DNA of 64,000 nucleotides from an uncultured Gammaproteobacteria bacterium (GCA_963786385.1 CAWAYS010000005.1:96527-160526); one strand, 5' to 3'. Shown: positions 1 to 64,000, counted from the stretch's first letter. The notes: a model not told the origin generated them from the sequence alone. A program made the numbers and translations.

Positions 1-742
1 AATAGTACTTCCCGTCCGGCGAGAAGTGGATGCCGTGATGTGAAGTCGAGATCAACTTGTCGGCGACACCGTCGAAGCGCAACACCGGTGACTTGGCAGA
101 CTCCTTGCTGGACGAGTCGTAAATGTAAACGTTGCCATCCCACTGCGCCCATTGAACGTCGACGCCCCCTGAGAAAATTGGGGTGCTCTGCTTGGCTGAT
201 ACGTCATATATCCAGGTTCCTGTTGTCTTGAATCCCACCCCGTCATCACTGTAGTCTCCCGTGATATATGCGATTCTATGGGCAGTGGGGGCCCAAGAAA
301 AACGGCGAACGCCGTCGACGATGCCGCGAGTCGCGCCGTCCAAGCCCAGAATGATTAGTTTCGATGATTCGAAGTAGTAAGTTTCCTTCAGGTTCCCAGT
401 CTCGTCGATCCGACGATCGATGTACGTTGCCCGGTCCTTTGTGACGTTCTCCTCCCACATCCGCTCCAGCACACCAAACAAGTCTCCTTGCGGCGCTGCC
501 TGGATGTCCGAGAAGACTCCTTCGCTGTGCAGCACAACCTTCCTCTGGTTAGACCCTACCTGTTCGACATACAGCGTGTGCAGATCTTCTAGATTCTGCG
601 TTTGTTCCCAATAACGACTTCCGCCGAAAACCAGGGCGTTCTGGCTGGGCACATAGTCCACGCCTTTTCGATCGGCCAACGCTGTTGACGAGGACGAAAC
701 GACAAAGAAGGCGCAGAAAATTAAGGTATGTGATCTCTGCAT
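1..742 (-). CDS. secreted beta-propeller-like protein (PD40/TolB-type repeats), C-terminus beyond window edge
   Basis: Absent from the ORF track because it runs off the left edge. Hand translation of the reverse strand from ATG 742-740 (AAGGAAAGGA 8 nt upstream) gives MQRSHTLIFCAFFVVSSSSTALADRKGVDYVPSQ... (signal peptide) ...VRRFSWAPTAHRIAYITGD...HHGIHFSPDGKYY, with no stop down to position 2. SPDGK-type motifs suggest PD40/TolB-like blades. The region is visibly AT-richer than the rest of the window. Confidence 0.6.
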   Translation of the reverse strand, partial: MQRSHTLIFCAFFVVSSSSTALADRKGVDYVPSQNALVFGGSRYWEQTQNLEDLHTLYVEQVGSNQRKVVLHSEGVFSDIQAAPQGDLFGVLERMWEENVTKDRATYIDRRIDETGNLKETYYFESSKLIILGLDGATRGIVDGVRRFSWAPTAHRIAYITGDYSDDGVGFKTTGTWIYDVSAKQSTPIFSGGVDVQWAQWDGNVYIYDSSSKESAKSPVLRFDGVADKLISTSHHGIHFSPDGKYY

Positions 743-1114
743 GACCAATATCCTTTCCTTGAGCAGTCTCAGTTACCGCCTAGCTGGGAGCGCGTTTGTC
801 ATCAGTCAAGTATCGGACACAATGTGCCTGAATACGCGACCATTGTGAGCAGACAACAGTCGTGCGGGCAGGTGCGGGCCCCGCAGGTCAGCTCGACATC
901 TCTCCGATTGGAGTGGCGAGATGAACTAGAGTCTGGCCTGGGAGAAGGAGGCCATTAAAAAGGCGGACACGTCGCAGCCGCCGTCCCTGCTCGACGGAAG
1001 GGCGGCGAACGACGTTCGTCGGGCGTCTTCGTTCTAGCGCTGGCAAATAGAGCGCCACAGAACACGGGTATATCGCCCGTGCTTCCGGTGCGACAAGGGG
1101 CGCGGTAGATGGCG

Positions 1115-2637
1115 CTATTCCGCCGGGGACAATTGCCGCAGGACAGTAATCGTGTCCGGATTCGGTGTCTTCGCGGCAAGCGCAAGGTCGAGAGGAGTCT
1201 TGCCGGCGTCGTCCTTTGCAGTCGATGGCCGCGCCCTTCTCGACGAGGAACCGAATCATCTCGGGCGAGCCACCAGCCGCGGCGACGAGATGCAACGCTG
1301 TTCTACCCTTGGCATCGACTTCGCTCACGTCGCTGCCTTGCGTGAGGCAGAGGCGTACCGCGTCGATGGCTTGCTCCACCGAAACAAAGTCGGGCGTGCC
1401 GATCACGCCTTTCGCTGCAGTCGCCGCTAGGAGAAGCGGCGTGTCGCCTTTATCGGTAGCCGCGTGAACGTCGGCGCCGGCATCGAGCAGCACCTGCATC
1501 ATCGTCACATCCGCCGTCGAAGCCGCACGCATGAGCGGAGTCGCACCCGCCTTCAACCGGCCGTTGCCCACGGTGTACTGCCTTCTGAGCGGCGCCCCCT
1601 TGAGCGGCGCATCCACATGCGCCCCGGCCGCGAGCAACCGCTTCACGATATCAACGCTGCCCTCCACCGTGCGCGGCTTCGGCGCCGGCCGCCCGTACGT
1701 AGCCGGCAGCGTGTGAAAGTCGACCGCCGCATAAAGCGGCGTCGACCCCGCAAGATCCGCAACGTTGGGATCGGCTCCATCATCGAGTAACGCGTTAGCC
1801 ACTTCCCAATGCCCATTGATGATGGCAAGCGTCAACGCGGATTCGCCGAGCGGATCGAGCGCGTTCAAATCGGCGCCGCCCTCGGCCAGCGCGCCCACGG
1901 TCTCGACCGCGCCGCTGCGCGCGGCATACATCAACGCCGTCCAGCCGCCGCGCTGCAGCGGCGTTTGGCCCACGTACGAAACGCCTTCCTCCGGGGGCCG
2001 TCAACAGCACGCCGTTGCCGAGGTGCGGATAGTCGGTGAGTTTCGATTTGAGCTCCGGGTCCGCGCCGAGCTTGAGGAGATAACGTGCAGCGTCGGCGCG
2101 GCCGGCGAGCGCGGCCCACATCAACGCCGTGGTCTCGTCGCGCTGTTCGCGCGCATTCACGTCGATTGCGTGATGCGACGCCAACGCCGTCAGCGCCTCG
2201 ACGCTGCCCGTGCGCGCCGCGAGCATCGCGAGCGTTTGCCCTTCGGGCAGCGCGTGCTCGGCCGCGGAAGGATCGGCGCCGGCTTGCAGCAGCTTCTCGA
2301 GCAGCGGGCCGTTGCCGTCGATTGCGGCGAGCGACAGCGGCGTTTGGCCGTAGCGATTGGCGGCGTTCAAGTTCGCGCCCGCGCGGATCAGCGCGTCGAC
2401 CATCTCGGCGTTGCGTGCGTGCACGGCCCAGTGGATCGCGGCCGTGCCGTCGGGGCCGGCGCCGTCGATGCTGCCGTTGTCCGACGCGCGGCCGATGAGC
2501 TGCGAGACGGTGCTCCATTCGCCGGCCTGGGCCGCTTTCACGAGCGTGACTTCCTCGCCGACGCACGGCGTCGCGAGGCCGGTCGCGAGCGCGCCGAGCA
2601 GCGTTAGGCAGAGCAGGGCAGGCGGGTTTCTCATCAC
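1115..2637 (-). pseudogene. ankyrin-repeat protein with signal peptide, interrupted by two frameshifts
   Basis: Track ORFs 1795..2637 and 888..1973 are two frames of one gene. It starts MMRNPPALLCLTLLGALATG (signal peptide), then has ANK repeats (GQTPLSLAAIDGNGPLLEKLLQAGADP; TALMWAALAGRADAARYLLKLGADP; WTALMYAARSGAVETVGALAEGGADLN; TPLMRAASTADVTMMQVLLDAGADV). The frame changes at or near the G5 run 1993-1997 and again near 1211-1218. The third frame then reads DDAGKTPLDLALAAKTPNPDTITVLRQLSPAE and stops at TAG 1117-1115. Confidence 0.7.
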
Positions 2638-2683
2638 GTCCTCACAGCGCGAGCGTCGGCGAACCTCGCGAGCGTCGCGAACC

Positions 2684-3985
2684 TCAGAAGAACTCCACGC
2701 CGCGCGTGCCCGTGCCGAAACGGTCGAGCTCGGCGCCGTATTGGTTGGCCACGGACAACCACAAGTTGCCGATCTCCGTGCGCTCGGGCAGCACGATGTG
2801 GCGGCTGCGCACGCGGCCGCCGAGCGCGACCATCGGCAGCGGGTCCGTGGCGTGCACGTTCGCGTCGCCGTGGCCGCTGCCGTAGAAGACGAGCGAGCTG
2901 TCGAGCAGCGAGCCGTCGCCGTCCGGCGTCGATTTCAGTCGATCGATGAAGCGCGAGAACATACTCACGCAGTACGCGGCGACTTTCTCGGCGCGCGCGA
3001 TCTTCTCGGGCACCTCGCCGTGGTGCGAGACCACGTGCCACGGGTCGTCGACGCTGATCTCGGGGAAGGTGCGCTGGCTCGATTCGCGCGAGAGCATGAA
3101 CGTGAACACGCGCGTGAGGTCGGCTTCGAACGCGAGCGCGAGCAAGTCGAACATGAGGTCCGCGTGCTCTTTGAACGTGGCCGGCACGCCGAGCGGCTTG
3201 TCGGGCAGCGCGATGTCGGCGGCGTTGGTTTGCTCGGTCTTCTGAATCCGGCGCTCGATCTCGCGCACGGTGTCGAGATAGTCCGATACGCGCGTGCGGT
3301 CGTGCGCGGGCAAGTGGCGCTCGAGCGCGCGCGCTTCGCCCGTGATCGCATCGAGAATGCTTTGGTCTTCGCGCAGCTGCTTGGCCTGGGCGGCCGGCGA
3401 GCCCGCGTCGCCGAACAGGCGCTCGAAGGCTTTGCGCGGGTTGATCTCCATCGGCAGCGCCGTCGTCGGCGACGCCCACGAGATCGTGTTCATATAGATG
3501 CAGGCGAAGCCCGGCGTGCAGCCGCCGACGTAGCCCGTGAAGTCCTCGGTCGCAAGCTCGAGCGACGGCAGCGGCGAGTCTTGGCCGATGCATTTGGCGA
3601 GCACTTGGTCGATGGTGGTGCCGACCTCGTAGTCCTCGCCTTCGGTCTCTTTCGGGATCGCGCCGCTGAGCCAGCCGCAGGCCGCCGCGGCGTGCATCTC
3701 TTTGACGGTGCCGGCGCGTTTGAGATTGGTGACGACGACGGCGGAATCCCGATGCGGCGCGAGCGAGAGCAGCGTGTGCGGCATCTCGAAGCTCGTGCCC
3801 GCGGCTTTGGGCGTCCAGGACGGCATGTCCGCGCCGTGCGGCATGTAGACGAAGCCGAAGCGCTTCGGTCTATCGACGTTCGCGGCCATGGCCGGGACCA
3901 TGGCGTCGAGGAAGGGCAGGGCCACGGTCACGCCGAGGCCGCGCAGGAAAGTCCGTCGCGGGAGCGCTTTCTTCGTGATGAACAT
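2684..3985 (-). CDS. DUF1552-family protein (partner of DUF1592/PSCyt-type proteins)
   Basis: 433 aa with a Tat-like N-terminus MFITKKALPRRTFLRGLGVTVALPFLDAM. Size and sequence pattern match my recollection of DUF1552. The start overlaps the upstream gene's stop (TAATG at 3983-3987), indicating translational coupling. Confidence 0.8.
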   Translation of the reverse strand: MFITKKALPRRTFLRGLGVTVALPFLDAMVPAMAANVDRPKRFGFVYMPHGADMPSWTPKAAGTSFEMPHTLLSLAPHRDSAVVVTNLKRAGTVKEMHAAAACGWLSGAIPKETEGEDYEVGTTIDQVLAKCIGQDSPLPSLELATEDFTGYVGGCTPGFACIYMNTISWASPTTALPMEINPRKAFERLFGDAGSPAAQAKQLREDQSILDAITGEARALERHLPAHDRTRVSDYLDTVREIERRIQKTEQTNAADIALPDKPLGVPATFKEHADLMFDLLALAFEADLTRVFTFMLSRESSQRTFPEISVDDPWHVVSHHGEVPEKIARAEKVAAYCVSMFSRFIDRLKSTPDGDGSLLDSSLVFYGSGHGDANVHATDPLPMVALGGRVRSRHIVLPERTEIGNLWLSVANQYGAELDRFGTGTRGVEFF

Positions 3986-6468
3986 TAGCTATTCTCCTTT
4001 CCTGCTGAGGGCGCCGGCGCGGCCGCCTCGGCCGCGGGCTTCAGCCGCATCTGAAACGGTAGGCTTTTCGCAATCTCGAGCAGCAGCGCCGAGAACCGGT
4101 AGTCGTCCTCGCGCACGTGGCTCACGATTTGCCGGACGATCGGCATGTCTTGGTACGTGAGGCCGCGCCGCAATGCGTAGACCATGAGCTTCTCGGTCAG
4201 CGCCTCGACGAACGCCTCGGGGTTGCGCGCGAGGGCTTGGCGCAGGTCCACGACGCCGTGGATCTCGGTGCCGTCGAAGATCACGGTGGTGGAATTGAGC
4301 ACCGTGCCCGTGTCGTTCTGCTCGCGCCACGCACCCGTCACGTCGAAGTTCTCGAGCGCGAAGCCGAGCGGGTCCATCACGCGATGGCATTGCGCGCAGA
4401 TCGGGTTGTCGCGGTGCTGCTCCATCTGCTCGCGCATGGTCTTCGGCGCCGAGCCCGGCGCGCCTTTCTTGAGCGAGGTGTCGAGGTTCGCGGGCGGGGG
4501 CGGCGGCGGCGTGCCGAGGAGGTTCTCGAGAATCCACTTGCCGCGCAGCGTCGGCGACGTGGTCGTGGGATGCGAGGTCGCGAGCAGCACGGCGCCTTTG
4601 CCGAGCAGACCGAAGCGCCGTTCGTCGGTCAGCGTCACGGGGCGGAAGTCGCTGCCGAAGATGCCCGGAATGCCGTAGTGCTTGGCCAAGCGCTCGTTGA
4701 CGAACGTGTGCTTCGATTGCAGCAAGTCGAGCACGCTGCCGCCATCCTCGAGCACGCTCGCGAAAAAGAGCTCCGCCTCGCGCCGAAACGCTTCGCGCAG
4801 GTTGTCGTCGAAATCGGGGAAGAGATCGGAGTTCGGCACGATGCCGGCCAGGTTTCTCAAGTGCAGCCACTGGCCGGCGAAGTTTTGCGTGAACGCCTCG
4901 GCCTGCGGCGCGGCCAGCATGCGCTTGACTTGCGCTTCGAGCACCTCGGGCTCGTGCAGCGTGCCGCCGGCCGCCGCGTGCAGCAGCTCTTCGTCCGGGA
5001 CGCTGCTCCATAAGAATAAGGAGAGACGCGTGGCGAGCTCGTAATCGGAGATCCGGTACGTGGCGCCGGGCGCGACCTCGTCCGGCTCGCGCTCGGGCAG
5101 GAACACGAACAGCGGGCTCGCGAGCACGCGGCGCAGCGCCAGCTCGATGCCGGCGTCGAAATCCGCGTGCGCTCGGCCTTGTGCGTAGAACGACATCAGG
5201 CCCGCCAGCTCGTCGTCCGTGACGGGCCGCCGATACGCGCGCGTGGCGATCGTCGTGAGAATGCGTTTCGCGCACGGCGTCTCTTCCTCGGCGTTGGCCG
5301 GGCGGCAGACGAACAGCGTCGGGCTCGGCGCGGTGCGCACGCTCGGCACCGCGGCGTTGAACGGCCCTTGAATCGACAGCGACTGCACGTGCGGCGCGCC
5401 TTCGGCGTCGTACGGGTTGAAGTCGCGCACGAAAGGCTGGAGCCGGCTCGTGTCGAACACGGCCGGCGTCTCGCCGAGGAACGCCGCGGCGACGTCGCGC
5501 TGCCCGGCTTTGACGAACACGCGAACGTGCAGGCGGTCTCGCTCCAGCGTATCGGACGCGGCCGTCGGGTTCGTTTGCAGCGCGGTGAGATCTTCGTCGC
5601 CGCCGATCTTGGCGAGCAGGATGCGCTGGCCGTCGACGGTGAGCTCGAGCTGATGAGGATCCTCGAGCCCGCGGATCGCGCTCAAGTTGGTGCGATATAG
5701 ATGCAGCTGAAAGTCGTACTCGCCGTCGACGGGGAACACGTGCGTCGCGGTCATGCCGCCGAGCGTGCCTAGCGGCAGGCCGTCGAGCTGGTGATCCTGC
5801 GAAAGATCCTGCCGCACGGTGTACGTCGTGCCGCCGGGCGGGGTGTTCGGGTCGCCGACGGCCATCGCGCTGATGCGCCGTGCGGCCGTGAGGTAGGCCT
5901 CGAGCAGCGACGGCGAGTTGCCGAGCACGTCGGCCACGTTGTCGAAGCCGTAGGCCGCATCGTCGGGCGGCAGCAGCAAGCTCACGTCGACGTTGAGCCC
6001 CAAGAGGTCGCGAATCGCGTTGGCGTATTCGGCGCGGTTCAGGCGCCCGAGCAGCGGCTCGCCGGGATTCGACGTGGCGCCGGGCAGGCGGTCGATCTGT
6101 TTCTCCAGCGAGACGCGAAGCTCGTCCAGCGACGCACGCATCGCCGCGAGCGTCGTCGGATCTTGCGGCGGTTTATCGACGTCCTGCGGCGGCATCTGCC
6201 GCGTGCGCAGCTTCCGGATGACCTTCTCCCACGTCTCGACGTTCGCGGCGACGTGGTTCGGATCGAGCTTGTCGAGCGCGAGATCGGCGACGAGGTCTTT
6301 ACGGTTGTGACAGTCGACGCAATTCGCGTTGAGGATGGCGCGGTCGTCGGGGCCGAGCAGCGAGTGGCCGAAGGACAGCCACGCGGCGCCGAGCGCGAGG
6401 GCGAGACCGACAGACCCGGTGACGAGGTAGCGACGCAGACTCGAGCCGTCCGCGCCGAGCTTAGGCAT
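3985..6468 (-). CDS. DUF1592/DUF1588/DUF1585-type (PSCyt-like) protein with two c-type heme motifs
   Basis: Track ORF 3985..6573. Start placed at in-frame ATG 6468 (MPKLGADGSSLRRYLVTGSVGLALALGAAW, membrane anchor or signal). CXXCH motifs CVDCHN (N-terminal) and CAQCHR (C-terminal). The ~830-aa architecture is typical of the family that pairs with DUF1552. Confidence 0.8.
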   Translation of the reverse strand: MPKLGADGSSLRRYLVTGSVGLALALGAAWLSFGHSLLGPDDRAILNANCVDCHNRKDLVADLALDKLDPNHVAANVETWEKVIRKLRTRQMPPQDVDKPPQDPTTLAAMRASLDELRVSLEKQIDRLPGATSNPGEPLLGRLNRAEYANAIRDLLGLNVDVSLLLPPDDAAYGFDNVADVLGNSPSLLEAYLTAARRISAMAVGDPNTPPGGTTYTVRQDLSQDHQLDGLPLGTLGGMTATHVFPVDGEYDFQLHLYRTNLSAIRGLEDPHQLELTVDGQRILLAKIGGDEDLTALQTNPTAASDTLERDRLHVRVFVKAGQRDVAAAFLGETPAVFDTSRLQPFVRDFNPYDAEGAPHVQSLSIQGPFNAAVPSVRTAPSPTLFVCRPANAEEETPCAKRILTTIATRAYRRPVTDDELAGLMSFYAQGRAHADFDAGIELALRRVLASPLFVFLPEREPDEVAPGATYRISDYELATRLSLFLWSSVPDEELLHAAAGGTLHEPEVLEAQVKRMLAAPQAEAFTQNFAGQWLHLRNLAGIVPNSDLFPDFDDNLREAFRREAELFFASVLEDGGSVLDLLQSKHTFVNERLAKHYGIPGIFGSDFRPVTLTDERRFGLLGKGAVLLATSHPTTTSPTLRGKWILENLLGTPPPPPPANLDTSLKKGAPGSAPKTMREQMEQHRDNPICAQCHRVMDPLGFALENFDVTGAWREQNDTGTVLNSTTVIFDGTEIHGVVDLRQALARNPEAFVEALTEKLMVYALRRGLTYQDMPIVRQIVSHVREDDYRFSALLLEIAKSLPFQMRLKPAAEAAAPAPSAGKENS

Positions 6469-6605
6469 GGCCCGCTGCGGGACGATGCTCGTCCAGGGTA
6501 TTGTTATTCGGCATCGGTCCTCCCCCCAGAGGTCGATTGCACACAGTATGCACGCCCAGCGTGGAACAAGCACGGGACGCGTGCGTGATTTCCTTGGCCA
6601 CGACT

Positions 6606-6653
6606 ATGTGTTTCCGCGGAAACATTCTCGCACCGATCCGGTGCACGGATTTC
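6606..6653 (+). repeat. structured intergenic repeat, copy 1 (REP-like)
   Basis: GTTTCCGCGGAAAC (6610-6623, perfect 14-nt palindrome) + 6 nt + GCACCGATCCGGTGC (6630-6644, hairpin GCACCG/CGGTGC) + ACGGATTTC. Near-identical cores occur at 7767-7808 and 38360-38401. Confidence 0.75.
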
Positions 6654-6688
6654 ATGGTTGCGTGAGGATGGGCAGCGGTGCCTCGTCT

Positions 6689-7738
6689 TTAGGGCACGCC
6701 CCGGTCGTAGGCTTCGCTGACCCAGGCCGGCGGCGCCGGCTCGCTTTTCGGCGCGAGCCCCTTCGTTTTCGACCAGCGATGAATCCACGAGAAGCCGCCG
6801 CGGCCGACGTAGTCCTCGGGCAGCCGGTAGGCCGGGTCCGCGAGCGCGTGCTCGAGCGTGACGAAGTCGTAGCCGCGCCGGCGAAACATCGCGAGCAGCT
6901 CGGGCATGAGATCGGCGTTCATTTGGTTCGCGTGGATGAGCAAGATTTGCGGGATGTCGTGGCCCACGACTTCGACGGTGCGCGCTTCGAAGAACGCCAC
7001 GATCGACTCCATGTACGGGACGTACTCGCGGCGCACGCGCTCGCGGTACTCGGGGCGCATATAGACCGCGGCGAACATGTAGTCGGCATCGTCGAGCGTG
7101 ACGGGCGCCACGCGGTATCCGTGCTGATCCAGGAAGGCTTGCAGGCCGGCTTTGATCTCGGGTGTGGACCCCGTGTAGAGAAACGGATGGCGGAAATACT
7201 TCAGCGTGCGCCCGCGCTCGGCGAGCACGGAGCGCAGCAGCGGCTCGCCGCGCGTGATGTCTGCAGTGAACGTGTCGAGCGGCACTTGGTTGATGCTCAA
7301 GTGCGAGTACGAGTGGTTGCCGAGATCCGCGCCGGCGTCCAGCCAAATCTCGAGCACTTCGCGTAAGCCGTCCGGGCCGAAGTCGACGGGGCGCCCGGCA
7401 TTCACGAAGCCGATCACCGGGATGTGCTGCTCGCGAAACGGCGTCAGCAGCTTTTCGGTCATTGCGCTAACGGTGTCGAGATCGCGTTGGCTGCGGGTGT
7501 CGCCGCTTCGCGGCAGATCGTCGATCGTGATCGCGACTTCGCGCGCCGCGACGGCGCCCGCGTGCAGCAGCACGCAAGACAGGAGCCAGCAGACGAAGCG
7601 GACGGCTCGCGAGGCGAGTGACGGCACGCAACGCTTCGCGGGCGACGGGCGCCGATCGATCGTCCACCGAGACGGGCGCGTTTCGAGGCGACCGGGGCGA
7701 CCGGGGCGATCGGCGATCGTATCCATCATTTTCTTCAT
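6689..7738 (-). CDS. polysaccharide deacetylase (NodB-homology domain)
   Basis: Track ORF 6689..7927. Start placed at ATG 7738 (MKKMMDTIADR...). Hydrophobic segment AVRFVCWLLSCVLLHAGAVAA, then NodB motifs AITIDDLP and LGNHSYSH. Confidence 0.85.
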   Translation of the reverse strand: MKKMMDTIADRPGRPGRLETRPSRWTIDRRPSPAKRCVPSLASRAVRFVCWLLSCVLLHAGAVAAREVAITIDDLPRSGDTRSQRDLDTVSAMTEKLLTPFREQHIPVIGFVNAGRPVDFGPDGLREVLEIWLDAGADLGNHSYSHLSINQVPLDTFTADITRGEPLLRSVLAERGRTLKYFRHPFLYTGSTPEIKAGLQAFLDQHGYRVAPVTLDDADYMFAAVYMRPEYRERVRREYVPYMESIVAFFEARTVEVVGHDIPQILLIHANQMNADLMPELLAMFRRRGYDFVTLEHALADPAYRLPEDYVGRGGFSWIHRWSKTKGLAPKSEPAPPAWVSEAYDRGVP

Positions 7739-7766
7739 GGCTGGCCTCGACCGTCTTGGGCGGGGT

Positions 7767-7808
7767 GTTTCCGCGGAAACATTCTTGCACCGATCCGGGG
7801 CGAAATCC
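7767..7808 (+). repeat. structured intergenic repeat, copy 2 (REP-like)
   Basis: GTTTCCGCGGAAAC (7767-7780) ATTCTT GCACCGATCCGGGGC (7787-7801) GAAATCC. Same order and spacing as copies 1 and 3. Confidence 0.75.
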
Positions 7809-8029
7809 TCGTACACGCGGAGGCGCCGGTCGCCAGACCGTGGCGACCCTACCCGGGAGCGGCCGTGACACACGTCGGTTCGCGGTTCCCGACGCTCAGA
7901 AAAACGCAGAACTGCGCACAAAAACATTCTGTTTCGCTCAGGAACGCCGCTGCGTGTCCCCCGAGACTGTATTCCTGACGACGGGTCGTCGAGTCGGGTG
8001 AGTGCGATCTTCGAGGGGAATGCCGAGCC

Positions 8030-9868
8030 ATGAATACGCGAACACTTCTTTACTGCAGCTTGACCGCGTCGTGGACGATGCTTCTCGCCGCCTGCGGCGG
8101 TGGCGGCGGTGGTGGCGGGAGCAACAGCGGTGCGGGTCCGGCACCGGCGAACCCGCTCAGTGACAATGCGGCGCTCGCGTCGCTATCGATCGCCGAAGCC
8201 GATCTCGATCAGATCTTTCAACCGACTCAATCGGATTACACGGCCGAGGTCAGATTCCTGACCCCGACGGTGACCCTCGGTGCTCGGCCGGACGATACGG
8301 CCGCCACGGTGCGTGTGAACGGCGCAGCGGTCGGCGTTGCCGGCATCGACGAGCCGCTGCTCGAGGGAGACAACGTGTTTGCCGTGGCGGTGACGGCCGA
8401 GGACGGCGTCACGCAGCAGGTTTACCACGTCGCCGTCAGGCGGCAAACGGCCGCGGAGTTCGCGCAGCAGGCGTACGTGAAGGCAGCGAACGCCGGTGCG
8501 GGCGATGCCTTCGGTATGTCGATTGCGCTAGACGGCGACACGCTCGCGGTCGGAGCGCCGTACGAGGACAGCGGTAAGACGGGTGTCGGTGCAGTCGGCG
8601 CGGATGACGGCGCCATGGACGCCGGAGCCGTCTACTTGTTTGCCCGCGACAGCGGCGGCAATTGGGCGCCCGGCGCCTACCTCAAGCCGTCGAACACCGG
8701 TCCGGGCGACAGCTTCGGTGCGTCGGTGGCGCTCGACGGCGATACGTTGGTCGTCGGTGCGCCGTACGAGGACAGCGCCGAGACCGGTGCTGCCGGCGAC
8801 GGCACCGACGACAGCGCGCCCGATGCAGGTGCGGTCTACGTCTTCACGCGCGATAGCGCCGGCATGTGGTCGCAGCGCGCCTATCTCAAGGCGTCGAATA
8901 CCGATCCAGGCGACGACTTCGGTATAGCCGTTGCGCTCGACGGCGACACCCTCGTGGTGGGCGCTTCGCGGGAGGACAGTATCGAAAGCGGCACCGCTGG
9001 GCACGGGAGCGACAACAACGCCATAGATGCCGGTGCGGCCTACGTGTTCGCGCGCGACGCGACCGGTGCGTGGTCGCAAGTCGCGTACCTGAAGGCGTCG
9101 AACACGGATTCCGGCGACAACTTCGGATACTCCGTCGCAGTTGCCGAGAATACGTTGGTCGTCGGCGCACGTTACGAAAGCAGCGCTTCGACGGCGATCG
9201 ATGCGGGCCAAGCCAACAACGACGCGCAGAGCGCCGGCGCCGCGTACGTGTTCGTGCGTGACGGCGCCGGGGCATGGTCGCAGCAAGCCTACCTCAAGCC
9301 GTCCAATACCGACGCGTCCGATGCTTTCGGCACGCAGGTCGCGTTGTCGCGCGACACGGTCGCCGTCGGTGCCGTATTCGAGCGCTCGAGCGCGACGGGC
9401 GTCGACGGCGATGACACCGACAATACGGCATCCGAGGCGGGCGCGGTCTACGTGTTCGTCCGCGACGATACCGGGACCTGGTCGCAACAGGCGTATATCA
9501 AGGCTTCGAACGCGGCGCGTCTCGATCACTTCGGTGCGTCACTGGCATTGTCCGGCGATTTGCTGGCGGTCGGGGCGACCGGCGAGTCCAGCAGCGCGAC
9601 CGGCATCAACGGCGCGCAGGCCGACGATTCGATGTCGGAAAGCGGCGCCGTGTACGTGCTCAGCCGCAGTGGCAGCGTCTGGAGCCAGCAGGCCTACGTC
9701 AAAGCATCGAACACCGGGACTCTAGAGGCCTTCGGTTACGCCGTCGCGATCTCTGGCGACACGGTTGCCGTCGGCGCCGCCAACGAGGACAGCGCCGCGA
9801 CCACCGTCGACGGCGACCAGAGCGACAACACTGCAGCCGGCGCCGGGGCCGTGTACGTCCTGCGCTGA
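8030..9868 (+). CDS. lipoprotein: Cadherin-like beta-sandwich + 7-blade FG-GAP/integrin-alpha-like propeller
   Basis: 612 aa. Lipobox LLAAC with Cys at codon 22, followed by Gly8. Cadherin-like module (LASLSIAEADLDQIFQPTQSDYTAEV...VRVNGAAV...GDNVFAVAVTAEDGVTQQVYHVAVRR). Then seven ~67-aa repeats of the form Y[LV]KASN..GD.FG.SVALDGDTL[AV]VGA..EDS..TG..G..D.....GAVYVF.RD..G.WSQ.A. Confidence 0.85.
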   Translation: MNTRTLLYCSLTASWTMLLAACGGGGGGGGSNSGAGPAPANPLSDNAALASLSIAEADLDQIFQPTQSDYTAEVRFLTPTVTLGARPDDTAATVRVNGAAVGVAGIDEPLLEGDNVFAVAVTAEDGVTQQVYHVAVRRQTAAEFAQQAYVKAANAGAGDAFGMSIALDGDTLAVGAPYEDSGKTGVGAVGADDGAMDAGAVYLFARDSGGNWAPGAYLKPSNTGPGDSFGASVALDGDTLVVGAPYEDSAETGAAGDGTDDSAPDAGAVYVFTRDSAGMWSQRAYLKASNTDPGDDFGIAVALDGDTLVVGASREDSIESGTAGHGSDNNAIDAGAAYVFARDATGAWSQVAYLKASNTDSGDNFGYSVAVAENTLVVGARYESSASTAIDAGQANNDAQSAGAAYVFVRDGAGAWSQQAYLKPSNTDASDAFGTQVALSRDTVAVGAVFERSSATGVDGDDTDNTASEAGAVYVFVRDDTGTWSQQAYIKASNAARLDHFGASLALSGDLLAVGATGESSSATGINGAQADDSMSESGAVYVLSRSGSVWSQQAYVKASNTGTLEAFGYAVAISGDTVAVGAANEDSAATTVDGDQSDNTAAGAGAVYVLR

Positions 9869-9917
9869 CGAACACGGCGCGATCCGAACAAGAAATCGCA
9901 ATGAGGAGTATCGAGCG

Positions 9918-12900
9918 ATGAATCTGCAAGCCAACTTCGCACGCGTTTTGGCGGTCGTTTGTTTTCTCGCGCTTGGTGCCTGTGGAGGTGGCGGCGGCGG
10001 CAGCAGTAGTAGTGGCAGCAGCGGCAGCGGCAGCAGCGGCAGCGGAGGTGGCGGTGGCGGCGGAACCGGCGGCAGCCGAAGCAGCGACGCAAACCTCTCG
10101 GCTTTGACGATGGCAGGTGCGGCACTCGAGCAAGTGTTCTCTCCGACCGCGACGGCCTATACGGCCGTTGCGGGTTTTCTGATCCGCTCGATCGAAATCG
10201 ATGCGACGGCCGAAGACGGCGCCGCTACCGTGACCGTGAACGGTGCGCCGGTGGCGAGCGCGCCCGTGACGGTCGATCTCGGCGAAGGCGACAACGACAT
10301 CGTCGTCGAGGTCACGGCCGAGAACGGGACGAAGCGCGACTACACAGTCACGGTCACCCGGCAAAGCGCCGCGGCATTTGCCGAAGATGCTTACGTGAAG
10401 GCCTCGAATACGCAGGCGGACGATCTGTTCGGGTTTGCCGTGGCGCTCGACGGCGACACGCTCGCGGTCGGGGCCTTCGAGGAGGACAGCTCCGCCCAAG
10501 ACGTCGGCGGCGACGAGACGGACGACAGCGTCGCCGGGGCCGGGGCCGTATACGTGTTCGTGCGCGACGCGGCCGGAGCGTGGTCGCAGCAGGCCTATGT
10601 GAAAGCGTCGAATCCGGGCACAGAGGATCACTTCGGTTACGCGCTGGCGCTGTCCGGCGATACGCTTGCGGTCGGCGCTTTCGGTGAGGACAGCGCCGCG
10701 ACCGGCATCGACGGCGACTCGGCCGACGACAACGCGTTCGATTCCGGCGCCGTCTACGTGTTCGTGCGTGACGCGGCCGGGCAGTGGTCGCGGCAGGCCT
10801 ATGTCAAGGCGTCGAACACCGGGAACCTCGACGAGTTCGGCTTTTCGGTGGCGCTCTCGGGTGACACGCTTGCAGTCGGCGCGGTCGGCGAGGCGAGCGG
10901 TGCCGCCGGTGTCGATGCCGATCAAAGCGACGACAACGCGTCGTTTGCGGGCGCCGTCTATATGTTCACTCGCGACGCCGGCCACTGGTCGCAGCAGGCT
11001 TACGCGAAAGCGTCGAATGCGGCCGCGAACGACGACTTCGGTCAATCGGTCGCGCTCGACGGCGACACGCTCGTCGTGGGTGCGATGGGCGAGGACGGCG
11101 GCTCGAGCGGCGTCGGCGGCGACGAGACGGACGACAGCCAACCGAACTCGGGGGCTGCGTATGTGTTCGTTCGCGACGCGGGTGCTTGGTCGCAGCAAGC
11201 GTACGTGAAGGCTTCGAATCCCGGCAACGGCGACGCCTTCGGCTTCTCGGTCGATGTGTCCGCCGACACGCTCGTCGTCGGGGCGCCGTACGAGGACAGC
11301 ATTACGACCGGGATCGACACGACGCCGCACGACACGGCCGCGGAGGCCGGTGCCGCTTACGTGTTCGTCCGCGACGCGGACATGTGGTCGCAGCAGGCGT
11401 ACGTCAAAGCTTCGAACACGGACGCGGGCGATCAGTTCGGTTATTCCGTCGCGCTCGACGGCGATGCGCTCGTCGTCGGCGCGCTGGCCGAAAACGGCGG
11501 CGGGACGGGCATCGGCGCCGACGAGCAAGACGATACGGCGTCGGCCGCCGGTGCGACGTACCTGTTCACGCGCGAGGCGGACCAATGGTCGCAACGAGGC
11601 TACCTCAAAGCCTCGAACGCCGAGGCGGGCGACCTGTTCGGCACGGCGGTCGCACTCTCCGGCGACACGCTCGCCGTCGGCGCGTACCTCGAGGACGGCG
11701 CGGCCAAAGGCGTCGGCGGCGACGCCGCCGACAACAGCGCGGTGGACGCGGGCGCCGTGTACTTGTTCGGCGGCATTCCGACACGCACGTCGACGTTGTC
11801 GTCGCTCGGAATCGATGGCGCCGGGCTCGATCAGATCTTCCAGCCGACGCAGCTCGATTACACGGCTGCGGTCGGTTTCTTCGGCGCGTCCGTGCACATC
11901 GATGCGCCTGCCGCCGACGCCGCGGCCACGGTGCGCGTGAACGGCGTATCGGTCGGGCCTTCGGGCATCACCGTACCGCTCGTCGAGGGAAACAACCCGA
12001 TCGAGATCCTCGTCACGGCCGAGGACGGTGCGACGCAGAGTGCGTACGAGCTCACTGTGACGCGCGAGAGCATCGGCGACTTCGCGCAAGACGCGTATCT
12101 GAAGGCCGGCAACATCGACAGCATCAAGGACGACCAGCTGTTCGGCTACTCGGTCGCGCTCGCGGCCGACGGCAGCACGCTGGCCGTGGGTGTCTTCAAA
12201 GACGGCAGCGGTGCCGCCGGTATCGACGGCGACTCGTCCGACCAGTCGGCATTGAACAGTGGGGCGGTCTACGTGTTCGTGCGCGCCGGCGGCGGGTCGT
12301 GGACCCCGCAGGCCTATATCAAGGCGTCGAACCCCGGCGCGAACGATCACTTCGGTGCCTCCCTGGCGCTTGCGGCCGACGGTGGCACGCTCGCCGTCGG
12401 TGCCGAGGACGAGGACAGCGGCGCGACCGGTGTCGACGGCGACCAGCTCGACGACTCGGCGCTCGACAGCGGTGCCGTCTACGTGTTCGCTCGCAGCGGC
12501 GCGACGTGGAGTCAGCAGGCCTACCTCAAGGCCTCGAACACGGGCGCCGGGGACGGATTCGGTCACGCCATTGCGCTGGCGGCCGACGGCGACACGTTGG
12601 CGGTCGGCGCCGGCGAGGAAGACGGCAACGCCGCCGGTGTCGACGACGGCCTGGCCGACGACAGCGGTGCGGTCTATGTATTCGCTCGCAACGGCGCGAC
12701 GTGGAGCCAACAGGGCTACGTGAAGCCCTCGAACACGGGGCAAGGCGATCAATTCGGCTTGGCCGTCGCGCTGTCGGGTGACGGCGGCACGCTGGTCGCG
12801 ACCGCGCCGCTCGAGGATGGCGCCGGCACCGGTATCGATGCACCCGACGGCGACAACGCGCTGACGACGGATTCGGGTGCGGCGTATGTCTTCACGCGCG

Positions 12901-13505
12901 ATGGCGGCGGGTGGAGCCAGCAGGCCTACGTAAAGGCCTCGAATACCGCCAAGAGCGATCAGTTCGGTCTGGCCGTCGCGCTCTCGGGCGACGGCGGCAC
13001 GTTGGCCGTCGGGACGACGTTCGAAGGCAGCAGTGCCACCGGCATCGACGGGGATGAGCTCGACAATTCCGCGCCGTCGAGCGGCGCAGTCTACGTATTC
13101 GTTCGTAGCGGCGCGACGTGGGCACAGCAAGCCTATGTGAAAGCATCGAACACCGGTTCGGGAGATCAGTTCGGCGGCGCCGTCGCGCTCGCGCGAGACG
13201 GCGACGTGCTCGCCGTCGGCGCGCACTGGGAGAGCAGCGGGGCCACGGGGATCAACGGCGATGAGCTCGACGACTCGCTATCGAAGAGCGGAGCGGCCTA
13301 CCTGTTCGTCCGCGCCGGCGACGTCTGGAGCCAGCAGGCGTACGTGAAGGCCTCGAGCCCCGGCGAGAACGACGAATTCGGATATTCGATCGCGCTGTCG
13401 GGCGACACGCTCGCGGTCGGTGCGCAGTGGGAGCAGAGCGGCTCGGCCGTCGACGAGACGGACGACAGCGTCGACGGTGCCGGCGCGGTGTACGTGTTCC
13501 ATTGA
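9918..13505 (+). CDS. lipoprotein: two consecutive [Cadherin-like + 7-blade FG-GAP-like propeller] modules
   Basis: Track ORF 9765..13505. Start placed at ATG 9918 (GAGGAG 9 nt upstream). Lipobox LGAC (Cys codon 22) plus a ~30-residue Gly/Ser linker. First Cadherin-like module LSALTMAGAALEQVFSPTATAYTAV... then 7 blades. Second Cadherin-like module LSSLGIDGAGLDQIFQPTQLDYTAAV... then 7 blades. Confidence 0.85.
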   Translation: MNLQANFARVLAVVCFLALGACGGGGGGSSSSGSSGSGSSGSGGGGGGGTGGSRSSDANLSALTMAGAALEQVFSPTATAYTAVAGFLIRSIEIDATAEDGAATVTVNGAPVASAPVTVDLGEGDNDIVVEVTAENGTKRDYTVTVTRQSAAAFAEDAYVKASNTQADDLFGFAVALDGDTLAVGAFEEDSSAQDVGGDETDDSVAGAGAVYVFVRDAAGAWSQQAYVKASNPGTEDHFGYALALSGDTLAVGAFGEDSAATGIDGDSADDNAFDSGAVYVFVRDAAGQWSRQAYVKASNTGNLDEFGFSVALSGDTLAVGAVGEASGAAGVDADQSDDNASFAGAVYMFTRDAGHWSQQAYAKASNAAANDDFGQSVALDGDTLVVGAMGEDGGSSGVGGDETDDSQPNSGAAYVFVRDAGAWSQQAYVKASNPGNGDAFGFSVDVSADTLVVGAPYEDSITTGIDTTPHDTAAEAGAAYVFVRDADMWSQQAYVKASNTDAGDQFGYSVALDGDALVVGALAENGGGTGIGADEQDDTASAAGATYLFTREADQWSQRGYLKASNAEAGDLFGTAVALSGDTLAVGAYLEDGAAKGVGGDAADNSAVDAGAVYLFGGIPTRTSTLSSLGIDGAGLDQIFQPTQLDYTAAVGFFGASVHIDAPAADAAATVRVNGVSVGPSGITVPLVEGNNPIEILVTAEDGATQSAYELTVTRESIGDFAQDAYLKAGNIDSIKDDQLFGYSVALAADGSTLAVGVFKDGSGAAGIDGDSSDQSALNSGAVYVFVRAGGGSWTPQAYIKASNPGANDHFGASLALAADGGTLAVGAEDEDSGATGVDGDQLDDSALDSGAVYVFARSGATWSQQAYLKASNTGAGDGFGHAIALAADGDTLAVGAGEEDGNAAGVDDGLADDSGAVYVFARNGATWSQQGYVKPSNTGQGDQFGLAVALSGDGGTLVATAPLEDGAGTGIDAPDGDNALTTDSGAAYVFTRDGGGWSQQAYVKASNTAKSDQFGLAVALSGDGGTLAVGTTFEGSSATGIDGDELDNSAPSSGAVYVFVRSGATWAQQAYVKASNTGSGDQFGGAVALARDGDVLAVGAHWESSGATGINGDELDDSLSKSGAAYLFVRAGDVWSQQAYVKASSPGENDEFGYSIALSGDTLAVGAQWEQSGSAVDETDDSVDGAGAVYVFH

Positions 13506-13552
13506 TAGAGACGAGCGGCGGCCGAGCTGTTGCGCAAACGAGGAGTCCGGTC

Positions 13553-16500
13553 ATGGGTGTCACGAATAGGTTCATGCGGCTTACCACGCTGCTCTGCTTC
13601 GCAGTCCTCACGGCCTGTGGGGGCGGTGGAGGTGGGGGTAGCGGCAACGGCAACGGCGGCGGCGGTCGCCAAAGCAGCGACGCGTTGCTGTCGACGCTGT
13701 CGATCGAAGGCGCGACGTTGGAGCAGAGCTTCGACCCGAACACGACGTCCTATACGACCGTCGTCGGCTTCCTGAATCGCGCGGTCGAAATCGCCGCCGC
13801 GCCCGAGGATGCCGCCGCGACGATTAGCGTGAACGGCGCGCCGCTCACGAGCACGGCAACGACGCTCGATCTCGACGAAGGCGACAACGACGTCGTCGTC
13901 GAGGTCAGGGCCGAGGACGGCACGACGCGCGACTACACCGTGACGGTCACGCGCCAACGCGCGGCGGCTTTTGCCGAAGATGCCTACGTCAAGGCATCGA
14001 ACCCAGACGTGAACGACCAGTTCGGCTATACCGTCGCGCTCGACGGCAATACGCTGGCCGTCGCCGCGAGCGGAGAGGACGGCAGCGCAAGGGTGATCGA
14101 CGGCGACCAGACCGACAATGCCCTTCCGGAATCCGGCGCCGTGTATGTGTTCGCGCGCAACGCCGCGGGGCAGTGGTCCCAGCAGGCTTACGTGAAAGCG
14201 TCGAACTCCGGGGCCGGTGATGCCTTCGGTCGGGCGCTCGGCCTTTCCGGCGACACGCTGGCCGTCGGTGCGCCCGGCGAGGACAGCGCGGCCATGGGGA
14301 TCGACGGCGATTCGATGGACGACACGGCGACCGATGCCGGCGCCGTCTATATCTACGTGCGCGACGCGGCCGGCGCATGGTCGCAGCAGGCGTACATGAA
14401 GGCTTCGAACGCCGAGCTCGGCGACGGATTCGGAGGTGCCGTCGCGCTGTCGGGCGACACGCTGGCCGTGGGCGCCATCGAAGAGGCCAGCGCCGCGACC
14501 GGCGTCGACGGCGACTGGACCGACAATTCCGCCGAGGAATCCGGCGCTGTCTATGTCTTCGTGCGCGACGCCGGGCAATGGTCGCAGCAGGCGTACGTGA
14601 AGGCATCGAACACGGAGGCCAACGACCGCTTCGGCGCGGCCGTCGCGCTCGACGGCGACACGCTTGCGGTGGGAGCGATCGGCGAGGACAGCTCCGCGAC
14701 CGGTGTCGGGGGCGATGAGAGCGACAACAACGCCTCGTTCGCGGGCGCTGTGTATGTGTACGTCCGTGACACGGCCGGCCGATGGTCGCAGCAGGCCTAT
14801 ATCAAGCCTTCCAACGGCGGCAGTGAACTCACCTTCGGCTTTGCGCTCGCAATCGATCGGGACACGCTGGCCGTCGGCGCGCCGGGCGACGACAGCAATG
14901 CCAAGGGCGTCGACGGCGTTGCCGACCCCGCCGCGATGACGCTCGGCGATTCCGGTGCCGTGTATGTGTTCGCGCGCGATGCGGGTCAGTGGTCGCAGCA
15001 GGCGTTCATCAAGGCGTCGAGCCCTGCCGTAGAGGACGTTTTCGGCCTATCGGTCGCGCTTCGCGGCGACACGCTGGCCGTCGGTGCGCCCGGCGAGGAC
15101 AGCGCGGCCATCGGTATCGGCGGTGACGAGGACGACTACGCGGCGCCCGACTCCGGTGCCGTATACGTGTTCGCGCGCGAAGCCGGAGCGTGGTCGCAAA
15201 CGTTCTACGTGAAGGCGTCGAACACCGAGGCCAACGACCAATTCGGCGTTTCGGTGGGCTTGTCTGCCGATACCCTTGCGGCCGGCGCATATCTCGAAGA
15301 CGGCGCGGCGACGGGTGTCGGCGGCGATGCTTCGAGCGACGACGCGCTCGGCGCCGGTGCCGCGTATCTCGTCGGCGGCGTTCCGGCACGAACCTCGACG
15401 CTAGCGTCGCTGTCGGTCGACGGCGTCGCGCTCGACCAAATCTTTCAGCCGACGCAGCTCGATTACACGGCCGAAGTCGGTTTCCTCGCGCGGCGGATTC
15501 ATCTCGGTATCGATATGGCGGACTCGGGAGAGACGGTGCACGTAAACGGCGTGCCGGTCGGTGCGTCCGGCATAGACCTCGGGCTCATTCCGGGCGACAA
15601 CGTGATCGAGATCAGAGTGACGGCCGAGGACGGCGTGACCGACAGGGTGTACGAGCTTACCGCAACGCGCGAGAGCGCACAGGCGTTCGCGCAGCAAGCG
15701 TACGCCAAGGCGTCGAACACGGACGAGAACGACAATTTCGGCCGCAGCGTTGCCCTCTCGGGCGACACGCTCGCAGTCGGCGCGCCGAACGAGTCGGGCG
15801 CGGTGGCAGGCGGCGGCGCTCAGGGGGATAACACCGCCGAGAGCGCCGGCGCCGTCTACGTCTTCACACGCGACGGGGCCGGCGTATGGTCGCAGCAAGC
15901 CTATCTGAAGGCCTCGAACCCGGACGCCATGGACTTCTTCGGCGCCGCCGTCGCGCTCGAAGGAAACACACTCGTAGTCGGTGCGTATGGTGAAGACAGC
16001 TCGGCCACCGGCGTGAACGGCGACGAGACCGACAACAGCGCCGACAGCGCCGGCGCCGTGTATGTGTTCGCGCGCGACGACACGGGTCAGTGGTCGAAAC
16101 AGGGTTACCTCAAGGCAGCGGATCCGGGAACGTTCTTCGGGACAGCCGTCGCGATCTCGGGCGACACGATCGTGGCCGGTCCCGGCGTCTATGTGTTCAC
16201 GCGCGACGACTCGGGCCAATGGTCCGCGCAGGGCCAAGTCACGAACGGTGGAGGGGGCAACGACGGCTTCGGATTTTCCGTCGCCCTCGACGGAAACACC
16301 GTGGCCGTGGGGGCCTACCGCAACGCGAGCTCGGCGACCGGCGTCGACGGCGACCCGAATATGGGCGGTGCGCCGGATTCCGGTGCCGTCTACGTGTATA
16401 CGCGTGACGACAATGGTCAATGGGGGCGGGCTACCGTTATCAAGGCGTCCAACACGGACACGTCGGACACGTTCGGCTGGGCCGTGGCCCTGGACGGCGA

Positions 16501-17014
16501 CACGCTGGCCGTTTCCGCGCCGGGCGAGGACAGCAATGCGAGTGGGGTCGGCGGGGAGCAAAGCGACAACTCGCTCGACTTTTCCGGGGCTGTGTATGTC
16601 TTCAGGCGCGACGGGGCCGGCGTGTGGTCGCAGCAAGCCTACATCAAGGCTTCGAACCCGGGGATGCGCGACGCCTTCGGCGACTCGCTCGCGCTCTCCG
16701 GCGACACGCTCGTGGTCGGCGCGCCGTTCGAGGACAGCGCCGAGACGGGTATCGGCGGCATCGGGGAGCACGACGACACGCCGGATTCGGGCGCCGTCTA
16801 CGTCTTCGTGCGCAGCGGCGGGCAGTGGGCCCAAGCAGCCTACGTCAAAGCGTCGAACACCGGCACGCCGGACAACTTCGGCACTTCCGTGGCCCTCGAC
16901 CTGGAGACGCTCGCGGTTGGGGCGTTCCAGGAAGCCGGTGCCGGGAAGGGTGTCGGCAGCGACGAAACCGATGACAGCGCTGCGGGCGCCGGTGCCGCGT
17001 ACGTGTTCCGGTGA
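13553..17014 (+). CDS. lipoprotein: two consecutive [Cadherin-like + 7-blade FG-GAP-like propeller] modules
   Basis: Track ORF 13427..17014. Start placed at ATG 13553 (AGGAG 7 nt upstream). Lipobox LTAC (Cys codon 22) plus a Gly-rich linker. Modules begin LSTLSIEGATLEQSFDPNTTSYTTV... and LASLSVDGVALDQIFQPTQLDYTAEV..., each followed by 7 blades. One blade in the last propeller is shortened. Confidence 0.85.
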   Translation: MGVTNRFMRLTTLLCFAVLTACGGGGGGGSGNGNGGGGRQSSDALLSTLSIEGATLEQSFDPNTTSYTTVVGFLNRAVEIAAAPEDAAATISVNGAPLTSTATTLDLDEGDNDVVVEVRAEDGTTRDYTVTVTRQRAAAFAEDAYVKASNPDVNDQFGYTVALDGNTLAVAASGEDGSARVIDGDQTDNALPESGAVYVFARNAAGQWSQQAYVKASNSGAGDAFGRALGLSGDTLAVGAPGEDSAAMGIDGDSMDDTATDAGAVYIYVRDAAGAWSQQAYMKASNAELGDGFGGAVALSGDTLAVGAIEEASAATGVDGDWTDNSAEESGAVYVFVRDAGQWSQQAYVKASNTEANDRFGAAVALDGDTLAVGAIGEDSSATGVGGDESDNNASFAGAVYVYVRDTAGRWSQQAYIKPSNGGSELTFGFALAIDRDTLAVGAPGDDSNAKGVDGVADPAAMTLGDSGAVYVFARDAGQWSQQAFIKASSPAVEDVFGLSVALRGDTLAVGAPGEDSAAIGIGGDEDDYAAPDSGAVYVFAREAGAWSQTFYVKASNTEANDQFGVSVGLSADTLAAGAYLEDGAATGVGGDASSDDALGAGAAYLVGGVPARTSTLASLSVDGVALDQIFQPTQLDYTAEVGFLARRIHLGIDMADSGETVHVNGVPVGASGIDLGLIPGDNVIEIRVTAEDGVTDRVYELTATRESAQAFAQQAYAKASNTDENDNFGRSVALSGDTLAVGAPNESGAVAGGGAQGDNTAESAGAVYVFTRDGAGVWSQQAYLKASNPDAMDFFGAAVALEGNTLVVGAYGEDSSATGVNGDETDNSADSAGAVYVFARDDTGQWSKQGYLKAADPGTFFGTAVAISGDTIVAGPGVYVFTRDDSGQWSAQGQVTNGGGGNDGFGFSVALDGNTVAVGAYRNASSATGVDGDPNMGGAPDSGAVYVYTRDDNGQWGRATVIKASNTDTSDTFGWAVALDGDTLAVSAPGEDSNASGVGGEQSDNSLDFSGAVYVFRRDGAGVWSQQAYIKASNPGMRDAFGDSLALSGDTLVVGAPFEDSAETGIGGIGEHDDTPDSGAVYVFVRSGGQWAQAAYVKASNTGTPDNFGTSVALDLETLAVGAFQEAGAGKGVGSDETDDSAAGAGAAYVFR

Positions 17015-17109
17015 CGGGCATGCGCACGGCGCGGGGCGCGGCGGTGCATGCAGCGCGTGGCGGCGATGCACTTTCGATTCTGCCGTGAACGATGGTTTAG
17101 GAGCCACTC

Positions 17110-18936
17110 ATGCATAAGTCTTCGTCAAGCTTGTCGCCCGTGCAGCGCTATCTCGACGAGCTCCATGCCGAGCTCGCATCGATGACCGAGGGTGCGGTGG
17201 CGAGCTACATCCCCGAGCTCACGCGTGCCGATCCGGCGTGGCTCGGCATCTCGATCGTCACCGTGGACGGTTATCGATACGAGGCCGGGGACACGCGGCA
17301 ACCGTTCACGATTCAATCCATCTCCAAAGCGCTCGTCTACGGACTCGCGTTGGAAGACCGTGGGCTCGACGCCGTGCTCGGCAAGGTCGGCGTCGAGCCC
17401 ACGGGCGAAGCGTTCAACTCGATCAGCCTCGAGCCGGAAACGGGCCGGCCGTTGAACCCGATGATCAACGCGGGGGCCATCGCCACCACCGGGTTGATCG
17501 AAGGCGCCGACGAAGCGGCGCGGATGCAGCGCATCCTGGCGGCTTTCGGGCGCTATACGGGCTCGGCCGTGGACATCGACGACAAGGTCTATGCGTCGGA
17601 GAGTGCGACGGGGCATCGCAACCGCGCGATCGCGCATCTGCTCTACGGGCACGGCGTGCTCGACCGCGCCCCCGACGAGGTGCTCGATCTGTACTTCCGG
17701 CAATGCTCGATTCTCGTGACCGCCACGGACCTCGCGCTCATGGCCGCATGCCTCGCCAACAGCGGCGTGAATCCCGTGACGGGTGTGACCGCGCTCGAGC
17801 GGCCGTACGTCGAAAAGGTGCTCAGCGTCATGAGCACTTGCGGCATGTACGACTATTCGGGCGAGTGGGTGTTCAACGTCGGCTTGCCGGCCAAGAGCGG
17901 TGTCGGCGGCGGCATCATGGCCGTGCTGCCCGGGCAATTCGGCCTCGGCGTGTTCTCGCCGCGGCTCGATCCGAAGGGCAACAGCGTTCGCGGCATCGAA
18001 GCGTGCAAACGCGTGTCGAAGGACTTCGACGTGCATTTGTTCAGCGTCGCGAGATCGACGTCGGCGACGGTCATCCGCGCCGTGTACGACGGCTCCGAGT
18101 TTCGCTCGCGCCGCCGCCGCGTGGCGGTCGAGGATCGACACCTCGAGGCGGTCGGTGCCCGGATTCGGATCTACGAGCTTCGCGGCCAGCTCATGTTCGG
18201 TGCGACGGAATCGGTCGCGCAGCAAATCCTGGCGTCGATGGGCGAGCTCGACTTCCTCGTCATCGACTTGCAGAGGGTCTTCCACGTCGACGGCGCGGCC
18301 GCCTCGATTCTCGCGACGCTGACGGCAACGTTGCTCGAGCGCGGCAAGAGGGTCGTGTTCGCAGGGGCCGGCAGCCACGATCGTTTGCTGAGCGGGCTCG
18401 AGGCGCTCGGCACCGAGGAGCCGGGTTGGTGCGCGTTCGACGACGTCGACCGCGCGGTCGAATGGTGCGAGGACCGTCTTCTCGGCGTCGAGCATGCGCC
18501 CGTGTCCGCTGCCGAGGAGCTCGACCTCGCGACTCACCATCTGTGTGCCGGGCTCACAGGCGAAGAGTTGTCGGTGTTGCGGGACGCGGCGCGGCGAGTT
18601 CGCTTCGCAGCCGGTGAGACCGTGTTCCGCGCGGCCGATTCCGCGACGTCGTTCTTTTTCGTGCTCGACGGCGAGGTCGAGGTGATCGTTGCGACCGGCG
18701 CGGACAGTCGGCTGCGAGTGACCACGATCGGTTCGGGGATGTGCTTCGGCGAGCTCGCCGTGCTCACGCAAGGCACCCGTTCGGCCGACGTCGTCGCTTC
18801 GCGCGCCACGCTGTGCCTGGAAATACCGTTCGAGTCGCTCGACGGCACGCTCGAGCGCAAGCTGCTTTCCAATCTCACCGCCTATCTCGCGCGCAAGGTC
18901 GTCAGCGACACCGAGTTGCTGCAGCGCATCGCCTAG
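17110..18936 (+). CDS. glsA: glutaminase A fused to STAS and cyclic-nucleotide-binding domains
   Basis: 608 aa, AGGAG upstream. Glutaminase core (VASYIPELTRADP...FTIQSISKALVYGLALEDRG...NPMINAGAI...GLPAKSGVGGGIMAVLPG). A STAS-like segment (RIRIYELRGQLMFGATESV...LDFLVIDLQRVFHVDGAAASILATL). A cNMP-binding segment (FAAGETVFRAADSATSFFFVLDGEVEV...GMCFGELAVLTQGTRSADVVA). Confidence 0.85.
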   Translation: MHKSSSSLSPVQRYLDELHAELASMTEGAVASYIPELTRADPAWLGISIVTVDGYRYEAGDTRQPFTIQSISKALVYGLALEDRGLDAVLGKVGVEPTGEAFNSISLEPETGRPLNPMINAGAIATTGLIEGADEAARMQRILAAFGRYTGSAVDIDDKVYASESATGHRNRAIAHLLYGHGVLDRAPDEVLDLYFRQCSILVTATDLALMAACLANSGVNPVTGVTALERPYVEKVLSVMSTCGMYDYSGEWVFNVGLPAKSGVGGGIMAVLPGQFGLGVFSPRLDPKGNSVRGIEACKRVSKDFDVHLFSVARSTSATVIRAVYDGSEFRSRRRRVAVEDRHLEAVGARIRIYELRGQLMFGATESVAQQILASMGELDFLVIDLQRVFHVDGAAASILATLTATLLERGKRVVFAGAGSHDRLLSGLEALGTEEPGWCAFDDVDRAVEWCEDRLLGVEHAPVSAAEELDLATHHLCAGLTGEELSVLRDAARRVRFAAGETVFRAADSATSFFFVLDGEVEVIVATGADSRLRVTTIGSGMCFGELAVLTQGTRSADVVASRATLCLEIPFESLDGTLERKLLSNLTAYLARKVVSDTELLQRIA

Positions 18937-18992
18937 CGCGAGGGTCGGCGCGCAGCCGACGACCCGGAGCGGAGCGCTCGAGATCCCGGTCG

Positions 18993-19751
18993 CTACCGTG
19001 TGACGGCAGCGGTCGCGCCGAGCACGAGCCGCGCCTGCGCCGTGCACCCTCGCGCGGCGAGCCAAGCGGCCGTCGTCAGTCCCTTGTCGGTGAGCTCGGG
19101 CGCCAGCGTGTGCACGCGGATTGCGGTGGAGCGCAGCTCGCCGGCCGGGCGCACGAGGTAGACATGGTCGTCGAGCGGTTGCGCGGCCAGCGGCCACTTT
19201 GCGCTCGTCTCGTCGGTGCGCCAACGCACGGGCGCAGACTCGCGCGCCGCGACGTCGGTGACTTCGGCGCTCGCCGGCGGACCCGCCTGCTCGCGCCACA
19301 GCCGCACGGGAGTGTCGCGAACCACACATTGATCGCCGGTGATTTCCGTGTGCAACAGCCACGGGTCGGGCCGCGTGTCGGCGAGCAACTCGCGAGCCTC
19401 GGAGCCTCCGCGGACGCCGCCGAGGCCGCCGGCTTCGGCCGGTCCGGCGCCGAGCAGTTGCCGAATTGCGCGGCGCACGTTGCTTTCCTCGGAGTCGGAC
19501 GGCGCGTCGGGCGCGTCGGTGGCCACGCCGGTGTATGGCCCTGAGATTCTGAGGATTCTGCCGTCCTCCGTGGCGAGCAGCACGAACTCGCGCTCGTCGA
19601 GGGAGATCACGGTCGACAGGTCGAATGTCTGACCGGCCGTGTACCTCGCGTTGTTGGACTCGAGCACCACCTGCTCGGCCGCTCGCGCCGTGGCGATCGC
19701 CGAGAAGGCACCGATCAGGTAGACCGCGATGCGGACGCGAGCCTTCATCAT
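18993..19751 (-). CDS. secreted protein of unknown family, translationally coupled to the CHASE2 cyclase
   Basis: This is the last ~252 codons of track ORF 18993..20996; the rest of that ORF overlaps the cyclase out of frame. GGAGGAG precedes ATGATG (19751/19748), which overlaps the cyclase stop TGA 19750-19748. Signal peptide MKARVRIAVYLIGAFSAIATARA/AEQ, an acidic/Gly-rich linker, and two Cys. The N-terminal part is vaguely FecR-like. The gene sits where I recall a DUF928 protein in related clusters. Neither assignment is verified. Confidence 0.6.
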   Translation of the reverse strand: MMKARVRIAVYLIGAFSAIATARAAEQVVLESNNARYTAGQTFDLSTVISLDEREFVLLATEDGRILRISGPYTGVATDAPDAPSDSEESNVRRAIRQLLGAGPAEAGGLGGVRGGSEARELLADTRPDPWLLHTEITGDQCVVRDTPVRLWREQAGPPASAEVTDVAARESAPVRWRTDETSAKWPLAAQPLDDHVYLVRPAGELRSTAIRVHTLAPELTDKGLTTAAWLAARGCTAQARLVLGATAAVTR

Positions 19752-21676
19752 TTCTCCTCCAACACCACCCGGATGCCGGCGTCGCCGCGCTGCAGCCGGC
19801 CCAAGTGAAATGCAATCAATCCGTCGCCGGGCAATCGTGCGTGGAGCGATTCGAACAGCTGCACGCTGACCGGATCGCTCTGCGCGAGTGCCGCATAGGC
19901 TAGAAGATAGTCCTGCAGGTGCCCGTCCGCCAGCCCGTCGCACAACGTCACACACTCGATGCCCTGGCTTTTGCCTTTGAGCACGAGATGCGCGACCGGT
20001 CGAAGCGCGTGCTCCGGGCAGTGGCGGGCCGTGTCGATGCTGATGCAGACCCGTGTGCCGAGGTGCTTGTTGACGCTTTCGAGGCGCGCGGCCGTGTTCA
20101 CGCAGTCGCCGTGGGCCGTGTAATGGAAACGTGTCGTGCTGCCGACGTTGCCGACGACGGCGGTGCCCGAATGCACACCGATTCGGGTCGCCCCCATCGG
20201 CACACCGTTGGCGATGCGGTCCGCGCGAAAGGCCTCGCAGTAGCGATCGAGTGCCAACGCGCAGCGAACGGCGCGCTGCGCGTGGTCGGGCTGATCCGCC
20301 GGGGCGTTGAAGAACACCGCGATGCTGTCGCCGACCAGCCGGTCGACCGTGGCGCCGTGCGAGAGGGCGATCTGCAACATTCCCTCGAAGTAATCGTGAA
20401 GCAAGCCCACCACGGCTTCCGGTGTGGTTTGCTCCGCGAGTTTCGTGAAGTCGGCGAGATCGGAGAAGATGAAGCTCATCTCGCGCTTCTCGCCGCCGAG
20501 CACGAGCTTGTCCGGATTGTCGAGCACGTGATCGATCACGGCAGGCGAGACATAGCGCTGAAAGGCGGCCCGCACGAAGCGCTTCTCGGCGATGTCCACA
20601 TGCCGCGCGTAAGCGCCGCCGAAGCTCGCGCCGAGCGCGAGCCCGAGGCTCGGCGCCAAGAGCGGCAGCTGGACGCCGCCGGCCGCGAAATACGCGGTTG
20701 CGAGCGCCCAGAACGACAGCAGGCCGCCGACGCCGATGACGATCTTGGTCCACGGTTTCAGGTGCGTGAACGTGAGAGCGAATCCCGCGACGGCCACGGC
20801 GGCCAGCACGAGCGCTTGTAGCCACTCGGAGGTTTCCGGATAGCGCTCGCCGTCGAGCAATTGCGAGAAGGCCTGTGCGTGAATCATCGTGCCCGCCATC
20901 GTCGACTGCGCGCCGCCGAGCGCCGAGAGCGGCGTGCGAAAGCGGTCTTCGTTCGGCAGTTGGGCGCCGATGAGCACGACGCGGCCGCCGAGCCACGCCG
21001 TGGGAAGTTTCTCGGCGCTCGCGGCCGGGAACGCGCGCAGCGGCGGTTTGTCGGCGCTCGGCGCGCGGTAGTAGATGCGCTCGCGCGCGGCCGGCGGCGC
21101 AACGCCTACGGCAGTCGCGAGGGCGGCGGCGAAGCTCGGAATCCGACCGTTCTCGGCCGGCTCGCGCGGGTACAGAAACCGCACGACGCCGTCGACCGTG
21201 TGCAGCGTGGCGGATCCCACGCTCCGGCCGTCGAGATAGTGCGTTTGAAAGTCGAGCTGCCGGTCGGTCAGGCCGTTGTCTCGCGTGCCGACGGCGATCA
21301 CGACGGGGGCCGGAAAGTCGTCGAGCGCGTCGAGCAGCGCTTGGTCGTCGTCGGGCGTGGTCGGTTGATCGAAGATGACGTCGATGCCGACCGCGCGCGG
21401 TCTCTTCGGCGCAAGGCTCTGCAATATGTCAGCTAGGAACCGCCGGCTGATCGGCGAGCGGAACGGCAGCGTCGCGAGCGCGTCCTCGTCGATGCTCAGG
21501 ATCACGACGTCGTCGCTCGGCTCGCGCGCGGGACCGAAATACGCGAGCTGCAGATCCTCCAGCAGCGCGGAGCTGGCTCGCAGCACGGCGATATGACTCG
21601 TCCCCGCCCAGGTCAGCAGGACGGTCAGGCCGCAGAGGACGGCGCTCACGAATAGTCGACGATGAGGTTTTTTCAT
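19748..21676 (-). CDS. CHASE2 sensor domain / class III adenylate-guanylate cyclase
   Basis: 642 aa. N-terminal TM (LFVSAVLCGLTVLLTWAG). CHASE2-like periplasmic region (VVILSIDEDALATLPFRSPISRRFLADIL...AVGIDVIFDQP). A block of three TM helices. Cyclase core (MSFIFSDLADFTKL...RLVGDSIAVFFNAP...RIGVHSGTAVVGNVG...YTAHGDCVNTAARLES). Confidence 0.9.
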   Translation of the reverse strand: MKKPHRRLFVSAVLCGLTVLLTWAGTSHIAVLRASSALLEDLQLAYFGPAREPSDDVVILSIDEDALATLPFRSPISRRFLADILQSLAPKRPRAVGIDVIFDQPTTPDDDQALLDALDDFPAPVVIAVGTRDNGLTDRQLDFQTHYLDGRSVGSATLHTVDGVVRFLYPREPAENGRIPSFAAALATAVGVAPPAARERIYYRAPSADKPPLRAFPAASAEKLPTAWLGGRVVLIGAQLPNEDRFRTPLSALGGAQSTMAGTMIHAQAFSQLLDGERYPETSEWLQALVLAAVAVAGFALTFTHLKPWTKIVIGVGGLLSFWALATAYFAAGGVQLPLLAPSLGLALGASFGGAYARHVDIAEKRFVRAAFQRYVSPAVIDHVLDNPDKLVLGGEKREMSFIFSDLADFTKLAEQTTPEAVVGLLHDYFEGMLQIALSHGATVDRLVGDSIAVFFNAPADQPDHAQRAVRCALALDRYCEAFRADRIANGVPMGATRIGVHSGTAVVGNVGSTTRFHYTAHGDCVNTAARLESVNKHLGTRVCISIDTARHCPEHALRPVAHLVLKGKSQGIECVTLCDGLADGHLQDYLLAYAALAQSDPVSVQLFESLHARLPGDGLIAFHLGRLQRGDAGIRVVLEEK

Positions 21677-21719
21677 CTATGCGGGGACGACGACCGAAGA
21701 CTTTGCGATTTATGTCCGT

Positions 21720-23972
21720 ATGCTAGAGTCGGGCGCAAAGCTCGGGACAAGAACGAATGCGAAGCCCCGCCCGCGCCATGCTCACTCGCTACGTACGCCT
21801 CTTCGCCGGCCTCTTGCCGGCGCCATCGGCGTGTTCTCGTTCGTGGCCGCACCGTCGGCGTCGGCCGCCGACGCCGGTTGCGCCGAGATCGCCGGTTCCG
21901 TCGCTTCCGTGGAGCGCTCCATTCGGTCGGCCGATTGTTATGAGGCGTCCGGTCAGCCTCAGCGTGCTCTGGATTTGCTGCAAGCGGCGCTCCGGCAAAA
22001 CGTCGGTGACGGGCCAGAGGATCTGGCCAGGACTATAACCATCCACGGCCGTCTTGGCCAAGTGCACGCCGCGCTCGGCGAGTACCCGGCGGCAATTGCG
22101 GAGCTTTCGAAAGGCGTCGATGCGGCGGCCGGCTCGGGACGCACCGCCGATGCCGCGCCGCTGCTGAACGATCTCGGCCGGGCCTATATGTCGATCGACG
22201 AGCCGCTGCGCGGCCTCGCGGCGTTTGCCGACGGCGAGCGGCTCGCGGGCGAGAACACGCTGCTGCGGCTGACCGCGCAAACGAACCTCGCGCGGGCAAT
22301 GCGCGAGTCGGGTGCTGTCGAAGGTTTTGCCGACAGGCTCGCGACGATTCGAGCGGCGGTGTCGACACTCGATGCATCGCCGGCCAAGATCTCGATTCTT
22401 CTGTCGCTGGCGGAGTTGTACCGGGGCTACGCAACCGACGCGCCGAGCCCGCAGGACGTGCGTCGGCGTGCCAATGCGTTTGCCGCCGAGGCCGTCGAGC
22501 AAGCCCGCGGCTTCGGCGATCGAACTTTGCTCGCCGACGCCTACGGCGAGCTCGGGGCGTCGTATGCCGATCTCGGCGAGAGCGAGCGTGCGCTGACGGC
22601 GACGCGGCGAGCAGTTCTCGCGGCCGAGACCGTCGGCGCGGACGACAGTCTCTATCGTTGGGAGTGGCAATCCGGCAGGCTGCTGCGTCGGCTCGGCCGG
22701 GAGCGCGAGGCGTTGACCGCCTATCGGGTGGCTATCGACACGCTCGATCGAGCTCAGGCCGGGCTCGTGAGCTCGAGGCGACGATTCCGTCGCGACGTTT
22801 TGCCGCTCTACGAGCAGTACGCGGATCTGATGCTCACCGACGCGCGACAGCTGCCGCCCGAGCAGCTGCCGGCCGCGTTGCAGCAAGTTCAGCAGACCGT
22901 CGAGCGGCTGCGCGTCGCGGAGGTTCGCAACTACTTCGAGAACCAGTGCGCCGTGCCCGAGGTTTTCGATGCGTCGCGGCCTCGGCCCGACAACGTGGTC
23001 GTCATCTATCCACTGTTGTTCGCCGATCGCACGGAGCTGCTCGTGAGTGCGCGCGACAAGCTTTTTCAGTTCACCGTGCGCGTGCCGCTCGACCGGCTCA
23101 CGAGCGAGATTAGGCTGCTGCGCACGGCGATCGAGGATCCCGCGTCCGGTGATGCCTATCTGGCGGACGCACGACGGCTCTATGACTGGCTCATCGCGCC
23201 GCTCGAGCCGCTGCTGCGCGAAGCCGAGCCCGACACGATCGTATTCGTTCCCGACGGGCCGCTGCGCACGATACCGCTCGCCGTGCTCAACGACGGGCAA
23301 CGCTTCCTCGTCGAGCGCTACGCGCTGGCCACGACGCCCGGGCTCTCGTTGGTCGGCACCGTGAACGCCGAGCCCGTGACGCGCGCGCTCGTCAACGGGC
23401 TGGTCGAGCCCGCGCAAGGGTTCCCGGGGCTGCCGTTCGTGGCCGAAGAGCTCGAGCACGTGAAGGAAACGGTGCCGTCGCGCGTGTATCGAGACGACGG
23501 CTTCGTCACGGCTACGCTCGAGAAGGAGATTCTCGACGGCGGCTATTCGATCGTTCACTTCGCCACGCACGCCGAGTTCGAATCCGATTACCGGCGCTCG
23601 TTTCTGCTCACACACGACGACGTCATCACCATGGACGAGCTCGAGGACATCGTAGGCAGCCAGCGTTACACGGAGCACCCCGTGGATCTCTTGGTGCTCA
23701 GCGCGTGCCAGACTGCGGCCGGCGAAGACCGCGCGGCGCTCGGCTTGGCCGGCGTGGCCGTGAAGGCCGGCGCGCGCAGCGCGCTCGCATCGCTGTGGTT
23801 CGTCAACGACCAATCCACGGCTCTGCTCGTGTCGGAGTTCTATAAGGAGCTGGCCGGCGCGTCGACGAAAGCCGGCGCGCTGCGCGGCGCCCAACTGTTG
23901 CTGCTCAACGATGAGCGGTATCGGCACCCGGCGTACTGGGCGCCGTTTCTCATGATCGGCAATTGGCGGTAG
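21720..23972 (+). CDS. exported TPR-repeat CHAT-domain (caspase-fold) protein
   Basis: 750 aa. Signal-like N-terminus (RRPLAGAIGVFSFVAAPSASA/AD). About 350 aa of TPR-like helical repeats (LNDLGRAYMSIDEPLRGLAAF; LADAYGELGASYADLGESERALTATRRAV). C-terminal CHAT domain with His/Cys dyad contexts YSIVHFATHAEF and VDLLVLSACQTAAGE. Ends HPAYWAPFLMIGNWR. Confidence 0.9.
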   Translation: MLESGAKLGTRTNAKPRPRHAHSLRTPLRRPLAGAIGVFSFVAAPSASAADAGCAEIAGSVASVERSIRSADCYEASGQPQRALDLLQAALRQNVGDGPEDLARTITIHGRLGQVHAALGEYPAAIAELSKGVDAAAGSGRTADAAPLLNDLGRAYMSIDEPLRGLAAFADGERLAGENTLLRLTAQTNLARAMRESGAVEGFADRLATIRAAVSTLDASPAKISILLSLAELYRGYATDAPSPQDVRRRANAFAAEAVEQARGFGDRTLLADAYGELGASYADLGESERALTATRRAVLAAETVGADDSLYRWEWQSGRLLRRLGREREALTAYRVAIDTLDRAQAGLVSSRRRFRRDVLPLYEQYADLMLTDARQLPPEQLPAALQQVQQTVERLRVAEVRNYFENQCAVPEVFDASRPRPDNVVVIYPLLFADRTELLVSARDKLFQFTVRVPLDRLTSEIRLLRTAIEDPASGDAYLADARRLYDWLIAPLEPLLREAEPDTIVFVPDGPLRTIPLAVLNDGQRFLVERYALATTPGLSLVGTVNAEPVTRALVNGLVEPAQGFPGLPFVAEELEHVKETVPSRVYRDDGFVTATLEKEILDGGYSIVHFATHAEFESDYRRSFLLTHDDVITMDELEDIVGSQRYTEHPVDLLVLSACQTAAGEDRAALGLAGVAVKAGARSALASLWFVNDQSTALLVSEFYKELAGASTKAGALRGAQLLLLNDERYRHPAYWAPFLMIGNWR

Positions 23973-25660
23973 CTCGGCGCATGGATACGTTGCGCGCACT
24001 CCGTTTCGCCACGGCTTCGGCATTATCTTCGCTCGCACTGCTGTCGGCGACGCCGCTGCTCGCGCAACCGTCTTCGGCGGCGCCGGACGCGGCCGGGGCC
24101 GGGATCGAGGCCGCGACCGTGCGCGCTGCCTTGCCGGAGGCCGAGGCGGAGTCTCTGGCGACGGTCGGTGCCGTGCACGTGTCGGCCATTCGTGTGCAAG
24201 GCTCCACGGTGTTCACGCCCGATGAGCTCGCGGCGCTCGCGGCGCCCTACTCGAATCGAACGGTGACCATCGAGGAGCTGCACGAGCTGCGCCATGCGCT
24301 GTCGAGTGCCTACGTCGACCGCGGCTACGTGACCTCCGGCGTGATCCTGCCCGACCAGCAAGTAGTCGACGGCGTCATCGTGCTGCAAGCCGTCGAGGGC
24401 CGGCTCGCGGACATCGAGATCGTCGGCAACCGGCGCATGCGCGAGCGCGCGATCGCGCGCCGCGTCACGCGCTACGTGCAAGCGCCCGTCGACATCGACG
24501 ACCTCGAGGTCGGCTTGCTGTCGCTGCAGCGCGAGCCACCCGTCGAGCGCGTGAACGCGCAGCTGCTGCCCGGCGCGACGATAGGCGAAAGCCATCTGCG
24601 GCTCGCCGTGACCGAGCGGCCGGCGTTGACGTTCGAGGTCACGGCCGCGAACGACCGCTCGCCGAGCGTCGGCGAGAACCGCGGCACGGTGGCGCTGACC
24701 TACGGCGGCTTGGTCGGCAACGGCGACGCGCTGACCGGCCGTTTCGGCTTGACGCGCGGCGTACAGGACGATGCGATCTCGTACCGCGTGCCGCTCGGGC
24801 CGCGCGACACGCAGCTCGACGTTTCGCTGTCCGATCAGCAAGCCGACATCGTGGAAGAGCCGTTCGACGCCATCGATATCAAGAGCCGCTTGAAAGCTTG
24901 GAGTTTGACCGCCACGCATCCGTTCGTCGCGGAGCCCGACCGCTCGTTCAGCGGCATCCTGGGCTTCGAGCACAAGCGCAGCGAGAGCACGCTGCTCGGC
25001 ATGCCGTTCTCGTTCTCGCCCGGCGACGTGGGCGGCAAGGCGCGCGGCAGCGCCGTGTCCGTCGGCGCGGAGGTCACTCGGCGCCGCGATTCGACGGCTT
25101 GGGCCGCTCGCGCCGTCGTGCAACTCGGTGTCGACGCGCTCGATGCCACGATCAACGCCGCCGGACCCGACAGCGAGTTCGCGACGCTGCTCGTGCAGGC
25201 GCAATTCGCGCGCGCCATCGCATGGCGCCGTAGCCGGCTGCTCGTGCGCGGCGTGGTGCAACGCGCGGGTGAGCCGCTGCTCGCGATGTACAAGATGCCG
25301 CTCGGCGGACGCTACAGCGTGCGCGGCTATCGCGAGAATCAATTCGTTCGCGACAACGGCGTTGCGGCGTCGATCGAGTATCAGTTCCCGCTCATCGTCG
25401 ACGAAACGGGCCGCGCTCGCGATGAGCTCAAGCTCGCCGTGTTCTCCGACTACGGGGTGTCGTGGGACGAGGACGCGTCGCTGCCGACGTCGCGCAAAGC
25501 GCGAATCGCGAGTGCGGGATTGGGTCTGCTCTGGGCGCCGACGCCGGGTTTCCACGCGGACGTCTACTGGGGTGCGGCGTTCGACGAGCAACCCCATCCA
25601 ACGACCACGGCGCAGGACCGTGGGTTTCACTATCAGCTCGGATTCAACAGATCGTTTTGA
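23963..25660 (+). CDS. ShlB/FhaC/HecB-family two-partner-secretion transporter (TpsB)
   Basis: 565 aa from TTG 23963 (overlaps the CHAT stop by 10 nt) or 559 aa from ATG 23981. Signal peptide (ALSSLALLSATPLLAQP). POTRA region (IRVQGSTVFTPDELAALAAPYSNRTVTIEELHELRHALSSAYVDRGYVTSGVILPDQQ). Beta-barrel region ending in the aromatic terminus ...HYQLGFNRSF. Confidence 0.9.
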   Translation: MAVARRMDTLRALRFATASALSSLALLSATPLLAQPSSAAPDAAGAGIEAATVRAALPEAEAESLATVGAVHVSAIRVQGSTVFTPDELAALAAPYSNRTVTIEELHELRHALSSAYVDRGYVTSGVILPDQQVVDGVIVLQAVEGRLADIEIVGNRRMRERAIARRVTRYVQAPVDIDDLEVGLLSLQREPPVERVNAQLLPGATIGESHLRLAVTERPALTFEVTAANDRSPSVGENRGTVALTYGGLVGNGDALTGRFGLTRGVQDDAISYRVPLGPRDTQLDVSLSDQQADIVEEPFDAIDIKSRLKAWSLTATHPFVAEPDRSFSGILGFEHKRSESTLLGMPFSFSPGDVGGKARGSAVSVGAEVTRRRDSTAWAARAVVQLGVDALDATINAAGPDSEFATLLVQAQFARAIAWRRSRLLVRGVVQRAGEPLLAMYKMPLGGRYSVRGYRENQFVRDNGVAASIEYQFPLIVDETGRARDELKLAVFSDYGVSWDEDASLPTSRKARIASAGLGLLWAPTPGFHADVYWGAAFDEQPHPTTTAQDRGFHYQLGFNRSF

Positions 25661-25682
25661 CGGATACGGGAGAGGGAGTACG

Positions 25683-28658
25683 GTGAGTTCGACGTTCGAG
25701 CAGACGCGGCCTGAGCAGGAAGAGGTGGGAACGCCGGCGCTTGCCGGCCGCCGCTGCGTCTTCGCGCTCACGTGGGTTATGGCCGCTGCGCTATCGGCGC
25801 CGTTGCGGGCGCAGGTCGTGCTCGACGGGACGATGGGTCCCGCGGGCGCGCTGTCGGGCCCGAACTTTACGGTCGACGACACGCTCGGCACGCAGGTCGG
25901 CGCGAACCTGTTTCACAGCTTCAGCGATTTCAACGTCCGGACCGGTGAGAGCGTGACGTTCACGAGTGCTTACGCCGGGACGACGAGCAACGTGATCGGC
26001 CGTGTCACGGGCGCAGGCGCGTCGAGCATCGACGGCCTGCTCGCGAGCGACATTGCCGGTGCGGATCTGTGGCTCATCAACCCGAACGGCATCGCGTTCG
26101 GCGCGAATGCAACGCTCGACGTGCAAGCCGGCTTCCATGCGACCACGGCCGATGCGTTGGTGCTCGCCGACGGCGGGCGTTTCGATGCGACGAACGTCGG
26201 CGATACCGTGCTCACGATCGCGAACCCGGCGGCTTTCGGTTTTCTCGACGGGGTTAGCGGCGCGATTTCGGTCCAGGGGGCCACGTTGCAGGTTCCGGCC
26301 GGACACGCGTTGACCTTGACCGGCGGCGCGATCGATCTCGCCGCGGCGACGCTCGGCGCGCCGGCGGGGTCGATCGATCTGCAAAGCGTTGCCGGCGCCG
26401 GCGAGGTTCGATTTCGCGGCGGCACGCCGCCCGGCGCGGTCGCCACCGAGTTCGCACCGCTCACGCTCGATGCGAGTCGCGTCACGACCGCGGGCGGCGG
26501 TGGCGGTGGCGGTGGCGGCGGTGGCGGTGGCGGTGGTGGCGGAGGCGGCAGCGCGGGCGGCAACGGTGCCGCGCTCGGCGACATCTATATCCGCGGCGGT
26601 GCGTTCGTCATGTCGTCTGCATCGGTCGTCTCGGCCACCGCGGCCGGTAGCGGCCCTGCGCCGAGCGGCAATGTGACGATCGATGCCGTGAGCGCGCGAA
26701 TTCGCGGCGGCAGCCAAGTCCGGACCGGCACGCTCGGAGCGGGCGCCGGCGGCGTCATCTCGCTCACGGCCGCAGACTCGGTCGTCATCGACGGCACGGC
26801 CGGCACCAGCACCGGCGGCGGTGGCGGTGGCGGTGGCGGAGGAGGCGGAGGCGGTGGCGGCGGCGGCAGCAGCTCGAGCAACGCTTCGGGGCTTTTCTCC
26901 GACGTCGGCACCGACGCGACGGGCGCCGGTGGCGGGATCAGCATCGCGGCCGGCACGATCAGGATCAGCAACCAGGCGACTGTCGCGGCCACGACGGCCG
27001 GCAGCGGAGCGGCCGGCGACATCGACTTGCAGGCGACCGAGCGGCTCACCCTCTTGCAGGACGCGCAAATCAACGCGAGCACGGCCGCGAGTGGCCGCGG
27101 CGGCGACATCCGCCTCGCGGCGCCGACCGTCGAGCTGTTGAACGGTGTGCGCATCGGCAGCGTCGCGCAGGCAGACGGGGCGGGCGGTGACATCGCGATC
27201 GAGGCCCCCGACGCTTTGGTCGTGACGGGCACGAACGGCGACCCGGATCCCGCTACGAACCGAGGCTCGAGAATCACGGCGAGCAGCTTCTTCACGGCGA
27301 CGGGAGATGCGGGATCGATCGCGATCGACGCGGGGCGCGTCGAGCTCGACGACGGCGCGCGAATCTCCACGAGCACGTCCGGCATTGGCGACGGCGGCGA
27401 CATCCTGATCGATGCGACGGGGCCGATCACACTGACCGGTGCGCGCGGCGACGGCAGCGGCTCGGCGATCAAGGCTTCGACCGAAGTCGAAGCGTCGCAG
27501 GCCAGTGCCGTCGACGGACCGCGCGTGGGCGTTGCAGGCGACATCTCGATTCGCGCCCCGAGCCTCTCGCTGACGGACACCGCGGAGATCGTCAGCAACA
27601 CGAGCCTCGAGGGTGACGGCGGCCAAGTCACGATCGACGTCGACGCCTTGCAGCTCGCGGATGCGCGGATCGCGAGCGAATCGACGACGGAAGGTGCGGC
27701 GGCCGGCAACGCAGGCGCCGTGACCGTGAACGCGGGCTCGATCGCCCTCGAGAGCGGCGGCAGGATCTCGGCGGCGACTGTCGATGGCGCGGGCGGTACC
27801 GTGACCCTCACGGCCGACGAGATTCGGATCGCGGGCGGTGCGCTGTCCGCGGCGTCGACGGGTGCGGGCCAGGGCGGCGATCTGATTCTCTCGGCACGGT
27901 CCGTCGCGCTGCTTGACGGCGGCAGCATCTCGGCCAGCGCCACGGGTCTCGGTAGCGCCGGCGCGCTCGTCGTGACGGCCGAGGACAGTCTCACCATGAG
28001 CTCGAGCGCGATCCGCACCAACGCGGCGCGTTCGGCCGGCGGCGACATAGCGCTCACGGTCGGGCGGCAAGTGATTCTCGTCGACTCGCTCGTGAGCGCC
28101 GAGGCCCAAGGTGTCACCGCGCAAGCCGACGGCGGCAACATTGTCATCGACCCCGATTTCGTGATCCTCGACAACAGCGGTGTGATCGCGCGCGCGAACG
28201 CGGGCAACGGCGGTAACATCACCATTCGTGCCGGATTCTTCGTCGGCTCGTCGGACAGCCAGATCGACGCGTCGTCGAGCCTCGGCGTCGACGGCGACGT
28301 GTCGATCGAATCCCCGAATCAAATCAACGACACCGTGATTCCACTCGAAGTGTCGGCGGCGGAGCCGAACGAGCTGCTGACCCAGCGCTGCGTCCCGCAG
28401 CTCGCGGAGCAGCGCAGCAGCTTGACCGTGAGCGCGCGTGCGCGCGCGACGTCGGCGCCCGGGGATTTTCTTGCCAGCCCGAGATCGACGGCCTCGGGGG
28501 TGGGACCGTCGGCCGGCGCCGATACCGCCGCACCGGCGGCAGCCTTGGCTGCTGTGATGCGGGACCCGCTCAGCGGGGCTACCTATACCTGCGCCGGTGC
28601 CGCGCTCCGCTTTCCGGCAAGGGCCGAGCGCGTTGCGGGGGGTGCGTCCCGCCGCTAA
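25683..28658 (+). CDS. TPS-domain (filamentous-hemagglutinin N-terminal domain) beta-helix exoprotein (TpsA-like)
   Basis: Track ORF 25128..28658 overlaps TpsB for more than 500 nt, so the start is placed at in-frame GTG 25683 (GGGAG 4 nt upstream, 22 nt after the TpsB stop). Extended signal peptide (GRRCVFALTWVMAAALSAPLRAQ). TPS domain (VVLDGTMGPAG...GANLFHSFSDFNVRTGESVTFTS...NVIGRVTGAGASSIDGLL...LWLINPNGIAFG). Degenerate beta-helix repeats. Cys-containing tail (LLTQRCVPQLAEQRSSLTVSAR). Confidence 0.85.
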   Translation: MSSTFEQTRPEQEEVGTPALAGRRCVFALTWVMAAALSAPLRAQVVLDGTMGPAGALSGPNFTVDDTLGTQVGANLFHSFSDFNVRTGESVTFTSAYAGTTSNVIGRVTGAGASSIDGLLASDIAGADLWLINPNGIAFGANATLDVQAGFHATTADALVLADGGRFDATNVGDTVLTIANPAAFGFLDGVSGAISVQGATLQVPAGHALTLTGGAIDLAAATLGAPAGSIDLQSVAGAGEVRFRGGTPPGAVATEFAPLTLDASRVTTAGGGGGGGGGGGGGGGGGGGSAGGNGAALGDIYIRGGAFVMSSASVVSATAAGSGPAPSGNVTIDAVSARIRGGSQVRTGTLGAGAGGVISLTAADSVVIDGTAGTSTGGGGGGGGGGGGGGGGGGSSSSNASGLFSDVGTDATGAGGGISIAAGTIRISNQATVAATTAGSGAAGDIDLQATERLTLLQDAQINASTAASGRGGDIRLAAPTVELLNGVRIGSVAQADGAGGDIAIEAPDALVVTGTNGDPDPATNRGSRITASSFFTATGDAGSIAIDAGRVELDDGARISTSTSGIGDGGDILIDATGPITLTGARGDGSGSAIKASTEVEASQASAVDGPRVGVAGDISIRAPSLSLTDTAEIVSNTSLEGDGGQVTIDVDALQLADARIASESTTEGAAAGNAGAVTVNAGSIALESGGRISAATVDGAGGTVTLTADEIRIAGGALSAASTGAGQGGDLILSARSVALLDGGSISASATGLGSAGALVVTAEDSLTMSSSAIRTNAARSAGGDIALTVGRQVILVDSLVSAEAQGVTAQADGGNIVIDPDFVILDNSGVIARANAGNGGNITIRAGFFVGSSDSQIDASSSLGVDGDVSIESPNQINDTVIPLEVSAAEPNELLTQRCVPQLAEQRSSLTVSARARATSAPGDFLASPRSTASGVGPSAGADTAAPAAALAAVMRDPLSGATYTCAGAALRFPARAERVAGGASRR
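26493..26549 (+). repeat. in-frame (GGN)19 tract encoding poly-Gly linker 1 of the TpsA-like protein
   Basis: Direct reading gives 19 consecutive Gly codons (ggc/ggt/gga) in the 25683 frame. Confidence 0.9.
26814..26867 (+). repeat. in-frame (GGN)18 tract encoding poly-Gly linker 2 of the TpsA-like protein
   Basis: Direct reading gives 18 consecutive Gly codons followed by SSSS. The tract lies 264 nt downstream of tract 1. Confidence 0.9.
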
Positions 28659-28682
28659 CATTCGTCGACAGCCGTCCGCCCG

Positions 28683-30353
28683 ATGCTTTCGAAACCCACC
28701 CCGGGGCGGGCCCACGAGACACGGATGGACGATAAGCTACGCCGCGGCTTTCGCATCGGCGATTTCGACGTCGAGCCGCTATCGGGACGTCTGCGGGGGC
28801 CCGGCGGCGAGCAGCGCGTCCAGCCCAAGGTCATGGACGTGCTTGTCTATCTCGCGGCGCATCCGGAGCAGCTCGTCGAGCGCGACAGGTTGCTCACCGA
28901 CGTCTGGCGGCGCGTCACGTCCGAGGAAGTCCTGACGCGGTGCATCAGCGATCTGCGTCGGGTGTTCGGCGACGAGCGCGGCAGCCCGAAGTACATCCAG
29001 ACGGTGCCGAAGCGCGGCTATCGGCTCGTCGCGCCCGTCGTCGTGCCCGAAGAGGGTCATCGTCCCGAGCCTGCCGAGTCCACCGAGCCGGCGGACGGAC
29101 AGCGCGCGGCGCGCCCGATCGTGCTGCCGAGCCGCGGCAGTGCGATCGCGTCGATCGCGGTGCTGCCGTTCGAGAGTCATTCGAGCGATCCGGCCCGCTC
29201 GTTCATGGGCGACGCGTTTGCGGCCGAGCTGCACGGTGCCCTCGCGCGAGTAGATCGGTTGCGCGTTGCTTCGCGCCGGTCTTCGTTCGCGTTCAAGGAC
29301 ACGGCGGTGGATCTCAGAGAGATCGGGCGGCGCTTGGACGTCGACTACGTGATCACGGGAAGCGTGCGCTGCGACGGCTCGAGCCTGCGCGTGCTCGCGG
29401 AGCTCAACGACGCTCCGAGCGGCACGCAGCTGTGGGCGGAGAGCTACGACAGCAAGAGCGAAGATTTGCTCACGGTCGAGCAAGACATTGCCCAATCGAT
29501 CGTGGGATCGTTCACGACGCAGCGACTTCGCTCCGAGACCGATCACGCGCGGCACGTGCCGACGAGCAGCCTCGACGCTTGGGGGCTCGTCCAGAAGGCC
29601 CGCGCCTTCGCGCTGGATTACACGCCGGCGGGATTCGAGCAGGCCATCGAGCCGCTCCGGCGCGCGATCGAGTTGGACCCCGACTACCCCGCGGCGCACG
29701 CCATGCTCGGGTCGCTGCTCGTGGAGCGCCTCGTGAACGGTTCCAGCGTGAACGTGCAGCAGGACGAGGCCGCCGCGCTCGAGAGTGCGGAACGGGCGCT
29801 CACGCTCGGGCTCGAAGACCCCTTCGTCCTCAAGATGGTGGCCTGGGTCTGGACCTATTTCGGCGATTACCGCAAGGCCGAGAGCTGCTTGCGCAGCGCC
29901 GTCGCGTACGCGCCGTTCGACTACGGGGCGTGGGGATACCTGGGCTGGCCATTGACCGCCTCGGGCGACGCGGCCGACTTGGAGGAGCTGCGCCGCATCC
30001 TGGATAGGTTGCTCGGCGCCGAGCCGCGGCATCCGGGTGCGGCGTTCTGGCACTACCACCTCTCGGTCGTCGATCTCTGCGAAGCCCGATACGAAACGTC
30101 GCGCGTCTCCGCGGAGGCCTGTCTGGAGCTGCGGCCGAGTCTTGCGCTCGGTTGGATGCACTACGCGGCCGTCCTGGGGCAATCGAACCTCGACGCGCTC
30201 GCGGACCAAGCGCTCGAGCGTTGCCGTCAAGTCAATCCGGCCATGACGCCGGCGCACTTCGAATCGCTCGCGAAGCGCATGACGGACAACGCTGCCGTGG
30301 TCGCGCGCCGGCTCGGCGGCTTACGTCGGATCGGCGCGCTGCAAGGCGAGTGA
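28683..30353 (+). CDS. winged-helix (OmpR/CadC-type) DNA-binding domain + TolB-like + TPR regulator
   Basis: 556 aa; an alternative start is ATG 28725. wHTH (FRIGDFDVEPLSGRLRGPGGEQRVQPKVMDVLVYLAAHPEQLVERDRLLTDVW...YIQTVPKRGYRLVAPV). TolB-N-like segment (IAVLPFESHSSDP...DVDYVITGSVRCDGSSLRVLAELND). C-terminal TPR-like repeats. Starts 24 nt after the TpsA-like stop. Confidence 0.85.
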   Translation: MLSKPTPGRAHETRMDDKLRRGFRIGDFDVEPLSGRLRGPGGEQRVQPKVMDVLVYLAAHPEQLVERDRLLTDVWRRVTSEEVLTRCISDLRRVFGDERGSPKYIQTVPKRGYRLVAPVVVPEEGHRPEPAESTEPADGQRAARPIVLPSRGSAIASIAVLPFESHSSDPARSFMGDAFAAELHGALARVDRLRVASRRSSFAFKDTAVDLREIGRRLDVDYVITGSVRCDGSSLRVLAELNDAPSGTQLWAESYDSKSEDLLTVEQDIAQSIVGSFTTQRLRSETDHARHVPTSSLDAWGLVQKARAFALDYTPAGFEQAIEPLRRAIELDPDYPAAHAMLGSLLVERLVNGSSVNVQQDEAAALESAERALTLGLEDPFVLKMVAWVWTYFGDYRKAESCLRSAVAYAPFDYGAWGYLGWPLTASGDAADLEELRRILDRLLGAEPRHPGAAFWHYHLSVVDLCEARYETSRVSAEACLELRPSLALGWMHYAAVLGQSNLDALADQALERCRQVNPAMTPAHFESLAKRMTDNAAVVARRLGGLRRIGALQGE

Positions 30354-30399
30354 TCTGCCCAAGAGTCGGCACGGCGGGCCGCGTCGTGGGCGATCGCGC

Positions 30400-31452
<1,053 letters not shown>

Positions 31453-31803
31453 CTACTTGATCTCGAAGCCGAAAACGCCGCTCGTCACGTGTGTGCTGTC
31501 GGAGAGTGCGTTCCATTGGACGCGGTACTTGCCAGGCTTGAGCTTCGGCGCCTTGATCACGAGATGCGCGGCTCGCTCGTCCGGCAGCGATGTGATCGCA
31601 TGCGCGGCACCGTCGGATTCGACGGTCACCCCCGTGAGCGCGACGGGTCCTGCAAACGTGAGCACGATTTCCGTCGGCGGGGAGCTCAGAGTCGCACCGT
31701 CGTTGGGCGTGGACCCCAAGAGCTTGGGCTCGGCCGCCGCCGACATCGACACGATCAGCCCAAGCGCCAGCAGCGGCGCGCAACGTCTCGGAAGGTGCAT
31801 CAT
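31453..31803 (-). CDS. copC: CopC-domain periplasmic copper-binding protein
   Basis: 116 aa. Signal peptide, then LLGSTPNDGATLSSPPTEIVLTFAGPV...LKPGKYRVQWNALSDSTHVTSGVFGFEIK, which is typical of CopC/YobA. Confidence 0.8.
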   Translation of the reverse strand: MMHLPRRCAPLLALGLIVSMSAAAEPKLLGSTPNDGATLSSPPTEIVLTFAGPVALTGVTVESDGAAHAITSLPDERAAHLVIKAPKLKPGKYRVQWNALSDSTHVTSGVFGFEIK

Positions 31804-31981
31804 GGGGTGTCTTCTCCTTAGTTACTGATCATGCGGGACCCTCTTGGGATGACCGCTAACGGGCCGTCCGGAGTGTCGTCCTTTGGGGTTCAGGCAAATT
31901 TCCGGGTGCCAGGTTCCTTTGCGAGGTTTCCGGTAAGCTTCGACGATCGAGTCGGAGTGCGCCAGTGGGAGGGCTTAAAGC

Positions 31982-32470
31982 GTGAGGAAGCTCATTCCGG
32001 TCCTTGCCGTGTTCGCGGCCATGTATTTCGGGACGCGCTACTTCGAGCCGGAGGGCGTGCCCTCGCTCGCGCCGGTGTCGCCCGCGCAGGCACAGGCGCC
32101 GGGTGCGGCGACGCGATCGACCCCCACTCCGGCGCAGGGTCGGGACGAGATTGCGAGCGCTTTCGCCGGCCATCGCGCGGGCTAGAGGTCGCAGGCCAAG
32201 GCGTGGTGACGCGGATTCTGGCCGACGACCGCGCCGGCAGTCCGCATCAACGGTTCATTCTGAGGTTGCCCTCCGGTCAAACGTTGCTGATCGCCCATAA
32301 CATCGCGCTCGCCGACCGAATCCCGTCGCTGAAGCAACGGCGACGTCGTGCAGTTCAAAGGCGAATACGAATGGAACCCGCAAGGCGGAGTCGTCCACTG
32401 GACGCACGACGACCCGCGCGGCCGGCACGAGGCGGGCTGGATCAAGCGCGACGGCCGCACCTACCATTGA
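31982..32470 (+). pseudogene. DUF3465-family protein, two frameshifts
   Basis: Frame 1 reads MRKLIPVLAVFAAMYFG...IASAFAGHRAG and stops. Frame 2 continues LEVAGQGVVTRILADDRAGSPHQRFILRLPSGQTLLIAHNIALADRIPSLKQ. Frame 3 continues GDVVQFKGEYEWNPQGGVVHWTHDDPRGRHEAGWIKRDGRTYH and stops at TGA 32468-32470. The switches lie near 32175-32185 and 32333-32342. Confidence 0.7.
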
Positions 32471-32573
32471 CGCGCCCGCCGAGGGCCGATCGCCACAATT
32501 CGTCAGCATCTGGCCAGCGCTTCGGCATATCCGTCCGCCACGATGGTGCTCGAGTCTTCAACGGGAGCGAGCG

Positions 32574-32828
32574 ATGGATGCGGACTCGGCACGATACGAG
32601 ACCGAAGCCACGAGCGAGGCGTGCAGGCTGACGAGAGTCGAATCCGACTTCGTCGGTCAGATCGCCGCGGCCGTTTGGCTGTATCGGCTCACGGACGAGG
32701 CGGCGCGAGAAGCGCTGGTCTCGTATGCGATGGCACGTCACCGCGGCAGGCGAGTGCATGCCCGCTTGCGGGCGGCACTCGAGCACGAGTATCGCCATTG
32801 CCGCGAGCGCCAGGAGCTTTGCAGCTAA
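32574..32828 (+). CDS. hypothetical small protein (84 aa)
   Basis: ORF with GGGAG 6 nt upstream of the ATG and G/C-rich third codon positions. No recognisable domain. It could be spurious. Confidence 0.3.
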   Translation: MDADSARYETEATSEACRLTRVESDFVGQIAAAVWLYRLTDEAAREALVSYAMARHRGRRVHARLRAALEHEYRHCRERQELCS

Positions 32829-32876
32829 CAGGCGCACGCGCTGTCACGTGCAGGGGGGGGATTGTTCGGACGTGCC

Positions 32877-33266
32877 CTAGCTCGCCGGCTGCCCGAATCG
32901 ATTGGCCTCGGCTTGGCCCTTGCCGATGAGTCCCCAGACGATGAACACGGCGGAGACGATGAGCGCGGCCACGGCCACGATGCCTTTGGCCTCGGGCTTC
33001 GGGAATGAACAGGTAGAGCCATGCGGTGGCGACGATCAGCGCGGCCGGGACGAGCAGCGGCCACGCGGTCCAGCCCATGTCGTGCAGTCGCCGCGCGTGC
33101 AGCACGATGCCCGGAAACAGCAGCACGAGCTGGACCCACTGGCTGTTACGGCCCGGCACCAGGAAGTAGTAGAACGCGAACACCGCGAGCAGCGTGACAG
33201 CGCGCCGATGAATTGGCCGCGGGGGGTGCGACCGGCGGGGTTCACGAACAGAGCGTCGAAATTCAT
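32877..33266 (-). pseudogene. DUF805-family inner-membrane protein, two frameshifts
   Basis: Starts at ATG 33266 (GAGGAG upstream): MNFDALFVNPAGRTPRGQFIGAL. Second frame: TLLAVFAFYYFLVPGRNSQWVQLVLLFPGIVLHARRLHDMGWTAWPLLVPAALIVATAWLYLFIP. Third frame: KPEAKGIVAVAALIVSAVFIVWGLIGKGQAEANRFGQPAS, stopping at TAG 32879-32877. The switches lie near 33190-33200 and 32990-33000. Confidence 0.7.
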
Positions 33267-33276
33267 CACGTTCTCC

Positions 33277-33677
33277 TCAGGCTTCGCCGACGGCCAGTGC
33301 GTGCCGCTGCAAGACACCCTTGTAGTCGTCGATATAGGCCAGCATCAGCAAGCCGTTGAGCGCGATGGCCGCGAGTCCCAAGAGGGCGCACGAGAGGCTG
33401 GTGGTCGAGGATCACGGCCCAGAAGGCCGCGCAGACGGAAATCGGCATCACCACGCACAGCGCCAACGGCACGAGAACACCGGCGAGAATCAGCGCGCCG
33501 GTGACCAGCTGGATCGCCACGACCACGTCGAGGAGATGGCTGTGGACGAGGGCGGTCATGAGCTGCATGGCGAGCGGCTCGTGCCCCGTCGGCAGGGGAT
33601 AAAGCGGCACGAAGAAATGGCTGATGCCGTTGACGCAGCATCCAGGCGCCGAAGATCAGCCCGCCCGGCCAGCACGA
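33277..33677 (-). pseudogene. small multi-TM membrane protein, paralogue 2, about three frameshifts
   Basis: Pieces in three frames align to the upstream paralogue: ...VLAGR / LIFGAWML / NGISHFFVPLYPLPTGHEPLAMQLMTALVHSHLLDVVVAIQLVTGALILAGVLVPLALCVVMPISVCAAFWAVILD / SLSCALLGLAAIALNGLLMLAYIDDYKGVLQRHALAVGEA, stopping at TGA 33279-33277. The exact start is uncertain. Confidence 0.5.
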
Positions 33678-34114
33678 GGTGTTTCCCGGCTGCGCTCCCG
33701 TCCGCGCCGCCGAGGGTCCGCGGCTTCGGAGCTCAGGGCGAACATCGAGCGGTAGCTGCCGAGATAGGCCAGGCACAGCAGCACATTGCAGACCAGCACC
33801 GCGGCACCGAAGATCGAAGCGCCCGAGCCCCATCCCTCGAGCGGCGTGTCCCAGTACCACACGCAGAACGAGACCGGCATGCAGATCACGAGCGACAGCG
33901 GCAGGTAGAAGCCGAGCAGCACGCCGATCCCGGCGACGAGCTCGACCGCTTTGACGAGGTCGAACAGGTGGCTGTCGAACAAAGCCAAGAACAGCTCCTG
34001 GCTGAGAGGCTGCGTGCCGAGCGGCTGCGGGAACAAGGTCACGAAGTGGTTCAGGCCGGCCGGAATCATCCAGGCCGCGAATACGAGACGCACAAACCAC
34101 ACAGCGTACTTCAT
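33656..34114 (-). CDS. small multi-TM membrane protein (DoxX-like topology), paralogue 1
   Basis: 152-aa ORF: MKYAVWFVRLVFAAWMIPAGLNHFVTLFPQPLGTQPLSQELFLALFDSHLFDLVKAVELVAGIGVLLGFYLPLSLVICMPVSFCVWYW... It has four hydrophobic segments. The Arg-rich last ~25 residues may be out-of-frame read-through. The family is not identified. Confidence 0.55.
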   Translation of the reverse strand: MKYAVWFVRLVFAAWMIPAGLNHFVTLFPQPLGTQPLSQELFLALFDSHLFDLVKAVELVAGIGVLLGFYLPLSLVICMPVSFCVWYWDTPLEGWGSGASIFGAAVLVCNVLLCLAYLGSYRSMFALSSEAADPRRRGRERSRETPRAGRAG

Positions 34115-34286
34115 GGCGCATCCCCCCGGCGTGCCCCACTACGTAGGAAGGTTAGACCCCACACCCGGGCATTGTAAATCGCTCACGTACGAGCGCCGGC
34201 CCTCGACCGCGCGATCTTGGTCCCCTGGGCACAGTGTGCGACCTTACGCGTAGCCAGAGCCTTGGAGGTTCGAACGGAGGAGCGCA

Positions 34287-35243
34287 ATGCCTCGATCAAG
34301 CCGCTTTTCACCCCGTCTACCCCAGCTGGATCGTCGTGTCCGGCGTGCGGTCGCCGTCTTGCTCGTGGCCGTGTGTTTCGCAGCAAGCGCATCGGCCGTG
34401 CCGCCGCAGTTCGCCCCGTGGATGAACGGCGTGCGCTCCGACGAGCAAGCGCTGCAGATCCAGGCGATCGATACGGATTCCTACGTGATCCGAGAGTCTT
34501 TCACGGAGAGCGCGAACGCGCCGTTCGTGTACTTATTATTCGGCGCCGAACAGGCGCTGCTGCTCGACACCGGCGAGGGCCAGTGGCCGATTCGCGAAGC
34601 GGTGGACTATCTGATCTCGGACTGGCTCGCGCGCAACGATCGTGAGTCGATCACGCTGATCGTCGCGCATTCGCACTCGCACAGCGATCATCACGGCGCG
34701 GACTCGGCATTCGCGAGCAGACCGCACACGACGGTCGTTGGGCTTCACCCCGAGGAAGTAGCGAAATTTTTCGGTGTGGCGCACTGGCCGGAGGACACCG
34801 TTACCTACGATTTGGGAGGACGCCCGCTCGACGTGATTCCCACGCCCGGTCATGAGGCGGCACATATCGCGATCTACGACCGGCGAACGAAGACGCTGTT
34901 GTCCGGCGACAGCATATTGCCGGCCCACGTCCTCATCCCCTTGGACGAGTTCGCGACGTTCCGAGCCAGCATCGGGCGCTTGGCAGCCTTCGCGCGGCAG
35001 CACGACGTCGAGACCGTGCTCGGCGCGCACGTGGAGATGTCGGCGCAGCCCGGCAAGGACTTCGAGTTGGGCGCCACGTCGCACCCGAACGAGCACGCGT
35101 TGCCGCTCAAAGTCGGCGCGCTGTTCGAGCTCGAGTCGTCGCTGAAAGCCATGGGGGACAGTCCTGAGATGCAGATGCACGATGACTTCGCGATCGTGCC
35201 GTTGCCGCATGAGGTGCTGGCGCCGTACGAGCTGCACGACTGA
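34287..35243 (+). CDS. secreted MBL-fold metallo-hydrolase
   Basis: 318 aa, GGAGGAG upstream. Signal peptide (VAVLLVAVCFAASASA). Metal-binding motif IVAHSHSHSDHHGA, and a later TPGHEAAH. Confidence 0.85.
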   Translation: MPRSSRFSPRLPQLDRRVRRAVAVLLVAVCFAASASAVPPQFAPWMNGVRSDEQALQIQAIDTDSYVIRESFTESANAPFVYLLFGAEQALLLDTGEGQWPIREAVDYLISDWLARNDRESITLIVAHSHSHSDHHGADSAFASRPHTTVVGLHPEEVAKFFGVAHWPEDTVTYDLGGRPLDVIPTPGHEAAHIAIYDRRTKTLLSGDSILPAHVLIPLDEFATFRASIGRLAAFARQHDVETVLGAHVEMSAQPGKDFELGATSHPNEHALPLKVGALFELESSLKAMGDSPEMQMHDDFAIVPLPHEVLAPYELHD

Positions 35244-35279
35244 GCCGAGCGGGTGGGGATGGTTTCCGCTGAAGCGTCG

Positions 35280-35813
35280 TTACGACGAGCCTGCCGGAGG
35301 CTTCATGCGGGCAGGCCGACCGCGCGGTCGGTGGCGAGAGATCGGTTTCGCTGCCGAATAGGCCGCCGGCGCTTCAGCGATGCCCGTCGTGAACGGGTTG
35401 ACGACCGTTGTCTCGTCGAACCGCATACCCGCCTGAAAGTCTTCGGAGAGCAGAATCGGGCAGCCCTGCGATTGCGCGGCGGCCACGATCAACGAGTCCC
35501 ACCAGCTCAGAGTGAACCGATGCTCGATCTCTCGCGCACGAACGAGCAGATCCCGGTCGGTCTCTCTCGGTTCCCATGCGAGCAAAGCCAGCACGTCCTG
35601 CCACGCTTCGTCGCGATCGAGTCCCGGCGTGAGCTTGCGCGTGACCGTCGTGTAGAACTCACTCAGCACTTGGATGCTGGTGCGGCCCCTCTGCTCGATC
35701 CACAGTCGATGAATCCACTGCTCCGCAGTCGTCTGCTTGGCGCGTTCCCCAGCGTCCCGGGCGTAGACGAAAATGTTCGTGTCAACGAAGACGGGCTCGG
35801 TCATGGAGTTCAT
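35280..35813 (-). CDS. vapC: PIN-domain toxin (VapC-like)
   Basis: Lies within track ORF 35280..35984. Start at ATG 35813 or 35804: (MNS)MTEPVFVDTNIFVYARDAGERAKQ...IQVLSEFYTTVTRKL...SWWDSLIVAAAQSQGCPILLSEDFQAG. The PIN acidic residues sit in their usual contexts. Confidence 0.8.
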   Translation of the reverse strand: MNSMTEPVFVDTNIFVYARDAGERAKQTTAEQWIHRLWIEQRGRTSIQVLSEFYTTVTRKLTPGLDRDEAWQDVLALLAWEPRETDRDLLVRAREIEHRFTLSWWDSLIVAAAQSQGCPILLSEDFQAGMRFDETTVVNPFTTGIAEAPAAYSAAKPISRHRPRGRPARMKPPAGSS

Positions 35814-36025
35814 CACGTGAGGGGTAGGCCGAGCCGCGTTTCTTGAGCCGTACGGGACGTCGTGAGAAATACTGTCGCATGGCGCGTTCGTACTCCGCGC
35901 GATTGGCGCATCGATCGCTCGAGCAGTTCGCCGATGAACCGCGAAAGGCTCGAATTTCGCTCGGCCGCTTGCTTGCGGGCCCAACTGGCAGTTTTCTCGT
36001 CGAGGCTAACGGTAACGTTCTTCAT
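35813..36025 (-). CDS. vapB: ribbon-helix-helix antitoxin (VapB-like); C-terminus probably frameshifted
   Basis: MKNVTVSLDEKTASWARKQAAERNSSLSRFIGELLERSMRQSR, then an Arg/Thr-rich tail. The +1 frame from about 35895 instead reads EYERAMRQYFSRRPVRLKKRGSAYPSRDELHDRARLR and stops at TGA 35784-35782. That matches my recollection of this antitoxin family's C-terminus. Confidence 0.65.
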   Translation of the reverse strand: MKNVTVSLDEKTASWARKQAAERNSSLSRFIGELLERSMRQSRGVRTRHATVFLTTSRTAQETRLGLPLT

Positions 36026-36151
36026 GGTGGCCAGAATATCACAGGGATCGTGTATTTATGGTCCTCGGCTGCCGCAGGACCTCTGCGGGGTCGTCGCGTC
36101 GCCGTCGCTGTTATGATTCCCCGGCACCCATTGCCGGCCGAAGGATCTTCC

Positions 36152-38296
36152 ATGAGGCGACGAGACGAGTCTCCGATCACTACGCTGCGGGCCATTGGAA
36201 TCGCCGTGCTTGTGGCGTGCATCGCGTCCTGTGACGGCGGCCCGACCACGCCGCCCGCCGCCCCGGCGCCGAGCGCGTCGACGGCCGCGGGCACGGCCAC
36301 CGAAGCGGCGATCGCCGACTTCTCCAAGTCCGGGCTCGACTGGCCCGCCACCGGCGGCGACTACACCGAGCGACATTTCTCGCCGCTGACGCAGATCAAC
36401 GCGACGAACGTCGCCACGCTCGGGCTCGCGTGGCAAGGCGATCTCGATTCGCATCGCGGCATCGAAGGCACGCCGATCATGGTCGACGGCACGTTGTATG
36501 CGACGTCCACGTGGAGTCGCGTGATGGCGTTCGATGCCGTGACCGGCGAGAAGAAGTGGACCTACGATCCGCAAGTGCCGCGCGGCATCGCTCGCATATT
36601 CTGCTGCGACGTCGTCAATCGCGGCGTCGCGGTGGCAAACGGCAAGGTGTACGTCGGCACGCTCGACGGCCGGCTCGTCGCGCTCGACGCGCGAAGCGGC
36701 ACGCCGGTGTGGACGGTGGACACCGTCACGGACAAGAGCAAGCCCTACAGCATCACGGGCGCGCCGCGCGTCGTCAAAGGCAAGGTGCTGATCGGCAACG
36801 GCGGCGCCGATCGCGGTGTGCGCGGCTACTTGAGCGCGTACGACGCCGAGACGGGCGCCGAAGCCTGGCGCTTCTGGGTCGTGCCGAAGGGGCCGAAGGC
36901 TACGCCCGAGAACGAGGACGTCGCGCGCGCCGCCGAGACCTGGCCCGACGACGACGATAGTTGGACCGACGTCGGCGGCGGTACGCCGTGGGACGCGATG
37001 GCCTACGACCCCGAGCTCGATTTGATCTACGTGGGCACGGGCAACGGCGGCCCGTGGAAGCGGCGCCGGCCCGACGACCACACGGACAATCTGTACGTGT
37101 CGAGCATCGTCGCGCTGCATGCGGACACGGGCCGCGTGGCGTGGCATTACCAAGAGACGCCGGGCGAGCACTGGGACTACACGGCGACGAACTCGATCGT
37201 CCTGGCCGATCTCTCGATCGGCGGCACACCGCGCAAGGTGCTGTTCCAAGCGCCGAAGAACGGCTTTTTCTACGTGCTCGATCGTGCGACGGGCGAGCTG
37301 CTCGGCGCGGACAAGTACGGCGCCGCGAACTGGGCGAGCCGCGTGGACATGAGCACGGGTCGTCCCGTGTTCACGCCGCAATCGCAGTTCCTGAAAGAAG
37401 ACCAGCTCATCTATCCGAACCCGAACGGCGCGCACGATTGGCCCGCGATGAGCTTCAACCCGGCGACGGGACTTGCGTACATCCCCGCGTTCGACGTGCC
37501 GTGGGTGTACAGCACGAAGCCCGGCTTTCGTTATTTCTACGACATCGGTGTGCCGCCCGATGAGCTCGAGCGCATGACGGCCGGTCAGCCCGAAGTGGAG
37601 AAGGGCGGTTTCTTGCGCGCGTGGGACGTGGCGAACCGGCGGCTCAAATGGCAAGTGAAGCTGCCCTCGACGTGGAACGGCGGCACGCTGAGCACGGCCG
37701 GCGGGCTCGTGTTCCAAGGCGCGGGCGACGGCTATTTCAGCGCCTACGACGCAGCGACCGGCGAGCGGCTCGCGCACGTGCTCGTCGGCACGAGCATCAT
37801 GGCGGCGCCGATCACGTATTCGATCGACGGCAAGCAATACGTTGCGGTGGCCGCAGGCTACGGCGGCAGCGGCATGCTCACGATCGCGGATGCCGCGGCG
37901 GTGAAAACTTACGAGAACAACGGCCGTCTGCTCGCGTTCGCGCTCGGCGGCAGTGAAGTGCCGGTGCCGAACAAGCGCGACGTGGCGCTCGGTCCGCCTT
38001 TGGTCGACAACACGGGCGTGCCGCCGCTCGACGACGCGCGCGTGGCGCGCGGCAAGCAGTTGTATCTGCAATGCGCCGGCTGCCACGGCACGGGCGGCTC
38101 GACACCGATGTTGCCGAACCTCGGGCGCGTGAAGGCGCTGGGTCGAGACGGGCTCGCGGCGATTTTGAACGGCGCGCTCGAGCCCAACGGCATGCCGAAC
38201 TTCGGCGATACCTTGAGCGCCGATGACATCGACGTGCTGTACGACTACGTGTCGCGCGGGCTGCACAATCAGCCGGTGCAGCACGTGTGGTATTGA
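36152..38296 (+). CDS. PQQ-dependent quinohemoprotein alcohol dehydrogenase (methanol/ethanol family, C-terminal cytochrome c)
   Basis: Track ORF 35843..38296. Start at ATG 36152 (AAGGA 6 nt upstream). Signal or lipoprotein-like N-terminus (IGIAVLVACIASC). GGDYTERHFSPLTQINATNVATLGLAW; an eight-blade PQQ propeller pattern; C-terminal heme motif YLQCAGCHGTGG. Confidence 0.9.
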   Translation: MRRRDESPITTLRAIGIAVLVACIASCDGGPTTPPAAPAPSASTAAGTATEAAIADFSKSGLDWPATGGDYTERHFSPLTQINATNVATLGLAWQGDLDSHRGIEGTPIMVDGTLYATSTWSRVMAFDAVTGEKKWTYDPQVPRGIARIFCCDVVNRGVAVANGKVYVGTLDGRLVALDARSGTPVWTVDTVTDKSKPYSITGAPRVVKGKVLIGNGGADRGVRGYLSAYDAETGAEAWRFWVVPKGPKATPENEDVARAAETWPDDDDSWTDVGGGTPWDAMAYDPELDLIYVGTGNGGPWKRRRPDDHTDNLYVSSIVALHADTGRVAWHYQETPGEHWDYTATNSIVLADLSIGGTPRKVLFQAPKNGFFYVLDRATGELLGADKYGAANWASRVDMSTGRPVFTPQSQFLKEDQLIYPNPNGAHDWPAMSFNPATGLAYIPAFDVPWVYSTKPGFRYFYDIGVPPDELERMTAGQPEVEKGGFLRAWDVANRRLKWQVKLPSTWNGGTLSTAGGLVFQGAGDGYFSAYDAATGERLAHVLVGTSIMAAPITYSIDGKQYVAVAAGYGGSGMLTIADAAAVKTYENNGRLLAFALGGSEVPVPNKRDVALGPPLVDNTGVPPLDDARVARGKQLYLQCAGCHGTGGSTPMLPNLGRVKALGRDGLAAILNGALEPNGMPNFGDTLSADDIDVLYDYVSRGLHNQPVQHVWY

Positions 38297-38359
38297 GGGA
38301 AGGGCACTCACGGGGCAAAAGCGTTCGCATCATCGGGCGGTTCTGACCGAGGCGGATTT

Positions 38360-38424
38360 GTTTCCGCGGAAACTTCGTTGCACCGATCCGGTGCGAAATC
38401 CCTCCGCGGACGGGATCGGTCCGC
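38360..38424 (+). repeat. structured intergenic repeat, copy 3 (REP-like, extended)
   Basis: GTTTCCGCGGAAAC (38360-38373) TTCGTT GCACCGATCCGGTGC (38380-38394) GAAATCC. Followed by a second TCCGCGGA palindrome (38403-38410), and GGGATCGGT complementary to ACCGATCC at 38382-38389. It lies between convergent genes. Confidence 0.75.
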
Positions 38425-38481
38425 ACGTGGCGTCTCTTTGAAGTTTTCGCGGCGGCGAGAGGTAATCGATTGCGGCGCGTG

Positions 38482-39507
38482 TTACTTGCTCTCGACGTAT
38501 AGCTGGAACTGAGCAAAGATCGCGTCGTCGCGGAATCCGCGCACGCCCGTGTAGCTCGCCGTGTCGCCGCCCGTGCGTACGTAATTGACCTGGAGCCGCG
38601 ACTGAAAGCGCCCGGTCTTCGCGGGCCACCACGTCACGCCGAGATAGGTGTTCGCGAGATCCGTGCCGTTGCCCGCCACGTCGCTGCGTCCCTCGTAATG
38701 CCGCGCCACGAGCGACAACGACGGTGACAGCGCATAGCTGCCGTGAACGAAGTAGACGCGCTCCGTGCGGCCGGCTTGGCCGCGCACGGCATCACCCTCG
38801 ATCCACTCGAATTTCGCGAACCAGCGCTCGGCCGCGTAGTGCACGGCGAGGTCTTGCACGTCGTAGTCGCCGCTGCCCGGGCCGCCGGCGTGCGCCGCTT
38901 TTCCCGTTGCCGCTTCGGCGTGCCACGGGCCGTCGTCGAAGCGCAAGCGCGCCACGGCCGCGTCGTCTTGGCCGACCTGAGAGTCCTCGTACTGCGTGGC
39001 CGCCGAACGGCCCGGCGGATTGAACAGGCCCACGTCGTAGCTGAAATGCCGCCCGCCGGGATTGCCCGTGTACATGAGGCCGATATCCCGATTCAGTGTC
39101 AGGCCGTACTCCATTCCGCGCTTCGTGAGGTCGAGCAGATGCGCGGGCGTGTTGAAATCCATGCCGAGCGGCGTCTTGTACTGACCGAAGCGCAGCCGTC
39201 CGCCGCTCGCGAATCGGTAGTCGACATGAGCGTCCATCACCACGTTGGACATCAAGCCGGGCTGCGCATCGCCGAGATTCGAGACGGCGAAGTCGAATTG
39301 CGCTAGCCCCGAGAACCGGCCGCTCTCGACCACGACACGGGGCCGCAGCCGCTCGGTGCCGAACTCGACGGCGTCGTCGCCGTCGGTCCGTTCCGCCGTG
39401 AACTGTCCGTAGGCGCGCCATTTGACGGAGATGTCGTCTTGGGCCGAGGCCGGTGAGGCCGACAGGAGCGCCGAGGCGCAGATTGCAAGCAGCGCGAGGT
39501 CTCTCAT
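38482..39507 (-). CDS. outer-membrane porin (OprO/P-like beta-barrel)
   Basis: Track ORF 38482..39528 starts at GTG. ATG 39507 gives MRDLALLAICASALLSASPASAQ (signal peptide). Alternating beta-strand pattern (RLRFGQYKTPLGMDFNTP...) and aromatic-rich C-terminus ...IFAQFQLYVESK. Confidence 0.7.
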   Translation of the reverse strand: MRDLALLAICASALLSASPASAQDDISVKWRAYGQFTAERTDGDDAVEFGTERLRPRVVVESGRFSGLAQFDFAVSNLGDAQPGLMSNVVMDAHVDYRFASGGRLRFGQYKTPLGMDFNTPAHLLDLTKRGMEYGLTLNRDIGLMYTGNPGGRHFSYDVGLFNPPGRSAATQYEDSQVGQDDAAVARLRFDDGPWHAEAATGKAAHAGGPGSGDYDVQDLAVHYAAERWFAKFEWIEGDAVRGQAGRTERVYFVHGSYALSPSLSLVARHYEGRSDVAGNGTDLANTYLGVTWWPAKTGRFQSRLQVNYVRTGGDTASYTGVRGFRDDAIFAQFQLYVESK

Positions 39508-39528
39508 GGTTGGATATCCAAAACTCAC

Positions 39529-40476
39529 CTACTCGCCCAGCAACCGTTCCAGTCCGCGCCTGAGGTCCATCGCCGCCTGCTCCGCCAGCGCCGTATCGGG
39601 CACCATCTCGAAGGCGTGGATTGCGCCGGGGTACACGTGCAGCTCCGTCGGCACACCGGCGTCGATCAGGCGGCGGGCGTAGTCGAGGTCCTCGTCGAGG
39701 AACAGGTCGAGCGCGCCGGTGACCATGTAGGTCGGCGGTAGTCCGGCGAGGTCCTCGGCGAGTGCTGCAGAGAACCAGCCTTTGCGCGCGTCGCTCGGCG
39801 CATAGTCGCCCCGCAGGCATTCCCAGCCGAAGCGGTTTTTGTCGGCGGTCCAGATGAATTCGCCGGTGTGGCGATTTTTCCAGCGGTCGTCGGGTCCGCC
39901 GGTGCGCCAATCGAGCATGGGGTAAACGAGCACCTGCCCGGCGAGCGGCGGGCCGCCGCGATCGCGTGCCATCTGGGCGAGGTTTGCCGCCAGCCCGCCT
40001 CCGGCGCTCTCGCCCATCACTACGATTCGCTCCGCGTCGACGCCGAGCTCCTCTGCATGCTCGACGAGCCACAAGAATGCGGCGTAGTTGTCTTCCTGCG
40101 GGCCGGGGAACGGGGTTTCGGGGGCGAGGCGATAGTCGACCGAGACCACCACGCAATCGTGCTCGAGCGCCAGCGGGCACTTGGCCATGGTCGCCGTGTC
40201 GGCGATGCCGACGACCATGCCGCCGCCGTGCATGTGAAGGATCGCCGCCCGGCCTTTGGCCTCGCTCGGCGGATCCATGATCAGCAGCCGCACGTCCGGT
40301 CCACTCTCCACCGAGGCGAAGGCCTCGGTCACGGCGAACGGTGGCGGCGGCAGGTCCGCGCCGGTGAACAGCGGATCATTGCGGACCTGTTCGAGCGTTT
40401 CCGCAGTGAGATGTCGATCGGGCATCTCCAGCATCAGCAGAATTTCCGGGTCAACCAAGTGGCGCGTCTTGCTCAT
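39529..40476 (-). CDS. alpha/beta hydrolase, hormone-sensitive-lipase-type esterase
   Basis: Track ORF 39529..40608; start at ATG 40476 (MSKTRHLVDPE...). Oxyanion motif LHMHGGGMVVG and nucleophile elbow VVMGESAGGGLA. Confidence 0.85.
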   Translation of the reverse strand: MSKTRHLVDPEILLMLEMPDRHLTAETLEQVRNDPLFTGADLPPPPFAVTEAFASVESGPDVRLLIMDPPSEAKGRAAILHMHGGGMVVGIADTATMAKCPLALEHDCVVVSVDYRLAPETPFPGPQEDNYAAFLWLVEHAEELGVDAERIVVMGESAGGGLAANLAQMARDRGGPPLAGQVLVYPMLDWRTGGPDDRWKNRHTGEFIWTADKNRFGWECLRGDYAPSDARKGWFSAALAEDLAGLPPTYMVTGALDLFLDEDLDYARRLIDAGVPTELHVYPGAIHAFEMVPDTALAEQAAMDLRRGLERLLGE

Positions 40477-40595
40477 TGCACAAAGTCTCAGCTCGCGATC
40501 GCCGGCAGTCGATGGTTGAGTATAAAGGGAGTGGGCGTGTCGCGCGGGCTGCATAATCACCCTGTGCGACACGTGTGATATCCGGGAGAAACACC

Positions 40596-42548
40596 ATGCC
40601 AACCGCACGAATGCTCGTTACCGCATTCTTTGCGCTGCTCGCCGTAGCATCGGAAGTCTCGGCCCAAACGTCGGCATCGCGATTTCCCATCGAGGAGGCG
40701 ACGATCGCGGACATCCAAGCGGCGCTGCTCGGCCATCGCGTCACGACCGTCGGGCTCGTCGAGAGCTATCTCAAACGCATCAAGGCCTACAACGGCACAT
40801 GCGTCAACGAGCCGCAAGGGCTGCTCGGACCGATCACGACGCGACCCCATGCCGGGCAAATCAACGCGCTGTCGACGCTCAACCTGCGTCCCGCCGCGCG
40901 TGCCGGGTGGGGTTTCGACGCGCGCAAGGCGCGCACGCTGACCGACTCGGTCGACGACGATCCGCGCATGCCCGACGCGCTCGAGGTCGCGGCCGAGCAA
41001 GACCGCCGGCTCGCGGCGAACGGCAAGCTCGTCGGTGCGCTGCAAGGCGTGATCATGGCCGTGAAGGACCAGTACGACACTTTCGATCTGCGCACGACCG
41101 CGGGTGCCGATGCGCAGTACGCGAACGACCGCCCGCCCGACGATGCGACCGTCGTCGCGCGGTTGCGCGCGGCCGGCGCGATCGTTCTCGCGAAGGCCAA
41201 CATGGCCGAGTACGCGGTCGACGGCGCGCGCAGCTCGTTCGGCGGCACGTTCTGTAACCCCTACGACACGGAGCGCGAGCCGGGCATGTCGAGCGCGGGC
41301 TCGGCCACGGCCGTGGCCGCCAATCTCGTGACCTGCGCGATCGGCGAGGAGACCGTCGTCTCGATTCGATGGCCTGCGTCCGTGAACAGCCTCGTCGGCA
41401 TCGCGCCGACGCAAGAGCTCGTGAGCCGCGACGGCATGATCGGCGCGGGCCTCGTCATGCGCACGGGACCGATTTGCCGAACCGTGCAAGACGCGGCACG
41501 TGTGCTCGACGTCATCGCGGGCTACGACCCGAAGGACGCGATGACGGTCGCAAGCGTCGGCCGACAGCCTGCGAGTTCTTACGCGAGCGTTGCCGAGCGC
41601 GGACGCCTCGACGGGCTGCGCGTCGGCGTCGTGCGCGAGTATATGCAGCCGCAGCTGTTCTCGAAGGCCGACCAGCAGAGCCTAGAGCTCGTCGAGCGCG
41701 CGGTTGACGATCTGCGCCGTCTCGGCGCAACCGTCGTCGACCCGGGACCCCGCGGCGCATTGTTTCAAGCGTGCATCGAGCAGTACGTCCCGGAGCTACT
41801 TACCTCGGCGTTCACGCGAAGCTATCCGCAGCTCTTTCCTTTGGACGCCGACGGCGCGCCGGCAACCGATCATCTCGCGACGCTGCTCGACATGCGCTTC
41901 GATCATGCGCGGCTGCCGGCGGTCACATTGCGCGACCTCGGCCGCTTCGCGCCGGGTTTCGGTGTGGTCGGCGAAGAGCGTTATATGATCAATCGCTATT
42001 TGCGCGAGCGCGGCGACGCGAACATCGAGAGCAACGCCGACCTGATCGCCAAGGCTTCCTTTTACGACGATCCGAATTTCCCGGACCGCCGCCAGGCGCG
42101 CGAGAACGCCGAGCGCGCGCGTGCACTCGACACCTCGGTGCGGCTGCAGAACCGCTTCGCGTTGCGCACGATGATCCTGCAGTGCATGCAGCAGCAGCGG
42201 CTCGACGTCCTCGTCGCGCCGACCGCCAGCGTGCCGCCGCGCAAGCTCACGGCGCCGCGCGAGCCGACGGCGAACGGCCGCCCCGCCGTGGGCTGGTCGC
42301 TGTTCGGTCAGCAGGGTTTGCCGGTCATGACGGTGCCGGCCGGCTTCACGACCGAAGTCTGGGATCGCGTGCCGAGCGCCGACGGTGGCACGCGCCTCGA
42401 GGGCCCGGTGCCGGCGGCTATCCCCGTGGGTGTCGACTTCGTCGCGCGGCCATACGGTGAGGCGCTGCTCTTTCGCGTGGGCGCGGCCTACGAGGCCGAA
42501 ACCCACCACCGCCATCCGCCGGCTGAGTTCGGCCCGCTGGCGCCGTAG
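40596..42548 (+). CDS. secreted amidase-signature family protein
   Basis: Track ORF 40575..42548; start at ATG 40596 (GGGAGA upstream). Signal peptide MPTARMLVTAFFALLAVASEVSAQ. VESYLKRIKAYNG, catalytic Lys context IMAVKDQYDT, and an AS region GMSSAGSATAVAANLVTCAIGEETVVSIRWPASVNSLVGIAPT. Confidence 0.8.
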   Translation: MPTARMLVTAFFALLAVASEVSAQTSASRFPIEEATIADIQAALLGHRVTTVGLVESYLKRIKAYNGTCVNEPQGLLGPITTRPHAGQINALSTLNLRPAARAGWGFDARKARTLTDSVDDDPRMPDALEVAAEQDRRLAANGKLVGALQGVIMAVKDQYDTFDLRTTAGADAQYANDRPPDDATVVARLRAAGAIVLAKANMAEYAVDGARSSFGGTFCNPYDTEREPGMSSAGSATAVAANLVTCAIGEETVVSIRWPASVNSLVGIAPTQELVSRDGMIGAGLVMRTGPICRTVQDAARVLDVIAGYDPKDAMTVASVGRQPASSYASVAERGRLDGLRVGVVREYMQPQLFSKADQQSLELVERAVDDLRRLGATVVDPGPRGALFQACIEQYVPELLTSAFTRSYPQLFPLDADGAPATDHLATLLDMRFDHARLPAVTLRDLGRFAPGFGVVGEERYMINRYLRERGDANIESNADLIAKASFYDDPNFPDRRQARENAERARALDTSVRLQNRFALRTMILQCMQQQRLDVLVAPTASVPPRKLTAPREPTANGRPAVGWSLFGQQGLPVMTVPAGFTTEVWDRVPSADGGTRLEGPVPAAIPVGVDFVARPYGEALLFRVGAAYEAETHHRHPPAEFGPLAP

Positions 42549-42746
42549 CGCTCGGCCGCCGAGTGGGGGCCTAAGACTCGGAGACCAACAGCCTTCGCAT
42601 CGTCGGCCGGTTCCGAGTCGGCGAACGCCGAAAACTTAGCGGTGGCTATTGGGCGCCGAAGAAGGGCGTCGTGCCCGCTATTCGGCCGCGGCCTTGGTCG
42701 TGATGCGCACGCGATAGGGGACCGGTCCCGCGGATCGCTCTGCTCG

Positions 42747-42776
42747 TTGACATACCTCGAAGCACAAGGGTAGTAT
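42747..42776 (+). promoter_or_regulatory. candidate sigma70-type promoter for the TPR gene
   Basis: TTGACA (42747-42752), an 18-nt spacer, then TAGTAT (42771-42776). It sits about 100 nt upstream of ATG 42879 in a 330-bp intergenic region. GGAGGG precedes the ATG. Confidence 0.45.
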
Positions 42777-42878
42777 GCCTGTAACCGCAAGGTGTAAGAG
42801 ATTCCGACGTGACGGCCTAACGGCAGCAAGCGCCTGCCGCGGGCTCGGGGGCTTAGAACCGTCTGGAGGGATAAGACC

Positions 42879-44126
42879 ATGCGAACTCCAAGCACCGCTC
42901 GTGCCTGCCGCATCGCGGCGGGTGTCGTCTCGATCTTGATCGCAACCGCCGCAGGCGCGCAGGTCGAGCCCGCGGCCAAGCCGCCGTCCGGGATCAGCGC
43001 GGCGATCGGCGAGGTTTTGAACCGGGCCATCGCCTCGATAACCGCGAAGCACTACGAGGAAGCCGAAAGCGCGCTTGCGACGCTCGATTGGAGCAGCCTG
43101 TCGCCGCGTGAGCGCAGCCGTGCCGAGCAGATTCTCTTCAACGTCGATTTCTTCGAGAAGCGCTACGACGAGGCTCGCGCGCACTTGCTCAACGCCGTCG
43201 ACGCGGGCGGGTTGACGCCGGCCGAAGCTTCGCGGGCGCAGTACCAAGCCGCTCAGCTGTTGATGACGCAGAAGAAGTGGAGCGAAGGAGCTGCGGCACT
43301 CGAGCAATGGTTCGCCACGGCCGTGAGCCCGGACGCCAATGCCTACTATCTGCAGGCAGTGGCTTACTATCAAATGGGGGACTACGCGCGCGCGCTGCCG
43401 CCCGCGCAACGCGCGGTCGATTTGGCCACCGAGCCCAAGGAGAGCTGGCTGCAGCTCGTGCTCGCGCTGCACATTCGGCGCGCGGAGTACGCCGATGCCG
43501 TGCCGGTGCTTCAGCAGCTCATTTCGCTGGCGCCGAACAAGAAGACTTATTGGATGCAGCTGTCGTCGGTCTACGGCCAGGCGAAGGACTATCGCAGCGC
43601 GCTTGCAATCACACAGCTCGCCTACAACGCGGGATTCCTCACGCAGGATTCGGAGATTCGGCGGTTTGCCGATTTGCTGCTCTTCAACGAGGAGCCGGCA
43701 CGCGGTGCGCGCGTGCTCGAAGCTGCCATTGCGAACGAATCCGTGTCGCTCGACGAGAAACTCTACGAGAAGATCGCGGATTGCTGGATCGCTGCCGGCG
43801 ATCTCGACAAAGCTCTGCCGCCGCTCGCGCGCGCCGCCGAGCTCGCAAGCACCGGGGATCTCTTCGTGAAGCTGGGCGAGCTTCACGTGCAGCGCAGCGA
43901 GTTCGCTGCGGCGCAGTTGGCGCTCGAGACCGGCATCCGCAAGGGCGGTCTCGACGACGTGGGCAAGGCACAGTATCTCGTCGGCGTCGCGCTCTTCGAG
44001 CAAGACCGGCTCGAGGCGGCCAGGAGTCACTTCGAGTCGGCGCTGAGCTCGGACGAGTGGCGCGACGTTGCGACCAGATATCTGCGCACGATCGCGACCC
44101 TCGTCGGGTCGCAATCGGTTCTTTAG
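42879..44126 (+). CDS. secreted tetratricopeptide-repeat protein
   Basis: 415 aa. Signal peptide (AAGVVSILIATAAGAQ), then repeated TPR-like helices (YYLQAVAYYQMGDYARALPPAQRAVDL; WMQLSSVYGQAKDYRSALAITQLAY; YLVGVALFEQDRLEAARSHFESAL). Confidence 0.8.
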   Translation: MRTPSTARACRIAAGVVSILIATAAGAQVEPAAKPPSGISAAIGEVLNRAIASITAKHYEEAESALATLDWSSLSPRERSRAEQILFNVDFFEKRYDEARAHLLNAVDAGGLTPAEASRAQYQAAQLLMTQKKWSEGAAALEQWFATAVSPDANAYYLQAVAYYQMGDYARALPPAQRAVDLATEPKESWLQLVLALHIRRAEYADAVPVLQQLISLAPNKKTYWMQLSSVYGQAKDYRSALAITQLAYNAGFLTQDSEIRRFADLLLFNEEPARGARVLEAAIANESVSLDEKLYEKIADCWIAAGDLDKALPPLARAAELASTGDLFVKLGELHVQRSEFAAAQLALETGIRKGGLDDVGKAQYLVGVALFEQDRLEAARSHFESALSSDEWRDVATRYLRTIATLVGSQSVL

Positions 44127-44297
44127 GACGGGATCTCGCTCTTCCCACATCCCGGACCATCGACGGGCCGCGAGCACACCGCTTCGCTCGGCGGGCGGCG
44201 GGGCTCACAAAGGACTATCCTTTTTCGGTCGCCCGGTCCGGCTGCCTAAAACCAGGCGGCAGAAGATAGAACCGGCATCGCGAGAGGGAAGTCCGGT

Positions 44298-44903
44298 ATG
44301 AAGTCGTTCATTCGCGAGAACCCGACGATTGCCTTCGGTCTGGGTTTGCCGCTGCTGCTCGTTGTGGTGTTTTTGCTGATTTCGGGGATTCCTGCGCTGT
44401 TCGTGGCGCCGCCGCAATACGACGTGCTCTACGCCACCGAGTACTACAACAGCGCGAACGGTGTGCAGATCTCCGTCGTAAACAGGAAAGTTCAGGTCGT
44501 CTACCAGGGCAGCACGCTCGGCTATCAGAAGCCGCGACTGTGGCGGTATAGCCCGAAAACCGGTGCCGTGCAGGAGATTGCCATTGTGCTGCCCCCGGGG
44601 CTGACGCCGCCCGGACCGAGCACGGTGACGCCCGAGGCCGTCTCGAAGGTCACGCCGATCGACGTTCCGGATGTGGCGAATCTCACGGTCGACTCGTCGA
44701 GCATCGCGCCGGACGGCTATGAGTTCAGCTCGGGCTCGAGCGGATATTCGGGCGATATCTTCACGGGCCTCTTCAACGCTTATCGCTACCGCGCCGAGGC
44801 CGTGCTGAAGAAGGACGGACGCAGCGTGCGCCTGCCGAACGCCGACGGCGGGCCTTACTACGGCAACTATGCCCGGCTCATCGGCTGGGTCGTGTCGCCA
44901 TGA
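44298..44903 (+). CDS. membrane-anchored hypothetical protein
   Basis: 201 aa. N-terminal TM (IAFGLGLPLLLVVVFLLISGIPALFV). No recognised domain. Its stop overlaps the next start (ATGA 44900-44903). Confidence 0.6.
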   Translation: MKSFIRENPTIAFGLGLPLLLVVVFLLISGIPALFVAPPQYDVLYATEYYNSANGVQISVVNRKVQVVYQGSTLGYQKPRLWRYSPKTGAVQEIAIVLPPGLTPPGPSTVTPEAVSKVTPIDVPDVANLTVDSSSIAPDGYEFSSGSSGYSGDIFTGLFNAYRYRAEAVLKKDGRSVRLPNADGGPYYGNYARLIGWVVSP

Positions 44904-46090
44904 TTTGGCTGTTGGTCCTGATCGTCGTCATCGCGCTGACCGGCGGGGTCTGGGGCTGGCCGTTGATGGTCGGCCTGCTCGGCGCCACCGGCGTCAAGGA
45001 CAAGCCGAGCGCGCTCGAGAACATCGCGCGGCTCATGCATGACTACGACATTACGCCCGCCGAAGTCGATGCCGCCTTCAATGCGCCGGCCGATGCTCGG
45101 CGGGTTCGAACGCGTCGCGGGGGCGGCAACGTCGCTAAGACGCTGTTCGTCTACCTCGGCGCGATCTTCATTCTTGCAGGCATCGGCGTCTATGTCGGGA
45201 CGTTCTGGAACACGATGGGCAGCGCAATGCGCGTGCTCGTCACGCTGGGCGTGGGCTACGTCTTGCTCGTCGTGCTGGTGTCCGCCCTGTACGAGAAGAA
45301 ATATCCACGGCTCGTGCTGCCGCTCGCGCTCACGTCCGCGTTCGTGATGACTGGCGGTTGGTTCGTGCTGATCCACGAGGTGTTCCCGAGCGGCGACAAC
45401 TGGCGTGCCGCGGCGCTGGCCGTGTTCGGCGTCATGGCCGTGCACCAGGCCGCGTTGTTCGGAAAGTACCGCATCACGGTGCTGGCGTTCACGGCGCTGC
45501 TGTTCGTTTACGGGTTCATGCAGGTGGGGCTCGATCTGCTCGGTGTCCCGTTCGCCTACATTGCAATCGTGCTGGGCGCGTCGCTGTTTGTCGTGGCCAC
45601 CGCGCTGGAAGACACGCCTCATCGCATGCTCGCCGAGCCGGCCCTGCTCGTTGGCATCTGTTGGCTGAACAGCGGCCTGTTCGACCGCGTCGCAACCGCC
45701 ACGAGCGCCAGCTGGGCGGGCTTGATCGTGGGCATGTGCTTGCTGCTTACGGCCTACGGTCTGCAACAAGGGCAGCGCCACCCGCGCTTGGCGGCTCTGG
45801 GATATCTCGTCGGATCGATCATGGCCTATGCCGCCTTGTTCGATCTCGTTCACGACAAGCCCATCGAGCTTTTGTACCTCGCCGCCGCGGCGTCAATGCT
45901 CTACGTTTGCGTTGCGCTGCAAAGCAGGCCGCTACTGTTCACCACCGTCGTCGCCATGCTCGGCTTCATCGGATTCTATGGCGCGAAACATTTCGCCAAC
46001 TCTCTGGGCTGGCCCGTCACACTGGTATTGATGGGCGTCGCTTTTCTCGGCGTGGGCACGCTCGCCATCAGGGTCAAGCGACAGATCTAG
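44900..46090 (+). CDS. polytopic membrane protein, unknown function
   Basis: 396 aa with about 10 hydrophobic segments. Translationally coupled to the preceding gene. Confidence 0.7.
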   Translation: MIWLLVLIVVIALTGGVWGWPLMVGLLGATGVKDKPSALENIARLMHDYDITPAEVDAAFNAPADARRVRTRRGGGNVAKTLFVYLGAIFILAGIGVYVGTFWNTMGSAMRVLVTLGVGYVLLVVLVSALYEKKYPRLVLPLALTSAFVMTGGWFVLIHEVFPSGDNWRAAALAVFGVMAVHQAALFGKYRITVLAFTALLFVYGFMQVGLDLLGVPFAYIAIVLGASLFVVATALEDTPHRMLAEPALLVGICWLNSGLFDRVATATSASWAGLIVGMCLLLTAYGLQQGQRHPRLAALGYLVGSIMAYAALFDLVHDKPIELLYLAAAASMLYVCVALQSRPLLFTTVVAMLGFIGFYGAKHFANSLGWPVTLVLMGVAFLGVGTLAIRVKRQI

Positions 46091-46099
46091 GCCGGATGA

Positions 46100-47519
46100 C
46101 TAGTGGAAGTCGAATATGTCTTCGCCTTTCGGCCGCTGCATTCCTTTCTCGAAGTACTCTTCCCAGACGGCGGCCCAAGGTCGGCCGTAGAGGTCCTCGA
46201 CTTTGTACTGGATCACGGTGCCCGGCGCCACCTGCGTGCCGCGACCGTTGACGGGAAGAGTGTCTGATTGCAGTAGCTGAGGTTGATGGGCGGCGCGTCG
46301 TTGAGATCGCCACGGCGCGGCAGGAAGCGGACGTACTGCGGATCGGCTGCACGAGACCTTCCTCGTCGTAAAAGATCGCCTCGTGCTCGAGGCCGAGCAG
46401 GTTGCCGCGCTGGTCCGCTGCGTCGGCGTGAAGATCTCGATGGTTTGCAGCTTGTTCGAGATACTCCCAGCTCGAATGCGTGAACCATCCCTGGACGTTC
46501 GACGTCCATGTGACGAGCGCATCGCCGTCCCAGAAGCCGACGGTCTCGCCCAGCCATTGCGGCACTTCGGCGCCGAGATGCGGCACCGCGCCCGTCATGT
46601 CGAAGCTGCGGCCCACGTGCACGTTGCGAATCGCGTTGCCGGAGCCGCCGAGCAATTGCACGCGCGTCGGCGTGACCGTCACGTCGAGCGAGCCGGGCCC
46701 GCCCGGGCCGGACCACCAGCGCATGAAGCCCTCGGGCCGACAGAACATCGCCGACCATTGCGGTGCATGATCGTGAGCTTGGTGATAAAGCTGCTGGACG
46801 AGCCGCTGCTGATACTCCGGCGTCAGCAGCGAAAGGATGGTCGGAATCTGGTTGTGGTAGCCGATGATCCACTGCGGCGGCTCGTGGAATTCGGGCGGCA
46901 AGCGGGCTCTTTGCCGGCGCGCATCAGGTCCGAAGACGACGCTGACGTTGCTCGTATAGCGCCCGTCCCAATCCGGCGGCAAGCGCTCGCGCGTGTATTG
47001 CGTGGGGCCGCCTTTGGCGCGGGCTTCGGCCAGCAACGCCTCGTAGTGCGCTCGTGCCGTCGCGAACGGGTAGGGACTGACGATGTCCTCGCGCGCGTAG
47101 TCGACGTCGCAATGTCCCCAGGCGCCGTTCGCGTGCGATCGTCCTCGATGTATTGCGGCGCGCTCGAGTAGTCGCCCCACTGCGAATCGAGCGCCGGCGT
47201 GCTGTTGCAGCGGAAATAGCGCGGATCGCGCCAAAGCTCGCGGTCGACGATAGAAATCGTCGCTCGTGAAGATGTCGCGCGGCGAGCGGCGTCGATTCCC
47301 GTGGGTGTCGCGCCGTCCTTCGCCGTTGCCGCGTCGACGTTGTAGAAAGGGCACGCCGGCGCCGACCCATTCGGCCTTTCGCGACACCGGCCAGCCGCGA
47401 CCGACGCTTTGCTGCGCGGCAAGCGGCAGTGCCCAGCAAAGCGTGATGCCGAGGCCCATACCTATCGTTGCTCTATTCAATAGCTGTCGACGCAAGGGCG
47501 ACGTCTTCGAATGGTTCAC
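46100..47519 (-). pseudogene. secreted protein of unknown family, heavily frameshifted (about 8 frame changes)
   Basis: GTG 47519 (GGAGG 6 nt upstream) gives VNHSKTSPLRRQLLNRATIGMGLGITLCWALPLAAQQ (signal peptide). Protein-like sequence then hops among all three reverse frames. Examples: VPFYNVDAATAKDGATP / SPRDIFTSDDFY / VDRELWRDPRYFRCNSTPALDSQWGDYSSAPQYIEDD / GAWGHCDVDYAREDIV...WFTHSSWEY / SNKLQTIEIFTPT / ADQRGNLLGLEHEAIFYDEEGLVQPIR / YVRFLPRRGDLNDAPPINLSYCNQTLFP / VNGRGTQVAPGTVIQYKVEDLYGRPWAAVWEEYFEKGMQRPKGEDIFDFH, then a stop at 46100. Confidence 0.6.
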
Positions 47520-47697
47520 GGTGTGCCTCCCCCATTGGACGCCGCTACCAATAGCCATACGACTGGGTCAGGGTCAAGCCAATCGCGACGCGGGAGAAGG
47601 AAGCGCGGGGCCGCCGGGGTCGAGACGAGCCCCGACGGCGGTTTCATGGCCAGCTGACGGTCGGTCGGTCCTCGGCGAGGAGTGAGCTCACGCCGCG

Positions 47698-48162
47698 TCA
47701 GGCGTCGAAGACGCTCGCCTCCACCGTGCACTTCCATTCGCCACTGTCGAGCTTGCGCCAGATGCACACGTAGTGCCCGGTGCGCGTGACGGTTCCGCCG
47801 TCGTCCGTGCCCAACGTCATCGTGAAGCTTCCCGAGGTATAGCCGAGCTCGCCTGAAGCGGCGACCCGCGCTGTGTCGGAATGCCACCGAAGAGAGTAGC
47901 GCGCGTCGCTGCGATAGCGTCGAACGAGCGCGATGATGGCGTCGAGGCCGCGCGCGACCGGCTCGCCCGGGAAGAAGTTGACCGCGTCCTCCGACCAGAA
48001 CGTGACCACGCGCTCGACGTCACCAGCAGCGGCAGCCGCTTCCCAGGCCCGGTCGGTCGCGAGAAGTTCCTGCGAAGCTGCAGTGGGCTCCGCGGCGGCC
48101 GTGAGCGCCGCCGGGACGCAGGTCAGCAGCAGGGTGTTGAGAGCATTCATGAAATGGTCCAT
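47698..48162 (-). CDS. secreted SnoaL-like / DUF4440 (NTF2-fold) protein
   Basis: Track ORF 47698..48261; start at ATG 48162 (GGAGG 9 nt upstream). Signal peptide, then ATDRAWEAAAAAGDVERVVTFWSEDAVNFFPGEPVARG...GHYVCIWRKLDSGEWKCTVEA. Confidence 0.75.
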   Translation of the reverse strand: MDHFMNALNTLLLTCVPAALTAAAEPTAASQELLATDRAWEAAAAAGDVERVVTFWSEDAVNFFPGEPVARGLDAIIALVRRYRSDARYSLRWHSDTARVAASGELGYTSGSFTMTLGTDDGGTVTRTGHYVCIWRKLDSGEWKCTVEASVFDA

Positions 48163-48279
48163 CGACGTTTGCCTCCACAGTTCACACATGCGCAGCATGA
48201 CGGTGGGCGCCGGCGAGATCGTCACCGAGTTCCGGCACATTTCACGTCGGAACATCACCAAGGTCGGTGACGGTTTGGC

Positions 48280-49323
48280 TCAGGACTGAATCAGACCCAG
48301 CTCGAGGGCCTGGCGGATCGCCTGAACGCGATTCTGTGCGCCCACCTTGGCGTAGATATGGGTCAGGTGCCGCGTCACCGTGTTGACGCTGATGCCGAGG
48401 TGCCCGGCGATGTCCGTGCTACTGGTCCCGTTGGCCAGCAGCCCGAGGATCTGGCGTTCGCGAGCCGTCAGCGCCTGCATGCACGTGCCTGCTACCGTTT
48501 CGACGCTCGCATCCGCGCTGCCGATGAATCGTTCGATCAGGGCCAGCGTGTCCGCGCCCGGCATGCCGCTTTCGCCGCGTACGGTATGCAGTCGTGCGTT
48601 GCCGATGCCCGCGGCAAGCTCCCGGCAGCGCTCTATGCTCGCGAGGCGATTGCATTCGTCCAGCAGCACGAGGGTGGGAGCGCGTACGGCGCTGAGCTCG
48701 TTGCTCACGTTCCAGCTGCGCCGAGCTTCGAGACCAGCCAGAAACGAAGCCTGTGTGGTCGAGCTGCGTAGGACATCCGCCCAGGCCCTGGCCGCCCCAC
48801 CGTCCTGCCAGCCGGTGGCGGCCTGGGAGATGGACTCGGTGAATAGCTCCCAATCTTCGCCCGCCATGGTGAACAGCGAGCCGAGACGCGGCGCCTCGCC
48901 GTGATCGACGTTGCGCACGAATCCATTCCACAAGACGAGATGACCGACGCGGTCGGGATGTTCGGCCGCGTATTGTACGGCGGGCAGCGAGCCGGTGATT
49001 CTTCCTATGAGTGCGAACCGGTCGAGGCCGGCGGCCCGCACGACGGCTTCGAGGTCCCGGACCAGACCCGGCAGACTGTAGTCAGGTGGTCCGCCGTGCG
49101 ACAGGCCGCTGCCGCGGTTGTCGAAACGAACCACGGTGTGGGTCCGGGCGAGCCGCTGCCAGTACTCGCGAACCGTCGGTATTCGCCACTCCTTGTGCAG
49201 GTGGCACATCTGCACGTGGGGCACTTCCACGATCGCCGGGCCACGGCCGAGGCGGAAATAGGCGATCTCGGCTCCGTCATCGGTGCGCGTGTAGCGTATG
49301 GCCGGCGGACGCTGACTGGTCAT
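48280..49323 (-). CDS. alpha/beta-hydrolase-fold domain fused to LuxR-type HTH
   Basis: 347 aa. The N-terminal ~260 aa look like an alpha/beta hydrolase (RYTRTDDGAEIAYFRLGRGPAIVEVPH...VVRFDNRGSGLS...LIGRITGSLPAVQYAAEHPDRV). C-terminal LTARERQILGLLANGTSSTDIAGHLGISVNTVTRHLTHIYAKVGAQNRVQAI. The usual GXSXG nucleophile position reads GRITG. Confidence 0.8.
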   Translation of the reverse strand: MTSQRPPAIRYTRTDDGAEIAYFRLGRGPAIVEVPHVQMCHLHKEWRIPTVREYWQRLARTHTVVRFDNRGSGLSHGGPPDYSLPGLVRDLEAVVRAAGLDRFALIGRITGSLPAVQYAAEHPDRVGHLVLWNGFVRNVDHGEAPRLGSLFTMAGEDWELFTESISQAATGWQDGGAARAWADVLRSSTTQASFLAGLEARRSWNVSNELSAVRAPTLVLLDECNRLASIERCRELAAGIGNARLHTVRGESGMPGADTLALIERFIGSADASVETVAGTCMQALTARERQILGLLANGTSSTDIAGHLGISVNTVTRHLTHIYAKVGAQNRVQAIRQALELGLIQS

Positions 49324-49422
49324 CCGTCAGGATCATAACTCACGGGCCGCGGCGGATCGCCGCACGGTGGCCTCTCGCCTCAATGCCGCGGTCGTGTCCG
49401 TGAAAGACCGGCTTGATGTTCC

Positions 49423-50654
49423 TCAGTTCGCAGGCTCGATCCGCAGGATCGCGCCCTGCACCTCGTCGGTCAGCAAGTACAGCAACTCGTCGGGCCCCAT
49501 GCGCACGTCGCGGATGCGTTGGCGCAAGTCGGTCAGCAGCGATTCGCGGCGCAGCTCCTCCATGTTCTCGTTGAAGAGAATGCGCTCGAGGTGGCCCGTG
49601 CCCGGGATCTCGCCCGTGCGCAAGCGCGCCGACGAACACGTCGCCCTTCCATTTCGGCAGCTTGTCGCCCGTGTAGAACGCGAGCCCCGAGACGGCGATC
49701 GAGGGCGTCCAGTAGACGACAGGGTCCTCGAACCCTTCGTGCGAGAAGCCCTTCGACTGCCAGGGGCCCGGATACGTGCGGCCGAGGCTCACAGCGGCCA
49801 GCCGTAGTTGGCGCCGGGCTTCAGAACGTTGATCTCGTCGCCGCCGTTCGGTCCGTTCTCGTCCTGCCACAGCTCGTTGGTGCCGGGTCGAAACGCGAGC
49901 CCGAGCGTGCTGCGATGGCCGAGCGTGTAGACCTCGGGCCGGTGGCCCGCCATGCCGACGAACGGGTTGTCTTTGGGCACGCCGCCCGTCGTCCGTCAAC
50001 CGCAACGTTTTGCCGCTCAAGGTGTTGGGGTCCTGGGCGTCGCCGCCCGACGTCGCGACGTAGAGCATGCCGTCCGGGCCGAAAGCCATGCGCACGCGGC
50101 CCGTCGTGCCGGGGGCGGTGAAAATGTCCTCGACTTTCGTCAACGCGCTGCCGTTCCACACGCCGCGCGCGATGGCGAGCATGTCGGTGGTGTCCGCGGC
50201 GGGCTTGTTGTAGCCGAAGTAGACGAAGTGATTCGTGGCGAATTTCGGGTGCAGCACCACGTCGCTCAACCCCGCGAGTCCCGCGGCTTTGATCTCGGGC
50301 AGGCCGGCGACAGGCTGCGCGACGAGCTCGCCGTTGGCGTGCACGAGGCGCAATCGCCCGGCGCGTTCCGGTGACGAGCATGTCGCCGCCGGGCAGGAAC
50401 GCGATGCTCCACGGACGCTCGAGCCCGCGCGTGAGCACGACCACACGGATGTCCTGGCCTTCCGCGGTCTTGTAGTAGACGGGCTTGTCGGGCAGCGGCG
50501 GAATTTCGAGCCCGCTCGGTGCCACGGGAATGCCGTTACGGAACGGCACCTTTTGCTGAGCTGCCGCGAGGCTCGAGACGAGCGCAGCGAAAGTGGCGAG
50601 ACAAACGGCGCCGATTGCGCGCCGCGACCGCGTGTGACTTCTCATTGAACTCAT
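49423..50654 (-). pseudogene. PQQ-dependent sugar (glucose/sorbosone) dehydrogenase, four frameshifts
   Basis: Concatenating pieces from three frames gives a continuous family-typical protein: signal peptide MSSMRSHTRSRRAIGAVCLATFAALVSSLAAAQ...LERPWSIAFLPGGDMLVT / ERAGRLRLVHANGE...GKTLRLTDDGR / VPKDNPFVGMAGHRPEVYTLGHRSTLGLAFRPGTNELWQDENGPNGGDEINVLKPGANYGWPL / VSLGRTYPG...GDVFVGAL / RTGEIPGTGHLERILF...DELLYLLTDEVQGAILRIEPAN. The switches lie near 50368, 49985, 49795 and 49625. Confidence 0.75.
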
Positions 50655-50752
50655 CCCCCATGCGGGCCTTGCGGCCATGTTGCCGGAGAGCCTAATAGCC
50701 CTGTCGCGACTCTGTCAAAGCATGGCGCACGACGGGGTCCGTTCCGGACGCG

Positions 50753-51772
50753 CTATCCGCGTCGCGCCACGATCAGCGCTGCCTCGAATTCCGGCGAGCC
50801 GAGGTGGCTCATAAATTCGTTGAGGTACACCTTGCCGTACAGATACATGTTTTCCGGTGTCCCCATCCGCAATCGCCCTTGCGCCATGAGGCCGTGAAAC
50901 TCGTTGAGGCTCGGCGCCGTCAAGTCGCCGTCGGGTGCGGCAGGGCCGCCGCCGGCGGCGACCGTGAGCGTCAGGCACGCGTAACCGAGACGAACGAATT
51001 GCCGCGCCAGAAGAAGCCGTGAACGCAGCAGCGAATCCGGCTCCCGGCCCTGCCACGATCGCAACAAGATGTCCTGCAGCTCGCGCGTGGGGGCGAGGTA
51101 GTTGATCAAGTTCGCCACGTCGATCAGGGGATCGTTGCGAAACGCGAGCTCCCAATCGACGAACCACAGCCGCTCCCCGTCGAACAGAATGTTGCCGGGA
51201 TTGAGGTCGTTGTGGGCCGACACCGCCGCGTCCTTGTCCCAAGGATAAGCCGCCACCAGGCGCTCGAAGCCGTCGCGGTGCGGATCGAGCAATCCCGGCT
51301 CGAAGCGGCCCGACTCGGCGAGTCCGCTCAACAAACCTGCGATGACCTCCAGGTAGTCGGCCGTGGCGGGAAAGGGCGGCGTCGCTTGCAGTTTCGCAAC
51401 GAGTGCGCCGAGATCGCGCATCAATCCTTCCCGGCCGCTCGGATAGTCGAACAACGACTGCGAGGGCACGAAGTCCATGATGGCGACGCCTGCGGTGGCA
51501 TCGGCGTGAAGCAAAGGCGGTGAGATGCCGGCGTCGGACGCGGTTCGCATGCACGCATAGCTGGCACGACGGTCGAAATCGTCGCGTTGGTGTTCCAGGC
51601 GCAGGAGAAACGAACGTTCCCCCACTTGCAGACGGCAAATCAGCGCGCCCGAAGCGCCGCTGCCAATCTGCTCCATGGCACTCGGTTGCGCTCGGCCGAA
51701 AGCCGCAGCGATCGCGGCTCGCACGGTTTCGCGGCGGTCCTCGGGGAGAGCGTCGAGCACGGTGTCGGTCAT
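50753..51772 (-). CDS. aminoglycoside-phosphotransferase-fold (APH/choline-kinase family) kinase
   Basis: 339 aa. Brenner-type motif AHNDLNPGNILFDGERLWFVDWELAFRNDPLIDVANL. Confidence 0.85.
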   Translation of the reverse strand: MTDTVLDALPEDRRETVRAAIAAAFGRAQPSAMEQIGSGASGALICRLQVGERSFLLRLEHQRDDFDRRASYACMRTASDAGISPPLLHADATAGVAIMDFVPSQSLFDYPSGREGLMRDLGALVAKLQATPPFPATADYLEVIAGLLSGLAESGRFEPGLLDPHRDGFERLVAAYPWDKDAAVSAHNDLNPGNILFDGERLWFVDWELAFRNDPLIDVANLINYLAPTRELQDILLRSWQGREPDSLLRSRLLLARQFVRLGYACLTLTVAAGGGPAAPDGDLTAPSLNEFHGLMAQGRLRMGTPENMYLYGKVYLNEFMSHLGSPEFEAALIVARRG

Positions 51773-51778
51773 TTGGGC

Positions 51779-53011
51779 CTAGAACGCGATCTCGTGCGGA
51801 TGCTGCTCGAGATGGTGGCGCAGCAGATCCTTGCCGTAGTCGTTGCCGTTCGGCGTGCGCACGATCGTATGGATGTGTTGCCGCGTCGGCACGCCGGCCG
51901 GCAGCAACCGCGACGTGCCGACCGGGTTTTGGTGATCGAACTCGATCAAGATGACGGGGCTGTGGATTCGGTAATAGAACACCGAATTGGCGTCACCGTG
52001 TCCGATCCACGCAAAGTAGGTTTCGTCCAGATGCAGCTGTACCTGATCCAGCCGAATGCGGGCCTGGTCTTCGCGTAAGTTGCCGACGAACAGATTCATG
52101 AGCTCCAGCAGTTTGAGCTTTTGATCCGGCGTCAGCGACGAAGCCGGGATGCCGGCATAGTCCAAGACCAGATTGTCGAGTCCGGCGCCGGCCACGAGAA
52201 AATCGCGAGTCTTCTCGAAGCCCAGAATCGCCGACTTACGTTGCGCCCCGTCCAAGGATTGCAGCAGCTCGAGTCCCTGATTCTGCTCGTCCTGCAGAAT
52301 GGCGTTGCCGGCATACTTGCCCGACTCCGTGACGACGGGCTCACCGCCCATGAACAACGGCGTCATGACGACCTGATCGCCGAGCACGAAGAAATTCACG
52401 ATCAAGTGGTGACCGTCGAGCTGCCATCCCCACGGCTCTTGCGCCGACGGCTTGCCCATCACGGTGAAGAAGTACTTGGCCTCGCCGTAACGCAGCTCGT
52501 CGTTGTTGATCTCGCGCAGCGTCTGATCCGTCTTCATGATGTCGAGGCTCAGTTGCATGCCCTTCGCGCTCAGCGACTTTCGCATCAGACCGAAGGCTGC
52601 GTCGCGCTGCGCGCGAGTCATCTCTTCGAGGCTCGTGCCCTGTCGCACGTAGATGCCGTTGTCGACGTTCGACCACTTGCGCCATTCCGGATCGTCGACG
52701 GCAAAGACGGTCTTGAGCGTCTGCGTCGGTGTGAGCGTAGCCAGGAATGCATCCGCTGCCTGCCGAATCGGTGCGGTGGAGACGCCCGTCGACTCGATCG
52801 GGAAGAGGCCGGGGGCGATGCCTTTCGACGTTGCGATGCCGACGTACGGCTGGCTCAAGGCCTTGATCTCGTTGTCGGCGAACAGGCGCTTGACGCCGAG
52901 CAGCGCGTCGTCGTATTTGCCTTGGCCGAAGGCGTTCGGTGCCAGTGCGACGAGCGCAAAGCCAAATAGGCAAAGAGTCTTGATCACGGCGATCTCCCCT
53001 CGGTGTTTCAT
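51779..53011 (-). CDS. secreted DUF3500-family protein
   Basis: Track ORF 51779..53179; start at ATG 53011 (MKHRGEIAVIKTLCLFGFALVALAPNAFGQ). DPEWRKWSNVDNGIYVRQG...YFFTVMGKPSAQEPWGWQLDGHHLIVNFFVLGDQVVMTP matches my recollection of DUF3500. It ends 7 nt before the kinase gene start. Confidence 0.75.
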   Translation of the reverse strand: MKHRGEIAVIKTLCLFGFALVALAPNAFGQGKYDDALLGVKRLFADNEIKALSQPYVGIATSKGIAPGLFPIESTGVSTAPIRQAADAFLATLTPTQTLKTVFAVDDPEWRKWSNVDNGIYVRQGTSLEEMTRAQRDAAFGLMRKSLSAKGMQLSLDIMKTDQTLREINNDELRYGEAKYFFTVMGKPSAQEPWGWQLDGHHLIVNFFVLGDQVVMTPLFMGGEPVVTESGKYAGNAILQDEQNQGLELLQSLDGAQRKSAILGFEKTRDFLVAGAGLDNLVLDYAGIPASSLTPDQKLKLLELMNLFVGNLREDQARIRLDQVQLHLDETYFAWIGHGDANSVFYYRIHSPVILIEFDHQNPVGTSRLLPAGVPTRQHIHTIVRTPNGNDYGKDLLRHHLEQHPHEIAF

Positions 53012-53161
53012 TCTTGTTTTCGACCGCACGGCAAGGAGCTTACCGCATACGGCGCGACGGCGAACGAAAGTCTCGACGATCGCGACGGAGTATGATTCAT
53101 TGATTCGGACGGGTTCACCGTGCCCGTCGACGCTCCACTCAAGCGCGGATCGGGGGACCTC

Positions 53162-54877
53162 ATGAGCGACACCAGCCATCGCGACCGCACGTCGCGGCGT
53201 GGATTTCTAAAGACCTTGGGCGTGGCGGGCGCGACGGCCGTCGCCGGCTCGGCGTGCGCTCCGACTGCGCCTGCGCCCGAGACCGGCTCGGGCGCGGATT
53301 CGGGATTGGCGCTCGTGAACGGGCGGATCCATACCGTCGATGGGCAAGGCACCGTCGCCGACAGCGTCGTGATTCGCAACGGTCTGTTCGCGAGCGTCGG
53401 CGGTGGGGCGCCGCCCGCGGGCGCACGAGTGATCGATCTCGGCGGGCGCACGGTCGTTCCCGGGCTGGTCGAGCCCCACATTCATATCGTGAGCCTTGCG
53501 AACCGGCCCGGCTTCCACACGATTCTCGAGAACACGACTTCGATTCGGGAAGTCCAGGAAGCGCTGGCCGAGCGGCGCAAGGAAGTGCCCGAGGGGCAAT
53601 GGATCACCTCGATGGGCGGCTGGCATCCCAACCAATGGGCCGAGCACCGGCACCCGACGCTCGCAGAGCTCGACGAAGCCGTGCCGGATCGGCCGGTATT
53701 TCTCTACGAGCGATTCACGGGGCCATGCGCCGTCAACAGCCTCGCCAAGCAGTTCTTCGATGCGGCCGATGCGGCGGCGCCCGTGCATCCCGATGTCGTC
53801 AAGGTCGACGTGGCCGACGACGGCGCGATTGCCGCGGCGGGGTTCGTCGGCGGGGGGCCGTCGGCCACGGCGCTGTACTACCTACGCCGCCTGCAGACGT
53901 TCGAAGATCGTAAGCGCAGCGCGCTCGACGCGATGAGCTATTCGGTGAGCGTGGGCCTCACCACTCACTTGGATCAGGTGCTGTTCCCGACGCCGGGGCC
54001 TCTGCACCCCGCGCAGATTTTGTCCAATCTCGATCAGTACACGATGTACGACCCCTGGATCGAGCTGAATCGCGAGGGGCGCACGAGCGTTCGCCTACAG
54101 ATCAACTTTTTGCACAATCAAAGCGACCCGGCACTGCCGGAGCTTCATGAGCGGTTGAGAAATCAATTTCAATTCTTCGGTGACGACATGTTGCGAACCG
54201 GCGCCATCGGCGAGTGGGCCGCACCGTTGTCGGCCGGTGCGGCCTGGCTCGAAGCTCAGCGCCTCGTGGCCGCCGCGCACTGGCGCAACGAGAACAGCGT
54301 CCAAAACCTCGCGCAGCTCACGCAGGTGGTCGAGGCTTACGAGGCAATGGACGGTGCATACGGCATCGCCGACCTGCGTTGGGTCGTGCACCACGTTCCC
54401 GAAGTGACGCCCGAGTTGCTGTCCCGGCTGCAGAGATTGGGATGCGGCGTGGAAATGGGCGCCTTCCGTTGGGTGACCTCCAGCGATCCGAGCCAAGTCG
54501 CGGGACCGCCGTTTCGAACGATCGTCGACCACGGCATCCAAGTCGGGATCCACGGTGACGGCGTCCACATCGCGCCGCTGAATCCTTGGCAACACATCTA
54601 CTACGCGACGACGGGACTGAACTCTTTCGGTCAGGCGGTCAATCCCGGCCAACAACTCACGCGAGAAGAGGCCTTGTCCCTGTTCACGCGATCGAACAGC
54701 TGGTTCCTCAGGATGGAGGACCGCATCGGCTCGATCGAGCCCGGCAAGCTCGCGGACTTGGTCGTTCTCGACCGGGACTACTTTGCGGTCCCGGACGAGG
54801 AGATCAAGAAGATCCGGTCGGTGCTCACGATCGTCGACGGCAAGGTGGTCCACGATTCCGGCGTCATCGACGCCTGA
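53162..54877 (+). CDS. Tat-exported amidohydrolase-family (amidohydrolase_3-like) metallohydrolase
   Basis: Track ORF 53120..54877; start at ATG 53162. Twin-arginine signal MSDTSHRDRTSRRGFLKTLGVAGATAVAGSACAP. VPGLVEPHIHIV metal motif. C-terminal ...GSIEPGKLADLVVLDRDYF...TIVDGKVVH. Confidence 0.85.
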   Translation: MSDTSHRDRTSRRGFLKTLGVAGATAVAGSACAPTAPAPETGSGADSGLALVNGRIHTVDGQGTVADSVVIRNGLFASVGGGAPPAGARVIDLGGRTVVPGLVEPHIHIVSLANRPGFHTILENTTSIREVQEALAERRKEVPEGQWITSMGGWHPNQWAEHRHPTLAELDEAVPDRPVFLYERFTGPCAVNSLAKQFFDAADAAAPVHPDVVKVDVADDGAIAAAGFVGGGPSATALYYLRRLQTFEDRKRSALDAMSYSVSVGLTTHLDQVLFPTPGPLHPAQILSNLDQYTMYDPWIELNREGRTSVRLQINFLHNQSDPALPELHERLRNQFQFFGDDMLRTGAIGEWAAPLSAGAAWLEAQRLVAAAHWRNENSVQNLAQLTQVVEAYEAMDGAYGIADLRWVVHHVPEVTPELLSRLQRLGCGVEMGAFRWVTSSDPSQVAGPPFRTIVDHGIQVGIHGDGVHIAPLNPWQHIYYATTGLNSFGQAVNPGQQLTREEALSLFTRSNSWFLRMEDRIGSIEPGKLADLVVLDRDYFAVPDEEIKKIRSVLTIVDGKVVHDSGVIDA

Positions 54878-55028
54878 GCGCTCTGGCTCAGATTGCGGAT
54901 CGCCGCGAGACTCGGCCGCGGCTCGCCTGCCGGTGCTCGGGCGTCCAGCGAAAGGCGGGAAGCTGACGAGAGCCATGTGAAGCCGCTATACTTCGTTACG
55001 GCCTTCGATAATAAAAACAACGACGGAT

Positions 55029-55697
55029 GTGCCAATGCCTTACGACGCGCTGCGCCATCAGGCGCTAGGTGACCCCGAGAGTCATCGCCTGCCGAAGCTT
55101 TACCGGGCAGCCATTGCCGACGGCAACGCGCCTCGCCCCGAGCGACGCAGCTACGTGCTCGGCGCGAGGAACGGAACGCGAGACGCGTTACGGGCGATTT
55201 CCGAGTCGCTCAAGCCTTCCGAGCTCGCCAAACATCTCGATGCTCAATATACATTTGGCTACTACGATGGCGTGTTGAGCGCACTGCAAGATTGGGTGCG
55301 GCAGCTCGAAGGAGAGCGACGCGAGATCGAGGCCGCTCGCGTCCCGAAGCGGGCGGAGCCGGCGACTACCGAGGGCGCCAGGCCGTTGTCGGGTGCATCC
55401 GTACAGCGGGAGCGAGGGGTGCTCGAGAAGACGATCCAGCTGCTCTGTGAGCACGTCGAAGGACTCATCCGCGAGGGGAGTCTGCTCGGCAGGCTCGATA
55501 CGCGAGAAGCCGAGCTGCAGATCGCGGCTTTCGGCGAGCGGAAGGTGAATGCGTTGAATCTTTGCGCGAGCTCGAGCGACGAGCCGTGGGAAATACGCGG
55601 GTGTCGCTACGAGGAGCGAGTCGCGGCCCTCGACTGTTCGCGGGAGTTTTTCAAAGGGGTCTTGCCGGCTAAATCGCACTCGGTCTCGAGCGACTAG
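55029..55697 (+). CDS. hypothetical protein, no recognisable domain
   Basis: 222-aa ORF in a slightly lower-GC stretch, preceded by an AT-rich segment (cgataataaaaacaacg). The predicted protein is helical and charged. Coding status is uncertain. Confidence 0.45.
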   Translation: MPMPYDALRHQALGDPESHRLPKLYRAAIADGNAPRPERRSYVLGARNGTRDALRAISESLKPSELAKHLDAQYTFGYYDGVLSALQDWVRQLEGERREIEAARVPKRAEPATTEGARPLSGASVQRERGVLEKTIQLLCEHVEGLIREGSLLGRLDTREAELQIAAFGERKVNALNLCASSSDEPWEIRGCRYEERVAALDCSREFFKGVLPAKSHSVSSD

Positions 55698-55723
55698 AGG
55701 GCCGAGACCGGACACGCGTTCGC

Positions 55724-56152
55724 TCAGCGCGCGAGATAGCGCTCGAGCTGCTCGATGAGCACCTGCTGCTCGTCGACGACGGCCTTCGCGAGGTCGCGAA
55801 TAGATACCATGCCGATGACGGTCGGGCCGTCCGTCACCGGCAGATGGCGCACGCCTTTGTCGGTCATGAGCGTCAGTCCCTGTTGAACCGTCGCGTCGGG
55901 CGAGATCGTGAGCACGGGCGTGCTCATGATGGCGCTCACGGGAGTGTCCTCCGAGCGCAGTCCTCGAAGGATCACCTTGCGCGTGTAGTCGCGCTCGGAG
56001 AAAAAACCCACGAGCTCGTCGCCCTTCATGACGAGCAATGCGCCCAAGTCGTGCTCGGCCATGCGGCGGATACCGTCGAGCACCGATTCGTCGGGCGACG
56101 CGGACCAGACGGTAGGGCCCTTGTCGTTGAGAATGTCGCGGATGTTGTGCAT
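55724..56152 (-). CDS. CBS-domain pair protein
   Basis: 142 aa with two CBS repeats (VLDGIRRMAEHDLGALLVMKGDELVGFFSERD; VQQGLTLMTDKGVRHLPVTDGPTVIGMVSIRDL). Confidence 0.85.
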   Translation of the reverse strand: MHNIRDILNDKGPTVWSASPDESVLDGIRRMAEHDLGALLVMKGDELVGFFSERDYTRKVILRGLRSEDTPVSAIMSTPVLTISPDATVQQGLTLMTDKGVRHLPVTDGPTVIGMVSIRDLAKAVVDEQQVLIEQLERYLAR

Positions 56153-56173
56153 GGCGTACCTTTCTCTTATGCC

Positions 56174-57694
56174 TCAGGTCTCGGTGGCCCCGGGCGAATG
56201 GCCCCTGTGCGCGATGATCTGCGCCAAGGCTTCGAGGCGTTGACGCAACGCCTGCGGCTGTTGCGCAGCATCGTTTGTGTGTACGGCCTCGAAGAGGTCG
56301 ACTCGCTCACGCCGCAGCCGCTCGCGCTCGTCGAACCATCGCACACGGGCATCGAGGCCCATGGCCTGCACGAATTGCTGCTTGCCGTGCCGCAAGCTTT
56401 CCGTGAGTTGGATGTGGCTCGGACAGACGACGTCGCAGCACCCGCACTCGATGCAGTCGAATAGACCGAGCGGCTCCAGCGCGTCGAAACGACTGTGCTC
56501 GATCGCCTGGTGCAGGTCTTGGGGCATGAGGTTGGCCGGGCACGCGTTGCTGCAGGCACCGCACCGTATGCACGGTAGTGCAACGTCGTCGCGCCGCACT
56601 TCCGATGCGGTCGCCGCGATCACGCAGTTGGTGGCGCGCGTGACGGGCACCGAGTCGCTGTCGATGGCGAGCCCCATCATGCTGCCGCCGACGATGAGCC
56701 GTGCGACCGGTGCGCCGTAGCCGCCGCAGGCGCCGACCAAGTCCGCGATACGCGTGCCGAGGCGCACATTGAGATTGCACGGCCGCACGATACCCCCTCC
56801 CGTGATCGTGGTGACACGGCTCGTCACGGGATGGCCGGATTGCAGGAACCGGCCAAGCGCGACCGCAGTGCCCACATTCTGGCACAGGTAGCCGATGTCG
56901 GTCGGACGCGCGAGCGACGGCACTTCGTGCCCGGTCAGTCCCTCGATGAGCTGACGCTCACCGCCGGCCGGGTACATGGCCGGAACGATCACCAGCGTCA
57001 GCGGCCGCTCGGCGCCGAGTGCGCCGATCTCGCGCTCCAGTGCTTGCCGCGCCTCGGGCTTGTCTTCCTCGATGACGACGAATCCGTGCTTTGCGCCCGT
57101 CAGCGCCATGAGCATGAGCGCGCCGCTCACCACTTCGCGCGGCGCCGTGCGCATGAGCATGTCGTCGCAGCTGATATAGGGCTCGCATTCGGCCCCGTTG
57201 ACGATGACGGCCCGCATCGGTCTGCGCAAGGCCGCGGCGAGCTTCACGCCCGTCGGAAACACGGCACCGCCGAGGCCGGCGAGACCCGCGCGCGAGAGCG
57301 CGGCCGCGAGCGCGTCGGGCGTGTCCCACTGCAGCGGATCGGGCGGTTTGATCTCGGGCCACAACTCGTCCTCGCCGTCGACCTCCACCACGGCGCACAG
57401 CGCTTCGCGCCGGCGGGCGTGACCCACCGGGCGCGTTTCGAGCGATCGCACCACACCCGATGTGCTCGCATGTGTCCACGTACTCAGGGCGCCGCCGCCT
57501 TGCACCAGAGGCTGTCCGCGCAGCACGCGCTCGCCGCTCTGAACCGCAGGACGGATGTCGCGCACAGCGACGCCTGCTTCGAGCGGCAGCACGAGCACGT
57601 TCGGCAGCGGCGCAGATTCGAGCGGCGTGAGGGTGCTCGCTTCCTTGTGCCCTTGCAGCCTGAGGCCGTGGGCCTGATGCGAAGTGCGTTCCAC
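56174..57694 (-). CDS. rnfC: RnfC/RsxC-like electron-transport subunit (solitary)
   Basis: 506 aa. GLGGAVFPTGVKL...VIVNGAECEPYISCDDMLMR, and two 4Fe-4S motifs CIRCGACSNACP and CIECGCCDVVCP. No rnfABDGE genes are seen within the window. Confidence 0.8.
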   Translation of the reverse strand: MERTSHQAHGLRLQGHKEASTLTPLESAPLPNVLVLPLEAGVAVRDIRPAVQSGERVLRGQPLVQGGGALSTWTHASTSGVVRSLETRPVGHARRREALCAVVEVDGEDELWPEIKPPDPLQWDTPDALAAALSRAGLAGLGGAVFPTGVKLAAALRRPMRAVIVNGAECEPYISCDDMLMRTAPREVVSGALMLMALTGAKHGFVVIEEDKPEARQALEREIGALGAERPLTLVIVPAMYPAGGERQLIEGLTGHEVPSLARPTDIGYLCQNVGTAVALGRFLQSGHPVTSRVTTITGGGIVRPCNLNVRLGTRIADLVGACGGYGAPVARLIVGGSMMGLAIDSDSVPVTRATNCVIAATASEVRRDDVALPCIRCGACSNACPANLMPQDLHQAIEHSRFDALEPLGLFDCIECGCCDVVCPSHIQLTESLRHGKQQFVQAMGLDARVRWFDERERLRRERVDLFEAVHTNDAAQQPQALRQRLEALAQIIAHRGHSPGATET

Positions 57695-57962
57695 TCCTTG
57701 CTCTACCGACTTTGTGTGGCGGCCACTAGTCCCATGCCTCCCATCGAGCGCCTAGGCTGACGACTATGCCATTTACCACGCTTTGCGCCAGGTTTCGATT
57801 GGGACGCTCTGCGCCGTGCCTGCGTATGTCCAAGGCGGCGAGCGTCGCTGAGTCGAGCAACGTCCTCGCGGCACCGCACACGGCGCCGATCTGCTCGCGG
57901 CCGTCATACGCGAGGCGTGCAGCAAACGCACCGCTCAACAACAAACTCAAAGCGCTGCCGAG

Positions 57963-58169
57963 TTGCTCGGGAACTGTTCCCGCGACTCACGATCACTTGG
58001 CTTCATCGGCTTCATTGCCGGCGACGCAAGCGAGCTCGGTGAAAGCTCGAGCCGTGCCTGGAGCTCGACGCCCGCGTTGTCATGGGCCGGTTTCGGCAGC
58101 GGGGGGAGGGCGCGCGTAACGGCCGCCGAGGCCCGTGCCGATGCCGCGCTGGCCACTTACGAGAGCAAC
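57963..58169 (+). pseudogene. fragment of an RND-efflux outer-membrane factor (NodT/TolC family)
   Basis: One forward frame reads SLGFIGFIAGDASELGESSSRAWSSTPALSWAGFGSGGRARVTAAEARADAALATYESN. This resembles the inter-repeat junction of NodT-family lipoproteins (...W..GP.LSWP.FDGGR.RA.V..A.A..D.A.A.YE). There is no intact ORF on either side. Confidence 0.35.
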
Positions 58170-58326
58170 GCCCCTTCGCCCGGCGCTCCGCCTCCGCAGC
58201 GACTATTTCGTTCGTTGTTTCTTTTCCAGCCATGGACGACCACAATGTGCCGGCATGCCCGCCAACGACGACGGTGTCCCGAGCGGCGTGCTTCCTGATC
58301 AACAACGAACTCTGAAGGAGCGTGCC

Positions 58327-58848
58327 ATGAGGACGGTCGGTCGCTTGTTGCCGTTTGCGGTGTCACTCTCGGTAGCCGCTGTCGCTGTGGCGGATGCGCC
58401 GGCGCTGGACGTCAAGATGGGCTTGTGGGAGGTCACGACCAGCATGCAGATCGCCGGGCAGATGCCGGCGTTCGACACGAGCAAGCTGACGCCCGAGCAG
58501 AAAGCGCAGGTCGAGAAGATGATGCAGTCCATGATGGCCGCCCACACGCGGATGACACAGATGTGCATGACCCAGGAGAAGTTCGAGCAATCGACGTTCC
58601 TGATGGACGACGACTCCGGTGCCAAGTGCAAGCAGACTTTGACGACGAATTCGAAGTCGACGCTCGACTCGACGGTCGAATGCTCGGGCGCTCGCACGAC
58701 CACTGCCCGGATGCACATCGATGCGCGTTCTCCGACCAGCGTCGAGGGGACGATCGATACCGTCGGCACGGACCAGGGGAAGTCGATAACGGTTGCAATG
58801 AAGCTGACCGGAAAATGGCTCGGGGCCGATTGCAAAGGGATCGACTAG
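58327..58848 (+). CDS. secreted DUF3617-family protein
   Basis: Track ORF 58135..58848; start at ATG 58327 (AAGGAG 6 nt upstream). Signal peptide MRTVGRLLPFAVSLSVAAVAVA, then GLWEVTTSMQIAGQMP...CMTQEKFE...KCKQTL...ECSG. Conserved Cys spacing as I recall for DUF3617. Confidence 0.7.
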   Translation: MRTVGRLLPFAVSLSVAAVAVADAPALDVKMGLWEVTTSMQIAGQMPAFDTSKLTPEQKAQVEKMMQSMMAAHTRMTQMCMTQEKFEQSTFLMDDDSGAKCKQTLTTNSKSTLDSTVECSGARTTTARMHIDARSPTSVEGTIDTVGTDQGKSITVAMKLTGKWLGADCKGID

Positions 58849-59230
58849 CGACCGCCGACTCGCAAGGCCAGCCCGGCGCCTGCGACGTCGTCCGGGGGCT
58901 TCCCTCCGGCCCGCCGTGGAACGCCGATCAAGTCGAGAGCTGCGTGGCGCTGCCGCCGCCCCGTCACCAATCCACCACCACGGTGTTATCGGGGGCGCGC
59001 CTGTCGCACGGGCTTAGCCCTAATGTCGCCATCGGCATTGTACCGAAAGCGCTATCAGTCGTCGGTGGCACAGTTCGTAACTACAACGAATCGTGAGCCC
59101 CTTCACACAAGCCCGTGGCCGGGCGCCGCTACGCTAGGGTTGGCGCAGTGCTTGGTGTTGCGTCGGCGTTTGTAAGCGGTGCGTGGCCGGCCGGCTCCGC
59201 ACAGGAATCCTGCGCGGAGAGTCTGCCAGC

Positions 59231-60433
59231 ATGCTGCGAGTTCTGTTTGTCGACGACGATCCAAACATTCTCCAAGGTCTTCAGCGCCTGCTGAGGCCCA
59301 TGCGGCACGAGTGGGATATGTCCTTCTCGATCGGCCCCAGGGAAGCCACTGCCCTGATCGACAAGGAGCCGTTCGACGTCGTCATCACCGACATGCGCAT
59401 GCCGGAGATGACCGGCGCGGAGCTGCTGTGCCGGATTCGAGACTCTCATCCCGCCGTCGCACGCATCGTTTTGAGCGGCCACTCGAATCAGGAGTCGGCC
59501 GTGCGTTCGGCCGGGATCGCACATCAGTTCCTTGCGAAACCGTGCGATTCCGAGGCGCTGCGTAGAACGATCGCTCGCGTGGTGACCTTGCGGCAACTGC
59601 TTCACGACGCAAAGCTCACCGAGCTCGTTGCCGGCATCGGCGTTCTGCCGAGCCTTCCATCGAGCTACGCCAGCATCAACGACGAGTTGAGCAGTCCGGA
59701 CCCGTCGGTCCGGCGCATAGCCGAGATCGTTTCCGGCGATCTGGCCATGTCGGCCAAGGTCCTGCAACTGGTCAATTCCGCGTTTTTCGGATTGGGCCGG
59801 CGTGTGGAGACGGTGGAGCAGGCCGTGACGCTGCTGGGGACCGAGATCATCAAGTCGCTCGTGCTTTCCAACTCGGCATTCTCCCAATTCAAGCCCGAAA
59901 CGGCCGGCTTTTCGCTCGAGAAGCTATGGCGTCACAGCTTGCTCGTGGGCTCGATTGCCGCGGCCATCGCGAAATCCGAGGGAGCGGACCGAGCAACGGT
60001 CGGAGAGTCCTTGCAAGCCGGGATCCTGCACGACATCGGAAAGCTCATCCTCGCGACGTACTTGGGTGATTCGTTCGAGACGGCGCTCGCCACCGCGGCG
60101 CGCCGCCGTGTTCCGCACTTCGTGGCCGAAACGGAGGTCTTCGGCGCGACTCATGCCCATGTAGGGGGCTATCTGCTCGGACTCTGGGGGCTTCCCGACG
60201 ACACGGTCGAGGCCGTGGCTTTTCATCACGAGCCGCAGCACGTCGCCGTCGACAAGTTCGTGCCGCTCACGGCGGTGCACGTTGCGAACGCGCTCGTCCA
60301 CGAGGCCACGGACGAAGACGGGTCTCCAGAAAGCGCCGTGATAACAGACGTCATCGATGCCGCTGGTTGCTCCGGCAGACTGCCCGCGTGGCACGCGATT
60401 GCGCAAACCATCCTGAACGAGACGACAACGTGA
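59231..60433 (+). CDS. response-regulator receiver + HDOD domain protein
   Basis: Track ORF 59183..60433; start at ATG 59231. REC domain (MLRVLFVDDDPNILQGL...DVVITDMRMPEMTGAELL...VLSGH...FLAKP). HDOD domain (LPSLPSSYASINDELSSPDPSVRRIAEIVSGDLAMSAKVLQLVNSAFFGL...AGILHDIGKLIL). Confidence 0.85.
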   Translation: MLRVLFVDDDPNILQGLQRLLRPMRHEWDMSFSIGPREATALIDKEPFDVVITDMRMPEMTGAELLCRIRDSHPAVARIVLSGHSNQESAVRSAGIAHQFLAKPCDSEALRRTIARVVTLRQLLHDAKLTELVAGIGVLPSLPSSYASINDELSSPDPSVRRIAEIVSGDLAMSAKVLQLVNSAFFGLGRRVETVEQAVTLLGTEIIKSLVLSNSAFSQFKPETAGFSLEKLWRHSLLVGSIAAAIAKSEGADRATVGESLQAGILHDIGKLILATYLGDSFETALATAARRRVPHFVAETEVFGATHAHVGGYLLGLWGLPDDTVEAVAFHHEPQHVAVDKFVPLTAVHVANALVHEATDEDGSPESAVITDVIDAAGCSGRLPAWHAIAQTILNETTT

Positions 60434-61590
60434 ACAAGAGAGTGCTTTTCGTCGACGACGAGCCGAATGTTTTGACGGCTATTCAGCGCACTTTGCGGGG
60501 ACAATTCGAAGTGTCTACGTGCGAGGACCCCAAGCGCGCGTTAGGCATGCTGGAGTCGCAAGGCCCGTTTGCCGTCGTCGTTTCGGACATGCGCATGCCC
60601 GGGATGAACGGCGTGGAGCTGCTCGGCGCCGCGCGGCAGCTCGCGCCGGACACCGTACGTGTGATGCTTACCGGCAATGCGGATCAGCAAACGGCGATCG
60701 ACGCCGTGAACAAGGGCGAGATATTTCGCTTCCTCACCAAGCCAACCGATCCCGACACGCTACGCGACGTCCTGGTCGCCGGGATCCGTCAACATCAGCT
60801 CGTCGTCGCCGAGAAGGAGCTTCTCGAGCAGACGCTGAACGGCAGTGTCAAGGTTCTGGTCGAGATTCTATCGCTCGTCAAGCCCGACGCTTTCGGTCGA
60901 ACGGATCGGCTGCGTGCCAAGGCTAGGCAGATTGCCGAAAAGCTTGGTGGAGTTTGCGAATGGGAGCTCGACACCGCGGTGTCCCTCGCTTTGCTGGGTT
61001 GCGTCGGGATGCCCTCCGAGCTTCTCGAGAAGGTTTCGAAGGGTACCGTGCTCAGCACTACGGAGCGACTCGAATATGCGGCTCATCCCGTGCTCGGCGC
61101 TAACCTGATCAAGAACATTCCGCGGTTGGAGAACGTCGCCGACACTCTTCTCTATCAGCACAAGCACTTCGACGGCGCAGGTCCTCCGGGCGACGGCCGA
61201 AAGGGGGCCGATATTCCGATCGGGTCGCGGATTCTGCACCTCGTGCTCGCATATGACGAGCTCAAGAATCAGGGTTGGTCCGATGCGTCGATCCACGAAA
61301 ACCTCCGTGCTCAATCGAAACGTTTCGACCCGAGTGTGTTGGCGGCCTTTGGCACTTGCGTCGAGGATGCCGAAGTGCTCAAGGTTCTTCGACTTCCCGC
61401 CAAGGAGGTCAAAGACGGGATGACGATCCACGAGGATATGCGCACGAAGACCGGAATGCTGCTCGTATGTCGTGGACAGGTCGTGACGCCCACCGTGCGT
61501 CGGCACCTCACCCAATTCCACGATGCGGGCTTGCTGAATGAACACGTGCTCGTCACGGCCGCAAAACAACATGAGGCTTCGGCGGCTTAG
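60430..61590 (+). CDS. response-regulator receiver + degenerate HD-GYP-like domain protein
   Basis: Track ORF 60367..61590; start at GTG 60430, overlapping the upstream stop (GTGA). REC domain (KRVLFVDDEPNVL...VVVSDMRMPGMNGVELL...MLTGN...FLTKP). The C-terminal domain is HD-GYP-like, but the positions of the HD dyad and GYP read LLGCVGMP and HKHFDGAGPP. Confidence 0.75.
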   Translation: MNKRVLFVDDEPNVLTAIQRTLRGQFEVSTCEDPKRALGMLESQGPFAVVVSDMRMPGMNGVELLGAARQLAPDTVRVMLTGNADQQTAIDAVNKGEIFRFLTKPTDPDTLRDVLVAGIRQHQLVVAEKELLEQTLNGSVKVLVEILSLVKPDAFGRTDRLRAKARQIAEKLGGVCEWELDTAVSLALLGCVGMPSELLEKVSKGTVLSTTERLEYAAHPVLGANLIKNIPRLENVADTLLYQHKHFDGAGPPGDGRKGADIPIGSRILHLVLAYDELKNQGWSDASIHENLRAQSKRFDPSVLAAFGTCVEDAEVLKVLRLPAKEVKDGMTIHEDMRTKTGMLLVCRGQVVTPTVRRHLTQFHDAGLLNEHVLVTAAKQHEASAA

Positions 61591-62047
61591 CCCCGCAGAG
61601 TGAGAGAGGCAGTGCACTTCTGGCGATTCGCCGAGCCCTCCGCCGGTACCACGGTGCTGGCCGGCACGTATCCGCCCGTTCTCGTCGTGTTGTCCGGACT
61701 CCCCGACATGAAGAAAGTGCCCGCTCGCGGACCGCGGGAAGGTCGAGCGCGGGCGGCAAGCTCGCGGTCGACCCGACGAGGCCGGAAGTCGCGAACCTCA
61801 CGCTGCACGAGACGGATCGCTCAGGCGAGCGTCGATTCGTGGCGATGCATCACGCGTGAAAGCGCGTGAGCGTCGCACAACGGCGACAGTCGCATCAGAA
61901 ATTTCCCGAGAGTGCGGACATTGCATGCGCTCTCGTGGTCAAATTACGCAGAGGCTTCGAAATGGAGTTCGACATGACAGCAATGACGGCTGACGGCGAG
62001 GCGGTGCTCTGCGTCCGCGTCGTGCCGGGAGCAAAGGAGAGCTCGCC

Positions 62048-62998
62048 ATGAGGGTCTTCGTCACGGGCGCAAGCGGTGTGGTCGGCCGCCGGCTGGTTCC
62101 GGTGCTGCGCAACGCCGGGCATACCGTGTCGGCCGTGGTTCGCTCCCCCGTGGCACGCGCCGTGCTCGAGCGACAAGGGGCGACGACCGTGCACGTGGAC
62201 CTGTTCGACAAGGAGGCCGTGCAAGCAGCCGTCGCCGGTCACGACGTGGTCGTGAATCTCGCAACGCACATGCCGCGCTCGACGGCGCTCATGTTCATGC
62301 CTTGGGCGTGGCGCGAGAACGACCGGCTGCGAAGTGTCGCTTCGAGCGTGCTCGTGGACGCCTGTCTCGCCGCCCACGTGCCGCGCTTCGTGCAGGAGTC
62401 TTTCGCGCCGGCCTATCCCGATTGCGGCCCCGAGTGGATCGACGAGACGACACCCTTGAAGCCGGCTCGCTACAACGTATCGTTACTCGACGCCGAGGCC
62501 TCGGCACGGCGGTTCGCCGAGAGCGGTGGCGTGAGCGTGGTGCTGCGCTTCGGTGCGTTCTACGGCATCGATGCGCTGCAGACGGTGGACCTCATCGAAT
62601 GGGTTCAGCGCGGTAGAGCTCCGCTGCCGGGACGCCCGAATGCGTACATTTCCTCGATCTCACACGACGACGCAGCCAGGGCGGCGGCGGCGGCGGTCAC
62701 GTTGCCGGCTGGCACTTACAACGTCGTGGACGACGAGCCCGTAACGCATCGCGAGTACGTCGATTCGTTGGCGACGGCCATCGGTATCGATCGGCCGAAA
62801 CTGCCGCCGGTTTGGGTCACGCCGTTTTTCGGATCGCTCGGCCGGCTGGTCGCGCGATCGGTCCGAATCTCCAACCGCAAGCTTCGCCTCGCAAGCCATT
62901 GGATACCGAAGTATCCGAGTGTTCGCCAAGGGTGGGATGCGATTCTAGACAGGCTCGAGCTCGATTCCGAGTTCGGCGCGCACGAGCGCCACGCCTGA
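62048..62998 (+). CDS. NAD(P)-dependent epimerase/dehydratase-family (extended SDR) protein
   Basis: 316 aa, AAGGAG upstream. Rossmann motif MRVFVTGASGVVGRRLV. Confidence 0.85.
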   Translation: MRVFVTGASGVVGRRLVPVLRNAGHTVSAVVRSPVARAVLERQGATTVHVDLFDKEAVQAAVAGHDVVVNLATHMPRSTALMFMPWAWRENDRLRSVASSVLVDACLAAHVPRFVQESFAPAYPDCGPEWIDETTPLKPARYNVSLLDAEASARRFAESGGVSVVLRFGAFYGIDALQTVDLIEWVQRGRAPLPGRPNAYISSISHDDAARAAAAAVTLPAGTYNVVDDEPVTHREYVDSLATAIGIDRPKLPPVWVTPFFGSLGRLVARSVRISNRKLRLASHWIPKYPSVRQGWDAILDRLELDSEFGAHERHA

Positions 62999-63043
62999 TC
63001 CGCTCGCCTCGCGACTCGGCGGGCCTCGCCGGTCGCGCCGTGC

Positions 63044-64000
63044 TCACATGTAACCGCCGAGAGCCTGCAGACCCGAAGAGGCACGCGTTGCCGCCGACGG
63101 CGCGCCGTCGGCTCGGCTCGACAAGTCCGTTTGATTCTCCACTGCCGAAAGCACGCGTTCGTAGGCCGCCCTTGCCTGCGCGCGAGCTTCGGCGTCCTGA
63201 GTTTCTCCGAATATCAGCGCGAAGACGTCGCCCATCGCGACAGTGGTTTCGGCCCAACCCACCGGGTCGGCGTCGGGCGGCTGGTATCTGAGCGCTTCGA
63301 CGTAAAGGTGCAGCACTTCTTTGAGTGCAGCGGGCGAATCGGCCGTGAGTCGGCGCGCATTGCCGATCTGATAGACCGCGGCAGCGAATTCCGCCCTTCG
63401 ATCGAGCTCGGCAAACACTGCCATGGCGGCGCGTAGCGCGATGACTACCGGTGCGATGTCCGGCGACGCGTCGAGCACTGTGCGGCGCATTCGAGCTTTC
63501 GCGAGCTCGGTCAGGGCGCGGGCCCACGGCTCGCTTTTCGGCGGGGCCGCTTCGACGGCGCGGCGCATCACCGCGACGGCCAAATCGAGCGTTGCCGAGT
63601 CCGCATCTGCGATTCTCGATAGATGTCGGCCACACAGCGTGAGCAATCGGGCGTAGGGTTCCGGAAGCTGCGTCGGCGGAACGTCGTCGAGCACGGAGCG
63701 GCATAGCGCGACGGGGTCCGCGCCAGACGCGGTCGGCGGCGCGCTCAGGCGTTGGATACGCTCTTCGATCTCGGTCGTTGCCGGCACCGCGGTGGCGCGG
63801 GCCGCGGGAGCCTCCGTCGCCGCGAGGTCGAGCGTCGAGAGGCGCACGCGCCAGGCGCTTCGCTCGTCGTCGCGAAGCAATCGTCGCGCACGAAACCCGA
63901 CCAGGAACAGCGCCGTCTCACCCCGCATGCCGCGCACGATGGCTTCCTGGTCCTCGATTCCGGCGTCGCCTGCGACTCGCCAGCCAAAAACGAGATCGTC
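63044..64000 (-). CDS. helical-repeat hypothetical protein, N-terminus beyond window edge
   Basis: Track ORF 63044..63937 starts at an internal Met. The same frame stays open to position 64000 (DDLVFGWRVAGDAGIEDQEAIVRGMRGE...), so the gene probably starts outside the window. The sequence is Ala/Leu-rich and TPR-like, with no firm family call. Confidence 0.45.
   Translation of the reverse strand, partial: DDLVFGWRVAGDAGIEDQEAIVRGMRGETALFLVGFRARRLLRDDERSAWRVRLSTLDLAATEAPAARATAVPATTEIEERIQRLSAPPTASGADPVALCRSVLDDVPPTQLPEPYARLLTLCGRHLSRIADADSATLDLAVAVMRRAVEAAPPKSEPWARALTELAKARMRRTVLDASPDIAPVVIALRAAMAVFAELDRRAEFAAAVYQIGNARRLTADSPAALKEVLHLYVEALRYQPPDADPVGWAETTVAMGDVFALIFGETQDAEARAQARAAYERVLSAVENQTDLSSRADGAPSAATRASSGLQALGGYM

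Follow-up and report, generated by a model that had tools for sequence, protein, structure and literature searches.

A conserved gene neighbourhood links a two-partner secretion pair and an exported TPR-CHAT protease to CHASE2-cyclases

The locus analyzed here lies in a 64,000-nucleotide stretch of DNA (the window) from an uncultured Gammaproteobacteria bacterium. We read it, with moderate confidence, as one copy of a widespread and uncharacterised envelope-spanning module that combines outside-in signalling with adhesin control through the mechanism proposed below. The core parts of the module are a TpsB transporter, a short beta-helical TpsA exoprotein with a Cys-bearing tail, an exported TPR-CHAT protease and a small exported beta-sandwich protein. 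A fifth core part, found in approximately 70% of the loci, is an inner-membrane CHASE2 receptor whose output is usually a class III cyclase. At the level of sequence we established these parts, their conservation and linkage, the intact catalytic residues and the export signals. The module probably carries information from the cell surface inward. The first-pass annotation of the window had suggested that the protease is functionally tied to the secretion substrate and coupled to cNMP synthesis. This view is supported by a gene neighbourhood that recurs across phyla, and by the varied cNMP-binding effectors repeatedly encoded alongside. A search for earlier work confirmed that the searchable literature holds no functional study of the module, and full-text searches turned up no paper that ties CHAT to CHASE2, TPS components or DUF928.

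Gene layout of the window locus

Gene models and Pfam searches placed the six genes of the first-pass annotation where it had put them, with the domains that it had assigned. The features of the locus are as follows, with the source of each assignment in brackets.

17110-18936, plus strand: glutaminase-STAS-cNMP-binding protein, 608 aa, outside the coordinates of the original finding (Pfam)
18993-19751, minus strand: p252, a 252-aa exported protein (no Pfam or NCBIfam match)
19748-21676, minus strand: CHASE2-class III nucleotidyl cyclase, 642 aa (Pfam)
21677-21719: divergent intergenic region of 43 bp, parting the cyclase operon from the CHAT-TpsB-TpsA operon (sequence)
21720-23972, plus strand: exported TPR-CHAT cysteine protease, 750 aa (Pfam)
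23963-25660, plus strand: TpsB outer-membrane transporter, POTRA_2 and ShlB barrel (Pfam)
25683-28658, plus strand: TpsA exoprotein, 991 aa, GTG start (Pfam TPS)
28266-28655, plus strand: TpsA C-terminal tail, a family-specific element (homologue comparison)
28683-30353, plus strand: OmpR/CadC-type wHTH and TPR regulator, 556 aa (Pfam, NCBIfam)

The finer spacing of the genes was also as described at first: on the minus strand the p252 ATG shares bases with the cyclase TGA in an ATGA overlap, the divergent cyclase and CHAT genes are 43 bp apart, and the wHTH gene begins 24 nt 3' of the TpsA gene. The end of tpsB and the start of tpsA are separated by 22 nt. Two starts are possible for TpsB, TTG 23963, overlapping the CHAT stop, and ATG 23981. 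The CHAT frame has no start codon between ATG 21720 and GTG 21831, and starting at the latter would cost most of the signal peptide. Reading topology by simple hydropathy, we found the expected extracytoplasmic parts, namely signal-peptide-like N-termini on p252, CHAT, TpsB and TpsA, and hydrophobic segments on both sides of CHASE2. There were no convincing phase-variable repeats or promoters in the 43-bp gap, and no Rfam family or tRNA in the window.

Conservation of the neighbourhood and its cNMP-binding neighbours

We collected 40 species-level loci anchored on CHAT relatives, all having 8 kb or more of sequence flanking the CHAT gene in either direction. Since the loci were chosen by CHAT similarity, the counts describe this CHAT subfamily and not all CHAT or TPS genes. 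TpsA was present in 37 of the 40 loci, TpsB in 33, the CHASE2 receptor in 28 (24 with cyclase), a small exported protein in 30 (DUF928 in 27 and p252 in 3), and a cNMP-binding ORF in 11. All 40 full-flank loci have at least two partner families, in several gene orders and across at least six phyla; the carriers include Proteobacteria, Nitrospirota, Verrucomicrobiota, Desulfobacterota, Acidobacteriota and Cyanobacteria. This recurrence disfavours chance adjacency and makes it extremely improbable that the genes are independent neighbours: individual components are missing from some loci, as independence would allow, but nothing specific points to it. A single recently transferred island is ruled out by the 33-45% protein identities among loci. 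The association with DUF928, cyanobacteria and proteobacteria that the first-pass annotation had put forward proved correct in the neighbourhood data.

The divergent five-gene arrangement of the window is found also in the close relatives L004, L091 and L094, and Niveispirillum has a single-operon version with the order TpsB-TpsA-CHAT-p252-cyclase. CHASE2 is absent within 10 kb in approximately 30% of the full-flank loci. These include many from Nitrospira, which have TpsA, TpsB, CHAT and DUF928, and this suggests that the TPS-CHAT-DUF928 core can work without a linked cyclase. The same loci agree with an explanation in which the module only matures or releases an adhesin: CHAT would trim or free surface-tethered TpsA, much as LapG acts on CdrA or the processing proteases act on FhaB, and the CHASE2 cyclase would be an independent upstream regulator of expression or activity acting via cNMP, not sensing proteolysis. 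Also in its favour, the components that vary least are TpsA, TpsB and CHAT, as against CHASE2 in the counts above. We regard this explanation as rather unlikely, for reasons that emerge from the effectors and from the CHASE2 genes.

The glutaminase-STAS-cNMP gene that adjoins the module had been missed. Its product matches Pfam Glutaminase (5e-119), STAS (1e-7) and cNMP_binding (1e-17), and in Verrucomicrobiota a gene of this architecture immediately precedes CHAT at loci L011, L019 and L027. This protein is the probable local reader of the cyclase product. Other cNMP-binding neighbours are a Crp-type regulator, a SulP-STAS-cNMP transporter and a cNMP-binding Ser/Thr kinase, and such differing effector domains are expected if a locally made nucleotide is read. 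The Crp-type regulators, which adjoin several loci, would also suit a cyclase that is an independent upstream regulator, but the presence of enzymes and transporters, and not of regulators alone, among the effectors speaks against it.

The wHTH regulator had been counted in the module. It is indeed present at the window (Pfam Trans_reg_C 1e-15 plus TPR; CadC-like N-terminus in NCBIfam), but it is a clade-specific accessory that recurs only in some close gammaproteobacterial relatives. It was missing from 87 of 87 other loci searched at first; near the module, L091 has a 61%-identical orthologue and L094 a Trans_reg_C protein.

Components of the module

The CHAT protein matches the Pfam CHAT model over positions 3-289 of 289 (1e-58) and carries TPR repeats, and it contains both motifs quoted at first, IVHFATHAEF and LSACQTAAGE. 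Residues His613, His617 and Cys663 are invariant in 14 of 14 diverse homologues (32-63% identity), the candidate catalytic codons lying at 23556-23570 for the two histidines and at 23706-23708 for the cysteine. As judged from these residues, the window protein is a predicted enzyme whose candidate catalytic residues are intact. A clear signal peptide is present in 39 of 57 near-full-length homologues; most of the others begin within hydrophobic sequence, suggesting that their start was miscalled. Gly-Arg-Gly elements in the partner proteins hint that the P1 specificity may be for Arg. When we looked for solved CHAT relatives by profile search of PDB sequences, the best 60 of 118 matches were all TPR proteins, and similarity to Craspase Csx29 (type III-E CRISPR gRAMP) was under detection in these 60. 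The two proteins share a two-part protease architecture, in which TPR comes first and the caspase-fold CHAT domain, bearing a His/Cys dyad, second. Csx29 is cytoplasmic and activated by RNA-guided target binding, whereas the protein described here has a signal peptide.

TpsB matches POTRA_2 (3e-24) and ShlB (8e-20) in Pfam and has the L6 VRGY motif at residue 453. TpsA matches Pfam TPS (8e-37) and TIGR01901 (9e-20), and contains the NLFHSF motif quoted at first as well as NPNGI. With a TPS domain and an adjoining ShlB-type TpsB, the predicted pair has the features of two-partner secretion (type Vb). One may then ask whether TpsB also carries CHAT or the small protein as cargo, which would act outside the cell as a secreted protease or toxin while TpsA, secreted along with it, served as a scaffold. 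In favour of this, the genes are tightly coupled to tpsB, and in some cyanobacterial loci two CHAT genes follow tpsA. However, CHAT and p252 are without a TPS domain, which is the TpsB recognition element, and the sole apparent TpsB-TPR-CHAT fusion, in L025, which could have served as a Rosetta-stone link, is an artefact in which two N bases mask a stop codon after which the CHAT signal peptide follows. We consider this arrangement very unlikely.

TpsA has the TPS domain at its N-terminus, beta-helix repeats rich in Gly, two runs of poly-Gly, and a tail at the C-terminus that is conserved. The tail motif, ...ASS.lG.dG.V.I..P...LL..rC......SS(F/L).V...P..(F/L)L.SP, spans phyla; of the 58 complete TpsA homologues in loci anchored on CHAT, 48 carry it. 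In the window its Cys codons are at 28389-28391 and 28590-28592 (residues 89 and 22 from the end). Approximately half of the homologues have a second Cys near the C-terminus and the rest a single one; the Niveispirillum TpsA is without the Cys tail, and the clade of the window has not kept the tail's Gly-Arg-Gly element. Cleavage of the tail by CHAT is plausible in view of its conservation. A conserved Cys-bearing tail also speaks for an explanation in which CHAT does nothing more than mature or release the adhesin.

In contact-dependent inhibition (CdiA/CdiB) the C-terminus of CdiA is a polymorphic toxin that follows a pretoxin motif, unlike the TpsA C-terminus, which is conserved across phyla; TpsA has no toxin or pretoxin Pfam match, and the next gene encodes a regulator, not an immunity protein. 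FhaB/FhaC of Bordetella is the same kind of TPS pair, in which the C-terminal part of FhaB stays in the periplasm and is removed by proteolysis. FhaB, however, has a very large prodomain, and no cyclase is known to belong to the Fha system. The proteases that process FhaB (SphB1, CtpA and DegP) are of other families and are not known to be dedicated operon partners.

The small exported protein of the window had been described as belonging to no recognisable family. This holds for named families, with no Pfam match even at E<=10 and no NCBIfam match, but a large unannotated family exists, with 1590 representatives at E<=1e-3. In an AlphaFold2 model (mean pLDDT 83.6), a disordered linker joins a small beta domain at the N-terminus to a 7-stranded beta-sandwich, and two helices follow at the C-terminus. 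The invariants of the family are G-V-R-G in the linker and two Cys. A search of this fold against the PDB returned generic Ig-like beta-sandwiches only, none at E<=1e-3. The p252 gene occupies the usual gene position of DUF928 and adjoins the CHASE2-cyclase gene in every case examined; whether p252 or DUF928, the gene is close-coupled to that of the cyclase, often with overlapping stop and start. We rejected p252 as a demonstrable, if divergent, DUF928 homologue (PF06051), since Pfam gave no match at E<=10 and hhalign, run on two different alignments, gave probabilities below 1%. A FecR-like identity is likewise unsupported, with no Pfam match and an hhalign probability of 0.07% against the FecR neighbour of a Sinorhizobium meliloti CHASE2 cyclase. 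We keep p252 as a positional analogue of DUF928, on the basis of gene position and broadly similar predicted architecture. In a model of DUF928 (moderate confidence, pLDDT 67), the best fold match was the C-terminal domain of MtxA.

The cyclase protein matches Pfam CHASE2 (8e-29, residues 31-297) and Guanylate_cyc (1e-21). With hydrophobic segments at 8-26, 288-306 and 312-330, its predicted layout is TM1, periplasmic CHASE2, TM bundle and cytoplasmic cyclase. In an alignment of 39 module cyclases and the seed, the metal-binding Asp pair is invariant (40/40), while the Asn and Arg of the transition state are retained in 38/40 and 39/40, respectively. In the window these residues are D406, D450, N527 and R531. 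The canonical base-specifying pair is Lys/Asp-Thr for ATP and Glu/Cys-Gly for GTP. The window cyclase has an Arg/Thr pair, with Arg446 and not Lys or Glu at the base-specifying position, and among the module cyclases the residue found there is K in 13, D in 12, R in 7, Q in 3 and another residue in 5. In cyanobacterial CHASE2 proteins, AAA_35 or a cytoplasmic CHAT domain replaces the cyclase. Such varied outputs fit CHASE2 as the receiver of a common periplasmic input. That CHASE2 stays while its output changes between cyclase, AAA_35 and CHAT suggests that it receives something from its periplasmic partners, and this argues against a receptor independent of proteolysis, as does the translational coupling of the small exported protein to the CHASE2 gene.

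The cyclase also bears on the question of whether the locus is a conflict or defence module, in which TpsA or CHASE2 would detect phage, predators or competitors, and protease and cNMP would lead to growth arrest or death, as in caspase-like or Pycsar-type systems. CHAT and caspase-fold proteases are effectors in several prokaryotic immune systems. At domain level, the cyclase resembles the PycC models of Pycsar (1e-21) and the cNMP-binding domain encoded next to it resembles that of Pycsar effectors, and the unusual base-specifying residues leave room for non-canonical cNMPs. Moreover, the cyanobacterial versions have the AAA_35 or cytoplasmic CHAT outputs, with NB-ARC genes nearby. We consider such a role improbable all the same. 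PADLOC gave only the domain-level cyclase and cNMP-binding matches, with no model matching CHAT, TpsA, TpsB or p252, and we rejected an assignment to a defence system. The signal peptides predict an exported protease and not a cytoplasmic one, the linked effectors are of housekeeping type (glutaminase, SulP, Crp), the TpsA C-terminus is not polymorphic, and the genes include no toxin-immunity pair. Around the window module we saw neither mobile elements nor a defence-island setting. Pycsar, too, has a class III cyclase encoded beside cNMP-binding-domain proteins, but PycC is cytoplasmic and phage-triggered and its effectors are TIR or membrane-disrupting, whereas here a periplasmic CHASE2 sensor precedes the cyclase, and the effector proteins are of metabolic or regulatory kinds.

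Proposed mechanism and relation to known pathways

For the cleavage events, the CHASE2 ligand and the identity of the nucleotide, we infer the following course for a module that joins signalling to adhesin control. TpsB would export TpsA, which would remain surface-held, its tail lodged within the TpsB pore or beneath it. Docking via its TPR domain, the periplasmic protease would cut the TpsA tail, the small protein or both at exposed Gly-Arg-Gly segments. CHASE2 would sense the resulting state, either as a cleavage product or as the small protein, and switch the cyclase. The cNMP would then be read by the co-encoded cNMP-binding proteins: here the glutaminase-STAS-cNMP enzyme, elsewhere the Crp-type regulator, the SulP-STAS-cNMP transporter or the cNMP-binding Ser/Thr kinase. 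Several results given above weigh against this course: the loci without a nearby CHASE2, the tails that have not kept the Gly-Arg-Gly element or the Cys, the undetectable homology between p252 and DUF928, and the variable base-specifying residue.

The nearest parallel is in Pseudomonas aeruginosa, where the periplasmic Cys protease LapG frees the TpsA adhesin CdrA under second-messenger control (PMC4694147), a precedent also for a protease confined to adhesin release. CdrAB/LapG/LapD shares with our proposal a surface-held TpsA exported by TpsB, a periplasmic cysteine protease acting at the TpsA C-terminal end, and an inner-membrane second-messenger protein coupled to proteolysis. It differs in that LapG is transglutaminase-like, whereas the protease here is a TPR-CHAT protein of caspase fold, and in that LapD is a c-di-GMP receptor that sequesters the protease (inside-out), whereas here a CHASE2 sensor would make cNMP (outside-in). 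The module has in addition the small exported protein (DUF928 or p252), and all its genes are clustered. The window cluster contains no GGDEF or EAL gene and no LapG-type protease.

Sinorhizobium CHASE2 cyclases require the outer-membrane protein NsrA and signal via cAMP and Clr, the cue being a plant or ribosomal protein signal perceived through NsrA (PMC7529298, PMC13001267). The S. meliloti NsrA-CyaK/CyaD1/CyaD2-Clr pathway resembles the module in its inner-membrane CHASE2 class III cyclases, in the need for an outer-membrane beta-barrel protein, and in the reading of cAMP by a Crp-family protein, as Crp-type genes flank several of the related loci. CHAT protease, TpsA and DUF928 are not reported there, unlike here, and beside one of the CHASE2 cyclases of S. 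meliloti there is instead a FecR-domain protein. In a tblastn search with the window TpsB, neither the ten genera hit most often nor the 40 records listed included Sinorhizobium.

Tentatively, and as a possibility that we do not rate as high as even, the module may be a new outside-in pathway. In it, surface-tethered TpsA would sense contact, shear or a ligand, its periplasmic tail would control the caspase-like protease, and the protease would turn DUF928/p252 or the tail into a CHASE2 ligand, leading to cNMP or, in cyanobacteria, to ATPase or caspase outputs.

CHASE2 is a common bacterial sensor domain for which few cues have been described, and the Sinorhizobium pathway is the only one that we found studied. 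The module names candidate CHASE2 partners, namely a TPS pair, an exported caspase-like protease and a small exported protein. Among its carriers are environmentally important bacteria, for example Nitrospira, Verrucomicrobiota and Competibacter, as well as Nostoc punctiforme and Azospirillum, which are amenable to genetics. If the proposal is true, it would give the first assigned role to periplasmic CHAT proteases and to DUF928, and the principle of a protease-controlled TPS adhesin with a second messenger would widen from c-di-GMP and LapG to cNMP and CHAT.

Gene layout and domain content

The first-pass annotation described six genes between 18993 and 30353. All six gene models were confirmed by ORF listing and translation, and Pfam profile searches backed every domain call (CHASE2, cyclase, TPR-CHAT, TpsB, TPS and wHTH). 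We add an adjacent glutaminase gene, absent from that description as were all cyclic nucleotide (cNMP) readers. The G+C content of the window is ~67%.

Genes of the module and its flanks in the window (coordinates, strand, product)
17110-18936, plus: glutaminase-STAS-cNMP gene, convergent with the 252-aa gene (56 bp between stops)
18993-19751, minus: 252-aa exported protein (ORF listing and translation)
19748-21676, minus: CHASE2 and Guanylate_cyc, 642 aa (Pfam CHASE2 8e-29, Guanylate_cyc 1e-21)
21720-23972, plus: TPR and CHAT, 750 aa (Pfam CHAT 1e-58)
23963-25660, plus: POTRA_2 and ShlB (TpsB transporter), 565 aa (Pfam)
25683-28658, plus: TPS (TpsA exoprotein), 991 aa, GTG start (Pfam TPS 8e-37)
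28683-30353, plus: Trans_reg_C and TPR (wHTH regulator), 556 aa, beginning 24 nt after TpsA (Pfam)

The minus-strand genes share an ATGA overlap (TGA of the 642-aa gene, ATG of the 252-aa gene), and 43 bp separate this pair from the four divergent plus-strand genes, both as annotated. The sole alternative in-frame start of the CHAT gene, GTG 21831, is the one chosen by a public gene caller. Since it would cut off most of the signal peptide, we retained ATG 21720 and the 43-bp gap.

The extracytoplasmic parts proposed for the five structural proteins were recovered as signal-peptide-like N-termini on the 252-aa protein, CHAT, TpsB and TpsA, and as hydrophobic segments in the cyclase, one ahead of CHASE2 and at least two behind it by simple hydropathy. 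The motifs quoted for CHAT and TpsA are present: TpsA contains NLFHSF and NPNGI, TpsB contains VRGY, and His613, His617 and Cys663 of CHAT do not vary across 14 homologues with identity down to 32%. Judged by domains and motifs, the module is a genuine two-partner secretion (TPS) system with a CHAT protease and a CHASE2 class III cyclase. Export of CHAT or of the small protein by TpsB is a weaker reading of this gene set.

The signal peptides of gammaproteobacterial CHAT proteins (window 21720-21870; homologues P0003, P0012, P0013, P0015 and P0026) carry twin Arg ahead of the hydrophobic core (RRPLAG, RRSFVG, RRLVIA), a hint that the protease may leave in folded form by the Tat route; those of distant homologues look Sec-type.

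Conservation of the neighbourhood

A profile of the CHAT alignment, scanned against one genome per species (GTDB), detected a relative at 490 loci or more, of which we took the best 80. Partners were searched with iterated HMMs on six-frame ORFs, seeded with the window proteins and one DUF928 protein, and were counted in the 40 loci whose CHAT gene has 8 kb or more of flank on each side. Among the best 80 of at least 490 loci, carriers belong to Gamma-, Alpha- and Betaproteobacteria, Desulfobacterota, Nitrospirota (including the complete Ca. Nitrospira defluvii genome), Verrucomicrobiota, Acidobacteriota, Abditibacteriota and Cyanobacteria. TpsA is found in 37 of the 40 full-flank loci and TpsB in 33. 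CHASE2 occurs in 28, 24 of them with a cyclase, and the small exported protein belongs to DUF928 in 27 and to the family of the 252-aa protein (p252) in three. The link with DUF928, cyanobacteria and proteobacteria given in the first-pass annotation is borne out. Chance adjacency is a very unlikely reading: all 40 loci hold two or more partner families, and the adjacency is conserved.

Locus L004 (61% identity) has a divergent layout identical to that of the window. At ~38% identity, L003 and L005 hold CHAT, a CHASE2-cyclase and two DUF928 genes, with TPS and ShlB genes as well in L005. In L002, a large protein (TpsA by a later jackhmmer match) is followed by CHAT, DUF928, ShlB and a Crp-type regulator. 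A Niveispirillum plasmid holds all five genes in one operon, and Nostoc punctiforme PCC 73102 pNPUN02 (NPUN_RS36135-36145) has the order TpsA-ShlB-CHAT. Carriers that can be cultured include this Nostoc strain, Azospirillum himalayense, Niveispirillum cyanobacteriorum TH16 and Desulfobacter latus. Because gene order and orientation vary by phylum, a single recent transfer is excluded. An apparent 1366-aa TpsB-TPR-CHAT fusion in L025 is false, as two N bases (3223-3224) mask the TpsB stop in this MAG.

Of the six genes originally grouped together, the wHTH regulator is not part of the core. None of the 87 other loci searched at that stage has it; L091 encodes an orthologue (61% identical) close to the module, and L094 a Trans_reg_C protein.

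Of the 40 loci, 11 have a cNMP-binding ORF no more than 10 kb away. These ORFs comprise Crp-type regulators, a SulP-STAS-cNMP transporter, cNMP-binding Ser/Thr kinases and glutaminase-STAS-cNMP enzymes; in three species of Verrucomicrobiota, the glutaminase type is encoded immediately 5' of the CHAT gene. Readers of a locally made nucleotide would be expected to show such a pattern, one sensor domain joined to diverse effectors. To our knowledge, no glutaminase under cNMP control has been characterised. In the window, the glutaminase gene is closely preceded by one (13427-17014, plus strand) for a 1195-aa protein that has 14 FG-GAP repeats as well as cadherin-like domains and is likely to be surface-exposed or secreted.

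Exported partners and the CHASE2 output

The 252-aa protein, described earlier as of no recognisable family, has no match in Pfam (E<=10), NCBIfam (0.01) or PADLOC (1e-3). Its family has 1590 cluster representatives (E<=1e-3), and the sampled members have no Pfam match across the region in common with it. In the model (pLDDT 83.6), a disordered linker joins a small beta domain to a sandwich of seven strands, after which come two helices; the model has no informative structural neighbour. Two Cys and a G-V-R-G in the linker are invariant. The p252 gene abuts the CHASE2-cyclase gene at every locus examined, and DUF928 takes its slot elsewhere. The DUF928 model (pLDDT 67) is laid out similarly (disordered N-terminus with conserved GG(S/T)RG, sandwich, helices), with homology between the two families undetectable. 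Three distant p252 members (P0247, P0293, P0305) bear a C-terminal DUF4384 domain, often found with bacterial caspase-like proteins. At the S. meliloti Ak57 locus (L089, record labelled pSymB), a FecR-domain gene (11307-12194) adjoins the CHASE2 cyclase, and FecR-type proteins may fill this slot in rhizobia.

A C-terminal element is common to 48 of 58 complete TpsA homologues (consensus ...ASS.lG.dGtV.IqsP..dlSG.l.pLP...LdA.aLLr.rCaAR..G..SSFvV.GRgGLP..Pgg.LpSp), and about half have a second Cys within ~10 residues of the C-terminus. The window TpsA tail retains the Cys, an SS(L)TV segment and a FLASP ending, has its second Cys at 22 residues from the C-terminus, and lacks the GRGG element.

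Gly-Arg-Gly elements are conserved in unstructured parts of all three exported partners:
DUF928 ORFs (L003-L085): PP.(R/K)GAP..R..GG(S/T)RG, with tandem GVTRG repeats in L071 and L078
p252: GGVRG, residues 109-113, window about 19413-19427, minus strand
TpsA tails (most): G(R/K)(G/D)G

Cleavage by the protease or docking of its TPR domain could take place at these elements. Two runs of ~19 Gly codons (mixed GGC/GGT; 26493-26549 and 26813-26867) within the beta-helix repeats of tpsA may be flexible hinges. Neither run is a pure homopolymer tract, so there is no obvious case for slipped-strand phase variation.

The module-linked cyclases all keep the metal-binding Asp pair and nearly all the transition-state Asn and Arg, and hence look active. 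The base-specifying residue is normally Lys for adenine and Glu for guanine. Among the module cyclases (L003-L085 and the window) it varies by lineage (K 13, D 12, R 7, Q 3, else another residue), with an Arg/Thr pair in the window (residue 446 = Arg). With this variability, different or non-canonical cNMP products across lineages are a possibility. In cyanobacterial CHASE2 proteins, an AAA_35 or a cytoplasmic CHAT domain replaces the cyclase (fusions in L069, 15496-17811, and L073, 12965-15388, both minus strand). The output of the same sensor in the CHASE2-CHAT fusion of L069 would therefore be a second, cytoplasmic caspase-like domain. It thus seems that CHASE2 is the receiver that stays constant, and that the cytoplasmic output is what varies.

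A candidate mechanism and known systems

The protease, the TPS pair, the small exported protein and the CHASE2 receptor are inherited together, with cNMP readers co-located. At the level of functional linkage, this supports the tie between exported CHAT protease, TPS pair and cNMP synthesis that the first-pass annotation had proposed. TpsA leaves the cell via TpsB, and its last-exiting part can stay in the periplasm, the compartment that CHASE2 faces. TPR domains bind extended peptides, and several caspase-fold proteases cleave after Arg or Lys. The mechanism that we infer, as a hypothesis, is that CHAT would dock on and cut the TpsA tail, the small protein or both at exposed Gly-Arg-Gly segments. 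CHASE2 would read the cleavage product or the state of a partner and set cNMP synthesis, to which local effectors, in the window the glutaminase, would respond. The main rival is that CHAT just matures or releases the adhesin and the cyclase regulates in parallel, in favour of which CHASE2 is not linked in many Nitrospira loci.

Our sensing mechanism is plausible because two studied systems provide precedent, including that of P. aeruginosa, in which LapG, a periplasmic Cys protease controlled by the c-di-GMP receptor LapD, frees the TpsA adhesin CdrA (PMC4694147). CdrAB/LapGD resembles the module in logic; however, protein families and messenger differ, and the signalling direction is probably opposite. 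The Lap system itself is ruled out, since the module has neither a LapG-type protease nor LapD. So is CDI, given the conserved TpsA C-terminus and the lack of a toxin-immunity pair. A role in defence is a weaker reading; Pycsar is ruled out, as the module couples its cyclase to a periplasmic sensor and has housekeeping-type effectors.

No paper linking CHAT with CHASE2, TPS components or DUF928, and no functional study of the module, was found in the full-text literature searched, mainly non-subscription, so that an earlier comparative-genomics mention is possible; DUF928 appears there in a single, unrelated paper. The module is widespread rather than one odd locus. For CHASE2, about whose ligands little is known, it supplies concrete candidates as partners.
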